Assembly: GCA_965649765.1 (NCBI GenBank)
Contig: OZ287756.1
Coordinates: forward strand, 43,400,001 to 43,464,000
DNA: 64,000 bases
Direction: 5' to 3'
Source of the DNA: Bispira polyomma
Taxonomy: Eukaryota
Shown here: one piece after another, positions 1 to 64,000 of the stretch
Position numbering within the stretch: the stretch's first letter is position 1
Layout: the number at the start of each line of letters is the position of its first letter
Translations under genes and position numbers: made by a program
The notes under the pieces: generated by a model
What the model saw: only the letters and a program-made list of their open reading frames with translations
What the model was told of the DNA's origin: nothing
Database searches by the model: none

Positions 1-85
1 CTGAAAACATTTCGTTCCACATTTGCTGCACCAGTTGTATGTGACTCTGTTGTATCCTCCACTATGGCTTGTGTGGTTTCAGGTT
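1..85 (-). CDS. Thr/Glu-rich linker exon after the lectin domain, truncated by the window edge
   Basis: Acceptor gatacag| at 86-87; open in phase 1 as (E)PETTQAIVEDTTESHTTGAANVERNVF. No diagnostic motif. Confidence 0.6.
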
Positions 86-315
86 CTGTATCACATTATT
101 GTTATATGAATGTATTTCAGTTTTACATTTCTTTCAACAGCTTTGCGACGGCCGGTTTAGTGGTGAGGAAAACCACCAACCTATGGCAAGTACCTGACAA
201 ACTTTCTTTATTTGTAGCTACTGTTGCTGGTTAACTATACCGATCAAGGAAGGGTTGAAATTTTGAGTACCAATTAATTTTAGCGATTTCAGTGGCGATA
301 TTTAAAAAAAAATTT

Positions 316-427
316 CTAGTAAATATTTAAATTGTATGATATTTGAACAAAAACATACCCATTTGTGAAATTCCAGTAAATAATTAACTTGTATGATATT
401 TAAAGAAAACATACCCATTTGTGAAAT
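316..427. repeat. Two-copy ~55-bp tandem duplication
   Basis: agtaaata...ttgtatgatattt...aaaacatacccatttgtgaaatt occurs twice in succession. Confidence 0.75.
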
Positions 428-870
428 TGATTTTAGTGTAATTGTAAATGAGGCAAGAAGTATATATATATCACAGAAGGAACAGATTTAAATCTTTCTT
501 ATCGAAAAAGGCTGGCAGTTAACCTAACCTTACGTTATTTTCTTATCACTCTCGCATATTCAAGGAATACAATTCTAAATAACAGTTTGCAGAGCAGAAA
601 CTTTGACCAACTATTCTACTCCCTGCTTTCCTCCACCAGTAAACTGCCACTAGTGATATGACTATAAATTATTATTTTACTTTCCTTCAGTACCATACAA
701 TACTAAGATGTCAGCACTGCATCATGAAATTTTGAACATTTTACATCTTGAAATAGAGAAAGTAGCCTTTGGTGTGTGGTCTAGAGACTAAGGTTTAGTA
801 AAATACAACTCCTTTGGTGGCTAAAGGGGTTAAACTTAAAATATAACTAAGCATAGCATTCAGTGCTCAC

Positions 871-966
871 CCAATGTTGACTGGCACACAAAACTATAGT
901 CATCTGAACAGGGTTTGGTGTTCCAGGTTCCTTGTCTATTAATAACCACACAGTTATCGTAAGTAC
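871..966 (-). CDS. C-type lectin domain exon 3 (WND-like motif, closing cysteines)
   Basis: gtttcag|...|gtgagc, 96 nt, phase 1 to 1. Translates (G)TYDNCVVINRQGTWNTKPCSDDYSFVCQSTL. Confidence 0.9.
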
Positions 967-1189
967 CTGAAACATCAACATCACATGCTTTCATATTGTC
1001 ACTGCTGTGTACTTAAATGACACTCAATTCTAAGGTCCTGTAAGTCATTATTAGTCCAATCTGACTGAATATTGAATTCAACAATGAAAGTTCTTCTAGA
1101 ATTCTCGTTATGCTTTTGCGATACAATGACTGCAAAAAAAACCTATCCAGATAACCAGAATAAATAAACAATTGATATCTTGTATTTGT

Positions 1190-4100
1190 TACAGTAAATA
1201 TGCGAAATTAGTAAATACGCGTTTTTACTAATACGTTTCAGTAGATATGAGAACTTACTGATTTAGTCAGTAAATATGCGTAATCCCTAAAAATTTAATA
1301 CACATATTTACTTTTTTTTAGCTCTAGTAAGTTCACATAATTACTGAATTGTCTTATTATTTGTTAAGTGATGATTACCTAGTTACGTTAAGTCTTTTTA
1401 TCCATATGATGTATCATTAATAATGTTACAATTATTCTTCAAAATATTTACACCTGAAAATGAAAATAGATTTGCTAATTTCAATGACTTTTTCTTATAC
1501 ATTACATGTAATGTGGTATATTCAACTTTGATAATAAATAATGCCAATTAATTAATTAGATTATTACAAAAAATATGTTCATGGATAAATAGCTAGTAAT
1601 GGTAAGTTCATTATGTATTTTTAGGTACTACATTTGTCATTATCAACATCATTATTGAGAATTTTATAAAGAAGTTGTCATTAATTTAACCTAAAAGAAT
1701 AATATGTTCTACTAAATATCTAATAATACCCATTTAAGTTTTAAATTGCACTGCATATTGTTATTTAAACTCATTTAGATGTTACTGCAACCTGTAAAAG
1801 TTTAGTAGCCATAAGTACGAGATATAATTGGATGACTAGCATTCAATTGTGAGTCTTTAATGAGATTTACCTCCCACAGAAGCCACATTTAACAGTTTTA
1901 GTTACAACAAAGAAGGGTTTATAAAGGATTCTTTAATATAGTTATTGTACTACCTTCAAAGGTAGTGTGGCCTTTATAAACATGAGTCTTTGATGATATT
2001 TGGATGCTGTAGAAGCCACGGCTAACTGTTTAAATAATATCAAAAGAAAATATTACCTTACTATATTCTAGTATTTATTTTATTTAATTGTAATTTAAGA
2101 AAAATCAAATAATAGTGTTTAATTTATTAATTTGGTAGGGCAATACTCTACCAAATATAATATCATGGTTTGTGAACTGAACTGGTTGCCCTTGGCTACA
2201 ATGTTAGGACAACGTAATCTCAGAACTTACAAAGGCCTTGGCTTTCATATTTAGCATACATGTTAGGTCTGTTTCAAAGAGGCACCGTTAGTAAATTTGT
2301 GTTAATTCAGTTATAATTGAGGGAGAAACAGCCATTTTTCAGCCATTTAACACAAAAAGAGACAGGTTTGTAGGCCAATCTCAGACTGTGACATCATTCC
2401 CTTGTTCAAAGAAAGAGTTGAACTTTGTCCTGTAGTACTTTACATGCCAGTTAAGGGGCCCAGCATGATTTTCTTTTTGGCCAATGAAAATTTTGTCTGG
2501 GCATGGCTTGATCTAATTAGGAGTGTTAACTTTCTATTTTTCAAATGAAAACCTTGTCTGGGCGTGGCTTAATATAATTTGGGAGTATCAGTCACAATTG
2601 ATTTTCTGTAACTGCAGTTTTGCTTACACAAACCTGCTCATGACGTTGTTCACTTCCTCTTTAGTGATGCTGTTTGTATATTTTCACTAGAAGGTATTTC
2701 ATAATACTGAAATAGTAGAGTACATACAACCTCTATTATCCAAAATTGTTGAGAAAGTTACATTTTGCAATTATACTACATGACTCATGACAATTTGTTT
2801 GTTCTGTGTGCTCACCTGAAAAATTAATGTTAAATGTGTAGTTTGTGACATTGAAAAAAAGACCAAAGCAGCTTTCATTGGATTTGCTTGTACTTGTGCT
2901 AGGTTTACACTTGTTGATGTATTCAGTTGATTGCTAATGTGTGCGTTTGATTTATTGGTCAAAATTTCCTGCATAGCTTTTTGCTGTAGTTTACTTGCCA
3001 CAGCATAATTGTTAATACTGGCCACATTTTTATGGCCAGTGACTTGCTGTATTAGTGTGGATGGAACTCCGGCTTGCAGCAGTTTAGTGCGCATGGTTTT
3101 TCGCGATTGTTTTTTTTCCCCCAGTAATTCCTGCTTTTTGACACATAACTTTTAAGAAGTTGTTAATGGAATGCCTTCCTAAGGGAGCACATCTGTATCA
3201 ATATTTCAATTTATCTTCATTGACATTCATGTGGTGTACTGCAAGGTAAAATAGTGTACTTACCAGGAACATTTTTTCAGGTCGACAAACCATATTTCTG
3301 TTTCCAATATAGTTACTAGTAAAGCTAAAATGTTAAGATTCATATGACTATAAAGAGTAATTTATACACTTTGTAAAACTTTTTACAAAATTTAATTCCG
3401 TTCCATACTCGGTGAGATGTACCCATTTTGAAATATTGTTTCAGTCATTTTTTTCTCTCCGCATTTTTTTTATTGTCGCGAAGACATTCAATGAAAATGA
3501 GCCAAGATCTGTTACAATGATTAAACTTCAAAATATATTGAAATATATATATAACAAAGCATGCTACACAGAAGTTTTTGAGCGATTTCCTTAAATAACT
3601 GATTTTGTTTCCAACTTTGGAAAGGTTTTTGGTTAGGGTATGATTTTCGCAGCTGTAGCATTTTCATATAGCGTGAGTGAAAATAGAATATACTAGACAC
3701 TGTACCTATTTCGACACCCCTTTGATTTTACTGATGGTTCACTATTTTCGGGTCGTTTCTTTATTAGACATTTCGCCCATGACTTGTTCACACATTTAGA
3801 TGGCAAACTGATACATTTTATCGCATTGTTTTGACCACTGAAGATGAATATATACTGATAGGTAGCAGTACAAAAAATCCATCTTCGTCTGTTCCAAGCC
3901 AGAGCCCTACCTAATTGTGCGACCAATTATTGGTCGCAATTGTCATTTTGACAAATATTTTGACTACTCTTGTGAAAATAAACAAAAATGTACAGACAAT
4001 ATACATATGATGTAGTGTGATTTAAAGTAACCAAAATAAAGACATTAATAACTTTTGGAACACAAACAACCAAATAATACTACATGTACATCATATGCAT

Positions 4101-4328
4101 GAGAAACACTGAAAATACCAAATATTAATATTGAATCTAAATTAAACACAATAAATTAAACATTAAATTAAATAAAATAAATTTTCACATTACAAAATTT
4201 CAGTAAATGCGCATATTTACTGAAGATTTTAGGGATTATGCGTATTTACTGACCAAATTAGTAAGTTCAGGTATTAACTGAAATTTTTAGTAAATACATG
4301 TATTTACTGATTCTGCATATTAACTGTG
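1190..4328. mobile_element. Old non-autonomous DNA transposon with long subrepeated terminal inverted repeats (CACAGT-type end, possibly EnSpm/CMC-like)
   Basis: 1190-1355 (tacagtaaatatgcg...gtcagtaaatatgcgtaatccctaaaa) is the diverged reverse complement of 4200-4328 (ttttagggattatgcgtatttactgac...gcatattaactgtg). No target-site duplication resolved. Confidence 0.6.
2950..3300 (-). pseudogene. Crypton-type (DUF3504-like) tyrosine recombinase C-terminal relic
   Basis: Reads FYLAV...YRCAPLGRHSINNFLKVMCQKAGITG, then after a frameshift RKTMRTKLLQAGVPSTLIQQVTGHKNVASINNY, which carries the R, GH and Y motifs. Contains a stop and a frameshift. Confidence 0.72.
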
Positions 4329-4813
4329 ACATATATATACATCTTTATGTATATTTGTTATATATAAAAATATATAAAATATGGACAATTCTGGTTCATA
4401 AGCTGCTACATTAGAGCCAAACATCTGCAATGTAATCGCAATCATGACAAACCATATTATTGATTAAAGTTTTGCTGATCAACAAAGAAACCACCACGAC
4501 CAAAAGAGGTTTTGATATAGCTATACTACATGATATCTCATTAATCCATTGAAAACATATAGTTTTATGTGGCAAACAAATGTAATAGGTAAGTTTATTT
4601 CCTTTTTGTACTAAGTTTAGAAGAGTAGAAGGGCAACATATTGAAATAAATTATAATTGTCGACTTAATCCCTCAATAAATTGACTAAGCTTTCCTGATT
4701 GATCAACTTAGTATCTTGATAAATGGACTTAGCTCTCGGGATTTAGCGACTTAGTATCTCAATAAATCAATGTTATCAGAGATTAGAAACAGATGTTTAG
4801 CCTTTTACTGTAC

Positions 4814-4926
4814 CTCCATTAGGTTCATGATCGTCCGACCTCCAGTTAGACCAATCCAAATCTGAGCCATTAACCCATTCCCATTGGCCTTCTACACGCT
4901 GGTCAGTGAGGCCAATATACAACTTT
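4814..4926 (-). CDS. C-type lectin domain exon 2 (WIGL-like and EPN motifs)
   Basis: gttgacag|...|gtacag, 113 nt, phase 2 to 1. Translates (R)KLYIGLTDQRVEGQWEWVNGSDLDWSNWRSDDHEPNG. Confidence 0.9.
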
Positions 4927-5299
4927 CTGTCAACACAACATCATAGTTTATTTGTATTTTATATTTTAAACCTGCTTTAAAAACCAAATTAATAAACCAA
5001 TCATATACATGTGCTCCAATACATAGCCAGGTCCCAAGAAGAACATGTAGGTGTACAGGGAGGTACCTAGGCCAGGTAAGCGAGTTCGAAAAGATTTTAT
5101 GGTTGTAATATGAAATATTTATACTCATACCTACAAAACAATAAATTTGGACCAACTGGTTTACCTCAAATTATACATGCATACAGTTGATATGATATTG
5201 TAGATTTTTGACATGCCAAATAGATGGCATGCATCATCTAAAATGCAACATCATTGACAGTTGTTAAAATCGTAGTTGTTTGTTTCTAATTTTGTGATC

Positions 5300-6250
5300 A
5301 GGAAGGTGACGAGGAGGAGTAAGATTTAAATGTAGGGTAAGCGAGGACAAACAGATGCGTCTTAAGGTTGCTCTTGACATCAGAAAGCATTTTTCCGGAT
5401 TTTATATTGGCTGAATTATTGTTCCATAGAGTTGGTGCTGCAACGAAGAGGACGTACAATCCAATCTATTAACGGGTTCCTGTATCAAAGATGGAGATTC
5501 TATTTCCATTGGTAAGCATACTGCAAGACAGAAATTAGCTTTTAATAGTTGTGAGTGGTGTCATTTTTAGTGTCATTTTTAGAACATCTTTTTACTGAAT
5601 ATAATTCCGTTATAAATTTTTGGCTGGCAACTCAAGAAATATATGAAAACAGTTGTCACTTGAGCAGAATTTTATCAGAGAAGGAGAGTTTATTTCGAGT
5701 ACTCGAAAGTGATCATAAAAATAATATTGTGAATCAAATGAATACAATTATACTTTATGCTCAATATTACATTTGGAAGTCAAAACTAGCAAAAAACATC
5801 CAACCATCGAAGAATTTAAAAAAAACTATGCAACTTTCAATTGTATATAATAATATTGTTATGTAATAGCATGACTTTTATAGTTGAATATTTCTAATAG
5901 CTGGGGATGACAATGTTTGTGTCTGTCCTGTGACAGCAATGAGGCGAGCTATGGGGGCTGGCCAAAGTTGACAGCTTTGTATGTAGTGACATTGGGCTAT
6001 AAGTTGATGCAGTACTTGCTAACCAATGGAACTTTTTGAGAAGAGATGCACACTGACGCATAATTCCACACAACTCTGCACAAGTTATTCTGGATTGACT
6101 GTAGCTTTTGCAACTGTTAATTGAACTAAAAAGTAGAGAATTGCTGTAGTTCTATCGAGGGTACATTGAGGGTTCACTCATTTTAGAATAACCCTGCTCA
6201 GAATTTTTTGTTCAAACTAGGATTGCATTTGGATATTCAAGAAAAGGTAG
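5300..6250. mobile_element. Decayed LINE fragments (CR1/L2 3' end on minus, Tx1/L1 C-terminal piece on plus at ~5560-5870)
   Basis: Minus strand gives VAAPTLWNN...LKTHLFVLAYP; plus strand gives EHLF...FW...IILYAQYYIWKSK. Confidence 0.55.
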
Positions 6251-6437
6251 ATTGGCACTGACGCAAAGGTCAGATAAAAGCGAGTATAAGCTTAAAAATA
6301 ATAAAGACCTTAATCGCACACTTGCTACATTCCCATTTATTATGCTATTAAACAGGTCCAAAAATCAGATGGTTTGTCATAGCATTATCACTTTACTTAA
6401 CAGGGTAAAATATGGTATTACTGGTGTAATCACTCAC

Positions 6438-6618
6438 CTAGTTCCAATGAAACCATGCTTATCTAGAAATGTGTTGACCTCTGGTGACGTTAAATGTAGC
6501 AGGGTTCCCCCTCCTGTTTGACACTTTGCCAGGGCCTCGGTGAATCTGTGTTCTTTTGTCACCATCCAGTAACATAGGCCAGTAGAGGGAAGGATAGTGG
6601 TGGTACAGGGGCTAGAGA
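6438..6618 (-). CDS. C-type lectin domain exon 1, spliced in frame to the channel
   Basis: ctttcag|...|gtgagt, 181 nt, phase 1 to 2. Translates (V)SSPCTTTILPSTGLCYWMVTKEHRFTEALAKCQTGGGTLLHLTSPEVNTFLDKHGFIGT, matching the CTLD pattern C..CY...F.EA...C...GG.L..L.S.E.N.FL. Confidence 0.88.
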
Positions 6619-6869
6619 CTGAAAGTAAAAGGGCATAAATACTGTATATTAGAGGCTTATAGTACAGGGACTAAAGACAGACTGGAAGCCAAAAGGACTC
6701 ACAATAGTAGAGGTAAGGGTTAAAGTATATGGGGTTAGAGACTGGAATTAAAAGAGTTATAAGAGTAGAACAAAGACTTGTAACAATAAACTCCCCCCAC
6801 CACCCACCCCTAAAAGATATCAGAGAGCTGACAGAGAGTAGACAAGGTTCGACATATAAAATTTATTAA

Positions 6870-7132
6870 TATTGACCTACATAATAGCTGTCTCTCTTTA
6901 CTTTCATTATTATCTCACTTTACACCTATGTCTTACCTCCGTATGTCCTAATGGTATTCAGGTCATGTACGCCCCACTTGGCCTATATAATGACTTTCTA
7001 CTTTTACTTCTAAAGCTATCTTACTCCACACCCGTACCCTTACATTTCCTCTTCATAATCTAATTTAGGTCATCCAGGCCTCACTTGACCTATATAATAG
7101 CTGTATGCCTTTATATCTACAGTTATATTACT
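6870..7132. repeat. ~120-bp tandem repeat derived from an exon/intron boundary (left part)
   Basis: Units of ttgacctacataatagctg...taggtcatccaggcc, the same unit as 10503-10925. Confidence 0.75.
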
Positions 7133-10100
7133 TAGTCCAGTATAAATTTGAAAAAGCGTGAAATTTAGTAAGAACAAAGTTTTTTTGCAGAAATCAAATC
7201 TTTAGAGAGTCTAGATCAATAATCAGATGGGTGCCACTCTGGCATTGTTGAGCAATTGTTTTTATTCAACGAAATTCAAAATGGCCGCCATGCAGACCCT
7301 AGTATATCAAAAATGCACATTAAATCGTTATTTCTTTGTCAATTTTTAAGTGTAATATATCATTTTCTTTAGACTTTTACACCCTAATACATTCCTGAAA
7401 CATTTATAAGATATTAGGGACATTTAATTTGACTACCATACAGAAGTAACAAAAACCAGATAAAAATCACCATGACATTGCAATGCTTGTGCTTTAATTA
7501 AATGAGTTTAATAAAGTAAATTTAATGTTTCAATAATAGGGGTAGTTCTTTCATTGGCACAATAGTTTTCCGCCTCATGGTGACAATAGGATGTACAAGA
7601 TAATCTGGCTCTGTCACAACTACATCAATTACTGCTGCATGGAGTTTCAGAAGAACACGAACAAGCAACAACTTGTAGGAGGCTTGGTGGTACAACAGTA
7701 GCTGATCCATACACCGGATAGAGGATATCTTTATCTCTCTTCTCCCATCCAGCAAAAAGACTTGCACCCATTCTCTCCAGACTGACCTTGGACTTCACGA
7801 GGAGATTAAAAGCTGTATTTTTCGTATTCTAAAAGGATATGAAACACTGTCACAACCTGTTCATGCATGGAGGGGCAGCAAATTCTCACATTTTGAGCAA
7901 AGCTTTGTTGTAGATTCATTTATGCTCATGATCTTCATGTTGTGCTTTTTGTGTCTTGATGTCATATTTCCAACCAAAGTATGTGACCACTCAATCGCCT
8001 CCCATGGCAGCCAAATTGTGTTTACATTGTCTAATGATGAGTTACAGTCAAGAAATCCACCCCACAGAATCTAAGCTGCGTAAATCCCCAGGACTTATAA
8101 CCCCCCAATTTTTTGGAAATCGCTGCAGGGCAACAAGGGCAAACTCTATCCTTTTCTTCCTGCTCTCCAGCAGTACAGCCTGCTGAAATTATATGTCATT
8201 GTTTTATCGGCAGTGACTAATAGCTATGCTTTAACATTGTGACATCACAATGTGTTTAGTATGTTTTTGATGTCATATGTTGTATGCCTGTATTCTCTCT
8301 GAATGCCTGGACATTCTCATAAATCCTATGGCTTTGCTGTTGCTGCACCAACAGAATGGAACAGGTTGCCACAAAATGTCAGATCACAGCAGACAATATC
8401 AGGTTTTTGAAGCCAGCTCAAGATTCATTTGTTCAGACTGGCATATCCCCCACCTTAGTTACTCCCTGGTTGGTGCTCACTTGGTAACGACTTTTGCTCG
8501 ATAAGGGACAATCCCTTTTTGGAACTCAACGCATTAGAAGATTCTTATCAATTTTGCGCTATATAAATGTTTCTATTATTATTATTATTATGATACTCAA
8601 GTCTATCTTTCACTCAACCCTCATATTGCTCACAAAATCTTTTCGGCCTACTTGCTGACTGCCTCTTCTTAGTACTTGGATGAATTGCTCCAAAGTGAAA
8701 TTAAATTCCAACAAAACTGAACTTATTGTCATTGATCATAAGAAACGCAGTAAGTGTGTAAGATCATTATTCCCCATTAGACTATTGGGCAATGATATTC
8801 AGCTCTTTCCTAATGTAAAGAACCTTTGTGTAACCATTGACTCCACTTTTTCATTTGATTCGCACATCAGCAACATTTGTTGCTCCTGTTAATATCACAA
8901 TTGTGACATGAACATAATCAGAAATCATTTGTAACTGGGTACTGCCATTACTGTGGCTAACTCCCTTGTTAGCAGCCGTCTAGACCAATCCAATTCCCTT
9001 TAGCTTGGAGCCAAAACGTCTTACATTTACAAGTTTCAGTCCATTCGAAACTGTCTGTGATGAGTCATTTTTCATCTGGGTATCCATATTGATGTATCTC
9101 CATACCTAAAAAAATCACATTAACTTCCTTTTCACTATAAAGTTTTGTTTAAATTCCATGTGAAAACTTTCAAAGCTGTTATTTCTCAAAAGCCTTGATA
9201 CCTTCATGCACGTCTCTTCTCCAGCCACCTTAAAAGGATAAAGAGACTTCATGTTTCCTCTGTCAGATCTATCAAGAATGCTGGATCAAGAGCTTTCTCT
9301 AACGCTGCCCCTATGTTATGGAATGGTCTTCCAGTTGAGCTAAGATCACTTGAAACACTCTTTGGTGTTAGAAAAAAGTTTAAAACCCATCTTTTCAAAC
9401 TCACCTACCCCCATAGTTCCCTCCCTGTGCACCCTAACATCCTTCCTTATGACCTTTGCTATGTGTTTGGACTTCTCTATTGGTTTACTGACTCTGTTGT
9501 TGTGCTTTGGAAAATGCCACACATCAATAAGGCATGTTAAAAATCCACAATTCAATACAATTATGAATGCAACATGATTTATGGACAACTTTAGCTTAGT
9601 GATACAGTTTGTATTTTAATGATTACTAATTCTTTTTCAATGATTATCATTATCTGAGCTAGTTGGTAAATTATGTTATATTTATTATTGAGAAAAATTA
9701 TCCATTAGAAGTACTTATTTTATTCCCTAGGTTCTTAAAGTTGCGATGTATATTGTAAAGTATAAAGAATAAGATTATGTATAAGTACATGTATAACACC
9801 TCAACTGAACAATAATTTCGTGATCTTTCTAATATTATGCATGATTTTCAAAACACAAATAGTTATGGCCCATTAAATTGCTCTTATGTGTGAAACCCTA
9901 AAAAAAAAGTTGTCAATGAAATGGCGAAAATACTACCTGCACTAGGGTACATATACAATATTGTGGGGGTTTTTTCGCAAAAGCTGTCACACATACTATG
10001 CTATCATGAATTTTTCAAATCAGTGCATATCTGGTTTTAAAAAAATAGGTGCATATCTGCACAAATGTGGATGGAAATTTTGTTTTGTTGTAAAATCCTT

Positions 10101-10502
10101 AATGTACAATAAAGTGGTTATAACCCTGTCAGGGTGTGATGGTGGAGAATCTATTTTTTATTCTGCATCTGGCATAAAATAAACTACATTAAAAATTATG
10201 TTGAAAGCAGCCTTTACAATTGACACTTTGCAAAAAAATTACAATGTCATGGTAAATTTTAGCTAGGGTTTGTATAGTAATTATCTTGAATTTACCTAAT
10301 ATCTTATAAATATTTTAGGCATGTATTAGAGTGTAAAATTCTGAAGAAAATGATATATTCCACTTAAAAATTGATAAAGAAATAACGATTTCATGAGCAT
10401 TTTGAGTATCTAGACCCTCCAAAGATTTGATTTCTGCAAAAAAACCTTGTTCATACTAAATTTCACGCTTCAGCTGATTTTGGGGGTTTGTCTACTGGAC
10501 TA
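7133..10502 (-). mobile_element. Academ DNA transposon, internally deleted
   Basis: Ends TAGTCCAGTA...TACTGGACTA with ~250-350-bp imperfect inverted repeats and a 3-bp TSD ACT (7130-7132, 10503-10505). Minus-strand relics: XPG-like LHA.TGCDSVSYPF (~7830-7880) and a Cys cluster PPSLLQVVACSCSSETPCSSN*CSCDRARLSCTSYC (~7575-7700). Confidence 0.85.
8280..9560 (+). mobile_element. CR1/L2 LINE 3' fragments nested in the Academ element
   Basis: WMNCSKVKLNSNKTELI, FSNAAPMLWNGLP...FKTHLFKLTYP, and an (ATT)n tail at ~8575-8590. Confidence 0.8.
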
Positions 10503-10925
10503 ACTCTACATATGCATTCTTACCTCCCCTGTTGCGCTCCCTTTTTGTCTCCAATCTAGTTCACCCAGGCACTAAGTGATCTACATAATAGCTGCATACT
10601 TTTACTTCTATAGCTATTTCATTACACACACATATACTATACATTCCCTTTTTCTCCTCCTTCTCTGTCTCCAATCTAGGTAACTTAGGCGCCAAGTCAC
10701 TTACATAATAACCATATACCATTATGTCTATAGCTATTTCATTTTACACATCTACCCTACCTCCCCTCTCCCTTCTTTGTCTCCAATCTAGGTCATCCAG
10801 GCACCATTTGACCTACATAATAGCTGCATACCTCTACTTCTATAGCTATCTCATTGTATACATACACCATACCTTCCCTCTTCCTCCTCCTTTTCCGTCT
10901 CCACTCTAGGTCATCCAGGCCCCAC
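10503..10925. repeat. ~120-bp tandem repeat whose last unit includes the 3' end and donor of the channel exon at 10873-11053
   Basis: About 3.5 units of acctacataatagctgcatac...ctatagctat...tctccaatctaggtcatccaggc. Confidence 0.85.
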
Positions 10926-11053
10926 TTTGCCAGTAGGGTACTCAGCCTGTCACTGAGGTACAGTTTGGACTTCTTCACTGGATTGATATTGCACACACTG
11001 ATTGCTGGGAAGTCTAGTTCTCTGTGTTGTGTCCACTCTATGTCCACAGTCAC
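10873..11053 (-). CDS. DEG/ENaC channel exon: post-TM1 palm motif plus polybasic furin-type site
   Basis: atcag|...|gtatgg, 181 nt, phase 0 to 1. Translates VTVDIEWTQHRELDFPAISVCNINPVKKSKL...WRRKRRRKRE; FPAxxxCNxN is the family signature. Confidence 0.93.
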
Positions 11054-12435
11054 CTGATACAGGTAAATGTTTAGACTTTAGATTTAATATCAGGCACAGC
11101 CTGATATTGTTTTCAATCTAAATAAGGTGCAGCCATGTTGGAAATTGCCACCATGTTGTCGGTTTGGTCATGGATTGGTCAAATCTATCAAAATGGTCAA
11201 ATTGATGAGTGTCAGATATATATTATCGGGCAATTATCAGGCACAACCTGATTTTGCCGCCATATTGAAAATAATATATAAGATCTTCATGGATTAGTTG
11301 GACGCAATCAACCTGGCCCAACTGAGGGGTGTCAGTTGCATGTGTGAGTTTTATGTTTTCAGTTTAACATCAATTACAATAACTGCAGCATATTGGTTGA
11401 GGAATGCAGTACAAGAAACCTTGTCAATAGTTACCAGACATGGGAAAAGTTTTAGCTTCTAAATATATTTGAAATTTGACACAAATTTTTAACAACTGCA
11501 TTTCAGTGGTTGGAGAAAGCAGCAGAGTATACTTTATCCTTGGTCATCTGTCACTTTTGACAACTGCATATGATATTATGATAGTGAAGCAAAGCAGGGC
11601 ATGGTAGTTGGTCAATGTTTTATCCACTGTAAATCATTAGTCTTCAGCAAGTTCACCGTCAATTTTCCCACATATATTCAATAGCTAGATTTAAATCCGT
11701 GAATACAGTGTTGGGAGGTGAGAGTGTTAACCTCTAAGGTCCCCACATATACTGAGTGTATACTATATAAGCTTGGAGTAAATATATTCTTTAGTTGTCC
11801 AGGGAATGCAAGAAGCTGGTTCACAAGTGATATCCATCTTAGAATAACACATTTAAAATATCACTTGATGATCTTGTCTACCTTTAGGAAAGAATTAACA
11901 CTTCTGGTGTTGCAACTTAGTCTCTGTTACCTAAACTAAATGTAAATTAGACTAGTTTGGGTCTACCGTCGACTTACAACACGTTTTATGGTTTAATGTT
12001 TTGTGCACTGGTACATCAAATCAGAACAGTGTTCCCTGCTTTGCCAACAGACTGGCTTTCATGCAAGCCTACATCAACTGAAGGTAAAGTAAGAGCTCAG
12101 ATTTAAATTTGCTGATTCAAAAATCAGTACTGAAAGGCATGATAGCAAGTATGTTTCAGCATTTTGTCACATCTTCAGTTTCAATTAAATATTATGTCAA
12201 GATGCACTTTAATGGAGAATATGAGACCCTAATTCACAAGACTGCCTTCTTTCTATATTTTTGGCTGAAGTATTTCTAGTAATAAAATTATTCCTTATCC
12301 ACCTTTATTAAATGTACACTTTTACAAAAGAATTGTACCTTAGGTTAGTAATAATTAATAAACACAGGAATACTCACCTCATATTTACAGAATAATTGTA
12401 CCTTATGTTAATAATAATTAATGAACAATACTCAC

Positions 12436-12536
12436 CTCATATTTAAAATAAACCACAGCCAATGAAATAACTTGATACAAGAGTACCCCACTGGCACCCA
12501 GACTGGTAAGTGTCCAGAAGAGCTTCTTACAAACAC
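12436..12536 (-). CDS. DEG/ENaC channel exon encoding TM1
   Basis: tttacag|...|gtgagt, 101 nt, phase 1 to 0. Translates (G)VCKKLFWTLTSLGASGVLLYQVISLAVVYFKYE, a typical K/R-L-F-W TM1 ending in YF.Y. Not in the ORF track. Confidence 0.9.
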
Positions 12537-13339
12537 CTGTAAAGTTTAACTATGGATTTATACAATTTGATATGTACTTTAGTAAATTTGTGAAGTTCAA
12601 CTACAGGATTATCCAATTTTATAAGTAATTTTCTAAAATATATTAATGTTAACGACTACAATCGAGTTGATAGAGGTTATAAGGTCGTTTGCAAAACAGA
12701 CAAGGAGACTGTTCTATTCAGAAGGTGCTGTGACTAGAACTGGCTTGATTTTCAGTGAAAAGGTAGAGGGCACTCAGGAACACATATGGAAACACATTCC
12801 CCCATTTTTAATTGAAGTTGTTTGGAATATAAAGTTTGGTTCTATGTGGTAGATTAGAGAGGAACTTATTTTACTCATAATACATTATCAATTTATTCTA
12901 CCTATAATAAGTTATCAATTTTAAAAGACTTTTTGTTTATAAATGTAATCTGATATGTATTTTACACAATGTAGAAGCATCTAACAAATAGGTTGTAACA
13001 TGGGCGACACGTTGAGTTTGCTTCTATCACCACCTGTGACGTATAACAATCACTAATGCCCTTTGCTCTCTCATGACTGATATCATGGTGATAATAAAGT
13101 GACATTGAAGACACACTGTATATAACCTGTTCAGTCTCACTGACAGGTAAATAGACATGACAATCTTTCTCAACTGACAAAGGTTAATGTATTATGTGTA
13201 ACAGTTGTTTCTTGCTTGTGTCCAAAATATTCCTATTGTACAGGATAGCTTGACAAAATTGAAACCACTGGCTGAATTCTCGATAGACCTCAGATTAACT
13301 CCTAAATATAAAGCCCCATATCTCTGCATATGTTTTCGG

Positions 13340-13680
13340 CACTAAAAGCTTTATTAGAGGTTTGAGTGTCGGACTTTAGATCTAAAAGATCTGGGGTTCC
13401 CGGTTCGATCCTCGTTGTTGGCCTGGTGATTATACCCTTAGACAAGTTACTTTATACAAAATTGTCCCGCTCGACCCAGGTGTATAGCTAGGTACCTGGC
13501 CACAAATGGGTGTTAGTATTCGTGCACTGTATGTGGCAGCACGGCTAGTATGTAAGGGAGCTGAGACTGAACAATTGGTTGACAAGTGGAAAAACCAAGG
13601 CTATGGTCATTATGTCAAAACACATTAGATAACAGTGATGTTCATAACTGTGCTATTTCAAATGATAATTATTATTAAAA
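13340..13680 (+). mobile_element. tRNA-derived SINE
   Basis: B-box ggttcgatcc, a conserved-core-like cccttagacaagttacttta...ctcgacccaggtgta...ggtacctgg segment, and an ATT-rich tail. Confidence 0.65.
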
Positions 13681-14169
13681 TGGTCACATGTATATGGCTA
13701 TTCCCTGTACAATGACTTACTTATAAACTTCCAGACTTGACCTTAGTTTGAGGTTTCTTTAGAAGAGATCAGACCCTCTTGGATTACAAATGGACAATTT
13801 TCACTCTGGCTAAATTTCCATATTAAGATATTCACTGTATATAATTAGGGTAACTATAGCAATTAAAGTACTAACTGATCTCTTCCCCTTGGCTATGTGT
13901 GGGTAACAATGTTAACTGGATCTTCTACTGTGGTCTAGTAGGTAACACACTTAATTAGTAACAAAGACGACCTGGGTTCAATCCAGCTTCAGGCGGATAC
14001 ATACTTGTTCAAAATGACAACTCAAAATGACTGATGCTGGTTGACTGTTGACAGTCGCAAAAAAAGGTAATTGGCCCTATAAGTACCAGATAAAATGTAG
14101 ATAAGAGTGCTGAGTATAAATTTTAATGCATTACAATACAACAATACAACAACGGAAGTACCAACTGAC

Positions 14170-14308
14170 CTCTTTCCTTAGCTATGTGTGGGTAACCATG
14201 TACTGTGCTGTGGCTCCAGAAGTTTTCTTGCACTTCTCTCTGACTCAGCTGATGGACTGCCTTGTCCTGTTTACCAAACAAAGCCTTCGGGATGTACACA
14301 CCTGTCAT
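14170..14308 (-). CDS. DEG/ENaC-family channel subunit, first visible coding exon (cytoplasmic N-terminus with HG motif)
   Basis: Translates MTGVYIPKALFGKQDKAVHQLSQREVQENFWSHSTVHGYPHIAKER; F..STxHG is the pre-TM1 DEG/ENaC motif. Acceptor ttacag| opens the exon at 14334, donor |gtcagt follows 14170 (phase 1). The frame is open upstream of the ATG, so the true start may lie further 5'. Confidence 0.88.
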
Positions 14309-14733
14309 CTTTACACCTGTCGTCTCAAAAACACCTGTAAAGGTCAACTTACTGTTTACAGTTACATGTACACACAATTGTATATGCAATTTAGAAAACT
14401 GTAAGAACAGTATTATTGTATTTTAATGTGTTTTATTGACGCGAGGCATCTGCTAATGTGCACCAGCTGAGTCAATAAACCAATCAGGTGTCCTAGAACA
14501 TAGCGCTAGGTCTTCATCTTCAAAAATGGCATATTAACATCTAGCCCAAGGAAGTTATCCCACAAAAGAACCTGTTGGCATTAGCAGAAATCAAACTGGG
14601 GACCCTGCAACGAACTCCGTAACCACTAAACCACAAGAGACAATACACGATAAGTACACTAGAATTATTTTTAATCAGCTTATAAAGATGAACCGTATGT
14701 TATAAAAAATTAGTGTTTTTCAAAACATTTTGG

Positions 14734-14833
14734 GTTCAGCCTTCCTCTTTAGAGTTCAACTTTGTGAGAAAGATGTATCTGCAGTTCAGCCTTCCTCTTT
14801 AGAGTTCAACTTTGTGAGAAAGATGTATCTGCA
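14734..14833. repeat. Exact 50-bp tandem duplication
   Basis: gttcagccttcctctttagagttcaactttgtgagaaagatgtatctgca at 14734 and 14784. Confidence 0.9.
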
Positions 14834-15130
14834 AAGATTTACATTTATAATTTATGCTGTAGACACAGGATAAACATCCTAGTTTAGTTTAGCTTTAACG
14901 TTGATTTCAACAAATTTATATCATAATAGGACAGACAGATTACTGGTGAAGGAAATCAGAGCAGGTTAGTTGGTCAAGGTTCTCTGAATTCACCAATTCG
15001 AACCCACAACTGGAAACCAGTCTCTGCATCAATTACATCAAATTGATATAATCAGATTTTTAATGTTGATTTAAAATTAATTAAAATTTTGACCATTTTA
15101 TTTTAATAAAGTATTAGGTATTTCACTTAC

Positions 15131-15275
15131 TGTCTATAATTCCACAGAACTCAACTTTGTAGTTATAAAACAATCACAGTATGTGTCTATCAAATGCCAC
15201 ATTTCTGGTTTCATTTTATGACTACCACATCATTTCCAAAGCCATCACTCGGTATATATCTGGCGAGAATTGGTG
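15131..15275 (-). promoter_or_regulatory. Candidate promoter and short non-coding first exon of the channel gene
   Basis: On the minus strand, CCAAT (~15270) and a TATATA run (~15255) precede a consensus donor GTAAGT at 15125-15130. The acceptor at 14335 needs an upstream exon. Motif-level evidence only. Confidence 0.25.
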
Positions 15276-16779
15276 TTCTATCACCCACCTCTTTTAATTA
15301 AGTATAGGTTTGTAGACTTTGGTCGTATAAATCCAAACAAACTTCACAAAAACCTGCATGCTAAAAATAATTTTTTCAAGTATTTTTTTAGATTCAGATC
15401 CACCTTCCTACTAAACAATCAATGACTAAATTGATTGCTTATGTGCATATTCTCCAATGTATTCTCAGCTGAAAATTTTTTGTCAATATATATTTAACTT
15501 ACTGGGGGATCACCTGTTTTTAGACTATTTTACAAAATAGTTTTATCCTGGAAGTTTAATAAAGATGAGGCAACGCCTTTTTGTACCAGGTAGATTCTAG
15601 CAAACGTTTAAATAATGATTAAGCAGACAACAAGAGGACTTTTAATGGTGGCCTCTGTTAACATGGTAATTGCTAGTGAACCGTGTTTGTGAGTGATTTT
15701 TTCTAAGATCTATTGATATTTTATAAGAAAAGACAGGAAACTTTCCCTTTTCTTCCTTATTACTGCTAATGTGGCAGTCACACTGTTAATGTTCTTGGGA
15801 ACATTCGAGCCTCGCTCTGAGAGCCTGTGTAAACTGGAGTTAATGTCTAACATCTGGGCATAAACTGGGCATAAATGGGTGAGATCAGCAAGAATGGGAA
15901 GTAGAGCCTGTTCAAAACTTCCACATGTTCAAAACTTCCATGGGTGGTCGGCTCTGAAAGCACATCTTGAGAAAAATGGACAAAAGAGGTGTGGTCAAGG
16001 AATAAAGGGAGTATAAACGGACAAGTATATTCACCCCTTTAGTCTAACCCGAAGTGTATATTTTAAAAATATTTACAATATGTCACATCTGTTCGTAATT
16101 AAAACACTAAAACATAGTAGTCTACAGGCACAAGAACATTGTGGTATAATGATAAGTCCTCATGTAGTGCTGAGCAAGAGATGTCATATCCTAGTATAAT
16201 ACAAGAGTGTTATTCTATCCTGATTATTAACAGTCAAGAAGTGGAATTCCCTTTGAGGCCTCAGCCGACCTCAATCCAGTATTTATAATAATGACAACCT
16301 CAAAATACAAACATAATTGTTAGTCATAGTAAAAAATATACGAATACAAAGAATTATAAAATATATAAATTGGGTTGTAGTAGGAGGGCAAAAAAGATGT
16401 TGCTTCAAGGACTACAACTTTAAAACTGTATATTCTATGTACAAGTTTGTTAGACCCCAACATTTGTAGACCAAAGAACAGTGACCATGTGTAAGCACAG
16501 GCCAGCAAAGATCACCCACCTAAAACCACTCAATTAAATTTACCTGTCGGATTTTGCTTCTGAATCAGTCATCCAAGGTCCGTTTCCTTCATGCGAAAAA
16601 AAAAAAAAAAAATCGCGCCAAATGTTTAACATCAGTCTTTGCCCGAATTTTTGGGGGATTGGCGGACGGGAAGGTGAAGTATAATTAGATTTTGTGATTT
16701 CTAGAAACACTAGAAAAATCAGCCAGTTTTTTGGATGACGCAAATGTATGTTGAATGATGGAATCGGAAGCAAAATGAG

Positions 16780-17035
16780 ACAGGTATATTCGCCCGGTTA
16801 TAATATGGTTTGTCCAAAAATTAGTCACTAGGCCAAGCATAATAAAGGCCGAATGCTGGTAAACCTTGGTTTCGACTGAACCTTGTTGCACGTGACCACC
16901 AACCAAACTATAGTAGACCACCAGCCTTCAGCATGTATGTTGTCAACTTTTCCACATTGCTGCCCTAACTAGGATTGAAACCCAGGACAGTGGATGTGAG
17001 AAGTAAGTGTGTTACCACTGCACCGCAAAGGTCCC
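16780..17035 (-). mobile_element. tRNA-derived SINE
   Basis: Minus strand gcggtgcagtggtaacacacttacttctcacatcc...gggtttcaatcc has A-box/B-box-like segments. Confidence 0.5.
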
Positions 17036-20000
17036 TGTCTAATCCATAAGTAGGGATATTTGACACCAAAACAGACCTAGAAATAAGTCATCGGTTTTAT
17101 GAAAAACAACTTTATTACACATAAAAATGTGTTTTATACCGTTCCTTTGTGAATAGTTTTTATACCATATACAACAATTATACATTGCCTTCAATTCCAA
17201 AAAAATAGCTAAAAGTCAATAATTCTTAGAAATTTAACAAGATGCCATTTAATGAAATTTATTTAACACATTGATGTGTTCTGGTATACTGGGTCTTTTT
17301 GTTTGTAAAAATGTCCAAAAAGTAGCACACATGTTCCAATGAAGACAAATGTTTGCTTTAACAGAATCTACAAGAGGACCTTGTATAACAAGTATCTTTA
17401 TTTCTATGGTAGACGGTGTTCATATTTGTGTTACAGGGTTACTTTTTTAGTGGAACATTTTGCAATAACACAACTACCCTAACGCCTCGGAGAACCGATG
17501 CATATTTGTATCCACCAAAAAGACAAAGCACCCGCAGTAGCAAGCACTCTAGCTAGCATCCCAGCTAGAAGCCTATGATTTCCTATTAAGGCATTTATGC
17601 TAAAGCCTTAAATGGCACAAGTGGGTTTGACATTGCAAACCTGTGGGACCAATAATAAGTCTGTGATAGGCACTTTAAAGTTTGGCGTACCCGTTTGACC
17701 TTGCACGAGGGATGCAAGGTTAAATGTAACCAAAAGATTAGCAGCCTATGATTTCCTGTAGGTTGGTTTCACATCCCATACCTCTACGACCATGATTTTC
17801 TTAGGTTGGTTTGACATTCCAAATCTCTAGGACCAATAAGCACTTTTAAATTTGGCTACCCTTATTTGACTTTCAAGGAAGGGCCCAGGGTCAAACCTGA
17901 CCACATCAGAAGACTTCCAGCCCATGATTTTCTATAGGTTGGTGTCACATCTCACAACTGTAGGACCAATAATAAGTGAGTTATAAGTACTTTTAAATTT
18001 GGCTACGCTTATTTGACCTTCAAGAAGGGGCCAAGGTCAAACCTGACCACATTAGAAGACTCTCAGCCCATGATTTCCTATAGGTTGTTTTCACATCCCA
18101 AAACTGTAGGACCAATAATAAGCGAGTTCTAAGCACTTTTAAGTTTAGCTCCCACGTCTGACCTTGAAGGAGGGGCTCAAGGTTAAATCTTACCACATCA
18201 GAAGAGTCCTAGCCCATGATTTGCTACAGGTTGGATTCACATCTTAAAACTGTAGGACCAATAATAAGCGAGTTATAAGCACTTTTACGTTTGGCTATCC
18301 TCGTTTGACCTTGAAGGAGGGGCCCAAGGTCAAACCTAACCACATCAGAAGACTCTTAGCCCATGATTTCCTTTAGGTTGGTTTCACATCTCAAAACTGT
18401 AGGACCAATAATACGCGAGTTTTAAGCACTTTTAAGTTTAACTCCCCACGTCTAACCTTGAAGAAGGGGTCCAAGGTTAAATCTGAGCACATCAGAAGAG
18501 TCCTAGCCCATGATTTCTTATAGGTTGGTTTCACATCTTAAAACTGTAGGACCAATAATAAGCGAGTTATAAGTACTTTTAAATTTGGCTACGCTTATTT
18601 GACCTTTAAGAAGGGGCCAAGGTCAAACCTGACCACATTAGAAGACTCTCAGCCCATGATTTCCTATAGGTTGTTTTCACATCCCAAAACTGTAGGACCA
18701 ATAATAAGCGAGTTCTAAGCACTTTTAAGTTTAGCTCCCACGTCTGACCTTGAAGGAGGGGCTCAAGGTTAAATCTTACCACATCAGAAGAGTCCTAGCC
18801 CATGATTTGCTACAGGTTGGATTCACATCTTAAAACTGTAGGACCAATAATAAGCGAGTTATAAGCACTTTTACGTTTGGCTATCCTCGTTTGACCTTGA
18901 AGGAGGGGCCCAAGGTCAAACCTAACCACATCAGAAGACTCTTAGCCCATGATTTCCTTTAGGTTGGTTTCACATCTCAAAACTGTAGGACCAATAATAC
19001 GCGAGTTTTAAGCACTTTTAAGTTTAACTCCCCACGTCTAACCTTGAAGAAGGGGCCCAAGGTTAAATCTGAGCACATCAGAAGAGTCCTAGCCCATGAT
19101 TTCTTATAGGTTGGTTTCACATCTTAAAACTGTAGGACCAATAATAAGCGAGTTATAAGCACTTTTACGTTTGGCTATCCTCGTTTGACCTTGAAGGAGG
19201 GGCCCAAGGTTAAATCTGAACCACATCAGAAGAGTCCCAGCCCATGATTGTCTATAGGTTGTTCACATCCCAAAACTGTAGAACCAATAATAAGCGAGTT
19301 ATAATCACTTTTAAGTTTAACTACCCTCGTCTGACCTTGAAGGAGGAGCCCAAGGTCAAATCTGACTACATCAGAAGAGTCCTAGCTCATGATTTCTTAT
19401 AGGTTGGTTTCACATCTTAAAACTGTAGGACCAATAATAAGCGAGTTATAAGCACTTTTAAGTTTGGCTATCCTCGTTTGACCTTGAAGGAGGGGCCCAA
19501 GGTCAAACTTGACCACATTAGAAGACTCTCAGCCCATGATTTCCTATAGGTTGTTTTCACATCAAAAAATGTAGGACCAATAATAAGCGAGTTATAAGCA
19601 CTTTTAAGTTTAACTACCCTCGTCTGACCTTGAAGGAGGAGCCCAAGGTCAAATCTGACTACATCAGAAGAGTCCTAGCTCATGATTTCTTATAGGTTGG
19701 TTTCACATCTTAAAACTGTAGGACCAATAATAAGCGAGTTATAAGCACTTTTAAGTTTGGCTATCCTCGTTTGACCTTGAAGGAGGGGCCCAAGGTCAAA
19801 CTTGACCACATTAGAAGACTCTCAGCCCATGATTTCCTATAGGTTGTTTTCACATCAAAAAATGTAGGACCAATAATAAGCGAGTTATAAGCACTTTTAC
19901 GTTTGGCTATCCTCGTTTGACCTTGAAGGAGGGGCCCAAGGCAAACCTGACCACATTAAAAGACTCTCAGCCCATGATTTCCTATAGGTTGGTTTCACAT

Positions 20001-20037
20001 CTCAAAACTGTAGGACCAATAATAAGCGAGTTATAAG

Positions 20038-23000
20038 TGTCGTATATGAGGTTTAGTATACACCAGCTTTCGGTTGTTGGGCGGACTAAGATGTACGCAA
20101 ATGTCGGATGACCCGTTAGTGCCCTTGAAGAACAGAAATAAACTTTATTATGTTATTTCCTGTGTTTTAGTGAAACCTAACCATAACAGAACATAACATG
20201 GTGTGAGATGTGTTCACGAGTCACTAAACCTATAGTTGTGCTTGTACTATGTGCTTGTAGTACATGCTTGTGTACTTCTTCTGTGGGGCGTTGAGTGATA
20301 CTAAATCCTGTGCCTAAGTGAACCTGATGTACTGTGTACTTTTTTCTTTGTGGTGTTGAGTGATACTGAATCCTGTCCTAAGTGAACCATGGAAAACATA
20401 CAGCCCCCTCGATCTATGGACTTTACAGCCCATGCAAATTTGGCTGACAGTTGGCGAGGTTTTAAAGACAGATTTAAATTATATTTACAAACTTCAGGTG
20501 CAGATAAGAAGGATGAATCAATCCAGGTGGCTATTCTTTTGCACACCATGGGAGAGCAGGCAATCGAAACATTCCCCTCGTTCACATTTGACCCTCCAGA
20601 AAATAAGGAAAAGTTATCGCCAGTGATTGCAAAATTTGAGGCTTATTTCACACCAAAGACTAATGTAGTGTTAGAGAGGTTCAACTTCAACAAGGCCACC
20701 CAGGCTGAAGGAGAGCACATTGAAAGTTATCTGGCTCATCTGCGGACATTGATCAAAACTTGTGAGTATGGTGATTTAGCAGATTCCCTGATCAGGGATA
20801 AGATTGTTGTTACCACAACTAATAAAGGTTTAAGGGAAAGATTACTGAGGGAAGCAGATTTGACTTTGGGAAAATGTATCGATCTTCGTAAAACAGCAGA
20901 GGCAACAAGACGCCATATTGAGCAGCTTCAACAGGGTACTGCCGAAATAGCAGTTGTATCTAGAGAAAGGAGCAGTGACAAGATCTCAAAGTCCAAACCA
21001 AGTAGTAGTGCTGGCAACTGGGGTAAAAAGTCAAGAATGATTTGCAGATATTGTGGTACCAACCATCCACCTAGGAAATGTCTGGCCTATGGGAAAATGT
21101 GCACAAAATGTGGTAGGCGGCATCATTTTAGTGTAATGTGTGGAAATTTCAAAAAAGACTTACATTCAACTGACATATCAGCTGATGTAAATAGTGTTGA
21201 CGAGGACAATAATAATGATTTGTTCTTCAATGTCATTAATGTGGATGCTGTTGATAATGTTCCTAGCAACTGGACATGCCTGGTCACAATAGGCAAGTGT
21301 GTTATCCCTTTTAAATTGGACACAGGTGCCCAGGCAAATGTAATCATGGAAGGTGACCTCAAGAGCATAACAGGAGTGAAAATTCATGAAGCTAAAGAGA
21401 CACTTCGTGGATACACAGGTGACAGATTGCAGGTTATTGGAAAATGTGTCTTAGAGGTGAAATATAATACTAGGAAAACCAAGGCCCTGTTTTATATTGT
21501 GAAGGGAACCCAACAGAGTTTGCTTGGCCTTGATTTGTGCAAACCTTTGGAATTAGTGCAACTGAATTGTAAAACTGTCACAGTTGACCCTACTTCATAT
21601 CCTAGTGTGTCAGTTGTGGAGCAAGATAGCAATGGGTGTTATGCCTGGATAGGCAGCGAGTACTGTGATGTGTTTAAAGGACTAGGATGCCTTCCCGGTC
21701 ACTATCACATAGAAATGGATTCCTCTGTTACCCCAGTAGTATATCCATGCCGCAAAGTGCCCTTTCAACTAAGGGAGAAATTTAAGGAAGAACTGGACAA
21801 TATGGAAGAAATGGGAGTTATTACAAAGGTGAACCAGCCAACTGACTGGGTCAGTGCATTTGTAATTGCTGAGAAACCAAATGGGAAACTACGCGTTTGC
21901 CTTGACCCTCATGCGTTAAATTCTGCCATAAAACGTGAAAGATATGACTTACCCACAAGAGAGGAAATTCAGTCAAAATTTGGGAACTGTAAAGTATTTT
22001 CAAAATTAGATGCCTCAACTGGATTTTGGCAGATGTGTCTCAACGAAGAAAGCTCTTATCTCACTGCTTTCTCTACTCCATATGGCCGATACCGCTACCT
22101 TCATTTGCCATACGGCATCAGTTCAGCTCCTGAAGTGTACCATAAAACAGTGCATAAATTGTTTAGTCATATCCCAGGAGTAGATACTTCGATGGATGAC
22201 ATAGTAGTGGCAGCAAGTATCAGAGAAGAACATGACAAAATACTGAGGCAGGTGTTGGACACAGCTAGAAAGAACAACTTAAAGCTCAACCAGGACAAGT
22301 GCCAGTTTGGTGTACGTGAATTAGTATTTCTGGGCGATGTGGTCGGTGCGGACGGTATGAAACCCGATCCAAAGAAAGTATCTGCAATAGTGAATATGGA
22401 AGCCCCAAAGGACAAAGCTGCTGTTTCACGCTTCATGGGTATGGTCAGTTACTTATCAAAGTGGATACCAGATATGGCTAGCAAGGCAGCACCACTGACA
22501 AATTTGACTAAGAAGAATGTACACTTTGAATGGGAAAATGAATATGAGAAGTCATTCCAGTACTTGAAGCAGTGCCTAAGTAGTGAACCAGTTCTGAGAC
22601 TTTACAAACCTGGATGTACGTTAAAACTATCATGTGACGCTAATCAATAAGGACTAGGTTGCTGTATATTGATGTATGATGATGGAGAGTGGAGGCCACT
22701 GGAATATTTCTCACGCAAGGTGCTTGACTCTGAAACAAGATATGCAATGATAGAAAAGGAACTTCTGGCAATTGCTTTTGGGTGTGCCAGGTGTCACCAG
22801 TATATTTATGGAACTAAGGTGATGGTCGAAACTGATCATAAGAGTCTGATACCATTGTTTAAGAAACCGCTGTCTGACTGTCCCCTTCGGGTTCAAAGGC
22901 TATTGATGCAGCTTCAAAGGTATTCCTTAGTTCAATACGTGCCAGGAAAAAACTTGTTGTTCCAGATACATTGAGCCAGGCAACTGAGAAGTCTGCATTT

Positions 23001-24807
23001 CAAACTGACAGAGACTTAGTTCGTGAGGTAAAGTTGTATGTTGACACTGTGGTTAAAACATTACCCTTTTCAGATATTCGCCTAGAACAGGTCAGGCAGG
23101 AAACTTCAAAAGATGTACAATTTAGAGACCTCATGCACACAGTTATTTATGGATGGCCCAACTGCCGGGAGAAGTGTTCTCCTCTGAGTCTCCCATTTTG
23201 GAATATCCGGGCAGAATTAAGTGTAGCAGACGGAGTTATGTTTTGATACCAACATCTATGCGCCCAGATACGCCCAGATATGCTGAAGAAAATTCATCAA
23301 GGTCATATGGGAGTAGTCAAGTGGGCACAGAGTTATTCCAGTATCAAGGGGTTAATTACCTTATCCTGGTTGATTATTATTCAAATTATCCAGAGGTGGT
23401 AACCTTACAAGACATTTCTGCAAACTCAGTCATCAATGGCACTAAATCCATCATAGCGAGATATGGCATACCTGATGAGATAATTTCTGATGGTGGAGGG
23501 TGTTACGCATCGGCTAGATATAAGGCATTTACTGAGGATTGGGACATCAAGCATGTCATTACATCCAGCTACATGAGCAACAGCAACGGGCAGGCAGAGT
23601 CTTGTATTAAGGTAGTCAAAAACATCTTGAAAAAAAGCAAAAATTCTGGTTCTGACTTGTTTAAAGACTTATTAGCCTATCGCACCACTCCATTGAGTTC
23701 CGGGTATTCCCCAAGTGAGTTATTATATCAGCGAAAAATCAGGTCAACACTGCCAATGCATTGGTCACTCCTGTCAACAGCCACTGATGCATATGTGGTT
23801 GAAAATAAAAGCCTAGACAAGCTGAAGCAAGCATATTACTATAATCGTGGTTCAAAACCACTTCAAGACTTTGAAGTCGGTTCTTATGTGCTGGTCTATA
23901 ATTGCAGAAATGATCAGTGGGATACTGAAAGGACATATTGTAAAGAAGATTAGGGATCGTACCTACCAAGTTAAACTGAGGTCAGGCCCAGTCATCACCA
24001 GAGACCGTAGGTTTTTGAAGAAATTTACACTGGACACAGATATTCCTCTGAAATCACAGCTTCTAGTGTTGCCTGAAATGGGTAAGAGTGACGAAACTGA
24101 GACAAGTGAAAAAAAAAGTCTGTCTGGTAAAAAGGTGATTGTCACTTGGCTGGAATCTGAACAAGAAATAAGAAATGTTCCAAAGGAGTGCCAACAAAGC
24201 ATGGTTCAAGCAGACATGACCACAGAATTACAACCAGTGGCGTCCCCATCCCCAGAAACTCGCAAGTCCTCCAGAACAGTGAGGCCACCAAAATGTTATG
24301 GATATGAGTAACAGTAATTGTGAACATTAATTAGCTTTAAGGAACAGAATGGTAAAGATTCTGTCAGGGAGTGACTGTGCTAGTAACCTCTCCTCCCAAG
24401 TTAATGAACTTTTATCATGTTAAAGCATTTAAGAAAAGTTTTTAAGAAATTAGTTTTTAGTTAAGAGTATTAATTTGTTTAACACTGTAACAGGACACAA
24501 GGATACTACAAAACAAAGCTGTGAACTTTCAAACTAGATACAGGACGATGAAGGAGTTATTATTGAAACATACAGTATCTATATATTATTTAATAGTTTA
24601 ATTAAGTTTAAAGAAAAAGCATTGAATCTTTTTTGGAGAAAGGAAATGTCGTATATGAGGTTTAGTATACACCAGCTTTCGGTTGTTGGCCGGACTAAAA
24701 TGTACGCAAATGTCGGATGACCCGTTAGTGCCCTTGAAGAACAGAAATAAACTTTATTATGTTATTTCCTGTGTTTTAGTGAAACCTAACCATAACAGAA
24801 CTTAACA
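20038..24807 (+). mobile_element. Ty3/Gypsy LTR retrotransposon (Mag-like), both LTRs intact, pol disabled
   Basis: 161-bp LTRs TG...CA at 20038-20198 and 24647-24807 with 3 differences, 5-bp TSD ATAAG, PBS tggtgtgagatgtg (tRNA-Leu-like) at 20199 and PPT ggagaaaggaaa before the 3' LTR. Confidence 0.95.
20389..24311 (+). pseudogene. Gypsy gag-pol (two Zn knuckles, protease, RT, RNase H, integrase) with stop, frameshifts and deletion
   Basis: CRYCGTNH..C and CTKCGRRHHFSVMC, LDTGA, SMDD, CDAN*, ETDHK, LVDYYS...ISDGG...NGQAE. Stop at 22648-22650; the integrase Zn finger is cut after HQGHMG. Confidence 0.92.
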
Positions 24808-25105
24808 ATAAGCACTTTTACATTTGGCCATCCTCGTTTGACCTTGAAGGAGGGGCCCAAGGTTAAATCTGACCACATCAGAAGAGTCCTAGCCCATGAT
24901 TTCTTATAGGTTGGTTTCACATCTTAAAACTGTAGGACCAATAATAGGCAAGTTATAAGCACTTTTACGTTTGGCTATCCTCGTTTGACCTTGAAGGAGG
25001 GGCCCAAGGCAAACCTGACCACATTAGAAGACTCTCAGCCCATGATTTCCTATAGGTTGGTTTCACATCTCAAAACTGTAGGATCAATAATAAGCGAGTT
25101 ATAAG

Positions 25106-25262
25106 TGTCGTATATGAGGTTTAGTATACACCAGCTTTCGGTTGTTGGGCGGACTAAGATGTACGCAAATGTCGGATGACCCGTTAGTGCCCTTGAAGAA
25201 CAGAAATAAACTTTATTATGTTATTTCCTGTGTTTTAGTGAAACCTAACCATAACAGAACTT
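25106..25262 (+). mobile_element. Solo LTR of the same Gypsy element
   Basis: Near-identical to 20038-20198, preceded by ATAAG, lacking the last few bases. Confidence 0.93.
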
Positions 25263-28004
25263 CTAAGCACTTTTAAGTTTAACTCCCCATGTGTGACCTT
25301 GAAGGACGGCCCAAGGTCAAATCTGACTACATCAAAAGAGTCCTAGGCAATGATTTCTTATAGGTTGGTTTCACATCTTAAAACTGTAGGACCAGTAATA
25401 AGCGAGTTATAAGCACTTTTAAGTTTGGCTATCCTCGTTTGACCTTGAAGGAGGGGCCCAAGGTCAAACCTGTCCACATCCGAAGAATCCCAGCCCATGA
25501 TTGTCTATAGGTTGTTTTCACATCCCAAAACTGTAGAACCAATAATAAGCGAGTTATAAGCACTTTTAAGTTTAACTACCCTCGTCTGACCTTGAAGGAG
25601 GAGCCCAAGGTAAAATCTGACTACATCAGAAGAGTCCTAGCTCATGATTTCTTATAGGTTGGTTTCACATCTTAAAACTGTAGGACCAATAATAAGCGAG
25701 TTATAAGCACTTTTAAGTTTAGCTCCCCACGCACTTTTAAGTTTAACTTCCCACGTCTAACCTTGAAGAGAGGCCTAAGGTCAAATCTGACCACATCAGA
25801 AGAGTCCTAGCCCATGATTAAGTTGGTTTTACATTGCAAACCTTTAGGACCAATAATAAGCGAGTTCTAAGCACTTTTGGGTTTCGTTATCCTCGTTTGA
25901 CCTTGAAGGAGGGGCCCAAAGTCAAACCTGACCACATCAGAAGATTCCCAGCCCATGATTTCCTATAGGTTGGCTTCACATTCCAAATCTGTAGGACCAA
26001 TAATAAGGGAGATATATGCACTTTTAAGTTTAACTACCCTCGTCTGACCTTGAAGAAGGGGCCCAAGGTCAAATCTGACTACATCAGAAGAGTTCTAGCC
26101 CATGATTTCTGCTATGTGGGGTACTTTGGCACTCCGTGGATGACCTTAAATGAATTCTGTGGATGACCTTGAATGAAGAGCTTTAAAGTCAAATGTCTGC
26201 ATGCTTGTAGAGGACATATATATATGTTATACATATCACCTATAAAGAGATTCAACCTTCTAGTTACGAGAACCAGCCAGTAGAACAAGATAGATAATTT
26301 TCAAAGAAATGCCCATGGCGGCCATCTTGTTTTTCAGAATGAGGCTAATGTCAGTCGCAGAGGTGCTTACATCCCAATGAAGATATCCTGCAAATTTGGC
26401 TAAGCTAGCTGGTCTAGTTTTCCACTGAGAGTGTTAACGGTGAAAATCTCTCTACGGCGGCGGCGGCGGCGTAGCCCATGCTTAACCAAAGTATCCACCT
26501 CATCGGTGGATACAATAATATGTAGAGTTGCCGGATTAAAGAACACAGTCACTTGCCTATTGAAATTAGTGACAAATTCCTTGTATTTTGTGTCTTCTCC
26601 GTGGCAGCATAAATTAGGGCATTTCTTTGGGATGATTGTTTTTTTTGGAAGCAGAAGATGCACAACCAAGCTTCTCTGAAAATAAAACGTACAAAAAAAT
26701 TAAAACAACTAAAGAAAACAGGTCTTTTACCATGACTGTTTTCGCAATATATGTTTCAAAATAGTACTAAAATATTATGATAATAGAAAAGAAAAAAAAT
26801 TTCTTCTAACAGAGATATAAATACCTATTCTTAACATATAAACATATCACATAAGTGGTCTCATTTGGGTATAGTTAGCTTCTTCATTGCATATATTATA
26901 AATACAAAAAGTGACTTACAATATAAAGCCAACTCTCAAAGCAACCTATCTTCACGGTTTGGTCGCGTGACATATGCATTCGGTCTCCACTTCCGCAATG
27001 CTTTGGTATGCTTTTGAAAACAGAATAGCTCACAAAGAAATGACAAGAATAAATATTCCGTTTTGAGAAGGAAATGCACCTGTTGTTATGGAATGGTCTA
27101 CCCATAGTAATCAGATGGTCATGCTCTCTGTCAGGGTTTATAAAGAAACATCGAACAATACATCTCTTCAACCTTGTGTACCATTAAGATCATTCTCTGT
27201 TGCACACTAACCTCCTTTAAAGTGAATTTTCTATAAATTAAGACCATGCGTTTTTTTGTCTTATTGTCAGTTTTGTTGTTGTGTTTAAGAATTGGCCTCA
27301 TTAACAATCAAAATTACCATTACAGTTCCCAAATGCCGTCATTTATTGGTCAATTACCTCAATATGGATGGCCAGACGAAAAATGATTCTACATACATCC
27401 GTTGTTATGAACAGTAACTTATTTTTTTTTATTTAACATAAATTTATTTACAGCTGGAACAGCAGTATGCAAAAGAATGTGACACACAGTTCCATGTGTA
27501 CCAGTGAAGTGGGGTCAGGCTTAGGCAGAGGTCAAATTGAGCAACACTGTCAAATGCGGTTCATTATTTATTCTACTGTTTTTATGGTAACTTGAGGTTT
27601 AACATTTATTCTACGGTTTTTATGGTAACTTAATGTCTACATTTAAGTAGTTATATATATTCATGGATAGAATGTTATAATTAAGTCAACTTTCAAATAA
27701 CACAAGCAACAACAATTTTTTAACTAGTTATATATATATATGGATAGAAAGGTGAAATTAATTTAACTTTCAAAGAACACAAGCCACAAGATTGAATTTG
27801 TTACTGATAATGCAAGCAACAATACAAGAGACAATATTTAATTTTTTAACTTCAAAATACAAGCAACAAGATTTAATCTTCAACTGAGAACGCAAACAAC
27901 AACACAAGCAACAAGGTTCAATTTTAACTGAGAACACAAGCAACAACATTTCAGTTTTAACAAAACTTGTTAATTGTATAAAAGGATATACTGAATACCT
28001 GGAT

Positions 28005-28325
28005 AGGTCCCCCGTGGTCTAGTGGTTAGGGTGTTGGTTTGATGATCAGAAGGTCCCCGGTTCTATTCCCGCTACCGGCCGCTAGTTTCATTTGGTGGGA
28101 TAACATCTGTAGGCAAGATGTGAACACAAGTTTGCCTAGTGGCTCGGATGACCACTTAAAATAGTGGTTCTCTGTCACTGAGTAATATCTTCAGTGGCAG
28201 ATTAAAGATCTTTGGGGACGTTGATAAATCGTCATCCTCAAGCACCTCCACGCCTATACTGGCTGCCCATGAGGAAGCGCATTTGAAAGGACGCTGTGTT
28301 CTGTAAGTGCGCTATAACAAATGTA
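28005..28325 (+). mobile_element. tRNA-derived SINE
   Basis: A-box tggtctagtggtt, B-box ggttctattcc, and an L2-type tail aagtgcgctataacaaatg. Confidence 0.7.
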
Positions 28326-28459
28326 CTAATTGATTTCATTTTTCATATTGCACTAACTAACAGCACCCAAACTCCAAAGGTGTTAGAGATGAGGGGAAGG
28401 TGGCTCCGTATAGGTGCTGTGTGAAAATATTAGCTACCTGCTGACCGCCATCAACAGAA

Positions 28460-28915
28460 TCAGTTACATACCATCACACTCAGTCGGACGTCCCGGTGCC
28501 ATGTTTCTAAATGTTTTGGATACTGACATTGTGATTGAAGGCAAAGATTCTATTTGAATTGAAACAAGGGTTTGTTGCCCAGAGGTGTTGTAGCTAAAGC
28601 AGCCCGCAAGGCCCTGATGGGGCACATAGGGGGGTATCATAGCTGAGGAAAGTTTTTGTGATTTTGCATGGTCTTTGACCATTTGACCAGAATGACGGCT
28701 TTACCTAGGCAAAACATAACAACAGCCTGAGCTAGGTGTTTTAAGGCGGAAAATTGTGAGGCCGTATGTGACACCAGGTTCGAAAGCCTCAAAAATGAAA
28801 AAAATAAGCAGATAGACTGATTTGAACACTTGACCCATGGAGGTAGTATTACGGATAGACACAATATTTTTAGAGTACTGACATCAATCATCAATGACCT
28901 TCTTAAGTCTGACAT
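28460..28915 (-). pseudogene. DIRS-order tyrosine recombinase fragment
   Basis: FFSFLRLSNLVSH...KHLAQ...ILVKWSKTMQ, homologous to the recombinases at 55578 and 57134. Confidence 0.75.
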
Positions 28916-30301
28916 GCAAGGGTGCGGCTAATATGGCGGCCTTCTGATTGTAGGCTATTCTGGGATCACTAAATCCTGTACTGGCACATTATGAATATAA
29001 ACGAGCCTGGAGAAAGGAGGAAAGTCCACTAGATCTAGATTAAGGAAACAGGTTGCATGGAGCAATAAATTGTTAAATAAAGCAAAAGGAGATCACTACA
29101 AATCAGTCATTGAAGGAAATTTACAAAACAGGCGAAAGCTCTGGCAAGAATTGTAGTCCTCCATACTACACCTGAGTCCATAATCCAGCATTTAAATCAG
29201 GAAAATCTGTGGAAGAAAAATTTGGGGTTTTCGTCAGTGAAAAAATTAAGAATATCAACAACATGATCTCTGGCTCAAATAGATGTTGCATTCCCCGTAC
29301 CAGAACTCCACCGAATGTCTCTGGCTTTACCTAAATTTTACAAGTTTCCTAAAAACTATAAATAAATCCCCCACTAAAACATGTATGTTAGACCCCTGGC
29401 CAACCTTCCTGGTGAAGGAATGCGTAGATATACTTCTACCCTCTATCATCAAAGAGAGAGCATTGTACCTGTGTTACATTGAGAATGTAAGGTCATAGAT
29501 TGTATAGGGCTAAACTGAATAAGGAAAGAAACTAGCTGTAAACAAATAATTTTATGAATATTATTTTAGAACATATATATACAAATATAAACAAAATAAC
29601 CACGATACAAACAAATAGTCAAAATCCCACAATACACATATTACTCATTCAGGTATACAATATTAAAGTTCATAAATCTAATTCAACTGTTCTCAGTGTA
29701 AGCAAGTTCTCTTATAAAGTTCATCAAATAGTTCACGGCATAGACACAGAGTACTGTAAAGTCAAGATTACAGGAGCACATAGCACAACCATTCCAATAA
29801 AAAAACTCTCGCCCAACTCAACATGTACTAGACCCAATATTGCCACATCAATATGAAACAAGGTGTCAACATCTCTCACAAAAGGTTTTTCTATTCCTAC
29901 TTCCTAACACAGTAAAGTAACCTCAAACTCTTAAACACACAATAAACTAAGTAAACTAAATAATAAAGAAATAATACAAATAAAGTAATACATATACATT
30001 TCACTCCAAAATAGATACTATAACTTTATGCACACCAACTACACTACTGCTATTCTTGGATAAACACAATTTAGATATATTTAATAACTTCTTAAATAAA
30101 GTACCCTTAACTACAATGTACACATCTAGGACAAATACATTTTACCTTTACTAATGTCCACATATATATACCTATAAGGTCAAATTATAATACCAATGTC
30201 CACATATATACACCTGTAAGGTCAAATCATAACACTCCTCCTGCCTAAAGACAATACTTGTATTGACAAGCAATGATTTGACAACCAATAATCTATTAAT
30301 T

Positions 30302-33300
30302 TCACATCCTACTTAAATAATCCGCAATGATATTTTTGGAACCTTTTATTGCAACAATTCTAAATTGATAGGGTTGCAATGCCAACGACCAACGCATTAG
30401 TCTACCATTTGCCATCTTTGACTTCCTCAAATATACCAATGGTTGGTGATCTGTCTCCAGCACAAATTCTCTACCATAGAGATACACATTAAACTTCTTT
30501 ATTGCCCAGATAAGTGCAAGTCACTCTTTCTCAATCACAGAATATTCCCTTTCCCTTCTTGATAGTTTCTTACTTGCATATGAAACCGGAAAGTATTGAT
30601 CATCATAACTTTGCAACAAAACAGTACCAATACCACTCTCTGAAGCATCTGTCTGTAAAATGAAATCTCTACTGAAATCAGGGAGTCTCAATATTGGCTT
30701 TGATGCCAACACAACTTTCAATGTACAAAACGCTTTCTCTTGTGCATCTGTCCATTCTATCTTATTTGGCAGGCCTTTCTTTGTCAAATCAGAGAGAGGT
30801 GCGGCTATAGCACTATAGTTCGGAATGAACTTGGAGAAGAATCCTACCATACCAAGAAATGACCTCACTTCCTTCTTGTTTACTGGTCTATGTGCTTGTT
30901 GTATAGTAAACAACTTCTCAGGATTTGGAGTAATGTGTCCTTCACCCACAAGATGTCCCAAAAACTCAACATTCTTGAATCCAATCCTGCATTTGCTTGG
31001 TTTGATAGTAAGTCCTGCTTTCTTTATCCTTGTGAACAGTTCTCTTAATCCATCAATGTGTTGTGGCCAACTTCTTGTATGTGTAAGTATATTATCAACA
31101 AAACTATCACTGTATATCATACCGTTCAACAGTTTCCGCATCACGCGATTGAAAGTAGCTGCCGAGTTCACTAATCCAAAAGCCATTTTCAAGTAACAAT
31201 AACTGCCATTTGGTGTACCAAAACATGTCTTTTTCTTGCTGCTCTTTTCAATAGGTATCGGCCAATAACCTTTTGCAAGGTCGCATATACTAAACCACTC
31301 ATCATCTTGCAATTTGCTATAAATCTGATTTTGGTTCAGTCATAGGTTCTGTTGAAAAAACAGTAATCAAATTTAATTTCCTGAAATCTGTGCAAAATCT
31401 TGTACTACCATCTTTCTTTTTTTTTCCATCTCATCTTCAGATCCGATGACTGCTACTGCAACTTTAGCTAGGACTGAGTCATTTTCACTTTTCAAATAGT
31501 CTGTATCATGTATGACAACACTGGCATTACCACTAACATCAGGATTTCTGGTTGTGTAAAATTTCAATAAATTTGCATGATATATTTTACTTTTCCCATG
31601 CACTTTGACCCTGTAACCATTGCCCTTCAGCAATTCTTCAACTGGATATGGCCCTTGCCATTTCAGCAACAACTTGTTTGTTTCCGTAGGTAGCAAAATC
31701 AAAACCAGATCACCAACAACATAATTTCTTTGCTTGGCCTTCTTATCAAAGTATCTCTTCCCTTTGTCTTGTGATTTATTCAGCTAATCCTGTGCAAGTT
31801 TGCATGTTTCTTCCAATTGTTCCCTCAGATCAACGATATACTGGTAAGTTGTTTTAATTTCTGTAGAATCAAAAATGTTCATAGGTCCCCTTACAGTTCT
31901 ACCAAATAAAAGTTCAAATGGTGAGAATCCCAAACTTGCTTGCGGAACCTCTGTAAGCAAACAGTACTGCGGGTAAATATTTATCCCAATGTTTAGGCTT
32001 TTCTGAGCACAACTTCCTCAACATGGATTTCAACACGAAATGAAACTTTTCAACTAATCCATTGCATTGCGGATGGTATGGTGTAGTCATAAGCTGTTGT
32101 ATGCCAAGCAACCTGCTAACTTCTCGCATAAGTTTTGATGTAAATTGTGATCCTTGATCACTGAGTATTTCACTTGGTATCCCTACTCTAGAAAATAAGC
32201 CAACAAGCTTCTGCCACACGTTCTGTCTCTATCCTGGGTGGAGCAACCGCCTCTGGGTAACATGTTGCATAATCAATCATTGTCAATATATACCTGTTCC
32301 CTGTCTCAGTCGCAGGAGATATAGGACCAACTATGTCAATAGCAACTCTCTGAAATGGAGTATCTATCATCAGAATTTTCTCTACTGGCACCCTTGTAAC
32401 CTGACCCTTTAGTATAGTTCTTTGACACAAATTACAGGATCTACAAAATCTTGTCACATCACCTTGAACACCAGACCAGAAAAAATTTGACATGACTTTA
32501 TCACAAGTTTTTTTGAATCCCTAAATGTCCACCAAATATTGATTCATGTGCCAGTTTCATCACTTTACATCTGAGAGTCTTTGGAACCATCAGCTGTTTC
32601 ACACTTTTCTGATTTTGTTTCCTTGTCTGAAATGTTCTATATAATAATCTGTTCTTCACATCTTACACAGCCGTATTTCCTCCTTTCAGTTTAACGGTTT
32701 CACCTGTTCCAGCCTTTTCAAAGTAGTGCCTTAAAGTTTCATCAGAAGTTTGCTCCTGCTTGAATTTATCTACATCCAATCCAGCATCAATGGCAGGCGC
32801 AGTTTTAAGTTGACTCATAGGTAAACTATTGTTCAAAGCTCTAGTGAGAACAGCTATTGTCTTTTTATCATGTGTTAATGACACTACATCAGAACACCAG
32901 TCACAATTGGGATTGTTAGGATCCCTAACACCCTCAATGTTTCCCAAAACCAAAGGATATATTGGTTTTTCCATACACATAGCTTCAACCTCCCCAACAA
33001 AGAATGGAGTATCTATTTCAATTCTTGCCATTGGAACCTTCTTCACAGTACCATCAATCAGAACACAAAGATGCACCTTTCCTGTATATTGTTCATCTTT
33101 TACCAAACTTGTTTGAATAACCACCCCACTATAACCAGTCTCACGCAATGTCTTCACAACGGTATCACCCACTTTACCATCCATGACTGGTAGATTATCT
33201 ACTTTCCGAATTTTCCTGCGTTGACAAGCTCCTGTTACAATGGTCAGTTCTTGCCCGCATGCCAGATTCAGTTTATTCCCAATAATACAGTCATCACTTT

Positions 33301-33400
33301 TCTTCAACAAATGTAATACACATGAAGCTCCTGTTTCTTGTTCATCATCTAGGATTCCTTCAAGTGACTTTTCTATAAGCGCATGCACCATGTGCACCAC
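30302..33400 (-). pseudogene. Gmr1-like pol: protease, integrase, RT, RNase H
   Basis: LRETG protease-like motif (~33140), integrase HESIFGGHLG/CxxC/DIVGP/SDQG/NGLVE/WQGPY (32550-31600), then RT DLAKGYW/FVDN and RNase H QTDAS/ETDH (31312-30302). Confidence 0.88.
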
Positions 33401-33716
33401 TCATATTGGTTCTCTTCTTGACCCTACATTGATTTGCTAAATGACCTTTGATACCACACTTAAAGCTGGTTTTGTTGGTAAATGTTCTATCTGTCAGTCT
33501 GTTTGCAAATGTTCTGTCTATTGGTCTGTTTGTAAATGTTCTGTCTGTTGGTCTGCTTGTAAATGGACTATATACAATGTATATATTAAGTGTTATTATT
33601 TACTTATGGTTAGCTTGTGCATATGTTTCAGATGAGGTGGCCCAACTCCTTGCCTCATAGAAATAGCTTAGGGCAGAATTTCATGCAGTTTGTCCACACC
33701 AGAACATACAACTATT

Positions 33717-34725
33717 TACAGTACTCTGTGTCTATGCCGTGAACTATTTGATGAACTTTATAAGAGAACTTGCTTACACTGAGAACAGTTAAATTAGATT
33801 TATGAACTTTAATTAATATTGTATACCTGAATGAGTAATATGTGTATTGTGGGATTTTGACTATTTGTTTGTATCGTGGTTATTTTGTTTATATTTGTAT
33901 ATATGTTCTAAAATAATATTCATAAAATTATTTGTTTACAGCTAGTTTCTTTCCATATTCAGTTTAGCCCTATACAATCTATGACCTTACATTCTCAATG
34001 TAACACAGGTACAATACCCTCTCTTTGGTGATAGAGGGTAGAAGTATATCTACGCATTCCTTCACCAGGAAGGTTGGCCAGGGGTCTAACATACAGGTTT
34101 TAGTGGGGGATTTATTTATAGTTTTTAGGAAACTTGTGAAACTTACGTAAAGCCAGAGACATTAGGTGGAGTTCTGGTACGGGGAATGCAACATGTATTT
34201 TTGGGCCAGAGATCATGTTTATGATATTCTTAATTTTTTCACTGAAGAAAACCCCAAATTTTTCTTCCAGAGATTTTCCTGATTTAAATGCTGGATTATG
34301 GACTCAGGTGTAGTATGGAGGAGTCTGCGCAATTCTTGCCAGAGCTTTCGCCTGTTTTGTAAATTTCCTTCAATAACTGATTTGTAGTGATCTCCTTTTG
34401 CTTTATTTAACAATTTATTGCACCATGCAACCTGTTTCCTTAATCTAGATCTAGTGGACTTTTCTCCTTTCTCCAGGCTCGTTCATATTGATAATGTGCC
34501 AGTACAGGATTTAGTGATCCCAGAATAGCCTACTATCAGAAGGCCGCCATATTAGCCGCACCCTTGCATGTCAAACTTAAGAAGATCATTGATGATTGAT
34601 GTCAGTACTCTAAAAATATTGTGTCTATCCGTAATACTACCTCCATGGGTCAAGTGTTCAAATTAGTCTCTCTGCTTATTTTTTTCATTTTTGAGGCTTT
34701 CGAACCTGGTACCACATACGGCCTG
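33717..34725 (-). repeat. ~1-kb inverted duplicate of ~28760-29757
   Basis: Reverse-complement match covering the recombinase fragment end, the CR1 half, the TSD and the outer ~285 bp of the LTR. Confidence 0.9.
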
Positions 34726-35249
34726 GATACAAACTGAATTATTTCTTTGGCAATATAAATATTGAATCATTTGTTCAGTGGCATTGGGTAAATCAGACAC
34801 ATTGTTGTTCATATAGGTGTGATTAAAGATCTGTGTTGAGTAAAGTATAGACTTGAAGGTGTGTCAGATATTAGTGGTTGGAATACTGCTGTTGTGTGAT
34901 TTAAGCTATAAATTTGTGGTAGATTCCACATGGTGCTAATGGTACTGAAATTGGTGGTGTTGTATTACTGATAATAGACGAGTATCAGTAGGATTTAAGT
35001 GATTAGTGCGTTCAAGCAGTAACTTGTAAAACTATGAAATAAGGCAGTCAAGGAATTTAAGGATGTATATGTGGATTATACAAGAGTTACTAGTTGTGTT
35101 ACATTACAGTGTAGGTTGTTGAATGTACATGATATAGGTGTATGATAGTGCCTACTAGACTATGTGTGTTTGATCTTACTGGTGGTTGATTAGTACGTGG
35201 TAAGAGTTTGTATAGTAACTTGTATAGTAGGTTATATACATTGAGAGTT

Positions 35250-36060
35250 GCTAATATAGATCTGCAGAAACTAGTGGATTTAGGTGAGCGATTAGGCTAT
35301 GAGGGACAAGAGTTGCGTGATTTTATGAAGGAAGAACAAAATAAAGAGCGTGAAGAAAGGGCTTCAAAAAGAGATCATGATAAGTCAATGCTAGAAAAGG
35401 AAAAAGAAGCTGAAAGGCTTAAAGCTGAACTCAAGTTTATGCAAGAGGTTAAGTTAAAAGAACTTGATGTTGAGTTAGAGAAGTCAAGAATGAGTGAGGG
35501 TAGGTTTATGGACAGGTCAGACGTTGGTAATTCTAAAGTAATGTTACCAAAACTTGCACAGTTTAATGAAGTAAAAGATGATATGGATTCTTTTTTGTTC
35601 AGATTTGAAAAATTTGCTTCAAGTCAAGGCTGAAAACATGAAAATTGGGCAATGTATTTGAGTGCTCTTTTGTCAGGAAAGACGTTGGATGATTATAGAA
35701 GGCTCGGTAAACAGAAAGTAGATGATTATGAGGAATTAAAAGTTGCCTTGTTAAGGAGGTTTGACCTGAGTGAAGAAGGTTTTAGAAACAAGTTTCGTAA
35801 CTGTAGTATGGAACAAGGTGAAAGTCCTTCACAGTTTATGGATAGATTGCGAAATTATATGGAAAGATGGATTGAATTTAGTGAGATTGAGATGACTTAT
35901 GATGGACTAGTAGATTTGTTTGTGAAAGAACAATTTTTGTCTAGTCTACATGCAATAAAGCATTATCTGTGTTTTTGAAGGAGCGAACTCCTAAGTGTGT
36001 AAAAGACATGGCATTTTATGCTGAACAATATATTGATGCTCATGGAACATCAGGTTTGTT
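35250..36060 (+). pseudogene. Gmr1-like gag (SCAN/capsid-like), inverted relative to its pol
   Basis: LPKLAQFNEVKDDMDSFLFRFEKFA...LSALLSGK...YEELKVALLRRFDLSEEGFRNKFR...KEQFL; internal stop and frameshift. Confidence 0.8.
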
Positions 36061-37699
36061 TGAAAAAGATAGTCAAGGAGTTGGGCCACCTCATCTAAAA
36101 CATATGCACAAGCTAACCATAAGTAAATAATAACACTTAATATATACATTGTATATAGTCAATTTACATGGATGCTAAATATATAATTCACTAAATTATA
36201 TTATAAAATATATTATACATACCCAAACACAGCCAAGTCAAGATTACAGGAGCACAAAGCAGAACCATTCGAATCAAAAACTCTCACCCAACTAAACATG
36301 TACTAGACCCAATATTGCCACATCAATATGAAACAAGGTGTAAACAGCTCTCACAAAGGGTTTTTCTATTCCTACTTCCTAACACAGTAAAGTAACCTCA
36401 AACTCTTAAACACACAATAAACTAAGTAAACTAAGTAAACTAAATAATAAAGAAATAATACAAATAAAGTAATACATATACGTTTCACCCCAAAATAGAT
36501 ACTATAACTTTATGGACACCAACTACACTACTGCTATCCTTGGATAAACACAATTTAGATATATTTAATAACTTCTTAAATAAAGTACCCTTAACTACAA
36601 TGTACACATCTAGGACAAATACATTTTACCTTTACTAATGTCCACATATATACACCTATAAGGTCAAATTATAATACCAATGTCCACATATATACACCTG
36701 TAAGGTCAAATCATAACAACCTGATAAAATTAAACAGGCTGTAGTAACTCCCCTTATAAAGAAACCATCATTACCAAAAAATGACCTTAAGAATTATAGG
36801 CTAGTATCAGGCCTAAGTTTCATCTCCAAGATAGTGGAAAATATTGTTGCAAAATAAATAACAACATATCAGCAAAAATTGTTTAGGTAATCTTCTGCAG
36901 TCTACTTATAAACAGGGCCATTCCACTGAAAAAGCTCTTCTATCCATCAAAAATGAAGTACATATATCTCTTTCAAAAGGTGAACCTACAGCACTAGTCC
37001 TCCTCGACCTGTCGGCAGCTTTCGATACTATTGATTATGCTACCTTGCTTAAATACTTATCGTCCTGGTTCAGCTTTCATGGTACAGTTCTCGAATGGTT
37101 CACCTTATATATCTCAAATCGATTTCAGTCTGTTAAAATAGGCTCCACTCTGTCAGAGTTGTTTAAGCTTGAGTTTGGTGTTCCACATAGGTCAGTTCTG
37201 GTCCCAATCTTGTTTTCTTTGTACACTACTCTGCTCAGTTATATCATCAGCAAACATAGCAATATTAAGTACCACTTTTAAGCTGATGACACACAGCCCA
37301 TGATGCTCCAGCCTTTTGGAATAAATTACTTGCCGAAATTCGTTGTGCAACCTTACTCACATCCTTTAGAAAAAAACTTAGAACCTACCTATTCGACAAG
37401 ACTTTTCCACCATAGCCCTAAATTCACCCGGCATTTCCATGGTGCTGACCCATGCTTGTCTAATGGAAATGCAAATTGAATAAGGATACTGTCCTGTGCC
37501 TCAGAATCCCCTAAGAAGGAGAGAATAAGCTCTCTAAAAGTTAGATTCGATTAGATTAGATAATGGGGCCTTAATGGCCGACAGGTAGTTTGACAGTGTT
37601 ATAGTGTAGTAGTTCTAAAAAGGATAAGAGGTCAACCACTGTCACCTTGGCAAGGGGTTGATGAATGAAGGCAGTAAAGAGTGTGACCCACCAGGTTAT

Positions 37700-38680
37700 G
37701 TAATTGGACATGATTTTGAGGGGTATATCGTGTTGACTTGCTAGCATGAAGATGTTGCGGGCTTATAATGCTTTGACACTGTCTCTGGTTATATTTTTCT
37801 GGGAACTAAACAACAGAGGATATCATCAATGTAATTCATGATTGTGTGGCCTTCACCTTGCATGCTTAATCTAATGGAACCTGCAAGTCTTTGAAAAATT
37901 ACAGACCCATGTTTGTATCCGAAAGGTAGGGAGCCGTCTACTTAGTAGCCCCTCCGAAAAAGGCCCAGTAAGTCTATTTGTCCAGGGCCTATGGTGACAT
38001 GCCTGAAGGCTCTGCTTACATCTGCCTTAAAAATTAGAGATCCGCTTTCCATCTGCAGTACCTGGTTGGTTTTGGTATCTATGGAGGGGTAAGCAAGTAC
38101 AAAATTTTTTATTTAAATAAGCAGATGGGGAGACAGCAGAATTGACAGACTCACCCACAGGCCAACTGGGGTCAATAATGACCCTCCTGTTATTAAAACT
38201 TGACTTATCTCTGGTCATAAAGGGTGAGGTATGTAAGTCAGTAATAGGAGGTTTATCATAAGGGCCATATATAGCCCCCCATCTCACATTCTTCCTTGAG
38301 GTAGTGGTCCACATGGCTGGGGTAGTGTCTAGCTGAAACATGATTCATGTGGTCCGACTTGGCCTTTAAAGTCCCTATTATAGTCAAGGGGGAATCCAAC
38401 CTAATTAGCATGGGAAGTTTCCAGTTCCAGTGGTCTTTGAGATATGTCCCCCAAACTTAATAGTTGAATTGTGACTGATCAGGTACTTGCAACCCTTTGT
38501 AGTTATGATGGCCATCTTGTCTGAGGTCTCTGTTGAGGTGGAAAATGTCTGTGTACAAGTATTGATCAGTGGTGTGGTCAGTAATTTTGCCCCCCATTTC
38601 ACCAAGAGGAATAAAACCGAATTTTAATTTGTTTTGAATATCTAAAAGTTTATATGTACCACATTGAGAGGCACCACGAA
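37700..38680 (-). pseudogene. DIRS-order reverse transcriptase relic
   Basis: KFGFIPLG, HTSPFMTRDK...RRVIID.SWP.G.SVN, ADVSRAFRH, LPFGYKHGS. Confidence 0.75.
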
Positions 38681-39199
38681 TGGCCACACTGTGTCCTATC
38701 CCCCACACTATACAGGTCTGAGGTATATTTGTCTGGCTGTACACTATCAGGGGGAGAGTTATCTGCATTACACAAGCCTTATACCCCATCCCAATAAATT
38801 ATATGTCTAAGACGGCCCCAGTCAGAATGGGGATTGCGGTTTTGAATTACTGGATGTACTAGCTGTAAGAGCGAACTGGGGGGACCCCTTTTCCTCATCC
38901 GGTGAGCTAACTGACCCCATCCCCATATTTTGTCTTTGTAAGGATGGACCCAGCCGGCATGGGGATTGTGGTTTTAAAATACCAGATATACTAGGATCAC
39001 TAGGATCCTTTCCTGGAACTCTTACTCAAATTTTTACTAGCAATATCCATCTCAAATCACAATCTGCCGTTCTTTTTTAACCACAATTAGACAACATTAA
39101 TACAGCCTTTCTCTGTTTTAAACTATCTTTTGCCGTCCTAACCCACATGGTAAAAACCTATGGATTCCATTACTTACTGCTCTCTGTTCAAATGTTCAA

Positions 39200-42065
39200 A
39201 TAAACCCTAGGCCTTTCCAATCAAATCTAAAAATTGGTGCCTTTAATGCCAGATCTATCCGCAATAAGGTGCCTTCAGTCACTGCCCTTATTGAAATCCA
39301 AGACCTTGATGTGGCCTGTGTGTCTGAGACCTGGCTCAGCTCCATGGATACTTCTGCATCCCTTTCTGAAATCACACCGTCAGGTTATAGATTGTACCAC
39401 TCCCCTAGGCCTGTCAAGTACGGGGGGTGTTGCTATCTTTGTCAAAGTACCCTTTCAAGCGAAATTCTTAATATTGATTACCCTCCATCTTTCGAATGTA
39501 TTACGTGCAAAATTTCAAATGGATCTCAATCATTTTTATTTTTCTCGCTCTATCGTCCACTTAACCCTTCTATATTTGCCTTCAATCAAGATTTTTCTGG
39601 TTTCCTTGAATCTGTTAACCTCCTCTCGCTGGAATCAATTGTACTTGGTGACTTCAACATCAAAGTCGACATCAATAACACGACAACCAAAGATTTGTAC
39701 AGCCTCTTGAATATTTTTAAATTCAAACAGTTTATTTCCGGTCCCACTCATCTCCATAACCACATTCTTGACCTGATCATTGCTCGACCAAACTGATACA
39801 GGATGTATGGGTTACTGACGGGGTGTCTGACCATCTTGCCACTTTTGCACATCTCATGCTGCCCAAACCACTGTCACACAAACCTAAGGTAATAAAATTC
39901 TGCAACATTAGGAAAATTAATATTCCCAAATTTCGGGATGACATACTTGCTTCTCACCTAATTAAACACCCTTGTAAAAATGCAGAAAGTCTCAAGCTAC
40001 AATATAACCACACTTTGTCCTCAATCCTTAACAGTCATGCTCCTTGGGTTTCTAAAACCCTCCCACTTTCTGACCCCCATGAATGGACCAACCCAGACAT
40101 CAAGAAAGCTAAAAGGCGTAAACGTCAACTTGAGCGGCTATGGCGGTGCACTAAATCATCACTTGACAGGAAGTGCTACAGAATCGACACAAACCACTTC
40201 AATGCACTAATGACAAGAGCCAAAAAAGAGCACTATGAATTGATCATCAATGAGAATTCAAATTCACCCAAAAGGTTATGGAGCTCCATAAATAAAATAC
40301 TCCACCGAACAGCTAAAAAAGTTTTACCTGCAAATCATTGCCTCATATTTCTTGCAGAAGTATTTGGAATTTTTCATTGAAAAAAATAACTAAAATTTGA
40401 GAAGGTTTTTTAACAATGCTACAAAGTCTCAAATCTGCTACATTTACCCACTTTCCGAGAACGATGTTCTCCAACTTATAAAATCCAACTCCATCAAGTC
40501 CTGTGAACTGGATTCTATCTCTGCCGCTGTTCTAACAGAATGTCTAGACATTCTCATAACTCCTATCACCAACATCATAAACTTTTCGCTTAGAGATGGT
40601 ATATTTCCCTCTTGTTTCAAAACTGCATATGTCGCCCCCTTGCTAAAAAAACCAGGCCTTGACAAAAATGGGCTAAAAAACTATAGACCAGTCTCTAGCC
40701 TCAGCTTTGTATCTAAATTTATTGAGAAAGCTGTTGCTAAAGAAATTCATGACTACCTTTATAAACAAAATCTAGCTAACTGCCACCAATCTGCCTACAG
40801 AAAATTTCACTCCACTGAGAGTGCCCTCCTTTCAATCAGTAATGACATTAACCTTGCCTTGGATCATGATGAAACTGTACCCTTCTCGATCTCTCTGCAG
40901 CTTTTGATACCATCGACCTTGGCCTACTCTTTGACACCCTTAAACAGTGGTTTGGTCTTAATGGTACTGTTTTTGGTTGGATCAAATCGTACCTTGCTCT
41001 TAGAACCCAAAAAATCAAATTGGGCGACCACTTTTCATCCTCTTTTAACCTACCATTTGGAGTACCCCAAGGGTCGGTTCTCGGCCCTTTACTGTTTACC
41101 CTCTACACCCATCCTCTCAGTGCAGTCATCAATAATAACAATGTTAAACATCACATGTATGCTGATGACTGTCAAATCTCTCTCTCTCTTAACACTCAGA
41201 ATGCCAGATACAACCTGGATTAACTTGCTAACTGTCTCTCCTCAGTTCAGGCGTGGATGAACTTCTCCAAACTGAAACTAAACCCTGAGAAAACAGAATT
41301 TATCCTTATTAGAAATAAGAAACACAGTGAATACTTATGATCACTTTTCCCAATTACTCTGCTGGGCAATGAGATTCAACCTGCAGACCAGGTCAAAACA
41401 CCTAGGTGTCACTATCGACCCTGCTTTTTCATTTCTTCCTCACATTAACAGCATCCACCGCTCCTGTTATTATCACATTTGAGACCTCAAAAGAATCAGA
41501 AATTATCTGTCACTAGATATTGCTATCACTGTGACCAACGCTCTTGTAAGTAGCCGCCCTAACTGCTGTAATTCTCTTCTGTATGAAGCCAATAAGTCCC
41601 ACATAAACAAGTTGCAGTCCATTCAAAACTATCTATGTAGAGTTATCTTTCGTTTAGGAATCCGTACTGATGTCACTCCATACCTCAAGAAACTTCACTG
41701 GCTTCCTATTCACTATCAAATCCTGTTTAAAATGCACATAACCATTTTAAAGCTGTTGTCTCTCAACAGCCTCACTACCTTGCTAATAAACTCTCTTTCA
41801 GCAGCCTTAAAATGGGAAAAGGACTCCTTGTTTCCTCTAAAAAGACTGCTTGAAACACTTTTGGGATTTAGGAGAAACCGTAAAACCTATCTCTTCAGGC
41901 TCGCCTATCCGCCGTAGTCCTCTTCCTGGGAGCTGACGCATCCATCCTTACAACCTGGCTGTGTTTTTTTCATTTTTCTATTGGCTGATTGATTCTGATG
42001 TTGCGACTTAGAAGATGCCTATCACCAATAAGGCGCATTAAAAATGTATAATACAATACAATACT
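39200..42065 (+). mobile_element. CR1/L2 LINE ORF2 (APE endonuclease + RT), near full length but frameshifted
   Basis: VSETWL, LYRP, VLGDFN, PTH...LDLI, SDH, NYRPVS.L, QSAYR..HSTE, GVPQGSVLGP, YADD, LHWLP and an (aatac)n tail. Confidence 0.9.
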
Positions 42066-42664
42066 AGCAGTAAGAGGGGGGAGAACGCTCCCTTTTTCTT
42101 CTATATGTTTTACTTCCGAAATCCCCAGTATCAATTGCACTCTGTAACACTGCAAACCTATTATAGAGAGGGATGTGGAGAACTTCCCCCCTTGCTTTTA
42201 TATGTGGAGGCGGCTTCAGCTAGCACGTCGATTGTTATTTACAATTGGAATTTACTAGAGACAATGGATCGATTGTATTAACTAGGGCCCTCTCCTTGAC
42301 TGCATGCTTGTTGAGTGAAAAAATAAAAGGTTTATTACCTCGAGTACTTAATAACGCTGCTTTCTTGGCCAAACTCTCGGCTGGTATTTTCATCACAATT
42401 AATTTTATTTTGTCTCCCAACATTGCTCACAGTCAGATTATTGACACACTGATATACACATGCATAATTAGAATGGTTAGTTAACAATATATAATCTTTA
42501 AAACTTGAATTATACACATATTTTGTCCTCAAATAACATTTACTGTCTTTTTTTCTGAATTTTTACTGCATTTCTGCAGCGAATACCTATTTTTTGTGGC
42601 CGATTTTTTAACACACAATTTCGTTTGGTGCGAACCCTCACAGGTCTCATACAAATGTTTAAAT

Positions 42665-42830
42665 AGCTGGCCAGCCTTCGCAGCATCCCACGAGAAGTCG
42701 TGAGCATCGTCCATTAGGTCAGCCAAGTAATCCAGCATGGCCTCACAAATTTCCTTGGACTTCTGTTCCTGTATGCACCGAACGAAGCCGCCCGTGAACT
42801 GTACTAATGATAGATTATCATAAATGGGTT
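42665..42830 (-). pseudogene. DIRS-order gag fragment
   Basis: GFVRCIQEQK...AMLDYLADLMDDAHDFSWDAAKA, homologous to gag at 60896-61579. Confidence 0.7.
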
Positions 42831-44299
42831 TAACTTATGTTGTTAATGTGAGGAAGAAATGAAAAAGCAGGGTCGATAGTGACACCTAGGTTTTTGACCT
42901 TGTCTGAAGGTTGAATCTCATTGCCCAGCAGTGTAATTGGGAAAAGTGATCTGAAGTTTTAACTTAGTTAGAACGAAGTTCTATGGCCAATCTACATTAT
43001 TAAATACAACAGTACATTCACAAATACACAACAATTTCACAGCACATTAATAGTAGGTGTGCACAGCAAGACCCTTCAGGGGACTGATAGTTCAATCTAT
43101 TCATCTTTAGATTCTGTACAACTTTAACATTTATCTATGCCACAGCTACATATAGCCATACTTGTTGTCCATCATAGTACCTTCCAATCACAGCTCTGCA
43201 CAACTGTTGTTTAGGCTTGTATTCTCTTGAACTCCATTTACTCTGTCATTCAAGCTACAAACATTAATGTTTTACAGTGAAGAAATATTTTTAAAATGAA
43301 GTATATTTATTTTATCTCTATGTTTTAATTTTTTTATATTTTATTTGTTTTTATATTTATACGTAGTATTCACTGAATGTTATATATATCTAAAATTAGG
43401 TGTTAAAACGTCGAAAATGGGCAGAATGTCGTGCTATCAGAGTATATTAAAATATGAAGTTAGGGTTATTATGTTGAATATATACCCCATTTCCATTTAA
43501 TTTTTAGAAATAGTAATACAACCCCAACTTAAAAGTAAAGTACACCTTACCTTATTATATTAACCCCAATCGCCAATTTGCAAGCGAGGTTTTGCAGTTT
43601 CTGACTGCTATTTCTTGTTATTTATGTGCAGCCTCTACATTACCTGATATTTTACAGTATACTTGTAAACTATAAATTAAATAGGTGTAGCTTATCTATG
43701 TTGTGTAATTTGAATCTAACTGTCAAAGGAAATTCTTGCTTGGAACAAGTATTTATTAGGGGCACATATATTCATTCTCATTTGCTGGCCTCTGTTTGAC
43801 GTAGAATTTATGCAGTGTAATGGTGTGACCTTGTTTTGACATTGTTCCTTCAAACAAGATCTGTTATTGAGCACAACAGAAGTAAATATTGGATAAAATA
43901 CTTACTTAGAGTCCAATTCGATTGGTACAGACACACATATAGGGATAAATATATCACTGATTGACAGGTTGACTAGGTTGTAGGGTTTCAACCTTTGATG
44001 ATGTTTTCCTAATGCATAGTTATTGAGTTACAAACTTAAACTATTCTCCTTATTGTGTAGGTAACAGAATATATATATTTAGAAGACATCATGAAAAGCC
44101 ACAGGAATTGGTTACCAGCCGTTAAAACTATCTGTGAACACATCAGGATGAAAATAACTGGCAAACTAGACAAAACAACAAAAAGTGCAACATTTTCGAT
44201 ACCTGAATCCAGTGAACCACAGGCACAAATGTGGAGCCCTTACTCCACAAACTATTTTAAAGTAACTAGTGAAGTAGATGGTAACAAAACCCAGCCAGG

Positions 44300-46110
44300 T
44301 GCAAAGAACAATTGTATGAAAAAATGCAAGATGTAAAGAGGCTGACTGTTGAGATTGAGATTTTAGAAAACGTGGGAACCATATAATCTTTGGAATGCAT
44401 GAAACTAAAAAAAGAAGAATTACAATGTTTAAGAGAGTCTCAAATGAATAGCCATATGATAAGATCTAGGACACAGAACCTGCATTTAAATGAGAAACGT
44501 AGTAAATATTTCTGTAATCTAGAAAAATATAGGTATGTAGAAAAAAAAACAATAAAAAAGATTCAGCTAAAAAATGGTGATACATTAACATCACAAAAAG
44601 ATATACTTGACCAAGGAAGGAACTTTTATGCAAAATTCTTTGCAAATAGGGAAAAATATTTACAAGATTTAAATTGAGAAGGCCTAATCGCCTTTGATAA
44701 TAAACTTTCACTTGAGGAAGCTTCTAAATTGGCAGTGTCCTAACACTAAATGAACTAAGATTAGCATTAAAGAATATGAAAACTAATAAAACTTCTGGTA
44801 TCCACGGCCTTCCAGCTGATTTCTACAAGGTATTTTGGTCAAAGCTCAAATATTTCATTCTGTGGGCACTAAGTCATTGTTATTTGAAAGGCTCGCTACC
44901 AATCAGTCTTAGACAAACCATAATTCGTTGTTTTCCTAAAGACAATAAACCAAGAGATCAGCTAAAAATTGGAGACTAATCTCGTTAATAAGTGTCCTTT
45001 ATAAAGTACCTTCCTTTGCTATTGCAGCACGGGTAAAATAACTTCTGCCCAAATTGATATCAAAGACACAAACTGGGTTTATTAAAGGTTGATTTATTGG
45101 AGAAGGCACTCGGTTGATCTATGATATTATGAACTACACTCAATATAAAAATATTAACATCACTCAAACAAAAACAGAGGGCTGAAAATGATGAATATAG
45201 ACTACTTTATCAAAGCCCTTGAATGTTCTTGGATAAGAAGACTTATACGATCTGAACACTGCCAGTGTGTCAAATTGTTTGAAAACACACAATGGTCACT
45301 CAAAATATTAATGGACTTTGGCCCACATTGGTCTGTAAAAGTATACAAAAAAAACTAACAACTCCTTCTGCAGAGAAATTTTTCAAATGTTGAACTTTAT
45401 ATATTGCACGATTTCTTTAAAGACAAATCTGATAAACTGTCTACACCTCTATGGTATAATACCAGACAAAAAAATGCTAAATTATACAAAGAACTGTGGT
45501 ATAACAAAGGATTACCCAAATCAGTAATCTTGTGGATTTCTCCACGAAAACAAAATAAACTAAGGAAGAGATTGAATCTGAGTACAATTTTTCAATCACA
45601 AACTTCTTGGACTACTTCCAGGCTAGGAGCATAATACAGAAGTTCAAAAAATGTACGTAGCTTAAAACTCTGGCAGTTCTCCAACGGCCCTTTATCCCCC
45701 AGCACCTAACTTTTTTACCAACATAAGAAAAGGGGTGTACATTTTAAATAAAAGGGGAAATGTAGGAAATTTAAAAATGAGTGGAACAAGGATTTAGAAA
45801 CTATTATTGATTAAATAACTTGGAAAAGAATATTTCATGTGTGTTTTAACTGAATAAAGAATAACCAACTAACGTGGTTTCAGTATAACGTATTATATCG
45901 AATAGTGAGAACAAACAAACTTTTCGGTCAAGTGGCCATCAGTGATTAAACAATGTGCAAATTTTGTCACTCATATCCAGAAACATTGTTACACCTACTA
46001 GTCTTATGTGAAAATGTTTAAATGCTTTGGAAAGATTTAAAAAAGTGAATAGAGGTTGAAGTAAATCAAATTATATGCATTACTTCAATCAAGATTACAC
46101 TAGGTCCTGT
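44300..46110 (+). mobile_element. Tx1/L1-clade LINE ORF2 relic
   Basis: IRSR...EKRSKYFCNLEK, MKTNKTSG.HGLPADFYKVFW, QTGFIKG.FIGE, and a C-terminal CKFC...ETLLHL. Confidence 0.8.
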
Positions 46111-46139
46111 AAAGAATGACAACATGCTTATCCAAGCAA

Positions 46140-46695
46140 GAACTATTTTGCCAAGATACAACGTGGCAAATTAATCATTGACAATAAAACATTTTCTTTA
46201 GATCAGCTGCAAAATCTTCCACCCAATCTGCAACCGCAAAGTAATCTCACCAGAATATATAATGACAAAGCAGCTTTCTTTACCAAGCAGTCTCCCTTGA
46301 GCAACCACTACCAATCTCCTTTTAAAATAGAGAGCATCAAATTTAAGTGTTCAGAACAATACTTGATGTATGTAAAAGTTCTATACTATTTAGTGACCAG
46401 CGACAACCCAATAAGATACTGCAATCGAGCGACCCTGTTCAATAGAAAAAGATGGTTTACTCTATCAAAGGCTTCAATAGAATCTGGACTGCGAGCCAAG
46501 TTCACACAAAGCAGCTACTGTGACTCTTTTCTAAAGAATCTCAACGGCAAAGTCATAATCAAAGCCAACCCAAATGGTAATTTTTGGTTATGTGGAGTTT
46601 TCTTCTGGGACGATCGTGTCTGGAACTCCAGTGACTGGCCAGGTAAAAATATTCATAGCACATTATTGATGCAAGTGAGAGACTCTCTTTACTGA
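46140..46695 (+). pseudogene. LINE ORF1-like C-terminus fused to a NADAR (YbiA-like) domain, internally deleted
   Basis: GKLIIDNKTFSLDQLQNLPPNLQP followed by FFTKQSPLSNHYQSPF...SEQYLMY.K...GLRAKFTQ...ANP...FW..G...PGKN..S.LLMQVR. Confidence 0.75.
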
Positions 46696-47639
46696 CTTTG
46701 TATGCTACATCTGGGCTAAATTGTCTATATCTTCTTGTGAGAATACTAATGGAGCTGAGAGACTACTGGACTAAAATGTTGTTTTTTTTTTGTTCTTGAA
46801 ATTCTATGAATGAAGCCGAGTTACTGCCGTTATTAATTGTCTATACTACTTATTGCCTATTAACTCTTTCTGCAGAACTTTAAGAGGCAACAAAGTATCC
46901 CATTCTCTGTCCATAAAGCTGTTTCGAGTATTTCTCAACTTTCTTTGAGCCTTGTTTTACGGACAACGTCTATTCAACAAAAAGTGTTTAGTACCTGGAC
47001 TTGAAAGTGTTTAGCAACCGGTGGTTAGTGTTCAGTTGCAAAGAGATTTTGTTCATCAATTGCGACATATTGTAATTAATAAAAGTATTTATTTATATAT
47101 GTATGTCATACTATAAATTGTTATTGGGTTCCCGTTAAACTCACAAGATATCTGTAGTGAATAGAATTACTTTGGTAAAAGGTGATCTATGAACTAAAGT
47201 TATACGAAAGAATATAATTGTAGTGGAAAGATTGTAGTACTCAATATATTTTGTAAAGTATTTAACATGGTAATATTATATGCTACCGCAACTATAGCCT
47301 AAATCACATTCTTCTCCAATATATACATTACCCCTTCGTTAGTGCCAGGTACTACCATATGTCTGTTATTATCCGTATTACATCTTAGTAGTAGTTATTG
47401 CTTTAGACAGTAACCCTTATCAAGATATTCAATGAAAAAAGATTTGTTGCGATCTATTAGACCTCATAGTGGCAGGAAATTTGTTAAATTATTGTAACAG
47501 TAAGTTGATTACAGCACTTGGTTGAAGTGTACAGTCTGCTTTCGTTTCTGTTGCAGGTAGATAGCCAATATAAATCAACACAAATCTGCATTTGTTGTAA
47601 AAAATGATTTGTTGCAATTTATTAGTTTAATGAAACACT

Positions 47640-47800
47640 GCATACAGTTGATCAAGGTTCTGCACTGAAACCAGCGGCCCACAGTAAGGAACTACCACCT
47701 TTCCCACATAGGCATCGACGGGATTCGAACTCACGCCGCCCAGAGGTGAGAGACCAGTGATTGTGAAGCGCAATGCTTGCTAACCACTACGCCAGTGGTT
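47640..47800 (-). mobile_element. tRNA-derived SINE
   Basis: Minus strand tggcgtagtggttagc (A-box) and gagttcgaatccc (B-box) followed by a non-tRNA body. Confidence 0.65.
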
Positions 47801-48439
47801 AAAGTCTACATATTTGTACTTGCTCATAATATCCCTCAAATAGTAGAGGATATATTTTTGGTAGTTATTTGTTGGTTTTGTTCCCATCATGTTATTCATT
47901 ACTTAAGCTATTGTTATACAAGGCGGTACATAGTTGTAGCAGTTTGCTATATCCCTGGGCTGGTCAATGTTATTTTTGTATGTTGTTTCTCATATTTTGT
48001 TTTTTCTTTTCACTTGCATATATGAATCCAATTACATTAACAGGTGTATTAAGTAAGTGTGTAATGTTAATGTTAAACATATATCTCAAAGGGTTGCATA
48101 TAGATGTTTACAATTTTATTCTCTTCTAAATGTCATGTACATCAAAACTTTTTGGGTTTGTAAACTATACTCACAATCTACTTATCCTTTGCTGTGCAAC
48201 AGAACAGTTAAACTTTTAATGCGTCAGCTATGATGCTGCTTTATTGGTGTTACATTTGGTTGTATTTTATTTTTCTTCTATTCCAAGTGTCATGTACATT
48301 AAAACTTTGGTGTCTATATACAGCATTCACACTCTGTATACTTGTTACTGTGCAAAAGTTCAGTTAAAATGTTACCTCACTGGCCACTACTCATTGGCTT
48401 TTTTTGGTCCATATCTTCTAGTGAAATGTGTAGCAGTTT

Positions 48440-48800
48440 TGAATGTATTTAGTCTCAATGCAAGGGATTTAGGTGATAGGCTTAAAAGAAAGCAATATTT
48501 ACATGGTTAAAAGCAAAAGCAACAAGTATCTACTACAGGAAAGTCACTCTGATCTCGCATCAGAACAAGACTGGAAAAATAATTGGGAAGGGATAGTTAT
48601 ATTTTCTTATGGCAAAAGTAACTGTAGGGTGTCGCAACCTTGTTTAGTAATTATGTATAAGTTAATGTTAATAATGTCATTAAAGACAACTATGGAAGAT
48701 TCCTCTTGCTAGATCGTGAAATTAGTAATGACAGATATATATTGGTCAATTTGTATGCACCAACATTTGATAAAAGGATTGAACAATCAAATTTTGGCGC
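48440..48800 (+). pseudogene. Tx1/L1 APE endonuclease N-terminal relic
   Basis: SLNARDL..RLKRK, LLQESHS, W...WEG, LVNLYAPT. Confidence 0.7.
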
Positions 48801-49163
48801 GTTTGTTTATATAATGATTATATCAAATATATAATCACATTTATATCGCCAAAGAAAGGCTAACTTTGTATGTGATGCTTAGTCCTTCACTGATATTTAC
48901 CAGATGTAGTTAAACTGTTGAAAAACCTGTGTGTGTGTAATCAGTTGAAGCTTTGCTCTTCACTGACACAGATATATAGTATTATATTGTTCTTCCCTTT
49001 TATGAATTAATACTACTGGAAAAAGTAACATTTACTTCTTCTTTATGTTACCATTGAACTACATATTGTGCTTACTACCTACTGTACTGTTTGTGAAGTT
49101 ACACAGTTATACAGTTTGTTTTATCCATTTCAGTTAAGTACATTTCATTCATATGGTCTTACT

Positions 49164-49451
49164 ACAGCATTCATTCCATGACTACAACATATATGAAGAC
49201 TCGGTTACTTGTAAAATAGCGCACAAACATAAATAAAAGAATAAAAATAAAGTGTAAAATAAGTTTAAAGAAAATTTGAAAGTTTGTAAAATGGCGTTCT
49301 ACCCTTTCAATTTCTTAAATTAAAGTGAGGTTTTATGGCTTTTGGCGGGAATAGCTATAGAATCTAGGCCAACTGCCATCCAATAAAACGCAAAGGTCAT
49401 TGAACCAGAATGGTTTTAGTAAGAGAGTTTAAGGTCTGCACTGAACTCACT

Positions 49452-49483
<32 letters not shown>

Positions 49484-49790
49484 ATGGGTCTACCTAGCAT
49501 ACTGTATTACATGTTATGCCATGTATTTTGTAGTTTTTTTGATTATCCTTTATGTTTTATATATCACCTCATAGGATCATACTTTCTACTACTTAAGGAA
49601 ATTTTATTATTCCTTCAATTTTATTCATATTCATTTAACTTATCTTACTGATACCTATTGACAGTTTATTAAAAACTCTGTCTTTTTTTCATTTTTACCA
49701 TACTTCTCCATTTGTATGTTGAATTGTTACGATCAATTCTTACTTTATTCATCAGTTTAATTAAAGTATGGCTTCATCTTCACATATTTA
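49164..49790 (+). repeat. ~620-bp direct repeat, copy 1 (copy 2 at ~61795-62385)
   Basis: acagcattcattccatgactacaac...aaagtatggcttcatcttca occurs twice. Copy 1 has a ~29-nt poly-C where copy 2 has tccc. Confidence 0.9.
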
Positions 49791-49799
49791 CCTGTATTA

Positions 49800-50580
49800 T
49801 TACAACTATTGTTACACTGTGTTTTATTTTTACTTGGCCATAACTAGACAAAGTCTTATTTAATTTGGTTGTATATCTGCAACTATAGCAGTTTATTTTA
49901 TTCATGCATTTTCATTTTCACCTTTACATGTATATCTAATACCACTACTGTTACACTGTTTGTGTTTTCATTTTGATTGTCCATAACTAGGCTATGTATA
50001 ATTTAATTTGGTTGTATGTCTGCAACTTTAGCAGTTTATTTTATTCATCCATTTCGTATTGACCTTTATATGTAATACCACTACTGTTACACTGTTTGTG
50101 TTTCATTTTACTTGTCCATAACTAGACAATATAAAATTTAATTTGGTTGTATTCTTCTATGTCTGCAACTTTAGCAGTTTAATTTATTCATCCATTTCAT
50201 ATTCACCTTTATATTTTATATCTATGATGGCTACTGTTACACTGCTTGAGTTTTAATTTGAATTGTCCATAATTGGACTGTGTACAACTTAATTTGGTTG
50301 TATTATTCTATGTCTGCAACTATAGCAGTTTATTTTATTCATCCATTTCATATTTACCTTTATATGTATCACAACTACTGTTACACTGTTTGTGTTTTAA
50401 TTTTAATTGTCCATATCTAGATAATATACAATTTAATGTGCTTGTATTCTTCTATGTCTGCAACTTTATCATTTTAATTTGTTTATACATTTCACATTTG
50501 CCATTATGTCTCTTTCACCTACTGTTACACTGTGTTTTATTGTAGTTGTCCATAACTGGAAGGTGTACAATTTCACTGTT
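49800..50580. repeat. Degenerate ~140-150-bp AT-rich tandem repeat, about 5.5 units
   Basis: ctactgttacactg...ttgtccataactag...tctgcaact recurs near 49806, 49945, 50081, 50232, 50375 and 50519. Confidence 0.85.
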
Positions 50581-50729
50581 TATTTTATATATGGAAGTCT
50601 ATCCATTTATTCATTTATACTTTTCATATAACTATTCTACCAGTTCATCTTTCTAATGTACCCTTCCTTAATTTGTCTTTATCCTACATATTGTTTTTAT
50701 ACGTTCCTTTGAGTGTGATACATTTCCTA

Positions 50730-50960
50730 CTGCATTACATGTTATGCCATGTATTTTGCAGTTTTCCTTTAGTGGATATATCCTGTTTTACTGCTTACAT
50801 GTTATGCCATGTATTTGTGGTGTTTGTGGATTATCCCATTTTTCTTCTCTCCTTTATACATGTTATGCCATGTTGTGTAGAGTTTTAGGATACATCCCAT
50901 TTATTTATACTGCATTACATGTTATGCCATGTATTTTGTAGTTTTGTGGATTATCCTTTT
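50730..50960. repeat. ~60-bp minisatellite
   Basis: tacatgttatgccatgt recurs near 50736, 50796, 50856 and 50916, with further copies near 49510, 51207, 56693 and 62115. Confidence 0.8.
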
Positions 50961-51550
50961 ATGTTTTGTGTATCACCTCATAGGATCATACTTTCTACTA
51001 CTTAAGGAAATTTTATTATTCCTTCACTTTTATTCTTATTCATTTAACTTATCTTACTCATACCTATTGACAGTTTATTTAAAACTCTGACTTTTTTCAT
51101 TTTTACCATACTTCTCCATCTGAATATTGAATTGTTATAATCAATTCTTACTTTATTCATCAGATTAATTAAAGTACCACTGTAGTAATGTGATTTACAC
51201 ATCCAACATGTTATGCCATGTATTTGTGGTGTTTGCATAGCAAGTCCACCCCAGGGGACTGCTACATCAGTCCAACCTCCTTTTTCTATCACACTACTTT
51301 AATCCCTAGCGAATGCAATAGCATTATCCAACTTTCTGTCCATCTGGGCCTTGTCCAATCACAGCATTAGCTATTAGTGACCCCTAAGCTAGGATAGCTA
51401 TCCTCCATATTGAATTTGTGTTTTCACCTGTGAACAGGACATTTAGAAAATTGAAATTTTAACCACGTATTTACACTGAATTGGTTTTATTTATATTTTA
51501 TTTTTTTTTATTAACTGACGTGGTACGGGAACTAGTGATTGTTGTGTGAA

Positions 51551-52783
51551 ATGGGGAAAACAAAAGCAACTCCTGTGTTAAGCAGCAAGAAACGGACCAC
51601 AAAGACAACTTCAACTAGTACAGCCAAGAAAAGGGGTACTGGTCAGGTAACTACTACTAATACTCACGATCAATCAGAAATACATAGAACAGTCATTGCC
51701 GACACTGCGTGTCCTCTTATTGATTCTCAGTTATTGACCAGTTCAAATGGATCATCTAGCCAAGCCGGGCTCTCATCTCAGGCCGTACCCCAGTCACAAG
51801 CCGAGTCACAAAGCATGTCCGAGGTTCTTTCCATCCTGCGTGGTCTGGAGACCTCCAACGCTAACATAACCCGGCGATTGCAACTCGTAGAGGACAAACA
51901 GACAGTTACACCCGCTAATTCTCCATTACACACCATGAGGGATGGTACGGTGGTCCAACAGAGACACGAGGGTTATTCGTTACCTCTTCCCCCTCCCAGG
52001 TACAACGGGGTCGCGCAGCCGCTGGCTCAACCTATGATGCAACCACCAACAAGTCAGGGTTACAACACAGATGGCATTGTCCCCAGTCTCGATGCATTGA
52101 GATCTTTTCCAAACGTGCAGGCGGCCGTTACCAGGCAGCTGGCTGACTACGAAGCCTTGGCCCAGAGGGGTCTAGTCCAGGGTAAGCACTCAATCAGGCA
52201 GAAGTCTAGTCGTTATAACTCCACAGATATTACTTTAGCTGATCCCCAACTCAGATGGTCTAACGAAGGTTGGGGTGGGGGATCGACTCGTCGAAGGCCA
52301 GTCTTTGACGACCTCACGTTGCCGCAGTGGGCGGCTGGCCAGCTGGCCAACTCGCTACAAGTAAGTGATCCGGCAACAATGAAAGCTATGGTGAACCAAG
52401 TGGTACACGCACTACGGGATGCAGCCACACTTCCGTGGCCTGCTGTCAGGACAGCCTGGGCTGTCAGTATGCATGAGATCGAGGAAGGCAGGCTGTCCTG
52501 GCAGGACAACACTCAGTGGGCACTGAATCGCATCAGTGCCTCCCAGATGGCTATGGTAGGCAACAATGGCAGTAACTTGGCTAACGGGGCTTCTTCAGAT
52601 AGTAAATCCATCTGTAAGCTGTTTAATAATGGAAAGTGTACTCACAAGGCGGATCATGGCAATTATCGTCATGTATGTTGGTGTTGTAATAAGACATTAG
52701 GAAAGGACGCGTCGCACCCAGTGTTTAAATGCTTTAAAGCGAATGTAAGTAAACAGCCAGACAAACAACAAGGTAACATCTAG
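51551..52783 (+). CDS. Gag-like ORF1 of element A with C-terminal Cys/His zinc fingers
   Basis: Open 410-codon frame; FDDLTLPQWAAG, W..VR...A...HEIEEGRLSW and CKLFNNGKCTH...HVCWCC...H....C. Confidence 0.85.
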   Translation: MGKTKATPVLSSKKRTTKTTSTSTAKKRGTGQVTTTNTHDQSEIHRTVIADTACPLIDSQLLTSSNGSSSQAGLSSQAVPQSQAESQSMSEVLSILRGLETSNANITRRLQLVEDKQTVTPANSPLHTMRDGTVVQQRHEGYSLPLPPPRYNGVAQPLAQPMMQPPTSQGYNTDGIVPSLDALRSFPNVQAAVTRQLADYEALAQRGLVQGKHSIRQKSSRYNSTDITLADPQLRWSNEGWGGGSTRRRPVFDDLTLPQWAAGQLANSLQVSDPATMKAMVNQVVHALRDAATLPWPAVRTAWAVSMHEIEEGRLSWQDNTQWALNRISASQMAMVGNNGSNLANGASSDSKSICKLFNNGKCTHKADHGNYRHVCWCCNKTLGKDASHPVFKCFKANVSKQPDKQQGNI

Positions 52784-53718
52784 GGCCACGATTCACAACC
52801 AGTCGGACGAACATTAGGTAGTGATAAGGGTAATTCAATGATGAACGGTAACAGTAAATTTGTAAAAGAGTTTAATATAAAGGACAAAAACAGTGAATTA
52901 GGTTATTGCGACAGAAGTATGTCTGAAATTAATACAATTGTGCAAAGTTCCAATAGTAATGATTATCAGCAGATGATAATGTCAGATAGTACAAGGTTTG
53001 TCAATAATGTATTCAACACTGATATAAAGGTGAACTTTGTTGATAATGATGTCTTTAATAATTTTGCAGTTTCAGTAGATGCTGGCGACAACTACCAGTA
53101 TGAAACCAAGAATGTAAATGAATGTATTCAATTTCAGAGCAGGACCCAGTCGGGTCACCATAGATGGGACAGGAGCACTGAGGCCTGCATTTCAAATGGG
53201 AGCAGTCACTATGCTAATTCACCAGCTTGGAACAAAGAGTCACACACGTGTCAGGTATCAGTTACCAATTGGAAAACTTTTTGTGGGGAAATTCAAAACT
53301 TGGCCCCAATTGTTTACATTAGGGATAGGGATGGAAAATTCTCAGGTTATTTCCACATGTTTTATGACGTGACTGCTGCCAAGTGTGTATATGCTCGTGT
53401 TGAATTTCCACCTAGCCAAAACCTTTGTATTATTCAAACCTTCACCAGGCTGTGATCAAGCAAGCTGCTGATACATTTTATTATTTCGAAAGAGATAATG
53501 CCTGTTTCAAGCAGTTGGGTTTTGATTATACTGAATACATGAACAGGTTAGTAAATGCACTTATTAGTGACAGTGAAGACGAAACACCTGACAGTTGCCA
53601 TAAGTCAGACAATTGTGCAGACTTGTCAAATGTAAGTACACAAAAACCAAGTGAGACTGTAAACAGTCTGATTTGTGATAAAATATACATGAACTAGTCG
53701 AGCAATGAATGCACTCAA

Positions 53719-55518
53719 ATGGTTGATAGTGTTCGAGCAAACAAGGATTTGTACAAAGAAATTAAGGACTTTAATGACCCCGAGAAAACCATGGGTTTCT
53801 TGGCACTTTCCTCAACAGCATTCACATTCATAGGTCCTGACAAACCTGTTGAGAGAATTGAAACAGTAGAAGACATGCTGCAAGTGGCTTCTGTTATCAG
53901 AAACACTGCACTTCCCAATTATAGACAAGCAAGGGTTCCCCTGGTGTCAGGACTTAATCCAGATGCATGGGATGAAGTTTTCCAAGATTATCCTGACCAG
54001 TTGCTGTGTCAGTACATTAGATTCGGCTTTCCTCTTTCTCTCACCAATCCAGAAATGCTTAACAATGCCTCTGTCACCAATCATTATTCTGCCCTCCAAC
54101 ACACAAGTAATGTGAGAGAATATCTGGTTAAAGAAAGTAATAAGGGTGCCATGTTGGGCCCAGTGAAGGAGGTTAGCTCCTCCCATTACCATTGTTCACC
54201 ACTTCTCACACGTCCCAAGGACATTACTAGTCGTAGGGTAATTCTTAACCTCTCATACCCACAAGGTAATTCGCTTAATGAGAATGTTGATAAGGATATA
54301 TTTGATGGGAAAAAATTTATTCTGAAATTTCCTACAATCGATGATATTACTAGTGCGGTCAAAGTCACAGATGATCTGGTATTGTTTAAAATCGACGTAG
54401 CTCGCGCTTTCCGTAATTTGCGTGTAGATCCTGTCGACGCTGTAAAATTAGGAATCCAGTTTGAAAAGGGTAGTTACATAGATCCTGCGGTGGCGTTTGG
54501 CTGGATTCATGGCAGCGCGGCGTTTCAACGCTGCTCTGACGCAATAGCGTCATATATGCGCAAAAACGGTTTCAATATGTTCTGCTATATCGACGATTAC
54601 ATTTGCGTCTCCAATAGAGTAGAGGCTCACGGGGGTTTTCAGATTTTGACCAAACTGCTAGACTATTTAGGTCTCCCCATGAATGCCAACAAACGCACCC
54701 CACCTAGTACTAGCATTACTTGTTTGGGTATTAACATTGACACTGTCGCTGGTACTATTAGCATCCAGCATGGGAAAATAGAAGAGATTCTTGAATGTGT
54801 GTGCGACGTGTTTAACAGGCGCTTCATAACGCACAGTTGTTTTCAGTCCCTCTTAGGGAAACTTCTGTATGTGCACAAATGCGTCAAGCCGGCACGCACT
54901 TTTATTAATAGACTGCTTCACGCATTTAGAAACAACAAGGGTAAGAAGAAATTTGCTATTTCTCAAGACATGCGGAACGACTTAGCGTGGTTCAAGCAGT
55001 TCTTACAGACATTTAACGGAGTAACTTTCATTGACCATCCTATGATTCAAAACATGAGTGAGTTACATTTAGACGCTTGCCTTACCGGTTTAGGAGGCGT
55101 GTGGAAAGATGAGGTGTACGCTACACCATATTTCAATGTTTTTGGCAGAGAGTTGACAATAGTTCACTTAGAGATGCTGAATATCATTCTCGTGTTTCGT
55201 GTATGGGCGTTAAAGTGGGCGCATCAACGGGTTTTGTTTCACTGTGACAACATGGCCGTAGTACTGGTTGTGAATTCACAAAAAACTAAGGATGACTTTC
55301 TGGCCTCATGTTTGAGGAATATCTGGCTGCTAGCAGCCACACATGACATCACAATTGACATACAACACATTCCAGGAAAAAACAATGTGATTGCAGATGC
55401 TCTTTCTAGACTATTATCAGATAAACCTCCTACTGCAGAGCTAACTGTTAAATTACAAAATTGTTATAAATGGAATGAGGTCCCTATAAGGTACTTTGAC
55501 CTGGCCTTATCTGTGTAA
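53719..55518 (+). CDS. Reverse transcriptase/RNase H of element A
   Basis: FGFPL, NHYSA, KIDVARAFR, YIDD, LDAC, HLEMLN, HCDN, IPGKNNVIADALSR. The upstream linker (52838-53697) has a frameshift and a stop. Confidence 0.92.
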   Translation: MVDSVRANKDLYKEIKDFNDPEKTMGFLALSSTAFTFIGPDKPVERIETVEDMLQVASVIRNTALPNYRQARVPLVSGLNPDAWDEVFQDYPDQLLCQYIRFGFPLSLTNPEMLNNASVTNHYSALQHTSNVREYLVKESNKGAMLGPVKEVSSSHYHCSPLLTRPKDITSRRVILNLSYPQGNSLNENVDKDIFDGKKFILKFPTIDDITSAVKVTDDLVLFKIDVARAFRNLRVDPVDAVKLGIQFEKGSYIDPAVAFGWIHGSAAFQRCSDAIASYMRKNGFNMFCYIDDYICVSNRVEAHGGFQILTKLLDYLGLPMNANKRTPPSTSITCLGINIDTVAGTISIQHGKIEEILECVCDVFNRRFITHSCFQSLLGKLLYVHKCVKPARTFINRLLHAFRNNKGKKKFAISQDMRNDLAWFKQFLQTFNGVTFIDHPMIQNMSELHLDACLTGLGGVWKDEVYATPYFNVFGRELTIVHLEMLNIILVFRVWALKWAHQRVLFHCDNMAVVLVVNSQKTKDDFLASCLRNIWLLAATHDITIDIQHIPGKNNVIADALSRLLSDKPPTAELTVKLQNCYKWNEVPIRYFDLALSV

Positions 55519-55524
55519 TTTCAG

Positions 55525-56498
55525 GTTCTGCCAGTTCCACTCATACACTTGTTCAATCAGCCTGCAACAGAATAGACTTGGCACTGCGACCAAAGACCAC
55601 TACAGCTTACAGTAACCAATTCAAGACATTTTTAGCTTTCTTACATGTTGCTGGCATTAAACACATTAATGTTTCATCAGTTCTGGCTTTCTTAGAATAC
55701 TTAGCACAGAATAGCCTTTCACCGGCTGTCATTGCCAATTACCTCTCATCACTTAAATTTATGGCTAACAAATTACAGTGGAGTATGGCTCCTTTTACAC
55801 ACAACTCTGTTTCTTTATTTACGAGAAGCATTACCATCAACTCTACTTTCAGGCCTAGACCTAAGGGATTGTTTGATATACATCAGTTAACACAGATATC
55901 CCAAGCTTGTCAGATATTGCAGGATCCAGTACTTTTTAGGGCCATTTTCCTTCTAGCCTTTTTTGGCTTCTTGAGACTTTCCAATCTGGCTTCTCACTCT
56001 AGGGCAGCGTTTGACCCATCTAGGCACTTTCTTAGACAGGATATTATCTTTGCCCCTCCTGGGGCCCATGTCATCTTGAAATGGGCTAAGAACCTTCAAA
56101 ACAGATCAGACTCCCACATTATACAAATTCCTGTACTTCAAAACCAAATTTTATGTCCAGTAAGGGCTATACAGCAGCTTATCTTGTCTAGGCCTCTCCC
56201 TCCATCTGCACCACTGTTTGCAGTTAACTCACCACCATTTTACCCAGTCATAGAGACACATGTGAGAGTCGCATTACAGAGAGTTTTAGAACACATAGGC
56301 ATTCCATACCATTCACACGGGTTCCACACATTTAGGAGGTCGAGGGCCACATTTGCTTTCAATAAAAACGTATCACTGCAGAATATTATGTCCCATGGCC
56401 TGTGGAGGTCTTCAGCTGTATGGACCTACCTACAGAAGACCTCCCAAGCTGCTTCAGTGGTGCCTCTCACCTTTGCTGCGGCTATCCCTCCTTCTTAG
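55525..56498 (+). CDS. Tyrosine recombinase of element A (no ATG start; begins at a splice acceptor)
   Basis: GFLRLSNL, WAK, HTFRR, HGLW, VWTY give an intact R-K-H-R-W-Y set. Preceded by aatttcag| at 55524. Confidence 0.9.
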
Positions 56499-56844
56499 TT
56501 GGGCTTGGGGCTTAAAATTCCATCCTGAAATTTTAACTGAATTTGATTGTCAACCTGTACATAAGCTAACATGTAAATAAAAACCTCAAATGCAATCTTT
56601 TACTGTCTTATAATAAACTTACTTATTAACTTATAACTTATCACACCACCATTGGACTGTGTAGATTATCCCATTTTTTTTCTCTCCTTTATACATGTTA
56701 TGCCATGTTGTGTGGAGTTTTAGGATACATCCCATTTATTTACAGTGCCCTGACCTTGAGTTTTTAAGAAATTGACCTTGCAAGAAAGACTAGCAGTTGG
56801 GATATATATATTTAATATATTCCTACACATATAGTTACAATTGA

Positions 56845-57056
56845 GGCCACCTTAAAAGAAAAAATTTTTTAGAGCTTAGTCAAAGTTCACCTTAAGAGTG
56901 ACTTTGCGTCGACTAAGTTTAAGATTAACGTAACTTTAAGTTTAAGTTTAATTTTACCAAAATTTAAGGTAACCTTAACGAATTACATGATTTCTGCTGG
57001 CCTTAGCCTTACAACTGTCCAGTTAAGGTTACGAAATGTTTGACTATAAGGTGGCC
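56845..57056. mobile_element. Short palindromic MITE-like element
   Basis: GGCCACCTTA...TAAGGTGGCC termini flanked by ttga/ttaa, with internal nested inverted repeats (cttagtc/gactaag, caaagttcac/gtgactttg). Confidence 0.55.
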
Positions 57057-57133
57057 TTAAGTATATAATAAATTTTACAAATTATAGCATAAAAATCATA
57101 GTAAAAACAAAGACAATAACCACCAAGGCCCAA

Positions 57134-58126
57134 CTAGGAAGTAGAAATAGGGTTAAGAAGGGATTGGAGAGGTAGGGCTACCTGGTCAGAGGCAGCATGG
57201 TCCTGAGTGATATATCTCCACACACACTCAGAAGACCAAATGCCCTGACTTTGAATGTCTTGAAGAGGAACATGGACGTTAAAGGCCATTGTCGCCCCAG
57301 AGCGCCGAAAAGTATGGAATGTGATATTAGCTTGCGTTTTGTTTAGTCTGCTCAAGATATCCTTAAGATTTCTACGTATTTTGCTGTCAGTAAGGGTTAT
57401 CCACCGAGAATTAGTTTTAATTTGAAACAATGGGGTGTTCTTACTGCCTGGTGTAATTGCCAGCAATTTTTTGAGGGCTGTAACCGGGCAGATGGTTTTA
57501 TTTTGCAGTGATGGAATTTTAATGGCTTTGATTGTGTCTCTAGCTTGTAAAGTTTTTGTCCATTTTATGATTATATGGGCACCTGGAGGGGCGAAGATAA
57601 TATCAACCCTAGCTAACTGGTGCAATGGTGAATAAGTAGCTTGAGAGTGGGGGACTAAGTTAGAGATTTTGAGGAAAGAAAAGAAGGCAAGCAGATAGGC
57701 TGCCTTGTAAATTTGCCCCATATACATGGAATCACAGATGGTGGCTATGTTTTGCAATAAATCGATGTCTATAATGCCATTTATTTTGGCTTTGAATGGT
57801 TTGTTTAGCACCAGAGCTTTTTGAAAATATTTAATTCTTTGATCTGCAAAAGCAGTAATTTGGAGACCATACAATGACATACTAGCCTTAATGGCGGCGA
57901 GGTAATTTGAAACAGAAGTATGCGACGTGTTGTTCACTACTAATACTTCTAGAAAGGCTAGCACTGATGTGGGGGTAATATTGTAAATTGAGATGTTAGC
58001 AAAACAGCAGTAAGCTAAAAAATACTTTGAACATGGCTGCGTATGCTTTTTGTGTAGAAGGGCGAAAAGCCTGATGTGCTCTATAGGCTGCTCTTTCTGC
58101 AAGCTTTGACACCCAGGTTGCAGAGC
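57134..58126 (-). pseudogene. Tyrosine recombinase of element B, disabled
   Basis: FSFLKISNL (catalytic R replaced by K), HTFRRSGA, VWRY. One extra T in the run at ~58017-58022 shifts AFRPSTQKAYAAMFKVF out of the main frame. Confidence 0.85.
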
Positions 58127-58143
58127 CTGAAAAATTTATAAAG

Positions 58144-59800
58144 CTAAATTGACCAATTTACCTCTAGGAGGTCATCGTTGACCTCTATCCAAGTAGGATT
58201 TTGCATTAATTCATTTAATTTTGCTTCATTATTAGGGGTAATAGCCCATCTGGAGAGTAAGTCAGCTGTAACGTTTCTTTTACCAAGGATATGTACAGTT
58301 CTTAACTCTATGTCTACCTTTGCAGCTTCCATATAAATGTTTCTGGTCATTGCTGCCAGAGTAAGATCATATGTCTTGCCTGAATTTAGAATAGATACAA
58401 CAGCTTGATTGTCACAATGTACAAGCAATTTGCGTCCAGTCCATTGATTTTTCCAAATTCTGATTGCAACTAAGATATTAATCATTTCGAGATGGACTAT
58501 GGTGTAATTTCTATAGCCAAGCCAAATTTCTTTGGTATAAACTTCATTATTACAGCAAGCACCTTGGCCTTGCAGACATGCATCTAGGTGTACCCGATCT
58601 GTTACCGGTCTATGTTCACAGAAAGTCATGTCATTAAAGCTTGTGAGAAAAGTGTTGAACCAATTGAGGTCCTGATGAAATGTTATATCAAGCATATTTT
58701 GTGAACCCCTTAGGGTATCTAGCATTCTATTAAGATAAGCTCGTGAAGTTCTGACACATTTGGAGATGTATAATAATGAACTGAGTAGAGATTGAAGCTC
58801 TTTTTTGGTGCATGCTTTTTTATTAGTCCATGAATGACATATTTGCTTTATCTCAGTGAGTTTAGTTTCCGGTATGGACACAGTAAAATCCTCTGTATTC
58901 ACTAGAACCCCTAGACATATTACTTTGGTACTAGGTGGAACTTCTTTTTTCTGGCTAATGGCAAATCCTAATTTTTGGAAGAGTTCTTTTAGTTTTTCAA
59001 ATGAGTCGCCAATTGTGTCTGAAAGGCCGTAACCAATGACGTCATCTTTATAGTTTATGACGTCATGACCTAGTGACGTCATCATAAACCGAATCACGTC
59101 ACTGAGGCTTTGAAATATTGCACTGCTGTGGCGATAGCCAAATGGCAGGCACGTGTCAATATAGTAGTCATTGAGTTGAAGCCCTAGTAGGTCATAGTCG
59201 GCTGGGTCGATCTTTATGTGCCTAAATGCACGACTAATGTCTAACTTATATAATAATGCTCCTTTACCTAATTTGACAATATTCCGAGTAATGTCATCTA
59301 CTGTGGGAAGCGTGAGAATAAAAGGAGTATCTAAATACTGATCTCTATTTATAGCTGAGTTGACTGCTTGGCCTTGTGGGCAACTTAAGTCAGTTATTAC
59401 TCTACGGTGCTTAGCATCCGGTTTAGGCCAAGTCATGAAGGGAGAGATATGTAATTCAGATAGTGGGGGTTCTTTGAATGGTCCAATTATTGCACCAAAT
59501 TCTTTTTCTTCTTTAAGATAAGCTTTCACATCATTTTCGAGCAAAGTTGCAGAGCTATGATTTGCTCCCTTATTTTCTAGAGGACAAGCTCTATTAAAGT
59601 CTAGGGGAAAGCCGAATTTAATGAGATGTATCAATTGATTATCCCAGTAATTGTCTAAGAATTTTTCCCATTCATTGACCTGTAGTTGAGAGACCACTGG
59701 TATCTAGGCCCCCAGGAAATTTTGACAATTTTGACTTTTGACAACTTTGTGCAATTCTAGTGGATCACCTGAGTTCCTAGAGGAATAAAACCAAACTTTT
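58144..59800 (-). pseudogene. RT/RNase H of element B
   Basis: KFGFPL, NHSSA, KLDISRAFRH, YKDD, LDAC, HCDN, ADLLSR. In-frame stops at ~59705 and ~59757. Confidence 0.88.
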
Positions 59801-60505
59801 CTTTATTTTGGCTGTTCCATTTCTTGAATAGGGGATTGTTTTCTGCCTTTGCAATAACCTCCCTGTGTTTTCTTTTTATCTGAAGTTGTACTTCGTATTT
59901 GTCCTCACATTGACTACTAGGGACATTGTTAGCCGTTTTGTCATTAGAATAGGATGTGGTATCATTTCCAGTGAAATTTTGTAGGGGTGTGAATCTATTT
60001 TGACAAATTATGCCACCTTTGTCACTCTCCCCACGACCCCACGTTTCTCTAGAGATTACCTTGTTGACTCCATTCATAGCAGAGGTGCGACTCTGACCAT
60101 TGTTCTGGTCCTGAACATTTAATTGAATATTTTCTAGACATTTCACACCACACTGTGGGGTGTGATATTATTTCTTCATACCTTCATGAATTTTCCTGAA
60201 ACTGTGTGCATTATTTACAGATACAGTTGTGTACATTTTATTATTGATACTTGAGCGACAATTGGAGGGACTTTTCTGGCCATTTCTTATTAACCTTTCA
60301 GAAGAATACTTTTGACCTTTAGTACCCATGTTTTGTTTCACTACTTGAGCATAGGATTTGTTTGCAAACCTAGCCCAGTCAGCCCTCCAATTGTCACTCT
60401 GGTTTTTGACATTAGTGTTATGTACAGTACGACTACTACAATACTGATTCTGATCTTTGTTATATACAGGAATATTACAATCATATTTTCTATTATAACC
60501 TTTAT

Positions 60506-60539
60506 GCACTGCTGTACTGCAGTGCCTTACTCGTTTTTT
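60506..60539 (-). promoter_or_regulatory. Candidate -1 ribosomal frameshift signal at the gag-pol junction of element B
   Basis: A AAA AAC (60539-60533) in the gag frame, 7-nt spacer, then the hairpin GCACTGC-agtaca-GCAGTGC. The -1 frame is open into ORF 60168-60509. Confidence 0.75.
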
Positions 60540-61579
60540 GAACCATTATGCTCAGCAAATTTGCTAGTCTTGTTCCTGTTACAATCTTTTGAGGCATGTG
60601 GAAACGATTTGCCAAAGCCTAAGCAAGTAGCACAAATGTGCAAGTACATCTGCCCCTTCGTCTCATGATCAATTTTATGAGGGCATGAGCCTTTTTGGAA
60701 GTATCTGCAAGGGATTCCCTTGTCACTTCCTTTATGAACCCTATTTGAATTTGTAAATGTAGAATGACTGGTATTATTGACTACTTTTTGGGCATGGGCC
60801 CTTCTAATTCGATCAATTTTGGTGGTCTCTTCCCACGAGACTTTGCCTTCCTCCATGCGACATAACAGGACTGCATGACTAGCTTTCGCTGCCGTCTAAG
60901 AAAAATCGTTACAGTCCTCCATAAGATCTTGAGCATAGTCTAACATGGCATTTTTTAAATCGACATTGTTCTCGTCCCTAACTATTGAACAAAACCCCGA
61001 AACCCATTGCGCCATAGAAAGGCTATCATATGTAGTGCGAGTTTTTGTAGTACCTCCTAGAATATGGTTCTGAGGCCAGGCAACCTGGCGTTTTACCCAA
61101 ACAGTATCAGTTCCACCTCTTTGTGACTTAAAATTACCTTTCTCATTTATCCCAGCCAAGTCACGCAGCCTTGAATCCACAGCATGCTGGAGATACTCTG
61201 AGGTTTTCAATGTAGTCAGTGAGGGGACCAGTGTGTCTTCTTTATCTGTAACCGTGGCCAGTGTAGGTTGAGACATCACTGCCTGGACATCAATAGGAAC
61301 AGTCGACTGCACGGACGTGGCTGCAGCCACAGGACGGGTCACTGGAGCTGTTGATACAGCGTTGGCTGCAGCAGCATTGGCAATTTGACTGTTCTCTGTC
61401 CGCTCCACACGTCTATTCAGACCCTTAAGTTCTTCCAATATGTGTAGATTTATCGCCGCACTAGAAGTGTCACTTTGTTCAGTAATTTTAGGTTCATTTA
61501 CAAAAGGACAATTGTCATTTATCGGTTTTCTATGGCTTGTTTTGCAAGCTCTACAATCATATGTAGCACGAGGTGCCAT
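60527..61579 (-). pseudogene. Gag-like ORF1 of element B (W-to-stop at 60896-60898)
   Basis: N-terminal CRACKTSH...C, YDSLSMAQWVSGF, MLDY..DLMED..DFS*, and C-terminal CRYFQKGSCPH...HICATC...H...C. Confidence 0.85.
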
Positions 61580-61794
61580 TTTTCTGCAAATATAAGCACA
61601 AAGATCTTTGGTATATGCGGATTTTACTGGTTGAGGTTGTAAACTTTCTAGAAAACAATTTTATTAAATTTCAAATCAAATTAATGACATCCCTCAACCA
61701 TAGCCCTAAAAGAAGAGCAAAATTCGCATATATCAAAGATATTTTGACAAATCACTCCAGTCAGGTGCCAGCAAGTTCACTTTTTTAATCCAGA

Positions 61795-62385
61795 CAGCAT
61801 TCATTCCATGACTACAACATATATGAAGACTCGGTTACTTGTAAAATAGCACACAAACATAAATAAAAGAATAAAAATAAAGTGTAAAATAAGTTTAAAG
61901 AAAATTTGAAAGTTTGAAAAATGGCGTTCTACCCTTTCCATTTCTTAAATTAAAGTGAGGTTTTATGGCTTTTGGCGGGAATAGCTATAGAATCTAGGCC
62001 AACTGCCATCCAATAAAACGCAAAGGTCATTGAACCAGAATGGTTTTAGTAAGAGAGTTTAAGGTCTGCACTGAACTTACTACTCCCGATGGGTCTACCT
62101 AGCATACTGTATTACATGTTATGCCATGTATTTTGTAGTTTTTTTGGATTATCCTTTATGTTTTGTGTATCGCCTCATAGGATCATACTTTCTACTACTT
62201 GAGGAAATTTTATTTTTCCTTCAATTTTATTCATATTCATTTAACTTATCTTACTGATACCTATTGACAGTTTATTTAAAACTCTGATTTTTTAAATTTT
62301 TACCATACTTCTCCATCTGTATATTGAATTGTTATGATCAATTCTTACTTTATTCATCCATTTAAATAAAGTATGGCTTCATCTT
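61795..62385 (+). repeat. ~600-bp direct repeat, copy 2
   Basis: Matches 49164-49790. Confidence 0.9.
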
Positions 62386-62939
62386 CATGGTTATCTACGG
62401 TTTGCCTATACCACTGTAGTAATGTGATTTACATATCCAACCTACTCTTGTACATTCTGCTTTCACAGATAACCATGACAATTGAATCTGCTACAAGGTC
62501 TAGTCCACGATGTCACTTTACAACAGACTACCCTGTAGCAGTGTCCTCAGCCACATTGTTATCCACGGGTCAGAGTTCAGACACTTCCAAAGAGCATTCC
62601 TCCACCCAAACAGCCTTGCTGTCATAGGAGAAGGTCCGAGTCTATGTCCAAGATCATTACTAGCACCGTTCAGATGCAGTTAGAAGCCAATGGGGTGACC
62701 AATGTCTCACCAGCAGAACTAGGACCACAAACTGGGTAATTACAGGTCTATACAACCAGTCTACCAATGAGAGATTAGGCCGTGTTACTTTGCCAATACT
62801 TACGTGTATCATTTGGTCCAATGTGTATCTGACTTTCCACTTTTACTAGGTGATTGAAATAGTGGAGATTGGAGCTACCACCGTTTCATCAGCCATCCAG
62901 CCTTCAACATTACACAGACACCAAACTCCAGGATAAATC

Positions 62940-63240
62940 ATATTGCCTTGTGGACTAGAACCTCTCTGATAGTTGCCTCTATATACCGCTTAAAAGGCAT
63001 CCATTGCAGGCCTAGGAACTGTTTACCTACATCACCGATATATGCACAAAATTTGGGGGCGCTGCTTACCTTAAATATGATGAGTCATTTCGTTCTAGGA
63101 GTCAGATCTACCCTTATGTGTACCCATGACAAGTGACAAAATGGGACAGCTACTGAACAGTTACTGAATCATTACAAGCCCAGTGACCGCCAGTTCTTAA
63201 AAGACGGTTTCCAGACAGGTTTTCATTTATTATTGGTGGG
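62940..63240 (+). pseudogene. Ngaro-like gag and RT start relic
   Basis: WTRTSLIVASIY / HPLQA*ELFTYITDICTKFGGAAYLKYDESFR, then LLNHYKPSDRQFLKDGFQTGF. Confidence 0.5.
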
Positions 63241-63463
63241 CACGCAGTACTGGTGGATCCTAATATTATATATGCCTCTTGCCAAATTTAATAGGTTTGA
63301 TTTTTATTGCACTTTCCCAGCTTGACACCTTGCTCCCTGGCTAGCCTCTGGAGAGTGCTGTACTTCCCCCCTCATCCTTCTCTGGGAAGCAGCTCCACTG
63401 CATTGAATCTACTATGGACTTCCCCATCTCAGATAACACAACAATTGCACAGTTTCCGGCTTA

Positions 63464-63967
63464 AGGTGAATTCACACTGTGATTGGTCCGGATCGGGATT
63501 CAGATCAGTGTACTTTTCCCAAATCAGATATTGTTTCTTATAACTCACACTCACCAGAAAATCCCAAATTTGTTATGGAATGTTAAAAAATGGGAATTTT
63601 ATTACATTTTTCACTCTGTATGTTTTAGAACTGCATTATATTCTTGTTAGTAATGGGGATCATAATCTGATGTCAGGTGCATTTAACATTTGTTTGATCA
63701 GTGATAAAATATAAGTGTCATTATTATTGAAAAAAAAAACTGAATTGTTCTTTTGTTGTATATCTAAAGATATTACAAAATCAAACGAGACAATACATTA
63801 TAAAACTGTATATATTCTTCCTATTTGGAGAAATCATATATTTTTTGCTACTGTGCAAGTGCTTAGTCCGGATCCGGATCCATCTTTTGTGTGGATGCTC
63901 ATACTGTTTTATTTTTGTCAAATTTATACAGATCCATGATCTGGATCCGGCCTGTGTGAATGGACCT
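63464..63967. mobile_element. PIF/Harbinger-type MITE
   Basis: Termini AGGTGAATTCACAC...GTGTGAATGGACCT, TSD TTA on both sides, and subterminal ccggatc repeats. Confidence 0.7.
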
Positions 63968-64000
63968 TTACAGTATTACACCCACTATACAGTGTGTTTT

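Follow-up and report, generated by a model that had tools for sequence, protein, structure and literature searches.

A DEG/ENaC channel subunit with a C-type-lectin-like domain predicted in its finger in Bispira polyomma

Introduction

Most invertebrate DEG/ENaC channels are orphans without a known stimulus. The nematode degenerins MEC-4 and MEC-10 are DEG/ENaCs with extra extracellular domains, for which tethering to the matrix has been proposed; their inserts are Cys-rich, degenerin-specific segments and not a C-type-lectin-like domain (CTLD). Within the DEG/ENaC family variability is greatest in the finger, whose outer corner is a site for ligands, proteases and a proposed matrix tether across the family (PMC11026163). 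In ENaC, the segment between finger helices alpha1 and alpha2 is the position of the GRIP domain (PMC6197857). Activation of ENaC requires two cuts (PMC8791634), the second of which is made in the gamma subunit by another protease (PMC6197857, PMC8791634). In FaNaC and WaNaC of molluscs and annelids, which are spiralian DEG/ENaCs like the channel described below, the ligand site lies in finger helices 1-3 (PMC11026163). Their ligand is a small peptide that binds within the finger. The FaNaC literature that we searched reports no appended domain and does not contain the word 'lectin'.

Here we describe a gene of Bispira polyomma, found in a 64,000-nucleotide stretch of contig C9 (hereafter the window), which is predicted to encode an ENaC-like DEG/ENaC subunit with a CTLD in the finger. 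The same architecture exists as unannotated database entries ('hypothetical protein' or unnamed); a published description of a lectin-bearing DEG/ENaC channel was not found in the literature searched, the coverage of which excludes most subscription journals.

Results and Discussion

The initial annotation had proposed seven minus-strand exons in the window, and all of them were found where it placed them, with AG acceptors and GT donors throughout, intron phases of 1,0,1,2,1,1 and no stop in the joined frame (Table 1). The order of motifs in the joined product, HG, TM1, FPAISVCNIN, RRKRRRKR, a six-Cys CTLD and a linker, also agreed with that proposal. Leftward extension had been suggested as the way to the thumb cysteines and TM2, and nine further exons (exons 8-16) were indeed located just left of the window (C9:43399079-43390628), encoding finger helices 2-3, the beta-ball, the palm, the thumb with its cysteines, TM2 with the GCS motif, and the cytoplasmic tail. 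The full gene model thus comprises 16 GT-AG exons in one open frame of 921 residues with no internal stop. As TM2 was found, a truncated channel was rejected; an assembly artefact was likewise rejected, because the same layout occurs in an independent paralog and in other species, and the region contains no N.

Table 1. Exons of the channel gene; positions of exons 1-7 are those of the window, and aa numbers are those of the predicted protein.
Feature	Position	Strand	Content
Exon 1	14170..14334	-	Acceptor 14334, ATG 14308; cytoplasmic N-terminus, HG motif; aa 1-46
Exon 2	12436..12536	-	TM1, aa 47-80
Exon 3	10873..11053	-	beta1-beta2, FPAISVCNINP, finger helix 1, polybasic furin-type site; phase 1 donor; Pfam ASC E 2.8e-5
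Exon 4	6438..6618	-	CTLD first third (C145, C156, C173); phases 1 to 2; Lectin_C 2-34
Exon 5	4814..4926	-	CTLD middle (YIGL, WEW, W, EPN); phases 2 to 1; Lectin_C 42-77
Exon 6	871..966	-	CTLD end (C244, WNT, C258, FVC266); phases 1 to 1; Lectin_C 80-106
Exon 7	1..85	-	Acidic, Thr-containing stalk, aa 271-298; end coincides with window base 1
Exon 8	C9 locus L004: 9079-8930	-	
Exon 9	C9 locus L004: 8575-8460	-	
Exon 10	C9 locus L004: 8243-8080	-	
Exon 11	C9 locus L004: 6114-6017	-	
Exon 12	C9 locus L004: 5044-4899	-	
Exon 13	C9 locus L004: 4133-4061	-	
Exon 14	C9 locus L004: 3394-3337	-	
Exon 15	C9 locus L004: 2757-2611	-	
Exon 16	C9 locus L004: 1545-628	-	

The frame of exon 1 is open back to its acceptor, so that an unseen upstream exon may supply more residues or UTR.

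The core of the predicted protein bears the hallmarks of the DEG/ENaC family. Hydropathy peaks at aa 59 (TM1) and 637 (TM2), Pfam ASC matches were obtained at both ends, HG is found at aa 37-38 within STVHG (aa 34-38), and FPAISVCNIN follows TM1. The ectodomain and thumb cysteines (C101, 339, 346, 362, 455, 481, 485, 494, 496, 516, 526, 541, 543 and 547) align with those of relatives, and the selectivity filter GCS (aa 633-635) is in register with their GGS, GMS and GFS. Like vertebrate ENaC (SCNN1A/B/G), the protein has a two-TM DEG/ENaC fold, an HG motif, a G/SxS filter and a Trp-containing TM2 (SLWLGCS, vs FWMGGS in lungfish beta-ENaC). In both proteins, finger helices 1 and 2 are separated by a polybasic convertase site and an extra domain. 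The extra domain, however, is the GRIP beta-sheet in ENaC and a CTLD with a stalk here, and the core is only 29% identical to that of lungfish beta-ENaC. A C-terminal PY motif, another difference from ENaC, was found in neither the window protein nor its C9 paralog. The GRIP domain contains an inhibitory tract between two protease sites; the insert described here is instead a CTLD, accompanied by only one cluster of furin type (aa 132-139). Membership of the superfamily would also entail assembly into a trimeric, amiloride-sensitive cation channel.

The CTLD is of the six-Cys long form, with YIGL and conserved Trp residues. Domain searches of the window gene were carried out exon by exon and not with the joined protein, and homologs stood in for it in folding. 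In these searches exons 4, 5 and 6 matched consecutive, non-overlapping parts of Lectin_C (E 0.03, 2.5e-5 and 1e-4, respectively); chance would not produce such a collinear series of three parts of the same domain with phases that fit together. Evidence for the CTLD fold comes from the homolog P0027, with which the window exons were aligned, rather than from the joined window protein: the model of its head has a CTLD fold (pLDDT 81) with a TM-score of about 0.7 to mincle and langerin. The predicted head therefore invites comparison with stalked C-type lectin receptors (mincle, langerin, CD23 and mannose-binding protein), which share a CTLD fold on a stalk and possibly a trimeric state with it. 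It differs from them in being anchored on an ion-channel ectodomain and in its incomplete Ca2+/sugar site (WNT).

The same layout was found in about nine genes of the B. polyomma genome, including two tandem paralogs on C9. In the C9 paralog, the lectin exons agree with those of the window gene in strand, order and phases; in seven further genes, lectin matches lie between exon-3-like and exon-10-like matches on the same strand, as judged from co-located match coordinates and not from gene models. Members of the family are located on C1, C3, C4, C6, C11 and C14 as well. Two long intronless ASC frames (C11:42.77 Mb and C6:26.43 Mb) gave no match to two CTLD queries. Outside B. polyomma, the combination of channel and CTLD is present in at least three further animals. 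P0011 carries ASC and the CTLD (Lectin_C E 1.1e-6) in one uninterrupted ORF of 2763 nt (920 aa) on a 31-kb contig, and P0027 does so in one of 3144 nt (1047 aa). Both group with the window gene (98/97) in a tree that was built without FaNaC sequences, and Foldseek ranked Aplysia FaNaC first for the P0011 model. The initial annotation had allowed for uncharacterised database entries, and one was found in Lamellibrachia satsuma: LSAT2_023023 combines ASC with Lectin_C and has phase 1, 2, 1 introns at equivalent places, although its gene model is split before the thumb. All three share with the window protein the order of polybasic site, CTLD and Thr-rich stalk, but their stalks are longer (105-213 aa, vs 30 aa in the window protein) and EPN is absent; P0011 and P0027 also differ in being single ORFs. 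In the ESM Atlas only plain ASC clusters were matched, with scores of 0.80 or less. The initial view of the gene, a DEG/ENaC channel whose finger contains a complete CTLD, is supported: TM2 exons exist downstream, and in the single-ORF relatives the lectin domain belongs to the channel reading frame.

Are the lectin exons truly part of the channel transcript? A search for RNA runs containing the gene gave none; the three sequencing runs found proved to be DNA, their contigs reading through introns without splice joints. Exons 4-6 form a phase 1-1 cassette, and a 791-aa frame stays intact when they are removed in silico. The symmetry of the cassette would suit predominant skipping of these exons, or a nested gene of their own, with the fusion protein being rare or absent. 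Nevertheless, this is highly improbable, as (i) the fusion lies in a single ORF in two relatives, (ii) strand, order and phases are equal in the two paralogs and Lamellibrachia, (iii) the splice sites of the lectin exons are as strong as those of the channel exons or stronger, and (iv) a separate start or signal-peptide exon was not seen between exons 3 and 4. The separate lectin transcript considered in the initial annotation is not supported, the domain being within the channel reading frame of the single-ORF relatives. We regard it as very probable that the three lectin exons are spliced into the channel transcript.

The CTLD is placed between finger helices 1 and 2, after the furin-type site and before a short stalk. 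The polybasic RRKRRRKR (aa 132-139, about 10877-10900) directly precedes it, and R-x-K/R-R was found just before the CTLD in 5/5 of the full heads examined. The linker following the CTLD had been noted as Thr-rich; the linker itself is present, but at ~30 aa with only 23% Ser+Thr it is short and as acidic as it is Thr-rich. No furin site was found after the CTLD in the window protein or its paralog. As the polybasic site occurs only before the CTLD, cleavage would leave the head on its stalk and would not shed it, and a furin-shed lectin was rejected for the same reason.

On the basis of these features, we tentatively propose that the channel is cleaved and bears heads on stalks, which serve for docking or as tethers. 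A furin-type convertase would cut after RRKR, and the CTLD, with no furin site following it, would be retained and form the new N-terminus of the fragment with TM2, joined to finger helix 2 through the stalk. A trimer would then show up to three receptor-like heads, which may bind an extracellular macromolecule, namely a glycoprotein of the matrix, mucus or cuticle, or else a protein of a partner cell. Such binding would anchor the channel at a site and may bias its gating by pull on the finger and thumb. The evidence that speaks for docking heads includes the 16-exon open frame, the single-ORF relatives, the CTLD fold of the P0027 head, the intron-matched Lamellibrachia gene, the paralogs, the conserved R-x-K/R-R, purifying selection on the head and its faster change relative to the core (see below), the GRIP position of the insert (PMC6197857) and the role of the outer finger corner across the family (PMC11026163). 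The phase 1-1 cassette, the intact frame after a skip of exons 4-6 and the existence of close relatives that lack a CTLD (see below) count against it. A long flexible stalk, of 30 aa here and 105-213 aa in relatives, may also couple the head poorly to the gate. The AlphaFold full-length model of P0011 has the head and stalk at low confidence and hence shows nothing on contacts between head and channel.

The position of the insert raises a different possibility, in which CTLD and stalk together form a GRIP-like inhibitory pro-domain: the furin cut would be followed by a non-furin cut, either within the stalk or where helix 2 begins, which frees the head and opens the channel. The alpha1-alpha2 position is that of the ENaC GRIP domain (PMC6197857), the proximal polybasic site is conserved, the best PDB sequence matches of P0011 are ENaC beta and gamma (E 5e-55), and the second cut of ENaC gamma is likewise made by a different protease (PMC6197857, PMC8791634). 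Basic pairs (RK308 and KR325) do come after the stalk, but both lie within predicted helices 2-3 and not in the stalk itself. Moreover, ENaC activation takes two cuts (PMC8791634), whereas neither paralog has a second furin motif after the CTLD, and an inhibitory tract would not need a folded, fast-evolving recognition domain. We consider a pro-domain unlikely.

The window CTLD has EPN at 235-237 and WNT at 253-255; both motifs are common to the two C9 paralogs, which have also preserved the six cysteines and the Trp core, and the best PDB sequence matches of exon 5 (mincle and MBP-A) and exon 6 (MBP-C) are sugar-binding lectins. In a sugar-gated channel, three EPN-type CRDs would recognise the mannose or GlcNAc of microbes or food in a Ca2+-dependent manner and open the pore. 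However, WND is replaced by WNT in both paralogs, with loss of the Asp that is a ligand of Ca2+ site 2 (compare WND of MBP-C), and the residue equivalent to Glu193, two before C244, is Asp in the window copy and Ser in the paralog. The relatives have EPK/WYT, YPT/WQN and FPA/WKN at the EPN/WND positions, a divergence indicating that conservation in the family does not concern the sugar site. A sugar-gated channel is thus rather unlikely, and the glycan- or microbe-sensing idea of the initial annotation is weakly supported, given WNT in both paralogs and homologs with neither EPN nor WND. In the reading that we propose, the head would serve for docking in a variable manner and would not be a fixed sensor of Ca2+ and mannose.

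Under the docking reading or a gating one, the ENaC GRIP position serves as a slot for a shuffled domain. The gating loop would contain a recognisable, separately expressible binding domain, which makes a direct ligand search and deletion or swap of the head possible. With the head acting as a tether, the channel would have its own version of the link to the matrix that has long been proposed for mechanosensory degenerins. Should the head control the pore, a macromolecular or microbial cue would open the channel, a mode of gating that we have not found described for the DEG/ENaC family. A more far-reaching idea is a spiralian DEG/ENaC family of modular ionotropic receptors, in which a convertase cut frees a stalked recognition head, here a CTLD, and a glycan, microbe or extracellular protein bound to the three heads gates the sodium pore directly; we consider it doubtful.

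The lectin head is under purifying selection between the two tandem paralogs, the dN/dS for the CTLD being 0.46 (<1, p 0.04), and at the protein level head and stalk have changed about 2.7 times faster than the core between them (p 8e-5). Heads that are about 15-28% identical between species (vs 43-45% for the core) and the high variability of the finger in the family (PMC11026163) could suggest a head without effect on gating, serving folding, trafficking or subunit pairing or simply tolerated as a passenger in a loop that readily takes up shuffled exons, on a subunit that may be silent or modulatory. The CTLD in the Lamellibrachia gene model is degenerate and lacks two cysteines, in line with such a reading. 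Nonetheless, at least nine genes of this genome and at least three other animals have retained the head, the dN/dS is that of a constrained domain, and P0011 and P0027 preserve both the cysteines and the fold, which makes a head of no consequence for gating quite unlikely. Two close relatives from Paralvinella, P0028 and P0029, have the polybasic site without a CTLD, indicating that this clade of channels can do without the domain.

Gene structure and identity of the channel

The seven minus-strand exons proposed in the initial annotation were recovered with AG/GT ends, phases of 1, 0, 1, 2, 1 and 1 and a stop-free join, and window base 1 is the end of exon 7. The window spans C9:43400001-43464000. 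Extension to the left, where the thumb and TM2 had been anticipated, yielded nine further GT-AG exons in the adjoining 10 kb (L004), with the thumb cysteines and TM2 present. In total, the gene has 16 exons encoding 921 residues, with no internal stop. HG at residues 37-38, TM1, FPAISVCNIN, fourteen non-lectin ectodomain cysteines (thumb among them) and a TM2 carrying GCS at 633-635 identify the product as a DEG/ENaC subunit that is ENaC-like and intact, though not an ENaC of the vertebrate type. Its TM2 sequence SLWLGCS aligns with FWMGGS in lungfish beta-ENaC. The C-terminal tail is long and lacks a PY motif. The nearest named relatives are annelid, which makes an annelid or other spiralian source likely. 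The 5' end is provisional, because the reading frame is open upstream of the ATG as far as the acceptor at 14334. Although their tails are otherwise divergent, the gene and its tandem paralog share a terminal RRANTLDFV (L004:628-660), possibly a PKA site and PDZ-binding end.

Probable inclusion of the lectin exons

In a Pfam scan of the exons taken separately, exon 3 matched ASC, and exons 4, 5 and 6 matched Lectin_C positions 2-34, 42-77 and 80-106, respectively. The cassette is phase 1-1, and removing exons 4-6 keeps an open frame of 791 residues, as would suit a transcript from which the lectin exons are mostly skipped. The three sequencing runs that cover the exon 6-9 region are of DNA. 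We regard such skipping as very unlikely, and inclusion of these exons in the channel protein as highly probable, because of four indirect lines of support: single-frame relatives, a matching Lamellibrachia gene, an intact tandem paralog with selection between the two copies, and co-located matches across the genome.

Two related channels, P0011 (920 aa, 2763 nt, on a 31-kb contig; Lectin_C match in the finger, E = 1.1e-6) and P0027 (1047 aa, 3144 nt; ASC and Lectin_C), have the design in one uninterrupted frame, as judged by gene length matching protein length. The predicted fold of the P0027 head (pLDDT 81) gave TM-scores near 0.7 to mincle, SPL-1 and langerin. LSAT2_023023 of Lamellibrachia satsuma also combines ASC with Lectin_C, and shares with our gene a phase 1 intron one residue past the polybasic site; two more of its introns lie in phase 2 ahead of the WIGL strand and in phase 1 behind the domain. 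The LSAT2_023023 model ends early (L024:20087-22100) and its annotation is probably split in two, as thumb exons run on into the next annotated gene.

The tandem paralog (C9:43470059-43507378) retains all 16 exons intact. Between the two intact copies, dN/dS was 0.46 for the C-type-lectin-like domain (CTLD; P = 0.04 versus 1) and 0.14-0.22 for the core. Non-synonymous change was greater in the head and stalk than in the core (P = 8e-5), and no rate difference between them was detected at synonymous sites (P = 0.23). An inverted pseudogene nearby carries stops and one frameshift, an internal deletion having removed exons 5-15. About 3.5 kb of intron 3 (window 7099-10582) is absent from the pseudogene copy and is thus probably a later insertion into the window gene.

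Elsewhere in the 1.035-Gb genome, lectin matches lie between exon-3-like and exon-10-like matches (see table). By match coordinates only, about nine to eleven genes have the lectin-in-finger layout. Many lectin matches are weak taken singly; 7 of 20 weak ones fall inside intervals covering ~0.01% of the stranded genome, as judged against a naive uniform null. In a further sample (L026), CTLD-like exons stand behind an exon-3 match (local profile E = 1e-4 and 1e-7), without confirmation by Pfam.

Features located in the window and the source genome
Feature	Coordinates	Strand	Content
Inverted pseudogene (L006/L005)	G000:C9:43375144-43381400	+	exons 1-4 and last exon kept
Satellite, period ~146 bp	window 17479-20035 and 24808-26142		either side of first retrotransposon
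Gypsy-like LTR retrotransposon, decayed	window 20389-24311	+	protease, RT, RNase H, integrase-like frames
Second Gypsy-like LTR retrotransposon, decayed	window 30521-35978		same four frame types, ORFs only
LINE-like element, fragmented	window 39269-41917		endonuclease- and RT-like frames
DIRS-like element	window 51539-56498	+	RT, tyrosine recombinase
DIRS-like element, tail to tail with preceding	window 57134-61579	-	RT, tyrosine recombinase
Lectin matches	C4:62.80, 62.86, 62.91 Mb	same strand	between exon-3-like and exon-10-like matches
Lectin matches (two)	C3:5.33 Mb	same strand	between exon-3-like and exon-10-like matches
Lectin matches	C11:9.89, C6:22.36, C14:5.88 Mb	same strand	between exon-3-like and exon-10-like matches
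Lectin matches	C1:53.79 Mb, C14:10.47 Mb		just upstream of exon-10-like matches

Position and possible role of the lectin head

In the protein, finger helix 1 is followed by RRKRRRKR (132-139), the CTLD (141-270), an acidic stalk of ~30 residues (Ser+Thr 23%) and the helices before the beta-ball, which match Pfam ASC from position 129 onward. The predicted model of P0011 places the insert between a helix ending at residue 101 and helices from 452. FaNaC binds its agonist in the alpha1-alpha3 finger, a corner that in ENaC contains sites of protease cleavage and that in mechanosensitive channels of the family has been proposed as a place of attachment to the matrix (PMC11026163).

We propose that the lectin exons would be spliced into the channel transcript, and that a furin-type cut after residue 139 would give the fragment bearing TM2 a new N-terminus formed by the retained, stalked CTLD, so that a trimer could display up to three heads. 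Our leading, albeit tentative, reading is that the head serves as a docking or tether unit, which binds an extracellular macromolecule, places the channel and possibly biases the gate via helix 2; the weights given to this reading and its rivals are judgements, none computed. Alternatively, the head could be a GRIP-like inhibitory pro-domain requiring a second protease, which we consider unlikely. The protease-sensitive GRIP domain of human ENaC is the segment between alpha1 and alpha2 (PMC6197857), and ENaC requires two cuts (PMC8791634). R-x-K/R-R motifs of the window protein are confined to the stretch before the CTLD, a motif search finding none after it as far as TM2.

A 112-bp minisatellite (3.5 copies, window 10521-10929) has as its unit the 3' end of exon 3, with the polybasic-site codons, plus the donor; intron 3 of both the paralog and the pseudogene holds similar copies. 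In the related channels P0028, P0029 and P0031, the stalk of the finger contains a short cluster of cysteines (CC-x-C-C-like) that the window protein lacks.

Sugar binding

The initial annotation had envisaged a glycan-sensing channel, an idea that is weakly supported. EPN is kept in both paralogs, whereas exon 6 reads DNC...WNT versus ENC...WND in mannose-binding protein C. The Asp of WND and the Glu of ENC are metal ligands of CTLD Ca2+ site 2; neither copy has the former, and in place of the latter one copy carries Asp and the other Ser. Relatives have neither motif (EPK/WYT, YPT/WQN and FPA/WKN). The head is thus a CTLD, yet not a canonical Ca2+/mannose recognition domain. Cross-species identity is ~15-28% for heads and 43-45% for the core. 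The family conserves the fold and its position rather than the mannose site, albeit the head may still bind glycans weakly or non-canonically. Direct gating by sugar seems rather unlikely to us, and a head with no gating role at all slightly more so.

Origin and further family members

A small core tree of ten sequences clusters the two intact C9 copies with P0011 and P0027 (support 98/97) and, with weak support, joins the Lamellibrachia protein to a CTLD-less Paralvinella protein (83/83). The shared introns lead us to favour, tentatively, a single ancient insertion and subsequent losses; as phase 1-1 CTLD modules are generic, however, such modules may have entered this intron more than once. 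In the full-text literature, DEG/ENaC papers included and coverage being incomplete, no lectin-bearing channel was found. Uncharacterised database entries had been foreseen, and the lectin-headed architecture is indeed already present there, unannotated.

Two intronless ASC frames of 971 aa (C11:42774329-42776869) and 946 aa (C6:26434187-26436556) are related to the window gene and have finger inserts of ~340-380 aa. Genome-wide, ASC matches exceed 100, with many intronless genes among them, and a seven-copy tandem ASC array lies at C12:5.79-5.87 Mb. Copies related to the ~146-bp satellite occur farther right along the contig.

Follow-up and report, generated by a model that had tools for sequence, protein, structure and literature searches.

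The tyrosine recombinase (YR) of an Ngaro-like retrotransposon in Bispira polyomma is very probably made from a spliced RNA, in which codon 211 of gag would be joined to a YR exon that lacks a start codon. The element, termed element A, lies in a window of 64,000 nucleotides (assembly GCA_965649765.1, contig OZ287756.1, positions 43,400,001 to 43,464,000), and all coordinates refer to this window. The splice predicted by sequence comparison would bypass the remainder of gag together with the entire pol region and lead to a Gag(1-210)-YR fusion of 534 amino acids. For one transcript from the A1 repeat two fates can be envisaged: unspliced, it would yield Gag, Gag-Pol (by UAG readthrough) and the template to be reverse transcribed, and spliced, it would encode Gag-YR. 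A first-pass annotation of the window had proposed a spliced subgenomic mRNA for the recombinase, and the conservation of donor, acceptor and phase across families supports this proposal. The analogy to retroviral env drawn there holds for the splice that skips pol; it fails for a start at an own ATG, since the predicted product carries 210 Gag residues. The splice had been regarded as undescribed for this group, and no earlier description was found in the literature searched, main reviews aside.

Element A is an Ngaro-like YR retrotransposon, as defined by its domains and its repeat layout. It encodes a gag-like ORF1, RT/RNase H and then YR on one strand (Table 1), and its 5' end reads TGCATAGC. 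Split direct repeats of the type A1-ORFs-B1A2-B2 are complete in nine of the 20 family loci L031-L050 (L032, L037-L041, L043-L045). The window copy retains just A1 and B of these repeats; A2 and B2 are missing. No inverted repeat of at least 40 nt occurs within 51-57 kb of the window, the repeats of element A being direct, and in full family copies no ORF of at least 150 amino acids is located between A2 and B2, so no SGNH ORF was seen. Five full pol proteins matched no methyltransferase family in Pfam at E-values up to 1, and their RNase H match ends about 35 amino acids before the end of pol. The window copy is broken: at 53442/53443 it has 67 nt less than the family, and stops up to 53697 disrupt the linker of pol. 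The first-pass annotation was silent on the deletion, on these stops and on the missing A2-B2 repeats.

The same gene order is given in the relevant passages on Xenopus DIRS-53_XT (PMC9210276) and newt Bou1 (PMC13003380), and the split direct repeats of DIRS-53_XT (236 and 152 bp) can be set beside those of element A (223 and about 154 bp). As far as these passages go, Ngaro-like elements share with element A the absence of a methyltransferase and a short -1 overlap between YR and RT/RH, which is found in the window family. PAT-like and DIRS1-like elements are set apart by their published descriptions (PMC4157794, PMC3266345): RT/RH and YR are common to them and to element A, and PAT-like elements also possess split direct repeats, but both groups carry a methyltransferase region and DIRS1-like elements have inverted repeats, neither of which was found in element A.

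Table 1. Features of element A and position of the neighbouring element B in the window (a slash marks the predicted splice junction).
Feature	Position	Strand	Basis and remarks
A1 terminal repeat, 223 bp	51234..51456	+	5' end common to family copies, recurs internally as A2
gag-like ORF1, 410 aa	51551..52783	+	ORF, alignment; ATG at 51551
Predicted coiled coil, Gag 83-117	51797..51901	+	Helix H83-117 in AlphaFold2 model; would stay in spliced product
Predicted donor AGG/GTAAGC, phase 1	52179..52187	+	Sequence, cross-family alignment; last exon base 52181
Predicted intron, 3' half of gag and whole pol	52182..55524	+	Conserved donor and acceptor
Predicted readthrough site, gag stop TAG + G	52781..52784	+	In frame with pol
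pol: linker, RT, RNase H	52784..55518	+	Pfam RVT_1, RVT_3; 933 aa in intact copies
pol stop and predicted acceptor TAATTTCAG/G, phase 1	55516..55525	+	AG ends 62 nt before R-P motif of YR
Tyrosine recombinase exon without own start: SAM-like domain and catalytic region	55525..56498	+	Pfam, alignment, motifs
B repeat, about 154 bp, end CCATTGGACTG	56506..56659	+	
Element B, second broken YR retrotransposon	57134..61579	-	YR 36% identical to element A YR

The YR frame is open from 55500 to 56498 and is preceded by a stop at 55497-55499. As the first-pass annotation had stated, there is no ATG before the conserved N-terminus: the earliest one (55761) encodes residue 88, beyond the SAM-like domain at residues 28-86 (Pfam Phage_int_SAM_1, E 1e-06). 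Matches to XerC/XerD were weak and no PDB sequence matched the YR profile; the YR aligns with a protein of element B that is positive for Phage_integrase, and it contains all of the motifs R, K, HxxR, H and Y, which we take to be the recombinase motifs with their usual roles.

From the gag ATG to the donor (CCAGG/GTAAGC) the distance is 631 nt, i.e., 210 codons plus one base. The acceptor ends at 55524, includes the TAA of the RT/RH stop, and is followed by a base (55525) in phase 1 of the YR frame. Since donor and acceptor are both in phase 1, they join in frame, and thus each part of the claimed gag(1-210)-YR junction was found. The predicted intron comprises 3343 nt in the window copy and 3410 nt in those copies that lack the deletion. 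In the AlphaFold2 model of Gag the donor position corresponds to a low-confidence linker (residues 211-215, pLDDT under 50) flanked by folded parts. Nine donor-like matches occur from 51300 to 55600 and 13 AGs from 55440 to 55640, so that a single sequence is insufficient to show a splice.

Comparison of related families provides the main evidence. The donor G/GTAAG is present in 17 of 18 clade-A families (17 of the 17 aligned; L088 is unaligned) and AG/GTA in 12 of 13 clade-B families, a count that combines 10 aligned families with L097 and L106, which were checked separately. A YAG acceptor in phase 1, placed 62 nt before R-P by alignment anchors, was found in 17/18 clade-A and 12/13 clade-B families; in the thirteenth clade-B family, whose copy is frameshifted, it is displaced by one base. 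These families are related by descent and their counts are not independent events. In clade A, Gly211 is encoded by GGT and Lys212 by AAG in all 17 aligned families. Of the 35 columns with conserved Gly and the 24 with conserved Lys, no other is limited to one codon, and AAG is the minority Lys codon overall (170/422). The codons at the donor are fixed although the protein permits others, which supports a real splice. At the acceptor, the codon bearing the AG varies in amino acid (S, A, T, V, L), yet YA/G is constant. In a scan that excludes the 5' untranslated region, the donor surpasses all other donor-like sites in conservation over 4365 aligned positions of clade A, as does its homologue over 4293 positions of clade B, and by upstream T content the acceptor ranks first of 12 (A) and second of 20 (B) conserved YAG sites. 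Such a ranking of both sites argues for more than chance.

The first-pass annotation had suggested a comparison with related elements, and donor, acceptor and phase proved to be kept in both clades, in families whose YR identity falls to 29-46%, and in contigs from metagenomes as well. In the latter, a phase-1 acceptor was present in all five contigs with a YR 5' end and a phase-1 donor in all four gag ORFs, one of them weak. Among seven further families, six have the acceptor, and the donor occurs in at least one copy of each of the five with gag; four of the five copies of the L148 group, which are at least 99.7% identical, lack the donor GT. On the minus strand, element B has a candidate donor AAAG/GTAATT in phase 1 (last exon base 61138) and a candidate acceptor TTTTTCAG/G ending at 58127.

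In the literature searched no test of YR translation in elements of the DIRS order was found, and for Ngaro the expectation in print is frameshifting. A passage of PMC13003380 quotes Poulter and Butler (2015) as proposing it for Ngaro YR, whereas the evidence from element A points to splicing onto gag. According to this proposal YR would belong to a Gag-Pol-YR polyprotein formed by -1 frameshifting in the short overlap with pol. In most clade-A families YR indeed lies in the -1 frame with an overlap of 10-55 nt (16 nt in the window family), slippery heptamers occur in L060 and L086 (two of the 16 clade-A families in which the overlap is -1), and clade B, with its classic -1 frameshift signal at the gag-pol junction, shows that such elements can bear one. 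However, no X XXY YYZ heptamer exists in the overlap of the window family, of 14 of these 16 families or of clade B. The YR frame relative to pol may be -1, 0 or +1, and the deviating frames occur in multi-copy families: frame 0 in L078 (3/3 copies), L095 (2/2) and L104 (2/2), frame +1 in L091 (4/4). The pol stop and the AG are separated by 6-28 nt in both clades and, in three contigs from metagenomes, by 24, 253 and 334 nt; the two contigs with the long gaps (L111, 334 nt; L114, 253 nt) have stops in the YR frame. A -1 frameshift is unable to explain three YR frames and gaps of up to 334 nt, and it leaves the fixed GTAAG in gag unexplained; we consider it highly improbable. The predicted splice signals that dozens of related families retain make it likely that YR is made as a fusion to the front half of Gag and not by a ribosomal slip.

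Just as improbable in our estimation is a free YR, translated by reinitiation downstream of the stop of pol or from a nearby ATG or near-cognate codon, with incidental splice-like sites. Near-cognate codons are present at 55509, 55518, 55572, 55578 and 55584, an in-frame Met occurs nine codons past the acceptor in 8/18 clade-A families, and the L148 group, with its four copies devoid of the donor, has a Met seven codons past it. On the other hand, there is no ATG between acceptor and R-P in the window family, in eight other assessable clade-A families or in any clade-B family, and the Met position is also occupied by L, V, F or I. The first-pass annotation held that a lack of junction reads from expressed copies, together with intact relatives that have an ATG-initiated YR or are devoid of these splice sites, would refute splicing; the Met-bearing families agree with part of this, yet they retain both donor and acceptor.

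The least probable of the readings, to which we give hardly any weight, assumes a real acceptor that pairs with something else on the 5' side, be it a short exon further upstream, an exon of the host or a spliced leader, the GTAAG in gag being kept, e.g., for U1 binding against early termination. For the donor of Copia, U1 is described in this role (PMC5580714), and an acceptor-like TTTGCAG just upstream of the gag ATG of element B would make other 5' exons possible. Against this, donor phase and acceptor phase agree in every family in which both are readable, and outside the 5' untranslated region no conserved donor-like site comes close to the gag donor (scores of 7.8 versus 6.4 for the next site in clade A and 7.0 versus 5.9 in clade B).

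Besides the predicted spliced Gag-YR, the unspliced RNA would have to provide Pol. In intact copies gag and pol share one frame, and TAG-G ends gag in all 15 clade-A loci chosen for folding, a count that leaves out loci with a broken gag end. Pol is likely made through UAG readthrough of the gag stop, as judged from these sequences. An RNA structure common to the loci was not detected 3' of the TAG (z from -2.2 to 1.6). Production of Pol via a second splice was considered and rejected: the sequence upstream of TAG-G is A-rich and no conserved acceptor ranked near the pol start, for which reasons readthrough is preferred.

Gag consists of a basic N-terminus, a predicted coiled coil, a helix (187-209), a helical domain and a Cys/His-rich C-terminal domain. 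The AlphaFold2 model has a mean pLDDT of 68; a model from the single sequence was unusable (pLDDT 39). Neither Pfam nor NCBIfam yielded a match, and searches by fold returned no clear match (best Z 5.0; Foldseek without any E <1). Modeled in three copies, Gag 82-212 reached a score of 0.49 versus 0.02 for the best control, with a partner pLDDT of at least 42 and a contact agreement of at least 21%. Among solved pairs 21 of 30 passed the score mark, as against none of 23 single chains, its calibration for eukaryotes being weak (1/7 among those without an older solved relative), and generic coiled-coil likeness may be the cause of the pass. That the coiled coil in the fusion draws the recombinase into the Gag particle, with the helical and Cys/His-rich domains cut off, has roughly an even chance of being correct.

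Searches for the joined product covered reads, genomic DNA and protein databases. Three read runs, taken as DNA because of their even depth and the single-copy deletions listed, contained 14 listed joints, none of them from 52181 to 55525. A motif-pair search for intron-less copies gave no match in clades A and B, with motifs that fit 39/51 clade-A and 13/20 clade-B copies, and a looser version gave 42 matches, with no intron-less copy among the 31 that were inspected; intron-less genomic copies are not a requirement of splicing. Further DNA searches, confined to the best 40 of 314 and the best 40 of 227 candidates, were unable to reveal such copies. YR matches with a long open frame or a start at residue 10 turned out to be pol-YR frame fusions, deletions or 30-nt duplications. 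No Gag-YR fusion was found among 120 of 252 YR matches, 17 gag matches and 150 listed representatives in protein databases; this check by length and coverage is uninformative, since the entries resemble gene calls of single ORFs. Database YR entries often start with M-I-S-G, which without the DNA is indistinguishable from GTG or TTG calls.

In retroviruses, the env mRNA is spliced from a 5' donor to an acceptor located where pol ends, which leaves pol out and thereby expresses a third gene, and Gag-Pol is formed by UAG readthrough or a -1 slip, as in MLV and HIV. The layout predicted for element A resembles this both in the splice that skips pol and in the recoding between gag and pol. In avian sarcoma-leukosis viruses the env product contains no more than a few residues of Gag, and the integrase of retroviruses belongs to Pol. 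The third gene of element A, in contrast to the retroviral envelope gene, encodes the integrating enzyme, and its product would carry 210 Gag residues including the coiled coil.

A wider scheme appears somewhat more probable to us than its opposite: in many Ngaro-like elements YR would be made only as spliced Gag(N)-YR, from an ancient phase-1 intron containing all of pol, with particle loading through the coiled coil and with gag-pol recoding that alternates freely among readthrough of UAG, readthrough of UGA and -1 slippage. If true, a retrovirus-like plan with three products would replace the published frameshift model. The conserved splice predicts a Gag(N)-YR of about 534 amino acids and not a polyprotein of about 1,670, and its exact junction can be checked in any RNA-seq set. 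It would also suggest a route into the particle for an integrating enzyme outside Pol, and it would imply that the YR ORFs annotated in such elements lack the real N-terminus, a point of importance for anyone who expresses them for biochemistry. Among Arabidopsis Ty1/Copia elements (PMC5580714), a conserved alternative splice sets protein stoichiometry, a likeness to element A; there the splice leads to a short Gag-only RNA with early termination, whereas that of element A would drop pol and add the recombinase.

Element A, the plus-strand retrotransposon of the window with gag, pol and a tyrosine recombinase (YR), is a Ngaro-like element which, judged by conservation among its relatives, carries a real and conserved pair of splice signals, and the YR is likely expressed as a spliced fusion with the N-terminal part of Gag. 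The first-pass annotation had proposed that splicing removes pol and joins gag codons 1-210 to a start-less YR frame; the donor, the acceptor, their matching phase 1 and the YR without early ATG which it described are all present in the sequence. The predicted join gives a product of 534 aa. The first Met of the YR (residue 88, at 55761) falls beyond the SAM-like domain, which comprises residues 28-86.

Coordinates of features in the window (a slash marks the exon border)
Feature	Position	Strand	Remark
gag ORF start	51551	+	ORF reading
Donor CCAGG/GTAAGC, last exon base	52181	+	phase 1, after 631 nt of gag
pol stop TAA	55516-55518	+	first bases of acceptor TAATTTCAG
Acceptor TAATTTCAG	AG ending 55524	+	the YR frame has phase 1 at base 55525
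YR open frame	55500-56498	+	ORF reading
Tandem repeat array, 146/147-bp unit	17621-26167		interrupted by LTR-type element
LTR-type element inside the array	20386-24311		RT, RNase H and integrase matches

The genome (1.04 Gb, 75 contigs) contains at least 40 copies of the element A family with at least 96% identity. Full copies have the 5' end TGCATAGC, the 3' end CCATTGGACTG and the order A1 (223 bp), gag, pol, YR, B1, A2, spacer, B2; where copies are intact, one frame runs through gag, its TAG and the 933-aa pol. RT and RNase H are present in pol of this family, and no methyltransferase match was found in it. These features match the definition of Ngaro-like elements in PMC4157794 and PMC9210276, and element A is assigned to this class by repeat layout, RT/RNase H and lack of a methyltransferase match. 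The window copy is broken: it is 67 nt shorter than the family at 53442/53443, has stops in the pol linker and lacks A2-B2. The form A1-ORFs-B, with host DNA on both sides and without A2-B2, is represented by 51234-56659 and by the family copies L031, L034, L049 and L050; such copies may have originated by recombination between B1 and B2.

For the comparison, 60 of 121 YR matches and 20 of 125 matches of a second search were fetched, hand-picked across the identity range, and six metagenome loci were added. Clustering at 85% YR nucleotide identity, with both YR elements of the window included, yielded 18 families of clade A, 13 of clade B and six singletons; a later pattern search provided seven further families beyond this sample. 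Among copies of the element A family the donor is intact in 16 of the 17 holding that region and the acceptor AG in 19 of 20, two of which have a 30-nt duplication behind it. All 17 aligned clade-A families share the donor G/GTAAG, and 17 of 18 have a phase-1 YAG whose end is 62 nt upstream of the R-P motif of the YR (the exception, L069, has a deletion). The same YAG occurs in 12 of 13 clade-B families, with L100 one base off; AG/GTA was found in 10 aligned families of the 13 and additionally in two frameshifted ones, and the single L100 copy lacks it. The conservation of donor, acceptor and phase in related families, proposed in the annotation as a check, thus came out in favour of the splice.

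The predicted donor is the top conserved donor-like site in gag, pol and YR among 4365 positions in clade A and 4293 in clade B. In clade A, Gly211 is encoded by GGT and Lys212 by AAG in 17 of 17 families; no further column of the 35 conserved Gly and 24 conserved Lys ones uses one codon throughout (the median share of the top codon is 0.50 for Gly and 0.64 for Lys), and AAG makes up 170 of 422 Lys codons. Fixation is possible outside the donor codons, because one of 31 Asn columns is likewise fixed. At the acceptor the encoded residue differs among families while YAG is constant, which points to selection on RNA rather than on protein. The metagenome loci have a phase-1 G/GTAA upstream of a KSGR motif in four gag ORFs, one of them weak, and each of the five that include the YR 5' end has YAG 59 or 62 nt before the R-P motif (a manual count in L111 and L112). 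Six of the seven further families have YAG at 59 or 62 nt, and all five with gag have the donor in at least one copy. The donor GT is missing in four of five copies of the L148 group and replaced by GC in one of three of the L150 group. The four L148-group copies without it (L155, L157, L158, L159; L148 itself has the GT) are at least 99.7% identical along some 8 kb and have an extended gag frame in common; they may have multiplied in trans or inside a larger duplicated unit.

According to Poulter and Butler (2015), as quoted in PMC13003380, the Ngaro YR lies in the -1 frame with an overlap to RT/RH, and programmed frameshifting is its probable mode of translation. In 16 clade-A families the YR is indeed in the -1 frame to pol, and two of these have a slippery heptamer within the overlap; however, it is limited to these two and the overlap of the element A family has none. 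Moreover, the YR is in frame 0 in L078 (3/3 copies), L095 and L104 (2/2 each), L101 and L106, in frame +1 in L091 (4/4 copies), L100 and L108, and mixed among copies of L094 and L099. In L114 and L111 the acceptor lies 253 and 334 nt, respectively, beyond pol, with stops in between. A ribosomal route would need to differ from family to family, whereas a splice route would remain the same.

Initiation at a Met of its own could possibly provide free YR where such a Met lies just past the acceptor, as it does 9 codons downstream in eight clade-A families and 7 codons downstream in the L148 group. The annotation had named relatives with an ATG-initiated YR or without the sites as evidence against splicing; the Met does exist in those eight families, but all of them retain both donor and acceptor, and the remaining families have no such Met nearby.

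For the spliced expression of YR we propose that unspliced RNA would give Gag and, likely by recoding, Gag-Pol, and that Gag(1-210)-YR, which may co-assemble with Gag, would be the product of the spliced RNA. The clade-A gag stop is TAG-G in all 15 loci folded (element A: 52781-52784, in frame with pol) and is likely a readthrough site; no RNA structure shared behind it was found among these 15. A word resembling CARYYA is frequent 4-6 codons further on. In all 12 clade-B loci folded, the gag stop is preceded by an A AAA AAC/T heptamer and followed by a GCAC/GCACTG-type hairpin (weak in L106), and pol of intact copies is in the -1 frame to gag; heptamer and hairpin, seen at 60540-60505 (minus strand) and in L091-L110, likely form a -1 frameshift signal for pol. 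The folding set comprised loci whose gag end is intact. In three metagenome elements the in-frame pol follows a TGA. Read from these sequences, the mode of gag-pol recoding differs between the clades, while the splice signals are constant.

In the Gag model, helices 83-117 and 187-209 lie on the N-terminal side of the donor, which falls in residues 211-215 (pLDDT <50), and a confidently folded region lies on its C-terminal side. Three copies of Gag 82-212 are predicted to form a coiled coil over residues 85-117 with a score of 0.49 versus 0.02 for the best of three controls (partner pLDDT no lower than 42, contact agreement no lower than 21%); in calibration, done with two copies and weaker on eukaryotic proteins, 21 of 30 solved pairs and 0 of 23 single chains attained the score mark. 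In the alignment, Gag N-termini of L111, L114, L115, L116 and clade B show a C-x2-C...H...C motif that is absent from clade A; there it would belong to the Gag-YR fusion protein.

Three runs on the contig, read as DNA, gave 14 joints, none of which was the predicted junction 52181-55525. Motif-pair searches revealed no intron-less copies, and none were among 31 of 42 loose matches inspected; the other 11 start like inspected families. Narrow literature searches on a splice acceptor in Ngaro, on readthrough in DIRS1 and on gag-YR found no papers. The available parts of PMC7192593, PMC6681497, PMC9341512, PMC4157794, PMC2632668, PMC3783388, PMC3266345, PMC13003380, PMC4495291, PMC8226300, PMC9210276 and PMC5580714 do not describe a gag-YR splice, and an earlier mention elsewhere is possible.

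Element A and element B, a second, broken YR retrotransposon (57134-61579, minus strand), are arranged tail to tail in AT-rich repeated sequence with about 80 bp (56659-56741) between them, both without the A2-B2 part. The 5' end of element B plus outside flank is duplicated with 92% identity (49164-49782 and 61794-62387). An acceptor-like TTTGCAG (61590-61577, minus strand) is located five bases upstream of its gag ATG, from which an intron in the 5' untranslated region is possible. At 28759-36718, long inverted repeats surround an RT/RNase H fragment of the minus strand (30521-33400), and a broken endonuclease-RT (LINE-like) element lies at 39122-41260.

Follow-up and report, generated by a model that had tools for sequence, protein, structure and literature searches.

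In the Ngaro-type family to which element B of Bispira polyomma belongs, the tyrosine recombinase (YR) is probably made from a spliced RNA as a fusion with the front part of Gag, Gag(N)-YR, with pol lying within the intron; we put the probability of this reading, which is built on genomic sequence, at about 0.83. The two motifs at its centre, TTNYAG ahead of the YR and G/GTA in the middle of gag (a slash marks the exon-intron boundary), are a real and strongly conserved splice-signal pair: a GT donor and a YAG acceptor, both conserved and in matching phase, as in spliceosomal GT-AG introns. That this donor is joined to this acceptor is argued from the matching phase. A conserved splice of this kind would replace the published frameshift proposal for the YR in these families and, if it is true, the real protein would be a Gag-YR fusion of 460-580 aa, which bears on annotation, recombinase biochemistry and host control through splicing.

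Two YR retrotransposons arranged tail to tail

The window, the whole stretch of 64,000 nt that was analysed (OZ287756.1, positions 43400001-43464000; genome of 1.04 Gb in 75 contigs), is AT-rich and crowded with retroelement remains. Decayed gypsy-like elements, LINE pieces and an ORF with a NADAR domain occupy 20386-24311 (+), 30521-35978, 36862-41917 and 46120-46695. Two YR retrotransposons stand tail to tail, A on the plus and B on the minus strand, each carrying a gag-like ORF, RT/RNase H (RT/RH) and a YR. Their features are as follows (L numbers denote sampled loci).

About 56741-62104, minus strand: element B, a decayed Ngaro-type YR retrotransposon, A1-gag-pol-YR-B1 with A2/B2 absent; 94% match to L031-L034 across the span, A2/B2 being present in sister L033
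61895-62103, minus strand: A1 split direct repeat of B, 95.6% to the A2 repeat of L033
60527-61579, minus strand: gag-like ORF1 of B, with N-terminal Cys/His motif, long helix, helical core and CCCH finger; stop at 60898-60896 in copy B
61138-61579, minus strand: predicted coding exon 1 of B, 147 codons plus G
61132-61141, minus strand: predicted phase-1 splice donor of B, GT at 61137-61136
58127-61137, minus strand: predicted 3011-nt intron of B, containing the 3' half of gag and the entire pol
60506-60539, minus strand: predicted -1 frameshift signal for pol of B, slippery heptamer 60539-60533 and hairpin 60525-60506; a conserved island in run contigs
58144-60545, minus strand: pol (RT/RNase H) of B, in pieces; 840 aa open in relatives L036/L038
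58127-58132, minus strand: predicted splice acceptor TTNYAG of B
57134-58126, minus strand: tyrosine recombinase exon of B, SAM-like plus catalytic domain; 329 codons open in L031-L034
56916-57122 at least (match bounded by the end of locus L033), minus strand: B1 split direct repeat of B, 91% to B2 of L033
51234-56662, plus strand: element A, of a related family; joined frame open for 534 aa

The order gag, RT/RH, YR on one strand is that of Ngaro elements. Split direct repeats in the arrangement A1...B1 A2 B2, whose internal pair lies downstream of the YR, were found in L033, L036, L059, L079 and L092 among 18 loci compared with themselves, and the window copy of B retains A1 and B1 only. 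No methyltransferase was detected by Pfam at E<=1, four intact pol ORFs ending shortly after RH; no inverted terminal repeats were seen, and no SGNH hydrolase ORF was found in the stretches checked. The catalytic residues R152, H270, R273 and Y304 of the YR are conserved, and its model matches Cre (E 2e-7), while a sequence search of the PDB returned no match for it. On structural grounds, namely split direct repeats in intact relatives, lack of a methyltransferase and a modelled Cre-like fold, the family is placed with Ngaro, as this group is defined in excerpts from PMC9210276 and PMC4157794.

Other copies add to the picture of the locus. A second copy of the 5' end of B, with its flank, lies at 49164-49782 (92% over 620 nt). 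Both elements are inserted in pieces of a single host repeat, and the empty site of A is visible in run contigs. Family A (51234-56662; L071, L073) is young and multi-copy, with at least 40 matches at 97-100% among the best 40 scored, and three compared copies have common ends without split direct repeats. Several copies (B at 56741; L031, L032, L034, L038, L064 and L080) stop about where A2 begins in the complete sisters L033, L036, L101 and L079, which suggests recombination at the internal B1/A2 junction.

A phase-matched pair of predicted splice sites in both elements

On the minus strand, gag of B opens with an ATG at 61579, and 61579-61139 comprise 147 codons; G61138 closes the exon, with GTAATT running from 61137. 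The acceptor AG lies at 58128-58127, its end 17 nt beyond the RT/RH stop (which ends at 58144), and exon 2 begins at 58126. The junction codon, G plus the first two bases of exon 2, encodes Gly in phase 1, and the N-terminal peptide of the YR then follows in frame. An earlier, sequence-only reading of this stretch had proposed exactly such a pair, at 61138/58127 with a phase-1 join and the acceptor just past the RT/RH stop, and its coordinates, phase and entry into the YR were all confirmed. Its join of gag residues 1-147 to the YR gives the junction peptide claimed, but copy B itself cannot yield the full Gag-YR product: the joined frame closes 43 codons past the junction because of a frameshift in the YR near 58017. 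In the B sisters L031, L033 and L034 it stays open over 483-484 aa, and in all 14 copies tested, which were picked for an open YR, over 462-583 aa. The polypyrimidine tract that the same reading saw before the AG is actually AT-rich sequence with a fixed TTNYAG and no long pyrimidine run.

Element A, as had also been proposed, shares the pair, with a phase-1 donor after 52181 and an AG at 55523-55524, and A and B are indeed strongly diverged in protein (37% identity in YR, 40% in RT and 27-32% in gag). To call the two cases independent was an overstatement, for A and B are homologous; an independent origin of the splice pair was rejected, and its presence in both elements is conservation because they have a common ancestor. 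A shared position of the donor holds only loosely: MAFFT puts the two glycines in different columns, but a few residues apart within the same variable linker, which separates a conserved helix from the KS motif. The Gag model, of mean pLDDT 68.5 and with no match found in the PDB, puts the donor at the end of helix 134-152, ahead of a low-confidence linker.

Conservation of acceptor and donor

Conservation was followed through 82 loci, comprising 80 from three genome searches, hand-picked over identity bands, and the two window copies. The YR anchor was found in 78 of the 82 and the gag anchor in 70. Clustering by YR DNA gave 37 clusters at 80% identity and 19 at 70%; these are related to each other, so cluster counts are not independent.

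In 35 of 37 clusters, and in 73 of 78 loci (in one through a neighbouring AG in a frameshifted copy), an in-phase YAG stands 19-20 codons ahead of the RP motif; the background of in-phase YAG averages 1.9 of 35 per codon offset, with a maximum of 15. The site is displaced by a deletion in one of the two misses (L070), and the AG is altered in the other (L094). Positions -6/-5, which were not used for selection, are TT in all 35 clusters. Genome-wide, TTNYAG lies exactly 50 nt upstream of the B-clade YR motif in 399 of 478 copies, and a reversed control gave none; as for the 79 copies without the exact spacing, the first 13 exceptions (among the first 100 listed) show small indels, variant acceptors, or AG point changes or duplication, all with pol upstream. 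The acceptor AG sits beyond the RT stop, and the residues that the acceptor would encode vary among clusters.

The gag donor glycine reads G/GTA by majority in all 33 anchored clusters at 80% (four of the 37 have no anchor), in 18 of 18 at 70% and, by locus, in 66 of 70. As a control, GGT makes up 31% of the codons in the remaining conserved Gly columns of gag, RT and YR of these clusters (478/1526, with many columns double-counted via two queries), the highest column reaching 78%. The column of RT Gly246 of B and Gly325 of A has GGT in 28 of 36 clusters, far over the remaining control columns. The codon after the donor GGT is AAG in 15 of the 33 clusters, AAC in 7, AAT in 4, ACG in 4, ACT in 2 and AAA in 1; where it encodes Lys, it is AAG in 15 of 16 cases, compared with 162 of 517 in YR. 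A occupies position -2 in 30 of 33 clusters and G position +5 in 19 of 33, B-clade donors frequently being without the +5 G.

Across families, the sequence-only reading had expected homologues to keep the acceptor, as 35 of the 37 clusters do, and a GGT codon followed by AA at the donor. GGT is followed by A in 33 of 33 anchored clusters, but the second letter varies (AA in 27, AC in 6), and AA was rejected as a fixed requirement. Rejected likewise was a general start GSA after the junction, where the residue is G in 26 clusters, D in 5, A in 3 and V in 1 of 35.

Could protein constraint, AT-rich DNA or shared ancestry have produced these motifs incidentally? The genome is AT-rich, one RT Gly column does reach 78% GGT and the clusters are related; however, these same clusters show mixed codons in other Gly columns, and the acceptor hexamer is kept while the spacer from stop to AG ranges from 6 to 23 nt. 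We regard the probability of this explanation as negligible.

Probable recoding for pol and probable splicing for YR

A different route to the YR has been proposed in print for Ngaro. According to Poulter and Butler 2015, as quoted second-hand in an excerpt from PMC13003380, the YR frame lies at -1 to that of RT/RH, which it overlaps, and a programmed frameshift probably gives access to it; fungal Ngaro YRs may be in frame or shifted, as an excerpt from PMC3783388 has it. Ribosomal frameshift or read-through from the RT/RH end would fit the commonest state among our clusters, the -1 frame with a short overlap (19 of 33). The frame from RT to YR is, however, 0 in 10 clusters and +1 in 4, several of these being multi-copy, and at least seven frame changes are needed on a tree that covers 29 of the 37 clusters (in the eight excluded, the YR had no long open stretch or no RT stop lay nearby). 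RT and YR do not overlap at all in 11 of 33. These frame changes and the clusters without overlap therefore argue against the published frameshift proposal. Moreover, only 3 of the 18 minus-one overlaps contain a slippery heptamer, a conserved slippery site with a hairpin is found instead at the B-clade gag-pol junction, and a frameshift leaves TTNYAG and G/GTA unexplained. We consider this route very unlikely.

The end of gag in the B clade carries a slippery heptamer, followed after 6-7 nt by a GC hairpin (within the stretch in 9 of 10 folded), and L036, L038, L064, L101 and L102 have pol open in the -1 frame. In the A clade, gag ends in UAG-G in 11 of 11 (window 52781-52784, plus strand, in element A), and the in-frame pol of L071 is open for 928 aa. 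The two clades thus likely use different recoding signals for pol, a -1 frameshift in B and UAG-G read-through in A. These clade-specific signals and the open pol frames therefore make it likely that recoding serves pol and splicing serves the YR.

A start of the YR at an internal ATG, through re-initiation after the RT stop or from a short transcript of its own, would be in keeping with the Met at codon 31 in 17 of 17 B-clade clusters and with a Met near the YR start in some distant relatives. The A clade does not follow suit, its first Met being at 9, 79 or later, or absent from the first 200 codons. Nor would the B-clade Met mark a natural beginning: T24 and Y28, which precede it, do not vary in any of 20, a start at 31 falls mid-helix and would cut two helices of the YR model, and codons 1-30 after the AG, before the first B-clade ATG, vary like coding sequence (0.38/0.27/0.59). 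Such a start appears extremely unlikely.

The acceptor might also be real and paired with a different donor, for instance that of a short leader exon, with the mid-gag donor serving another acceptor. The pairing is, after all, inferred from phase, 8 of 33 clusters are tied in a crude donor score, and a donor-like site is placed elsewhere in distant relatives. Against this, the acceptor requires a phase-1 coding exon, and the mid-gag site is conserved and in phase 1; by the crude score, on a U1 consensus, it ranks first or shares first place in 31 of 33 clusters, with no better match within about 1 kb. A different partner therefore has a small probability, and the mid-gag donor remains our preferred one.

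Spliced forms were sought in several kinds of data. No intron-less genomic copy came from four pattern searches with family and clade patterns (positive control for one clade pattern): the family patterns gave one point variant and the clade patterns three unspliced copies. None was present among 30 family-A loci or the 13 acceptor-pattern misses, and DNA searches across the donor gave no match ending there among the best 40 each. No Gag-YR fusion was seen among 269 homologous proteins, those fetched resembling unspliced gene calls, and a protein search with the pre-donor gag segment gave no matches. The donor-acceptor joint was not among 15 of 66 and 15 of 89 joints listed; three runs consist of contigs from one study with even cover and are no evidence either way. 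Introns are reportedly mentioned, in 2004 by Goodwin and Poulter, for some YR elements. The literature searched, which took in PMC7192593, PMC4495291, PMC6681497 and PMC9341512 but did not extend to Goodwin and Poulter 2004 or Poulter and Butler 2015, either of which may discuss introns, held no report of a gag-to-YR splice.

Distant relatives

Metagenomes provided 25 loci at about 30% YR identity, in which 18 YR starts could be examined. A pyrimidine-rich phase-1 YAG lies near the YR start in 8 of the 18; in four (L121, L122, L124 and L128) the RT overlaps the YR without a clear acceptor, and the rest are decayed or unclear. All eight distant relatives with a gag match have AG/GTR at a Gly which, relative to the donor position in this genome, lies about 27-30 codons further downstream, an uncontrolled observation. 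Donor-like AG/GTR at a Gly after the gag WP motif, in a shifted position, was noted in L112-L118, L130 and L131. Qualitatively, homologous proteins in other assemblies often start I-S-G/D or F-T-G-like, as an acceptor read through would give.

A proposed three-product programme

Under the splice model, unspliced RNA would serve for Gag, for Gag-Pol and as the template for reverse transcription, Gag-Pol arising by -1 frameshift in the B clade and by UAG read-through in the A clade. In a fraction of the RNA, the phase-1 mid-gag donor would be joined to the acceptor just past the RT/RNase H stop, giving Gag(N)-YR, and the non-optimal B-clade donor may hold splicing at a partial level. The Gag front, with its metal-binding motif, long helix and pre-donor helix, would then carry the YR into the Gag/Pol particle. 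More tentatively, at somewhat short of even odds, Ngaro retrotransposons in general may run such a retrovirus-like programme of three products from one transcript (Gag, recoded Gag-Pol and a spliced Gag(N)-recombinase that loads the integrating enzyme into the particle via the Gag front), an old strategy in which the donor slid between lineages.

Comparison with known systems

In the spliced env RNAs of retroviruses and gypsy-type elements, one primary transcript yields pol by frameshift or read-through, and the 3' gene is expressed once pol has been spliced out. By contrast, the 3' gene here is the integrating enzyme and would retain 130-260 Gag residues. Ty1/copia retrotransposons set protein ratios through partial splicing of gag RNA, according to PMC5580714; the splice described there gives Gag alone, whereas the one proposed here would give a Gag-recombinase fusion.

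Among YR retrotransposons, the closest likeness is to Ngaro-like elements of the order DIRS, to which our families are assigned by structure. In excerpts from PMC9210276, PMC4157794, PMC3783388 and PMC8547959, these have the same gag-RT/RH-YR order, the same A1...B1 A2 B2 repeats with the internal pair after the YR and likewise no methyltransferase after RH. The difference lies in how the YR is expressed, apparently by a splice onto the Gag front here and by a frameshift in the proposal of the review quoted in part in PMC13003380. PAT-like and DIRS1-like elements are YR retrotransposons as well, and PAT shares the split direct repeats and a Gag zinc finger (PMC4157794, in excerpt); both, however, have a methyltransferase and DIRS1 has inverted terminal repeats, neither of which was seen in the elements described here.
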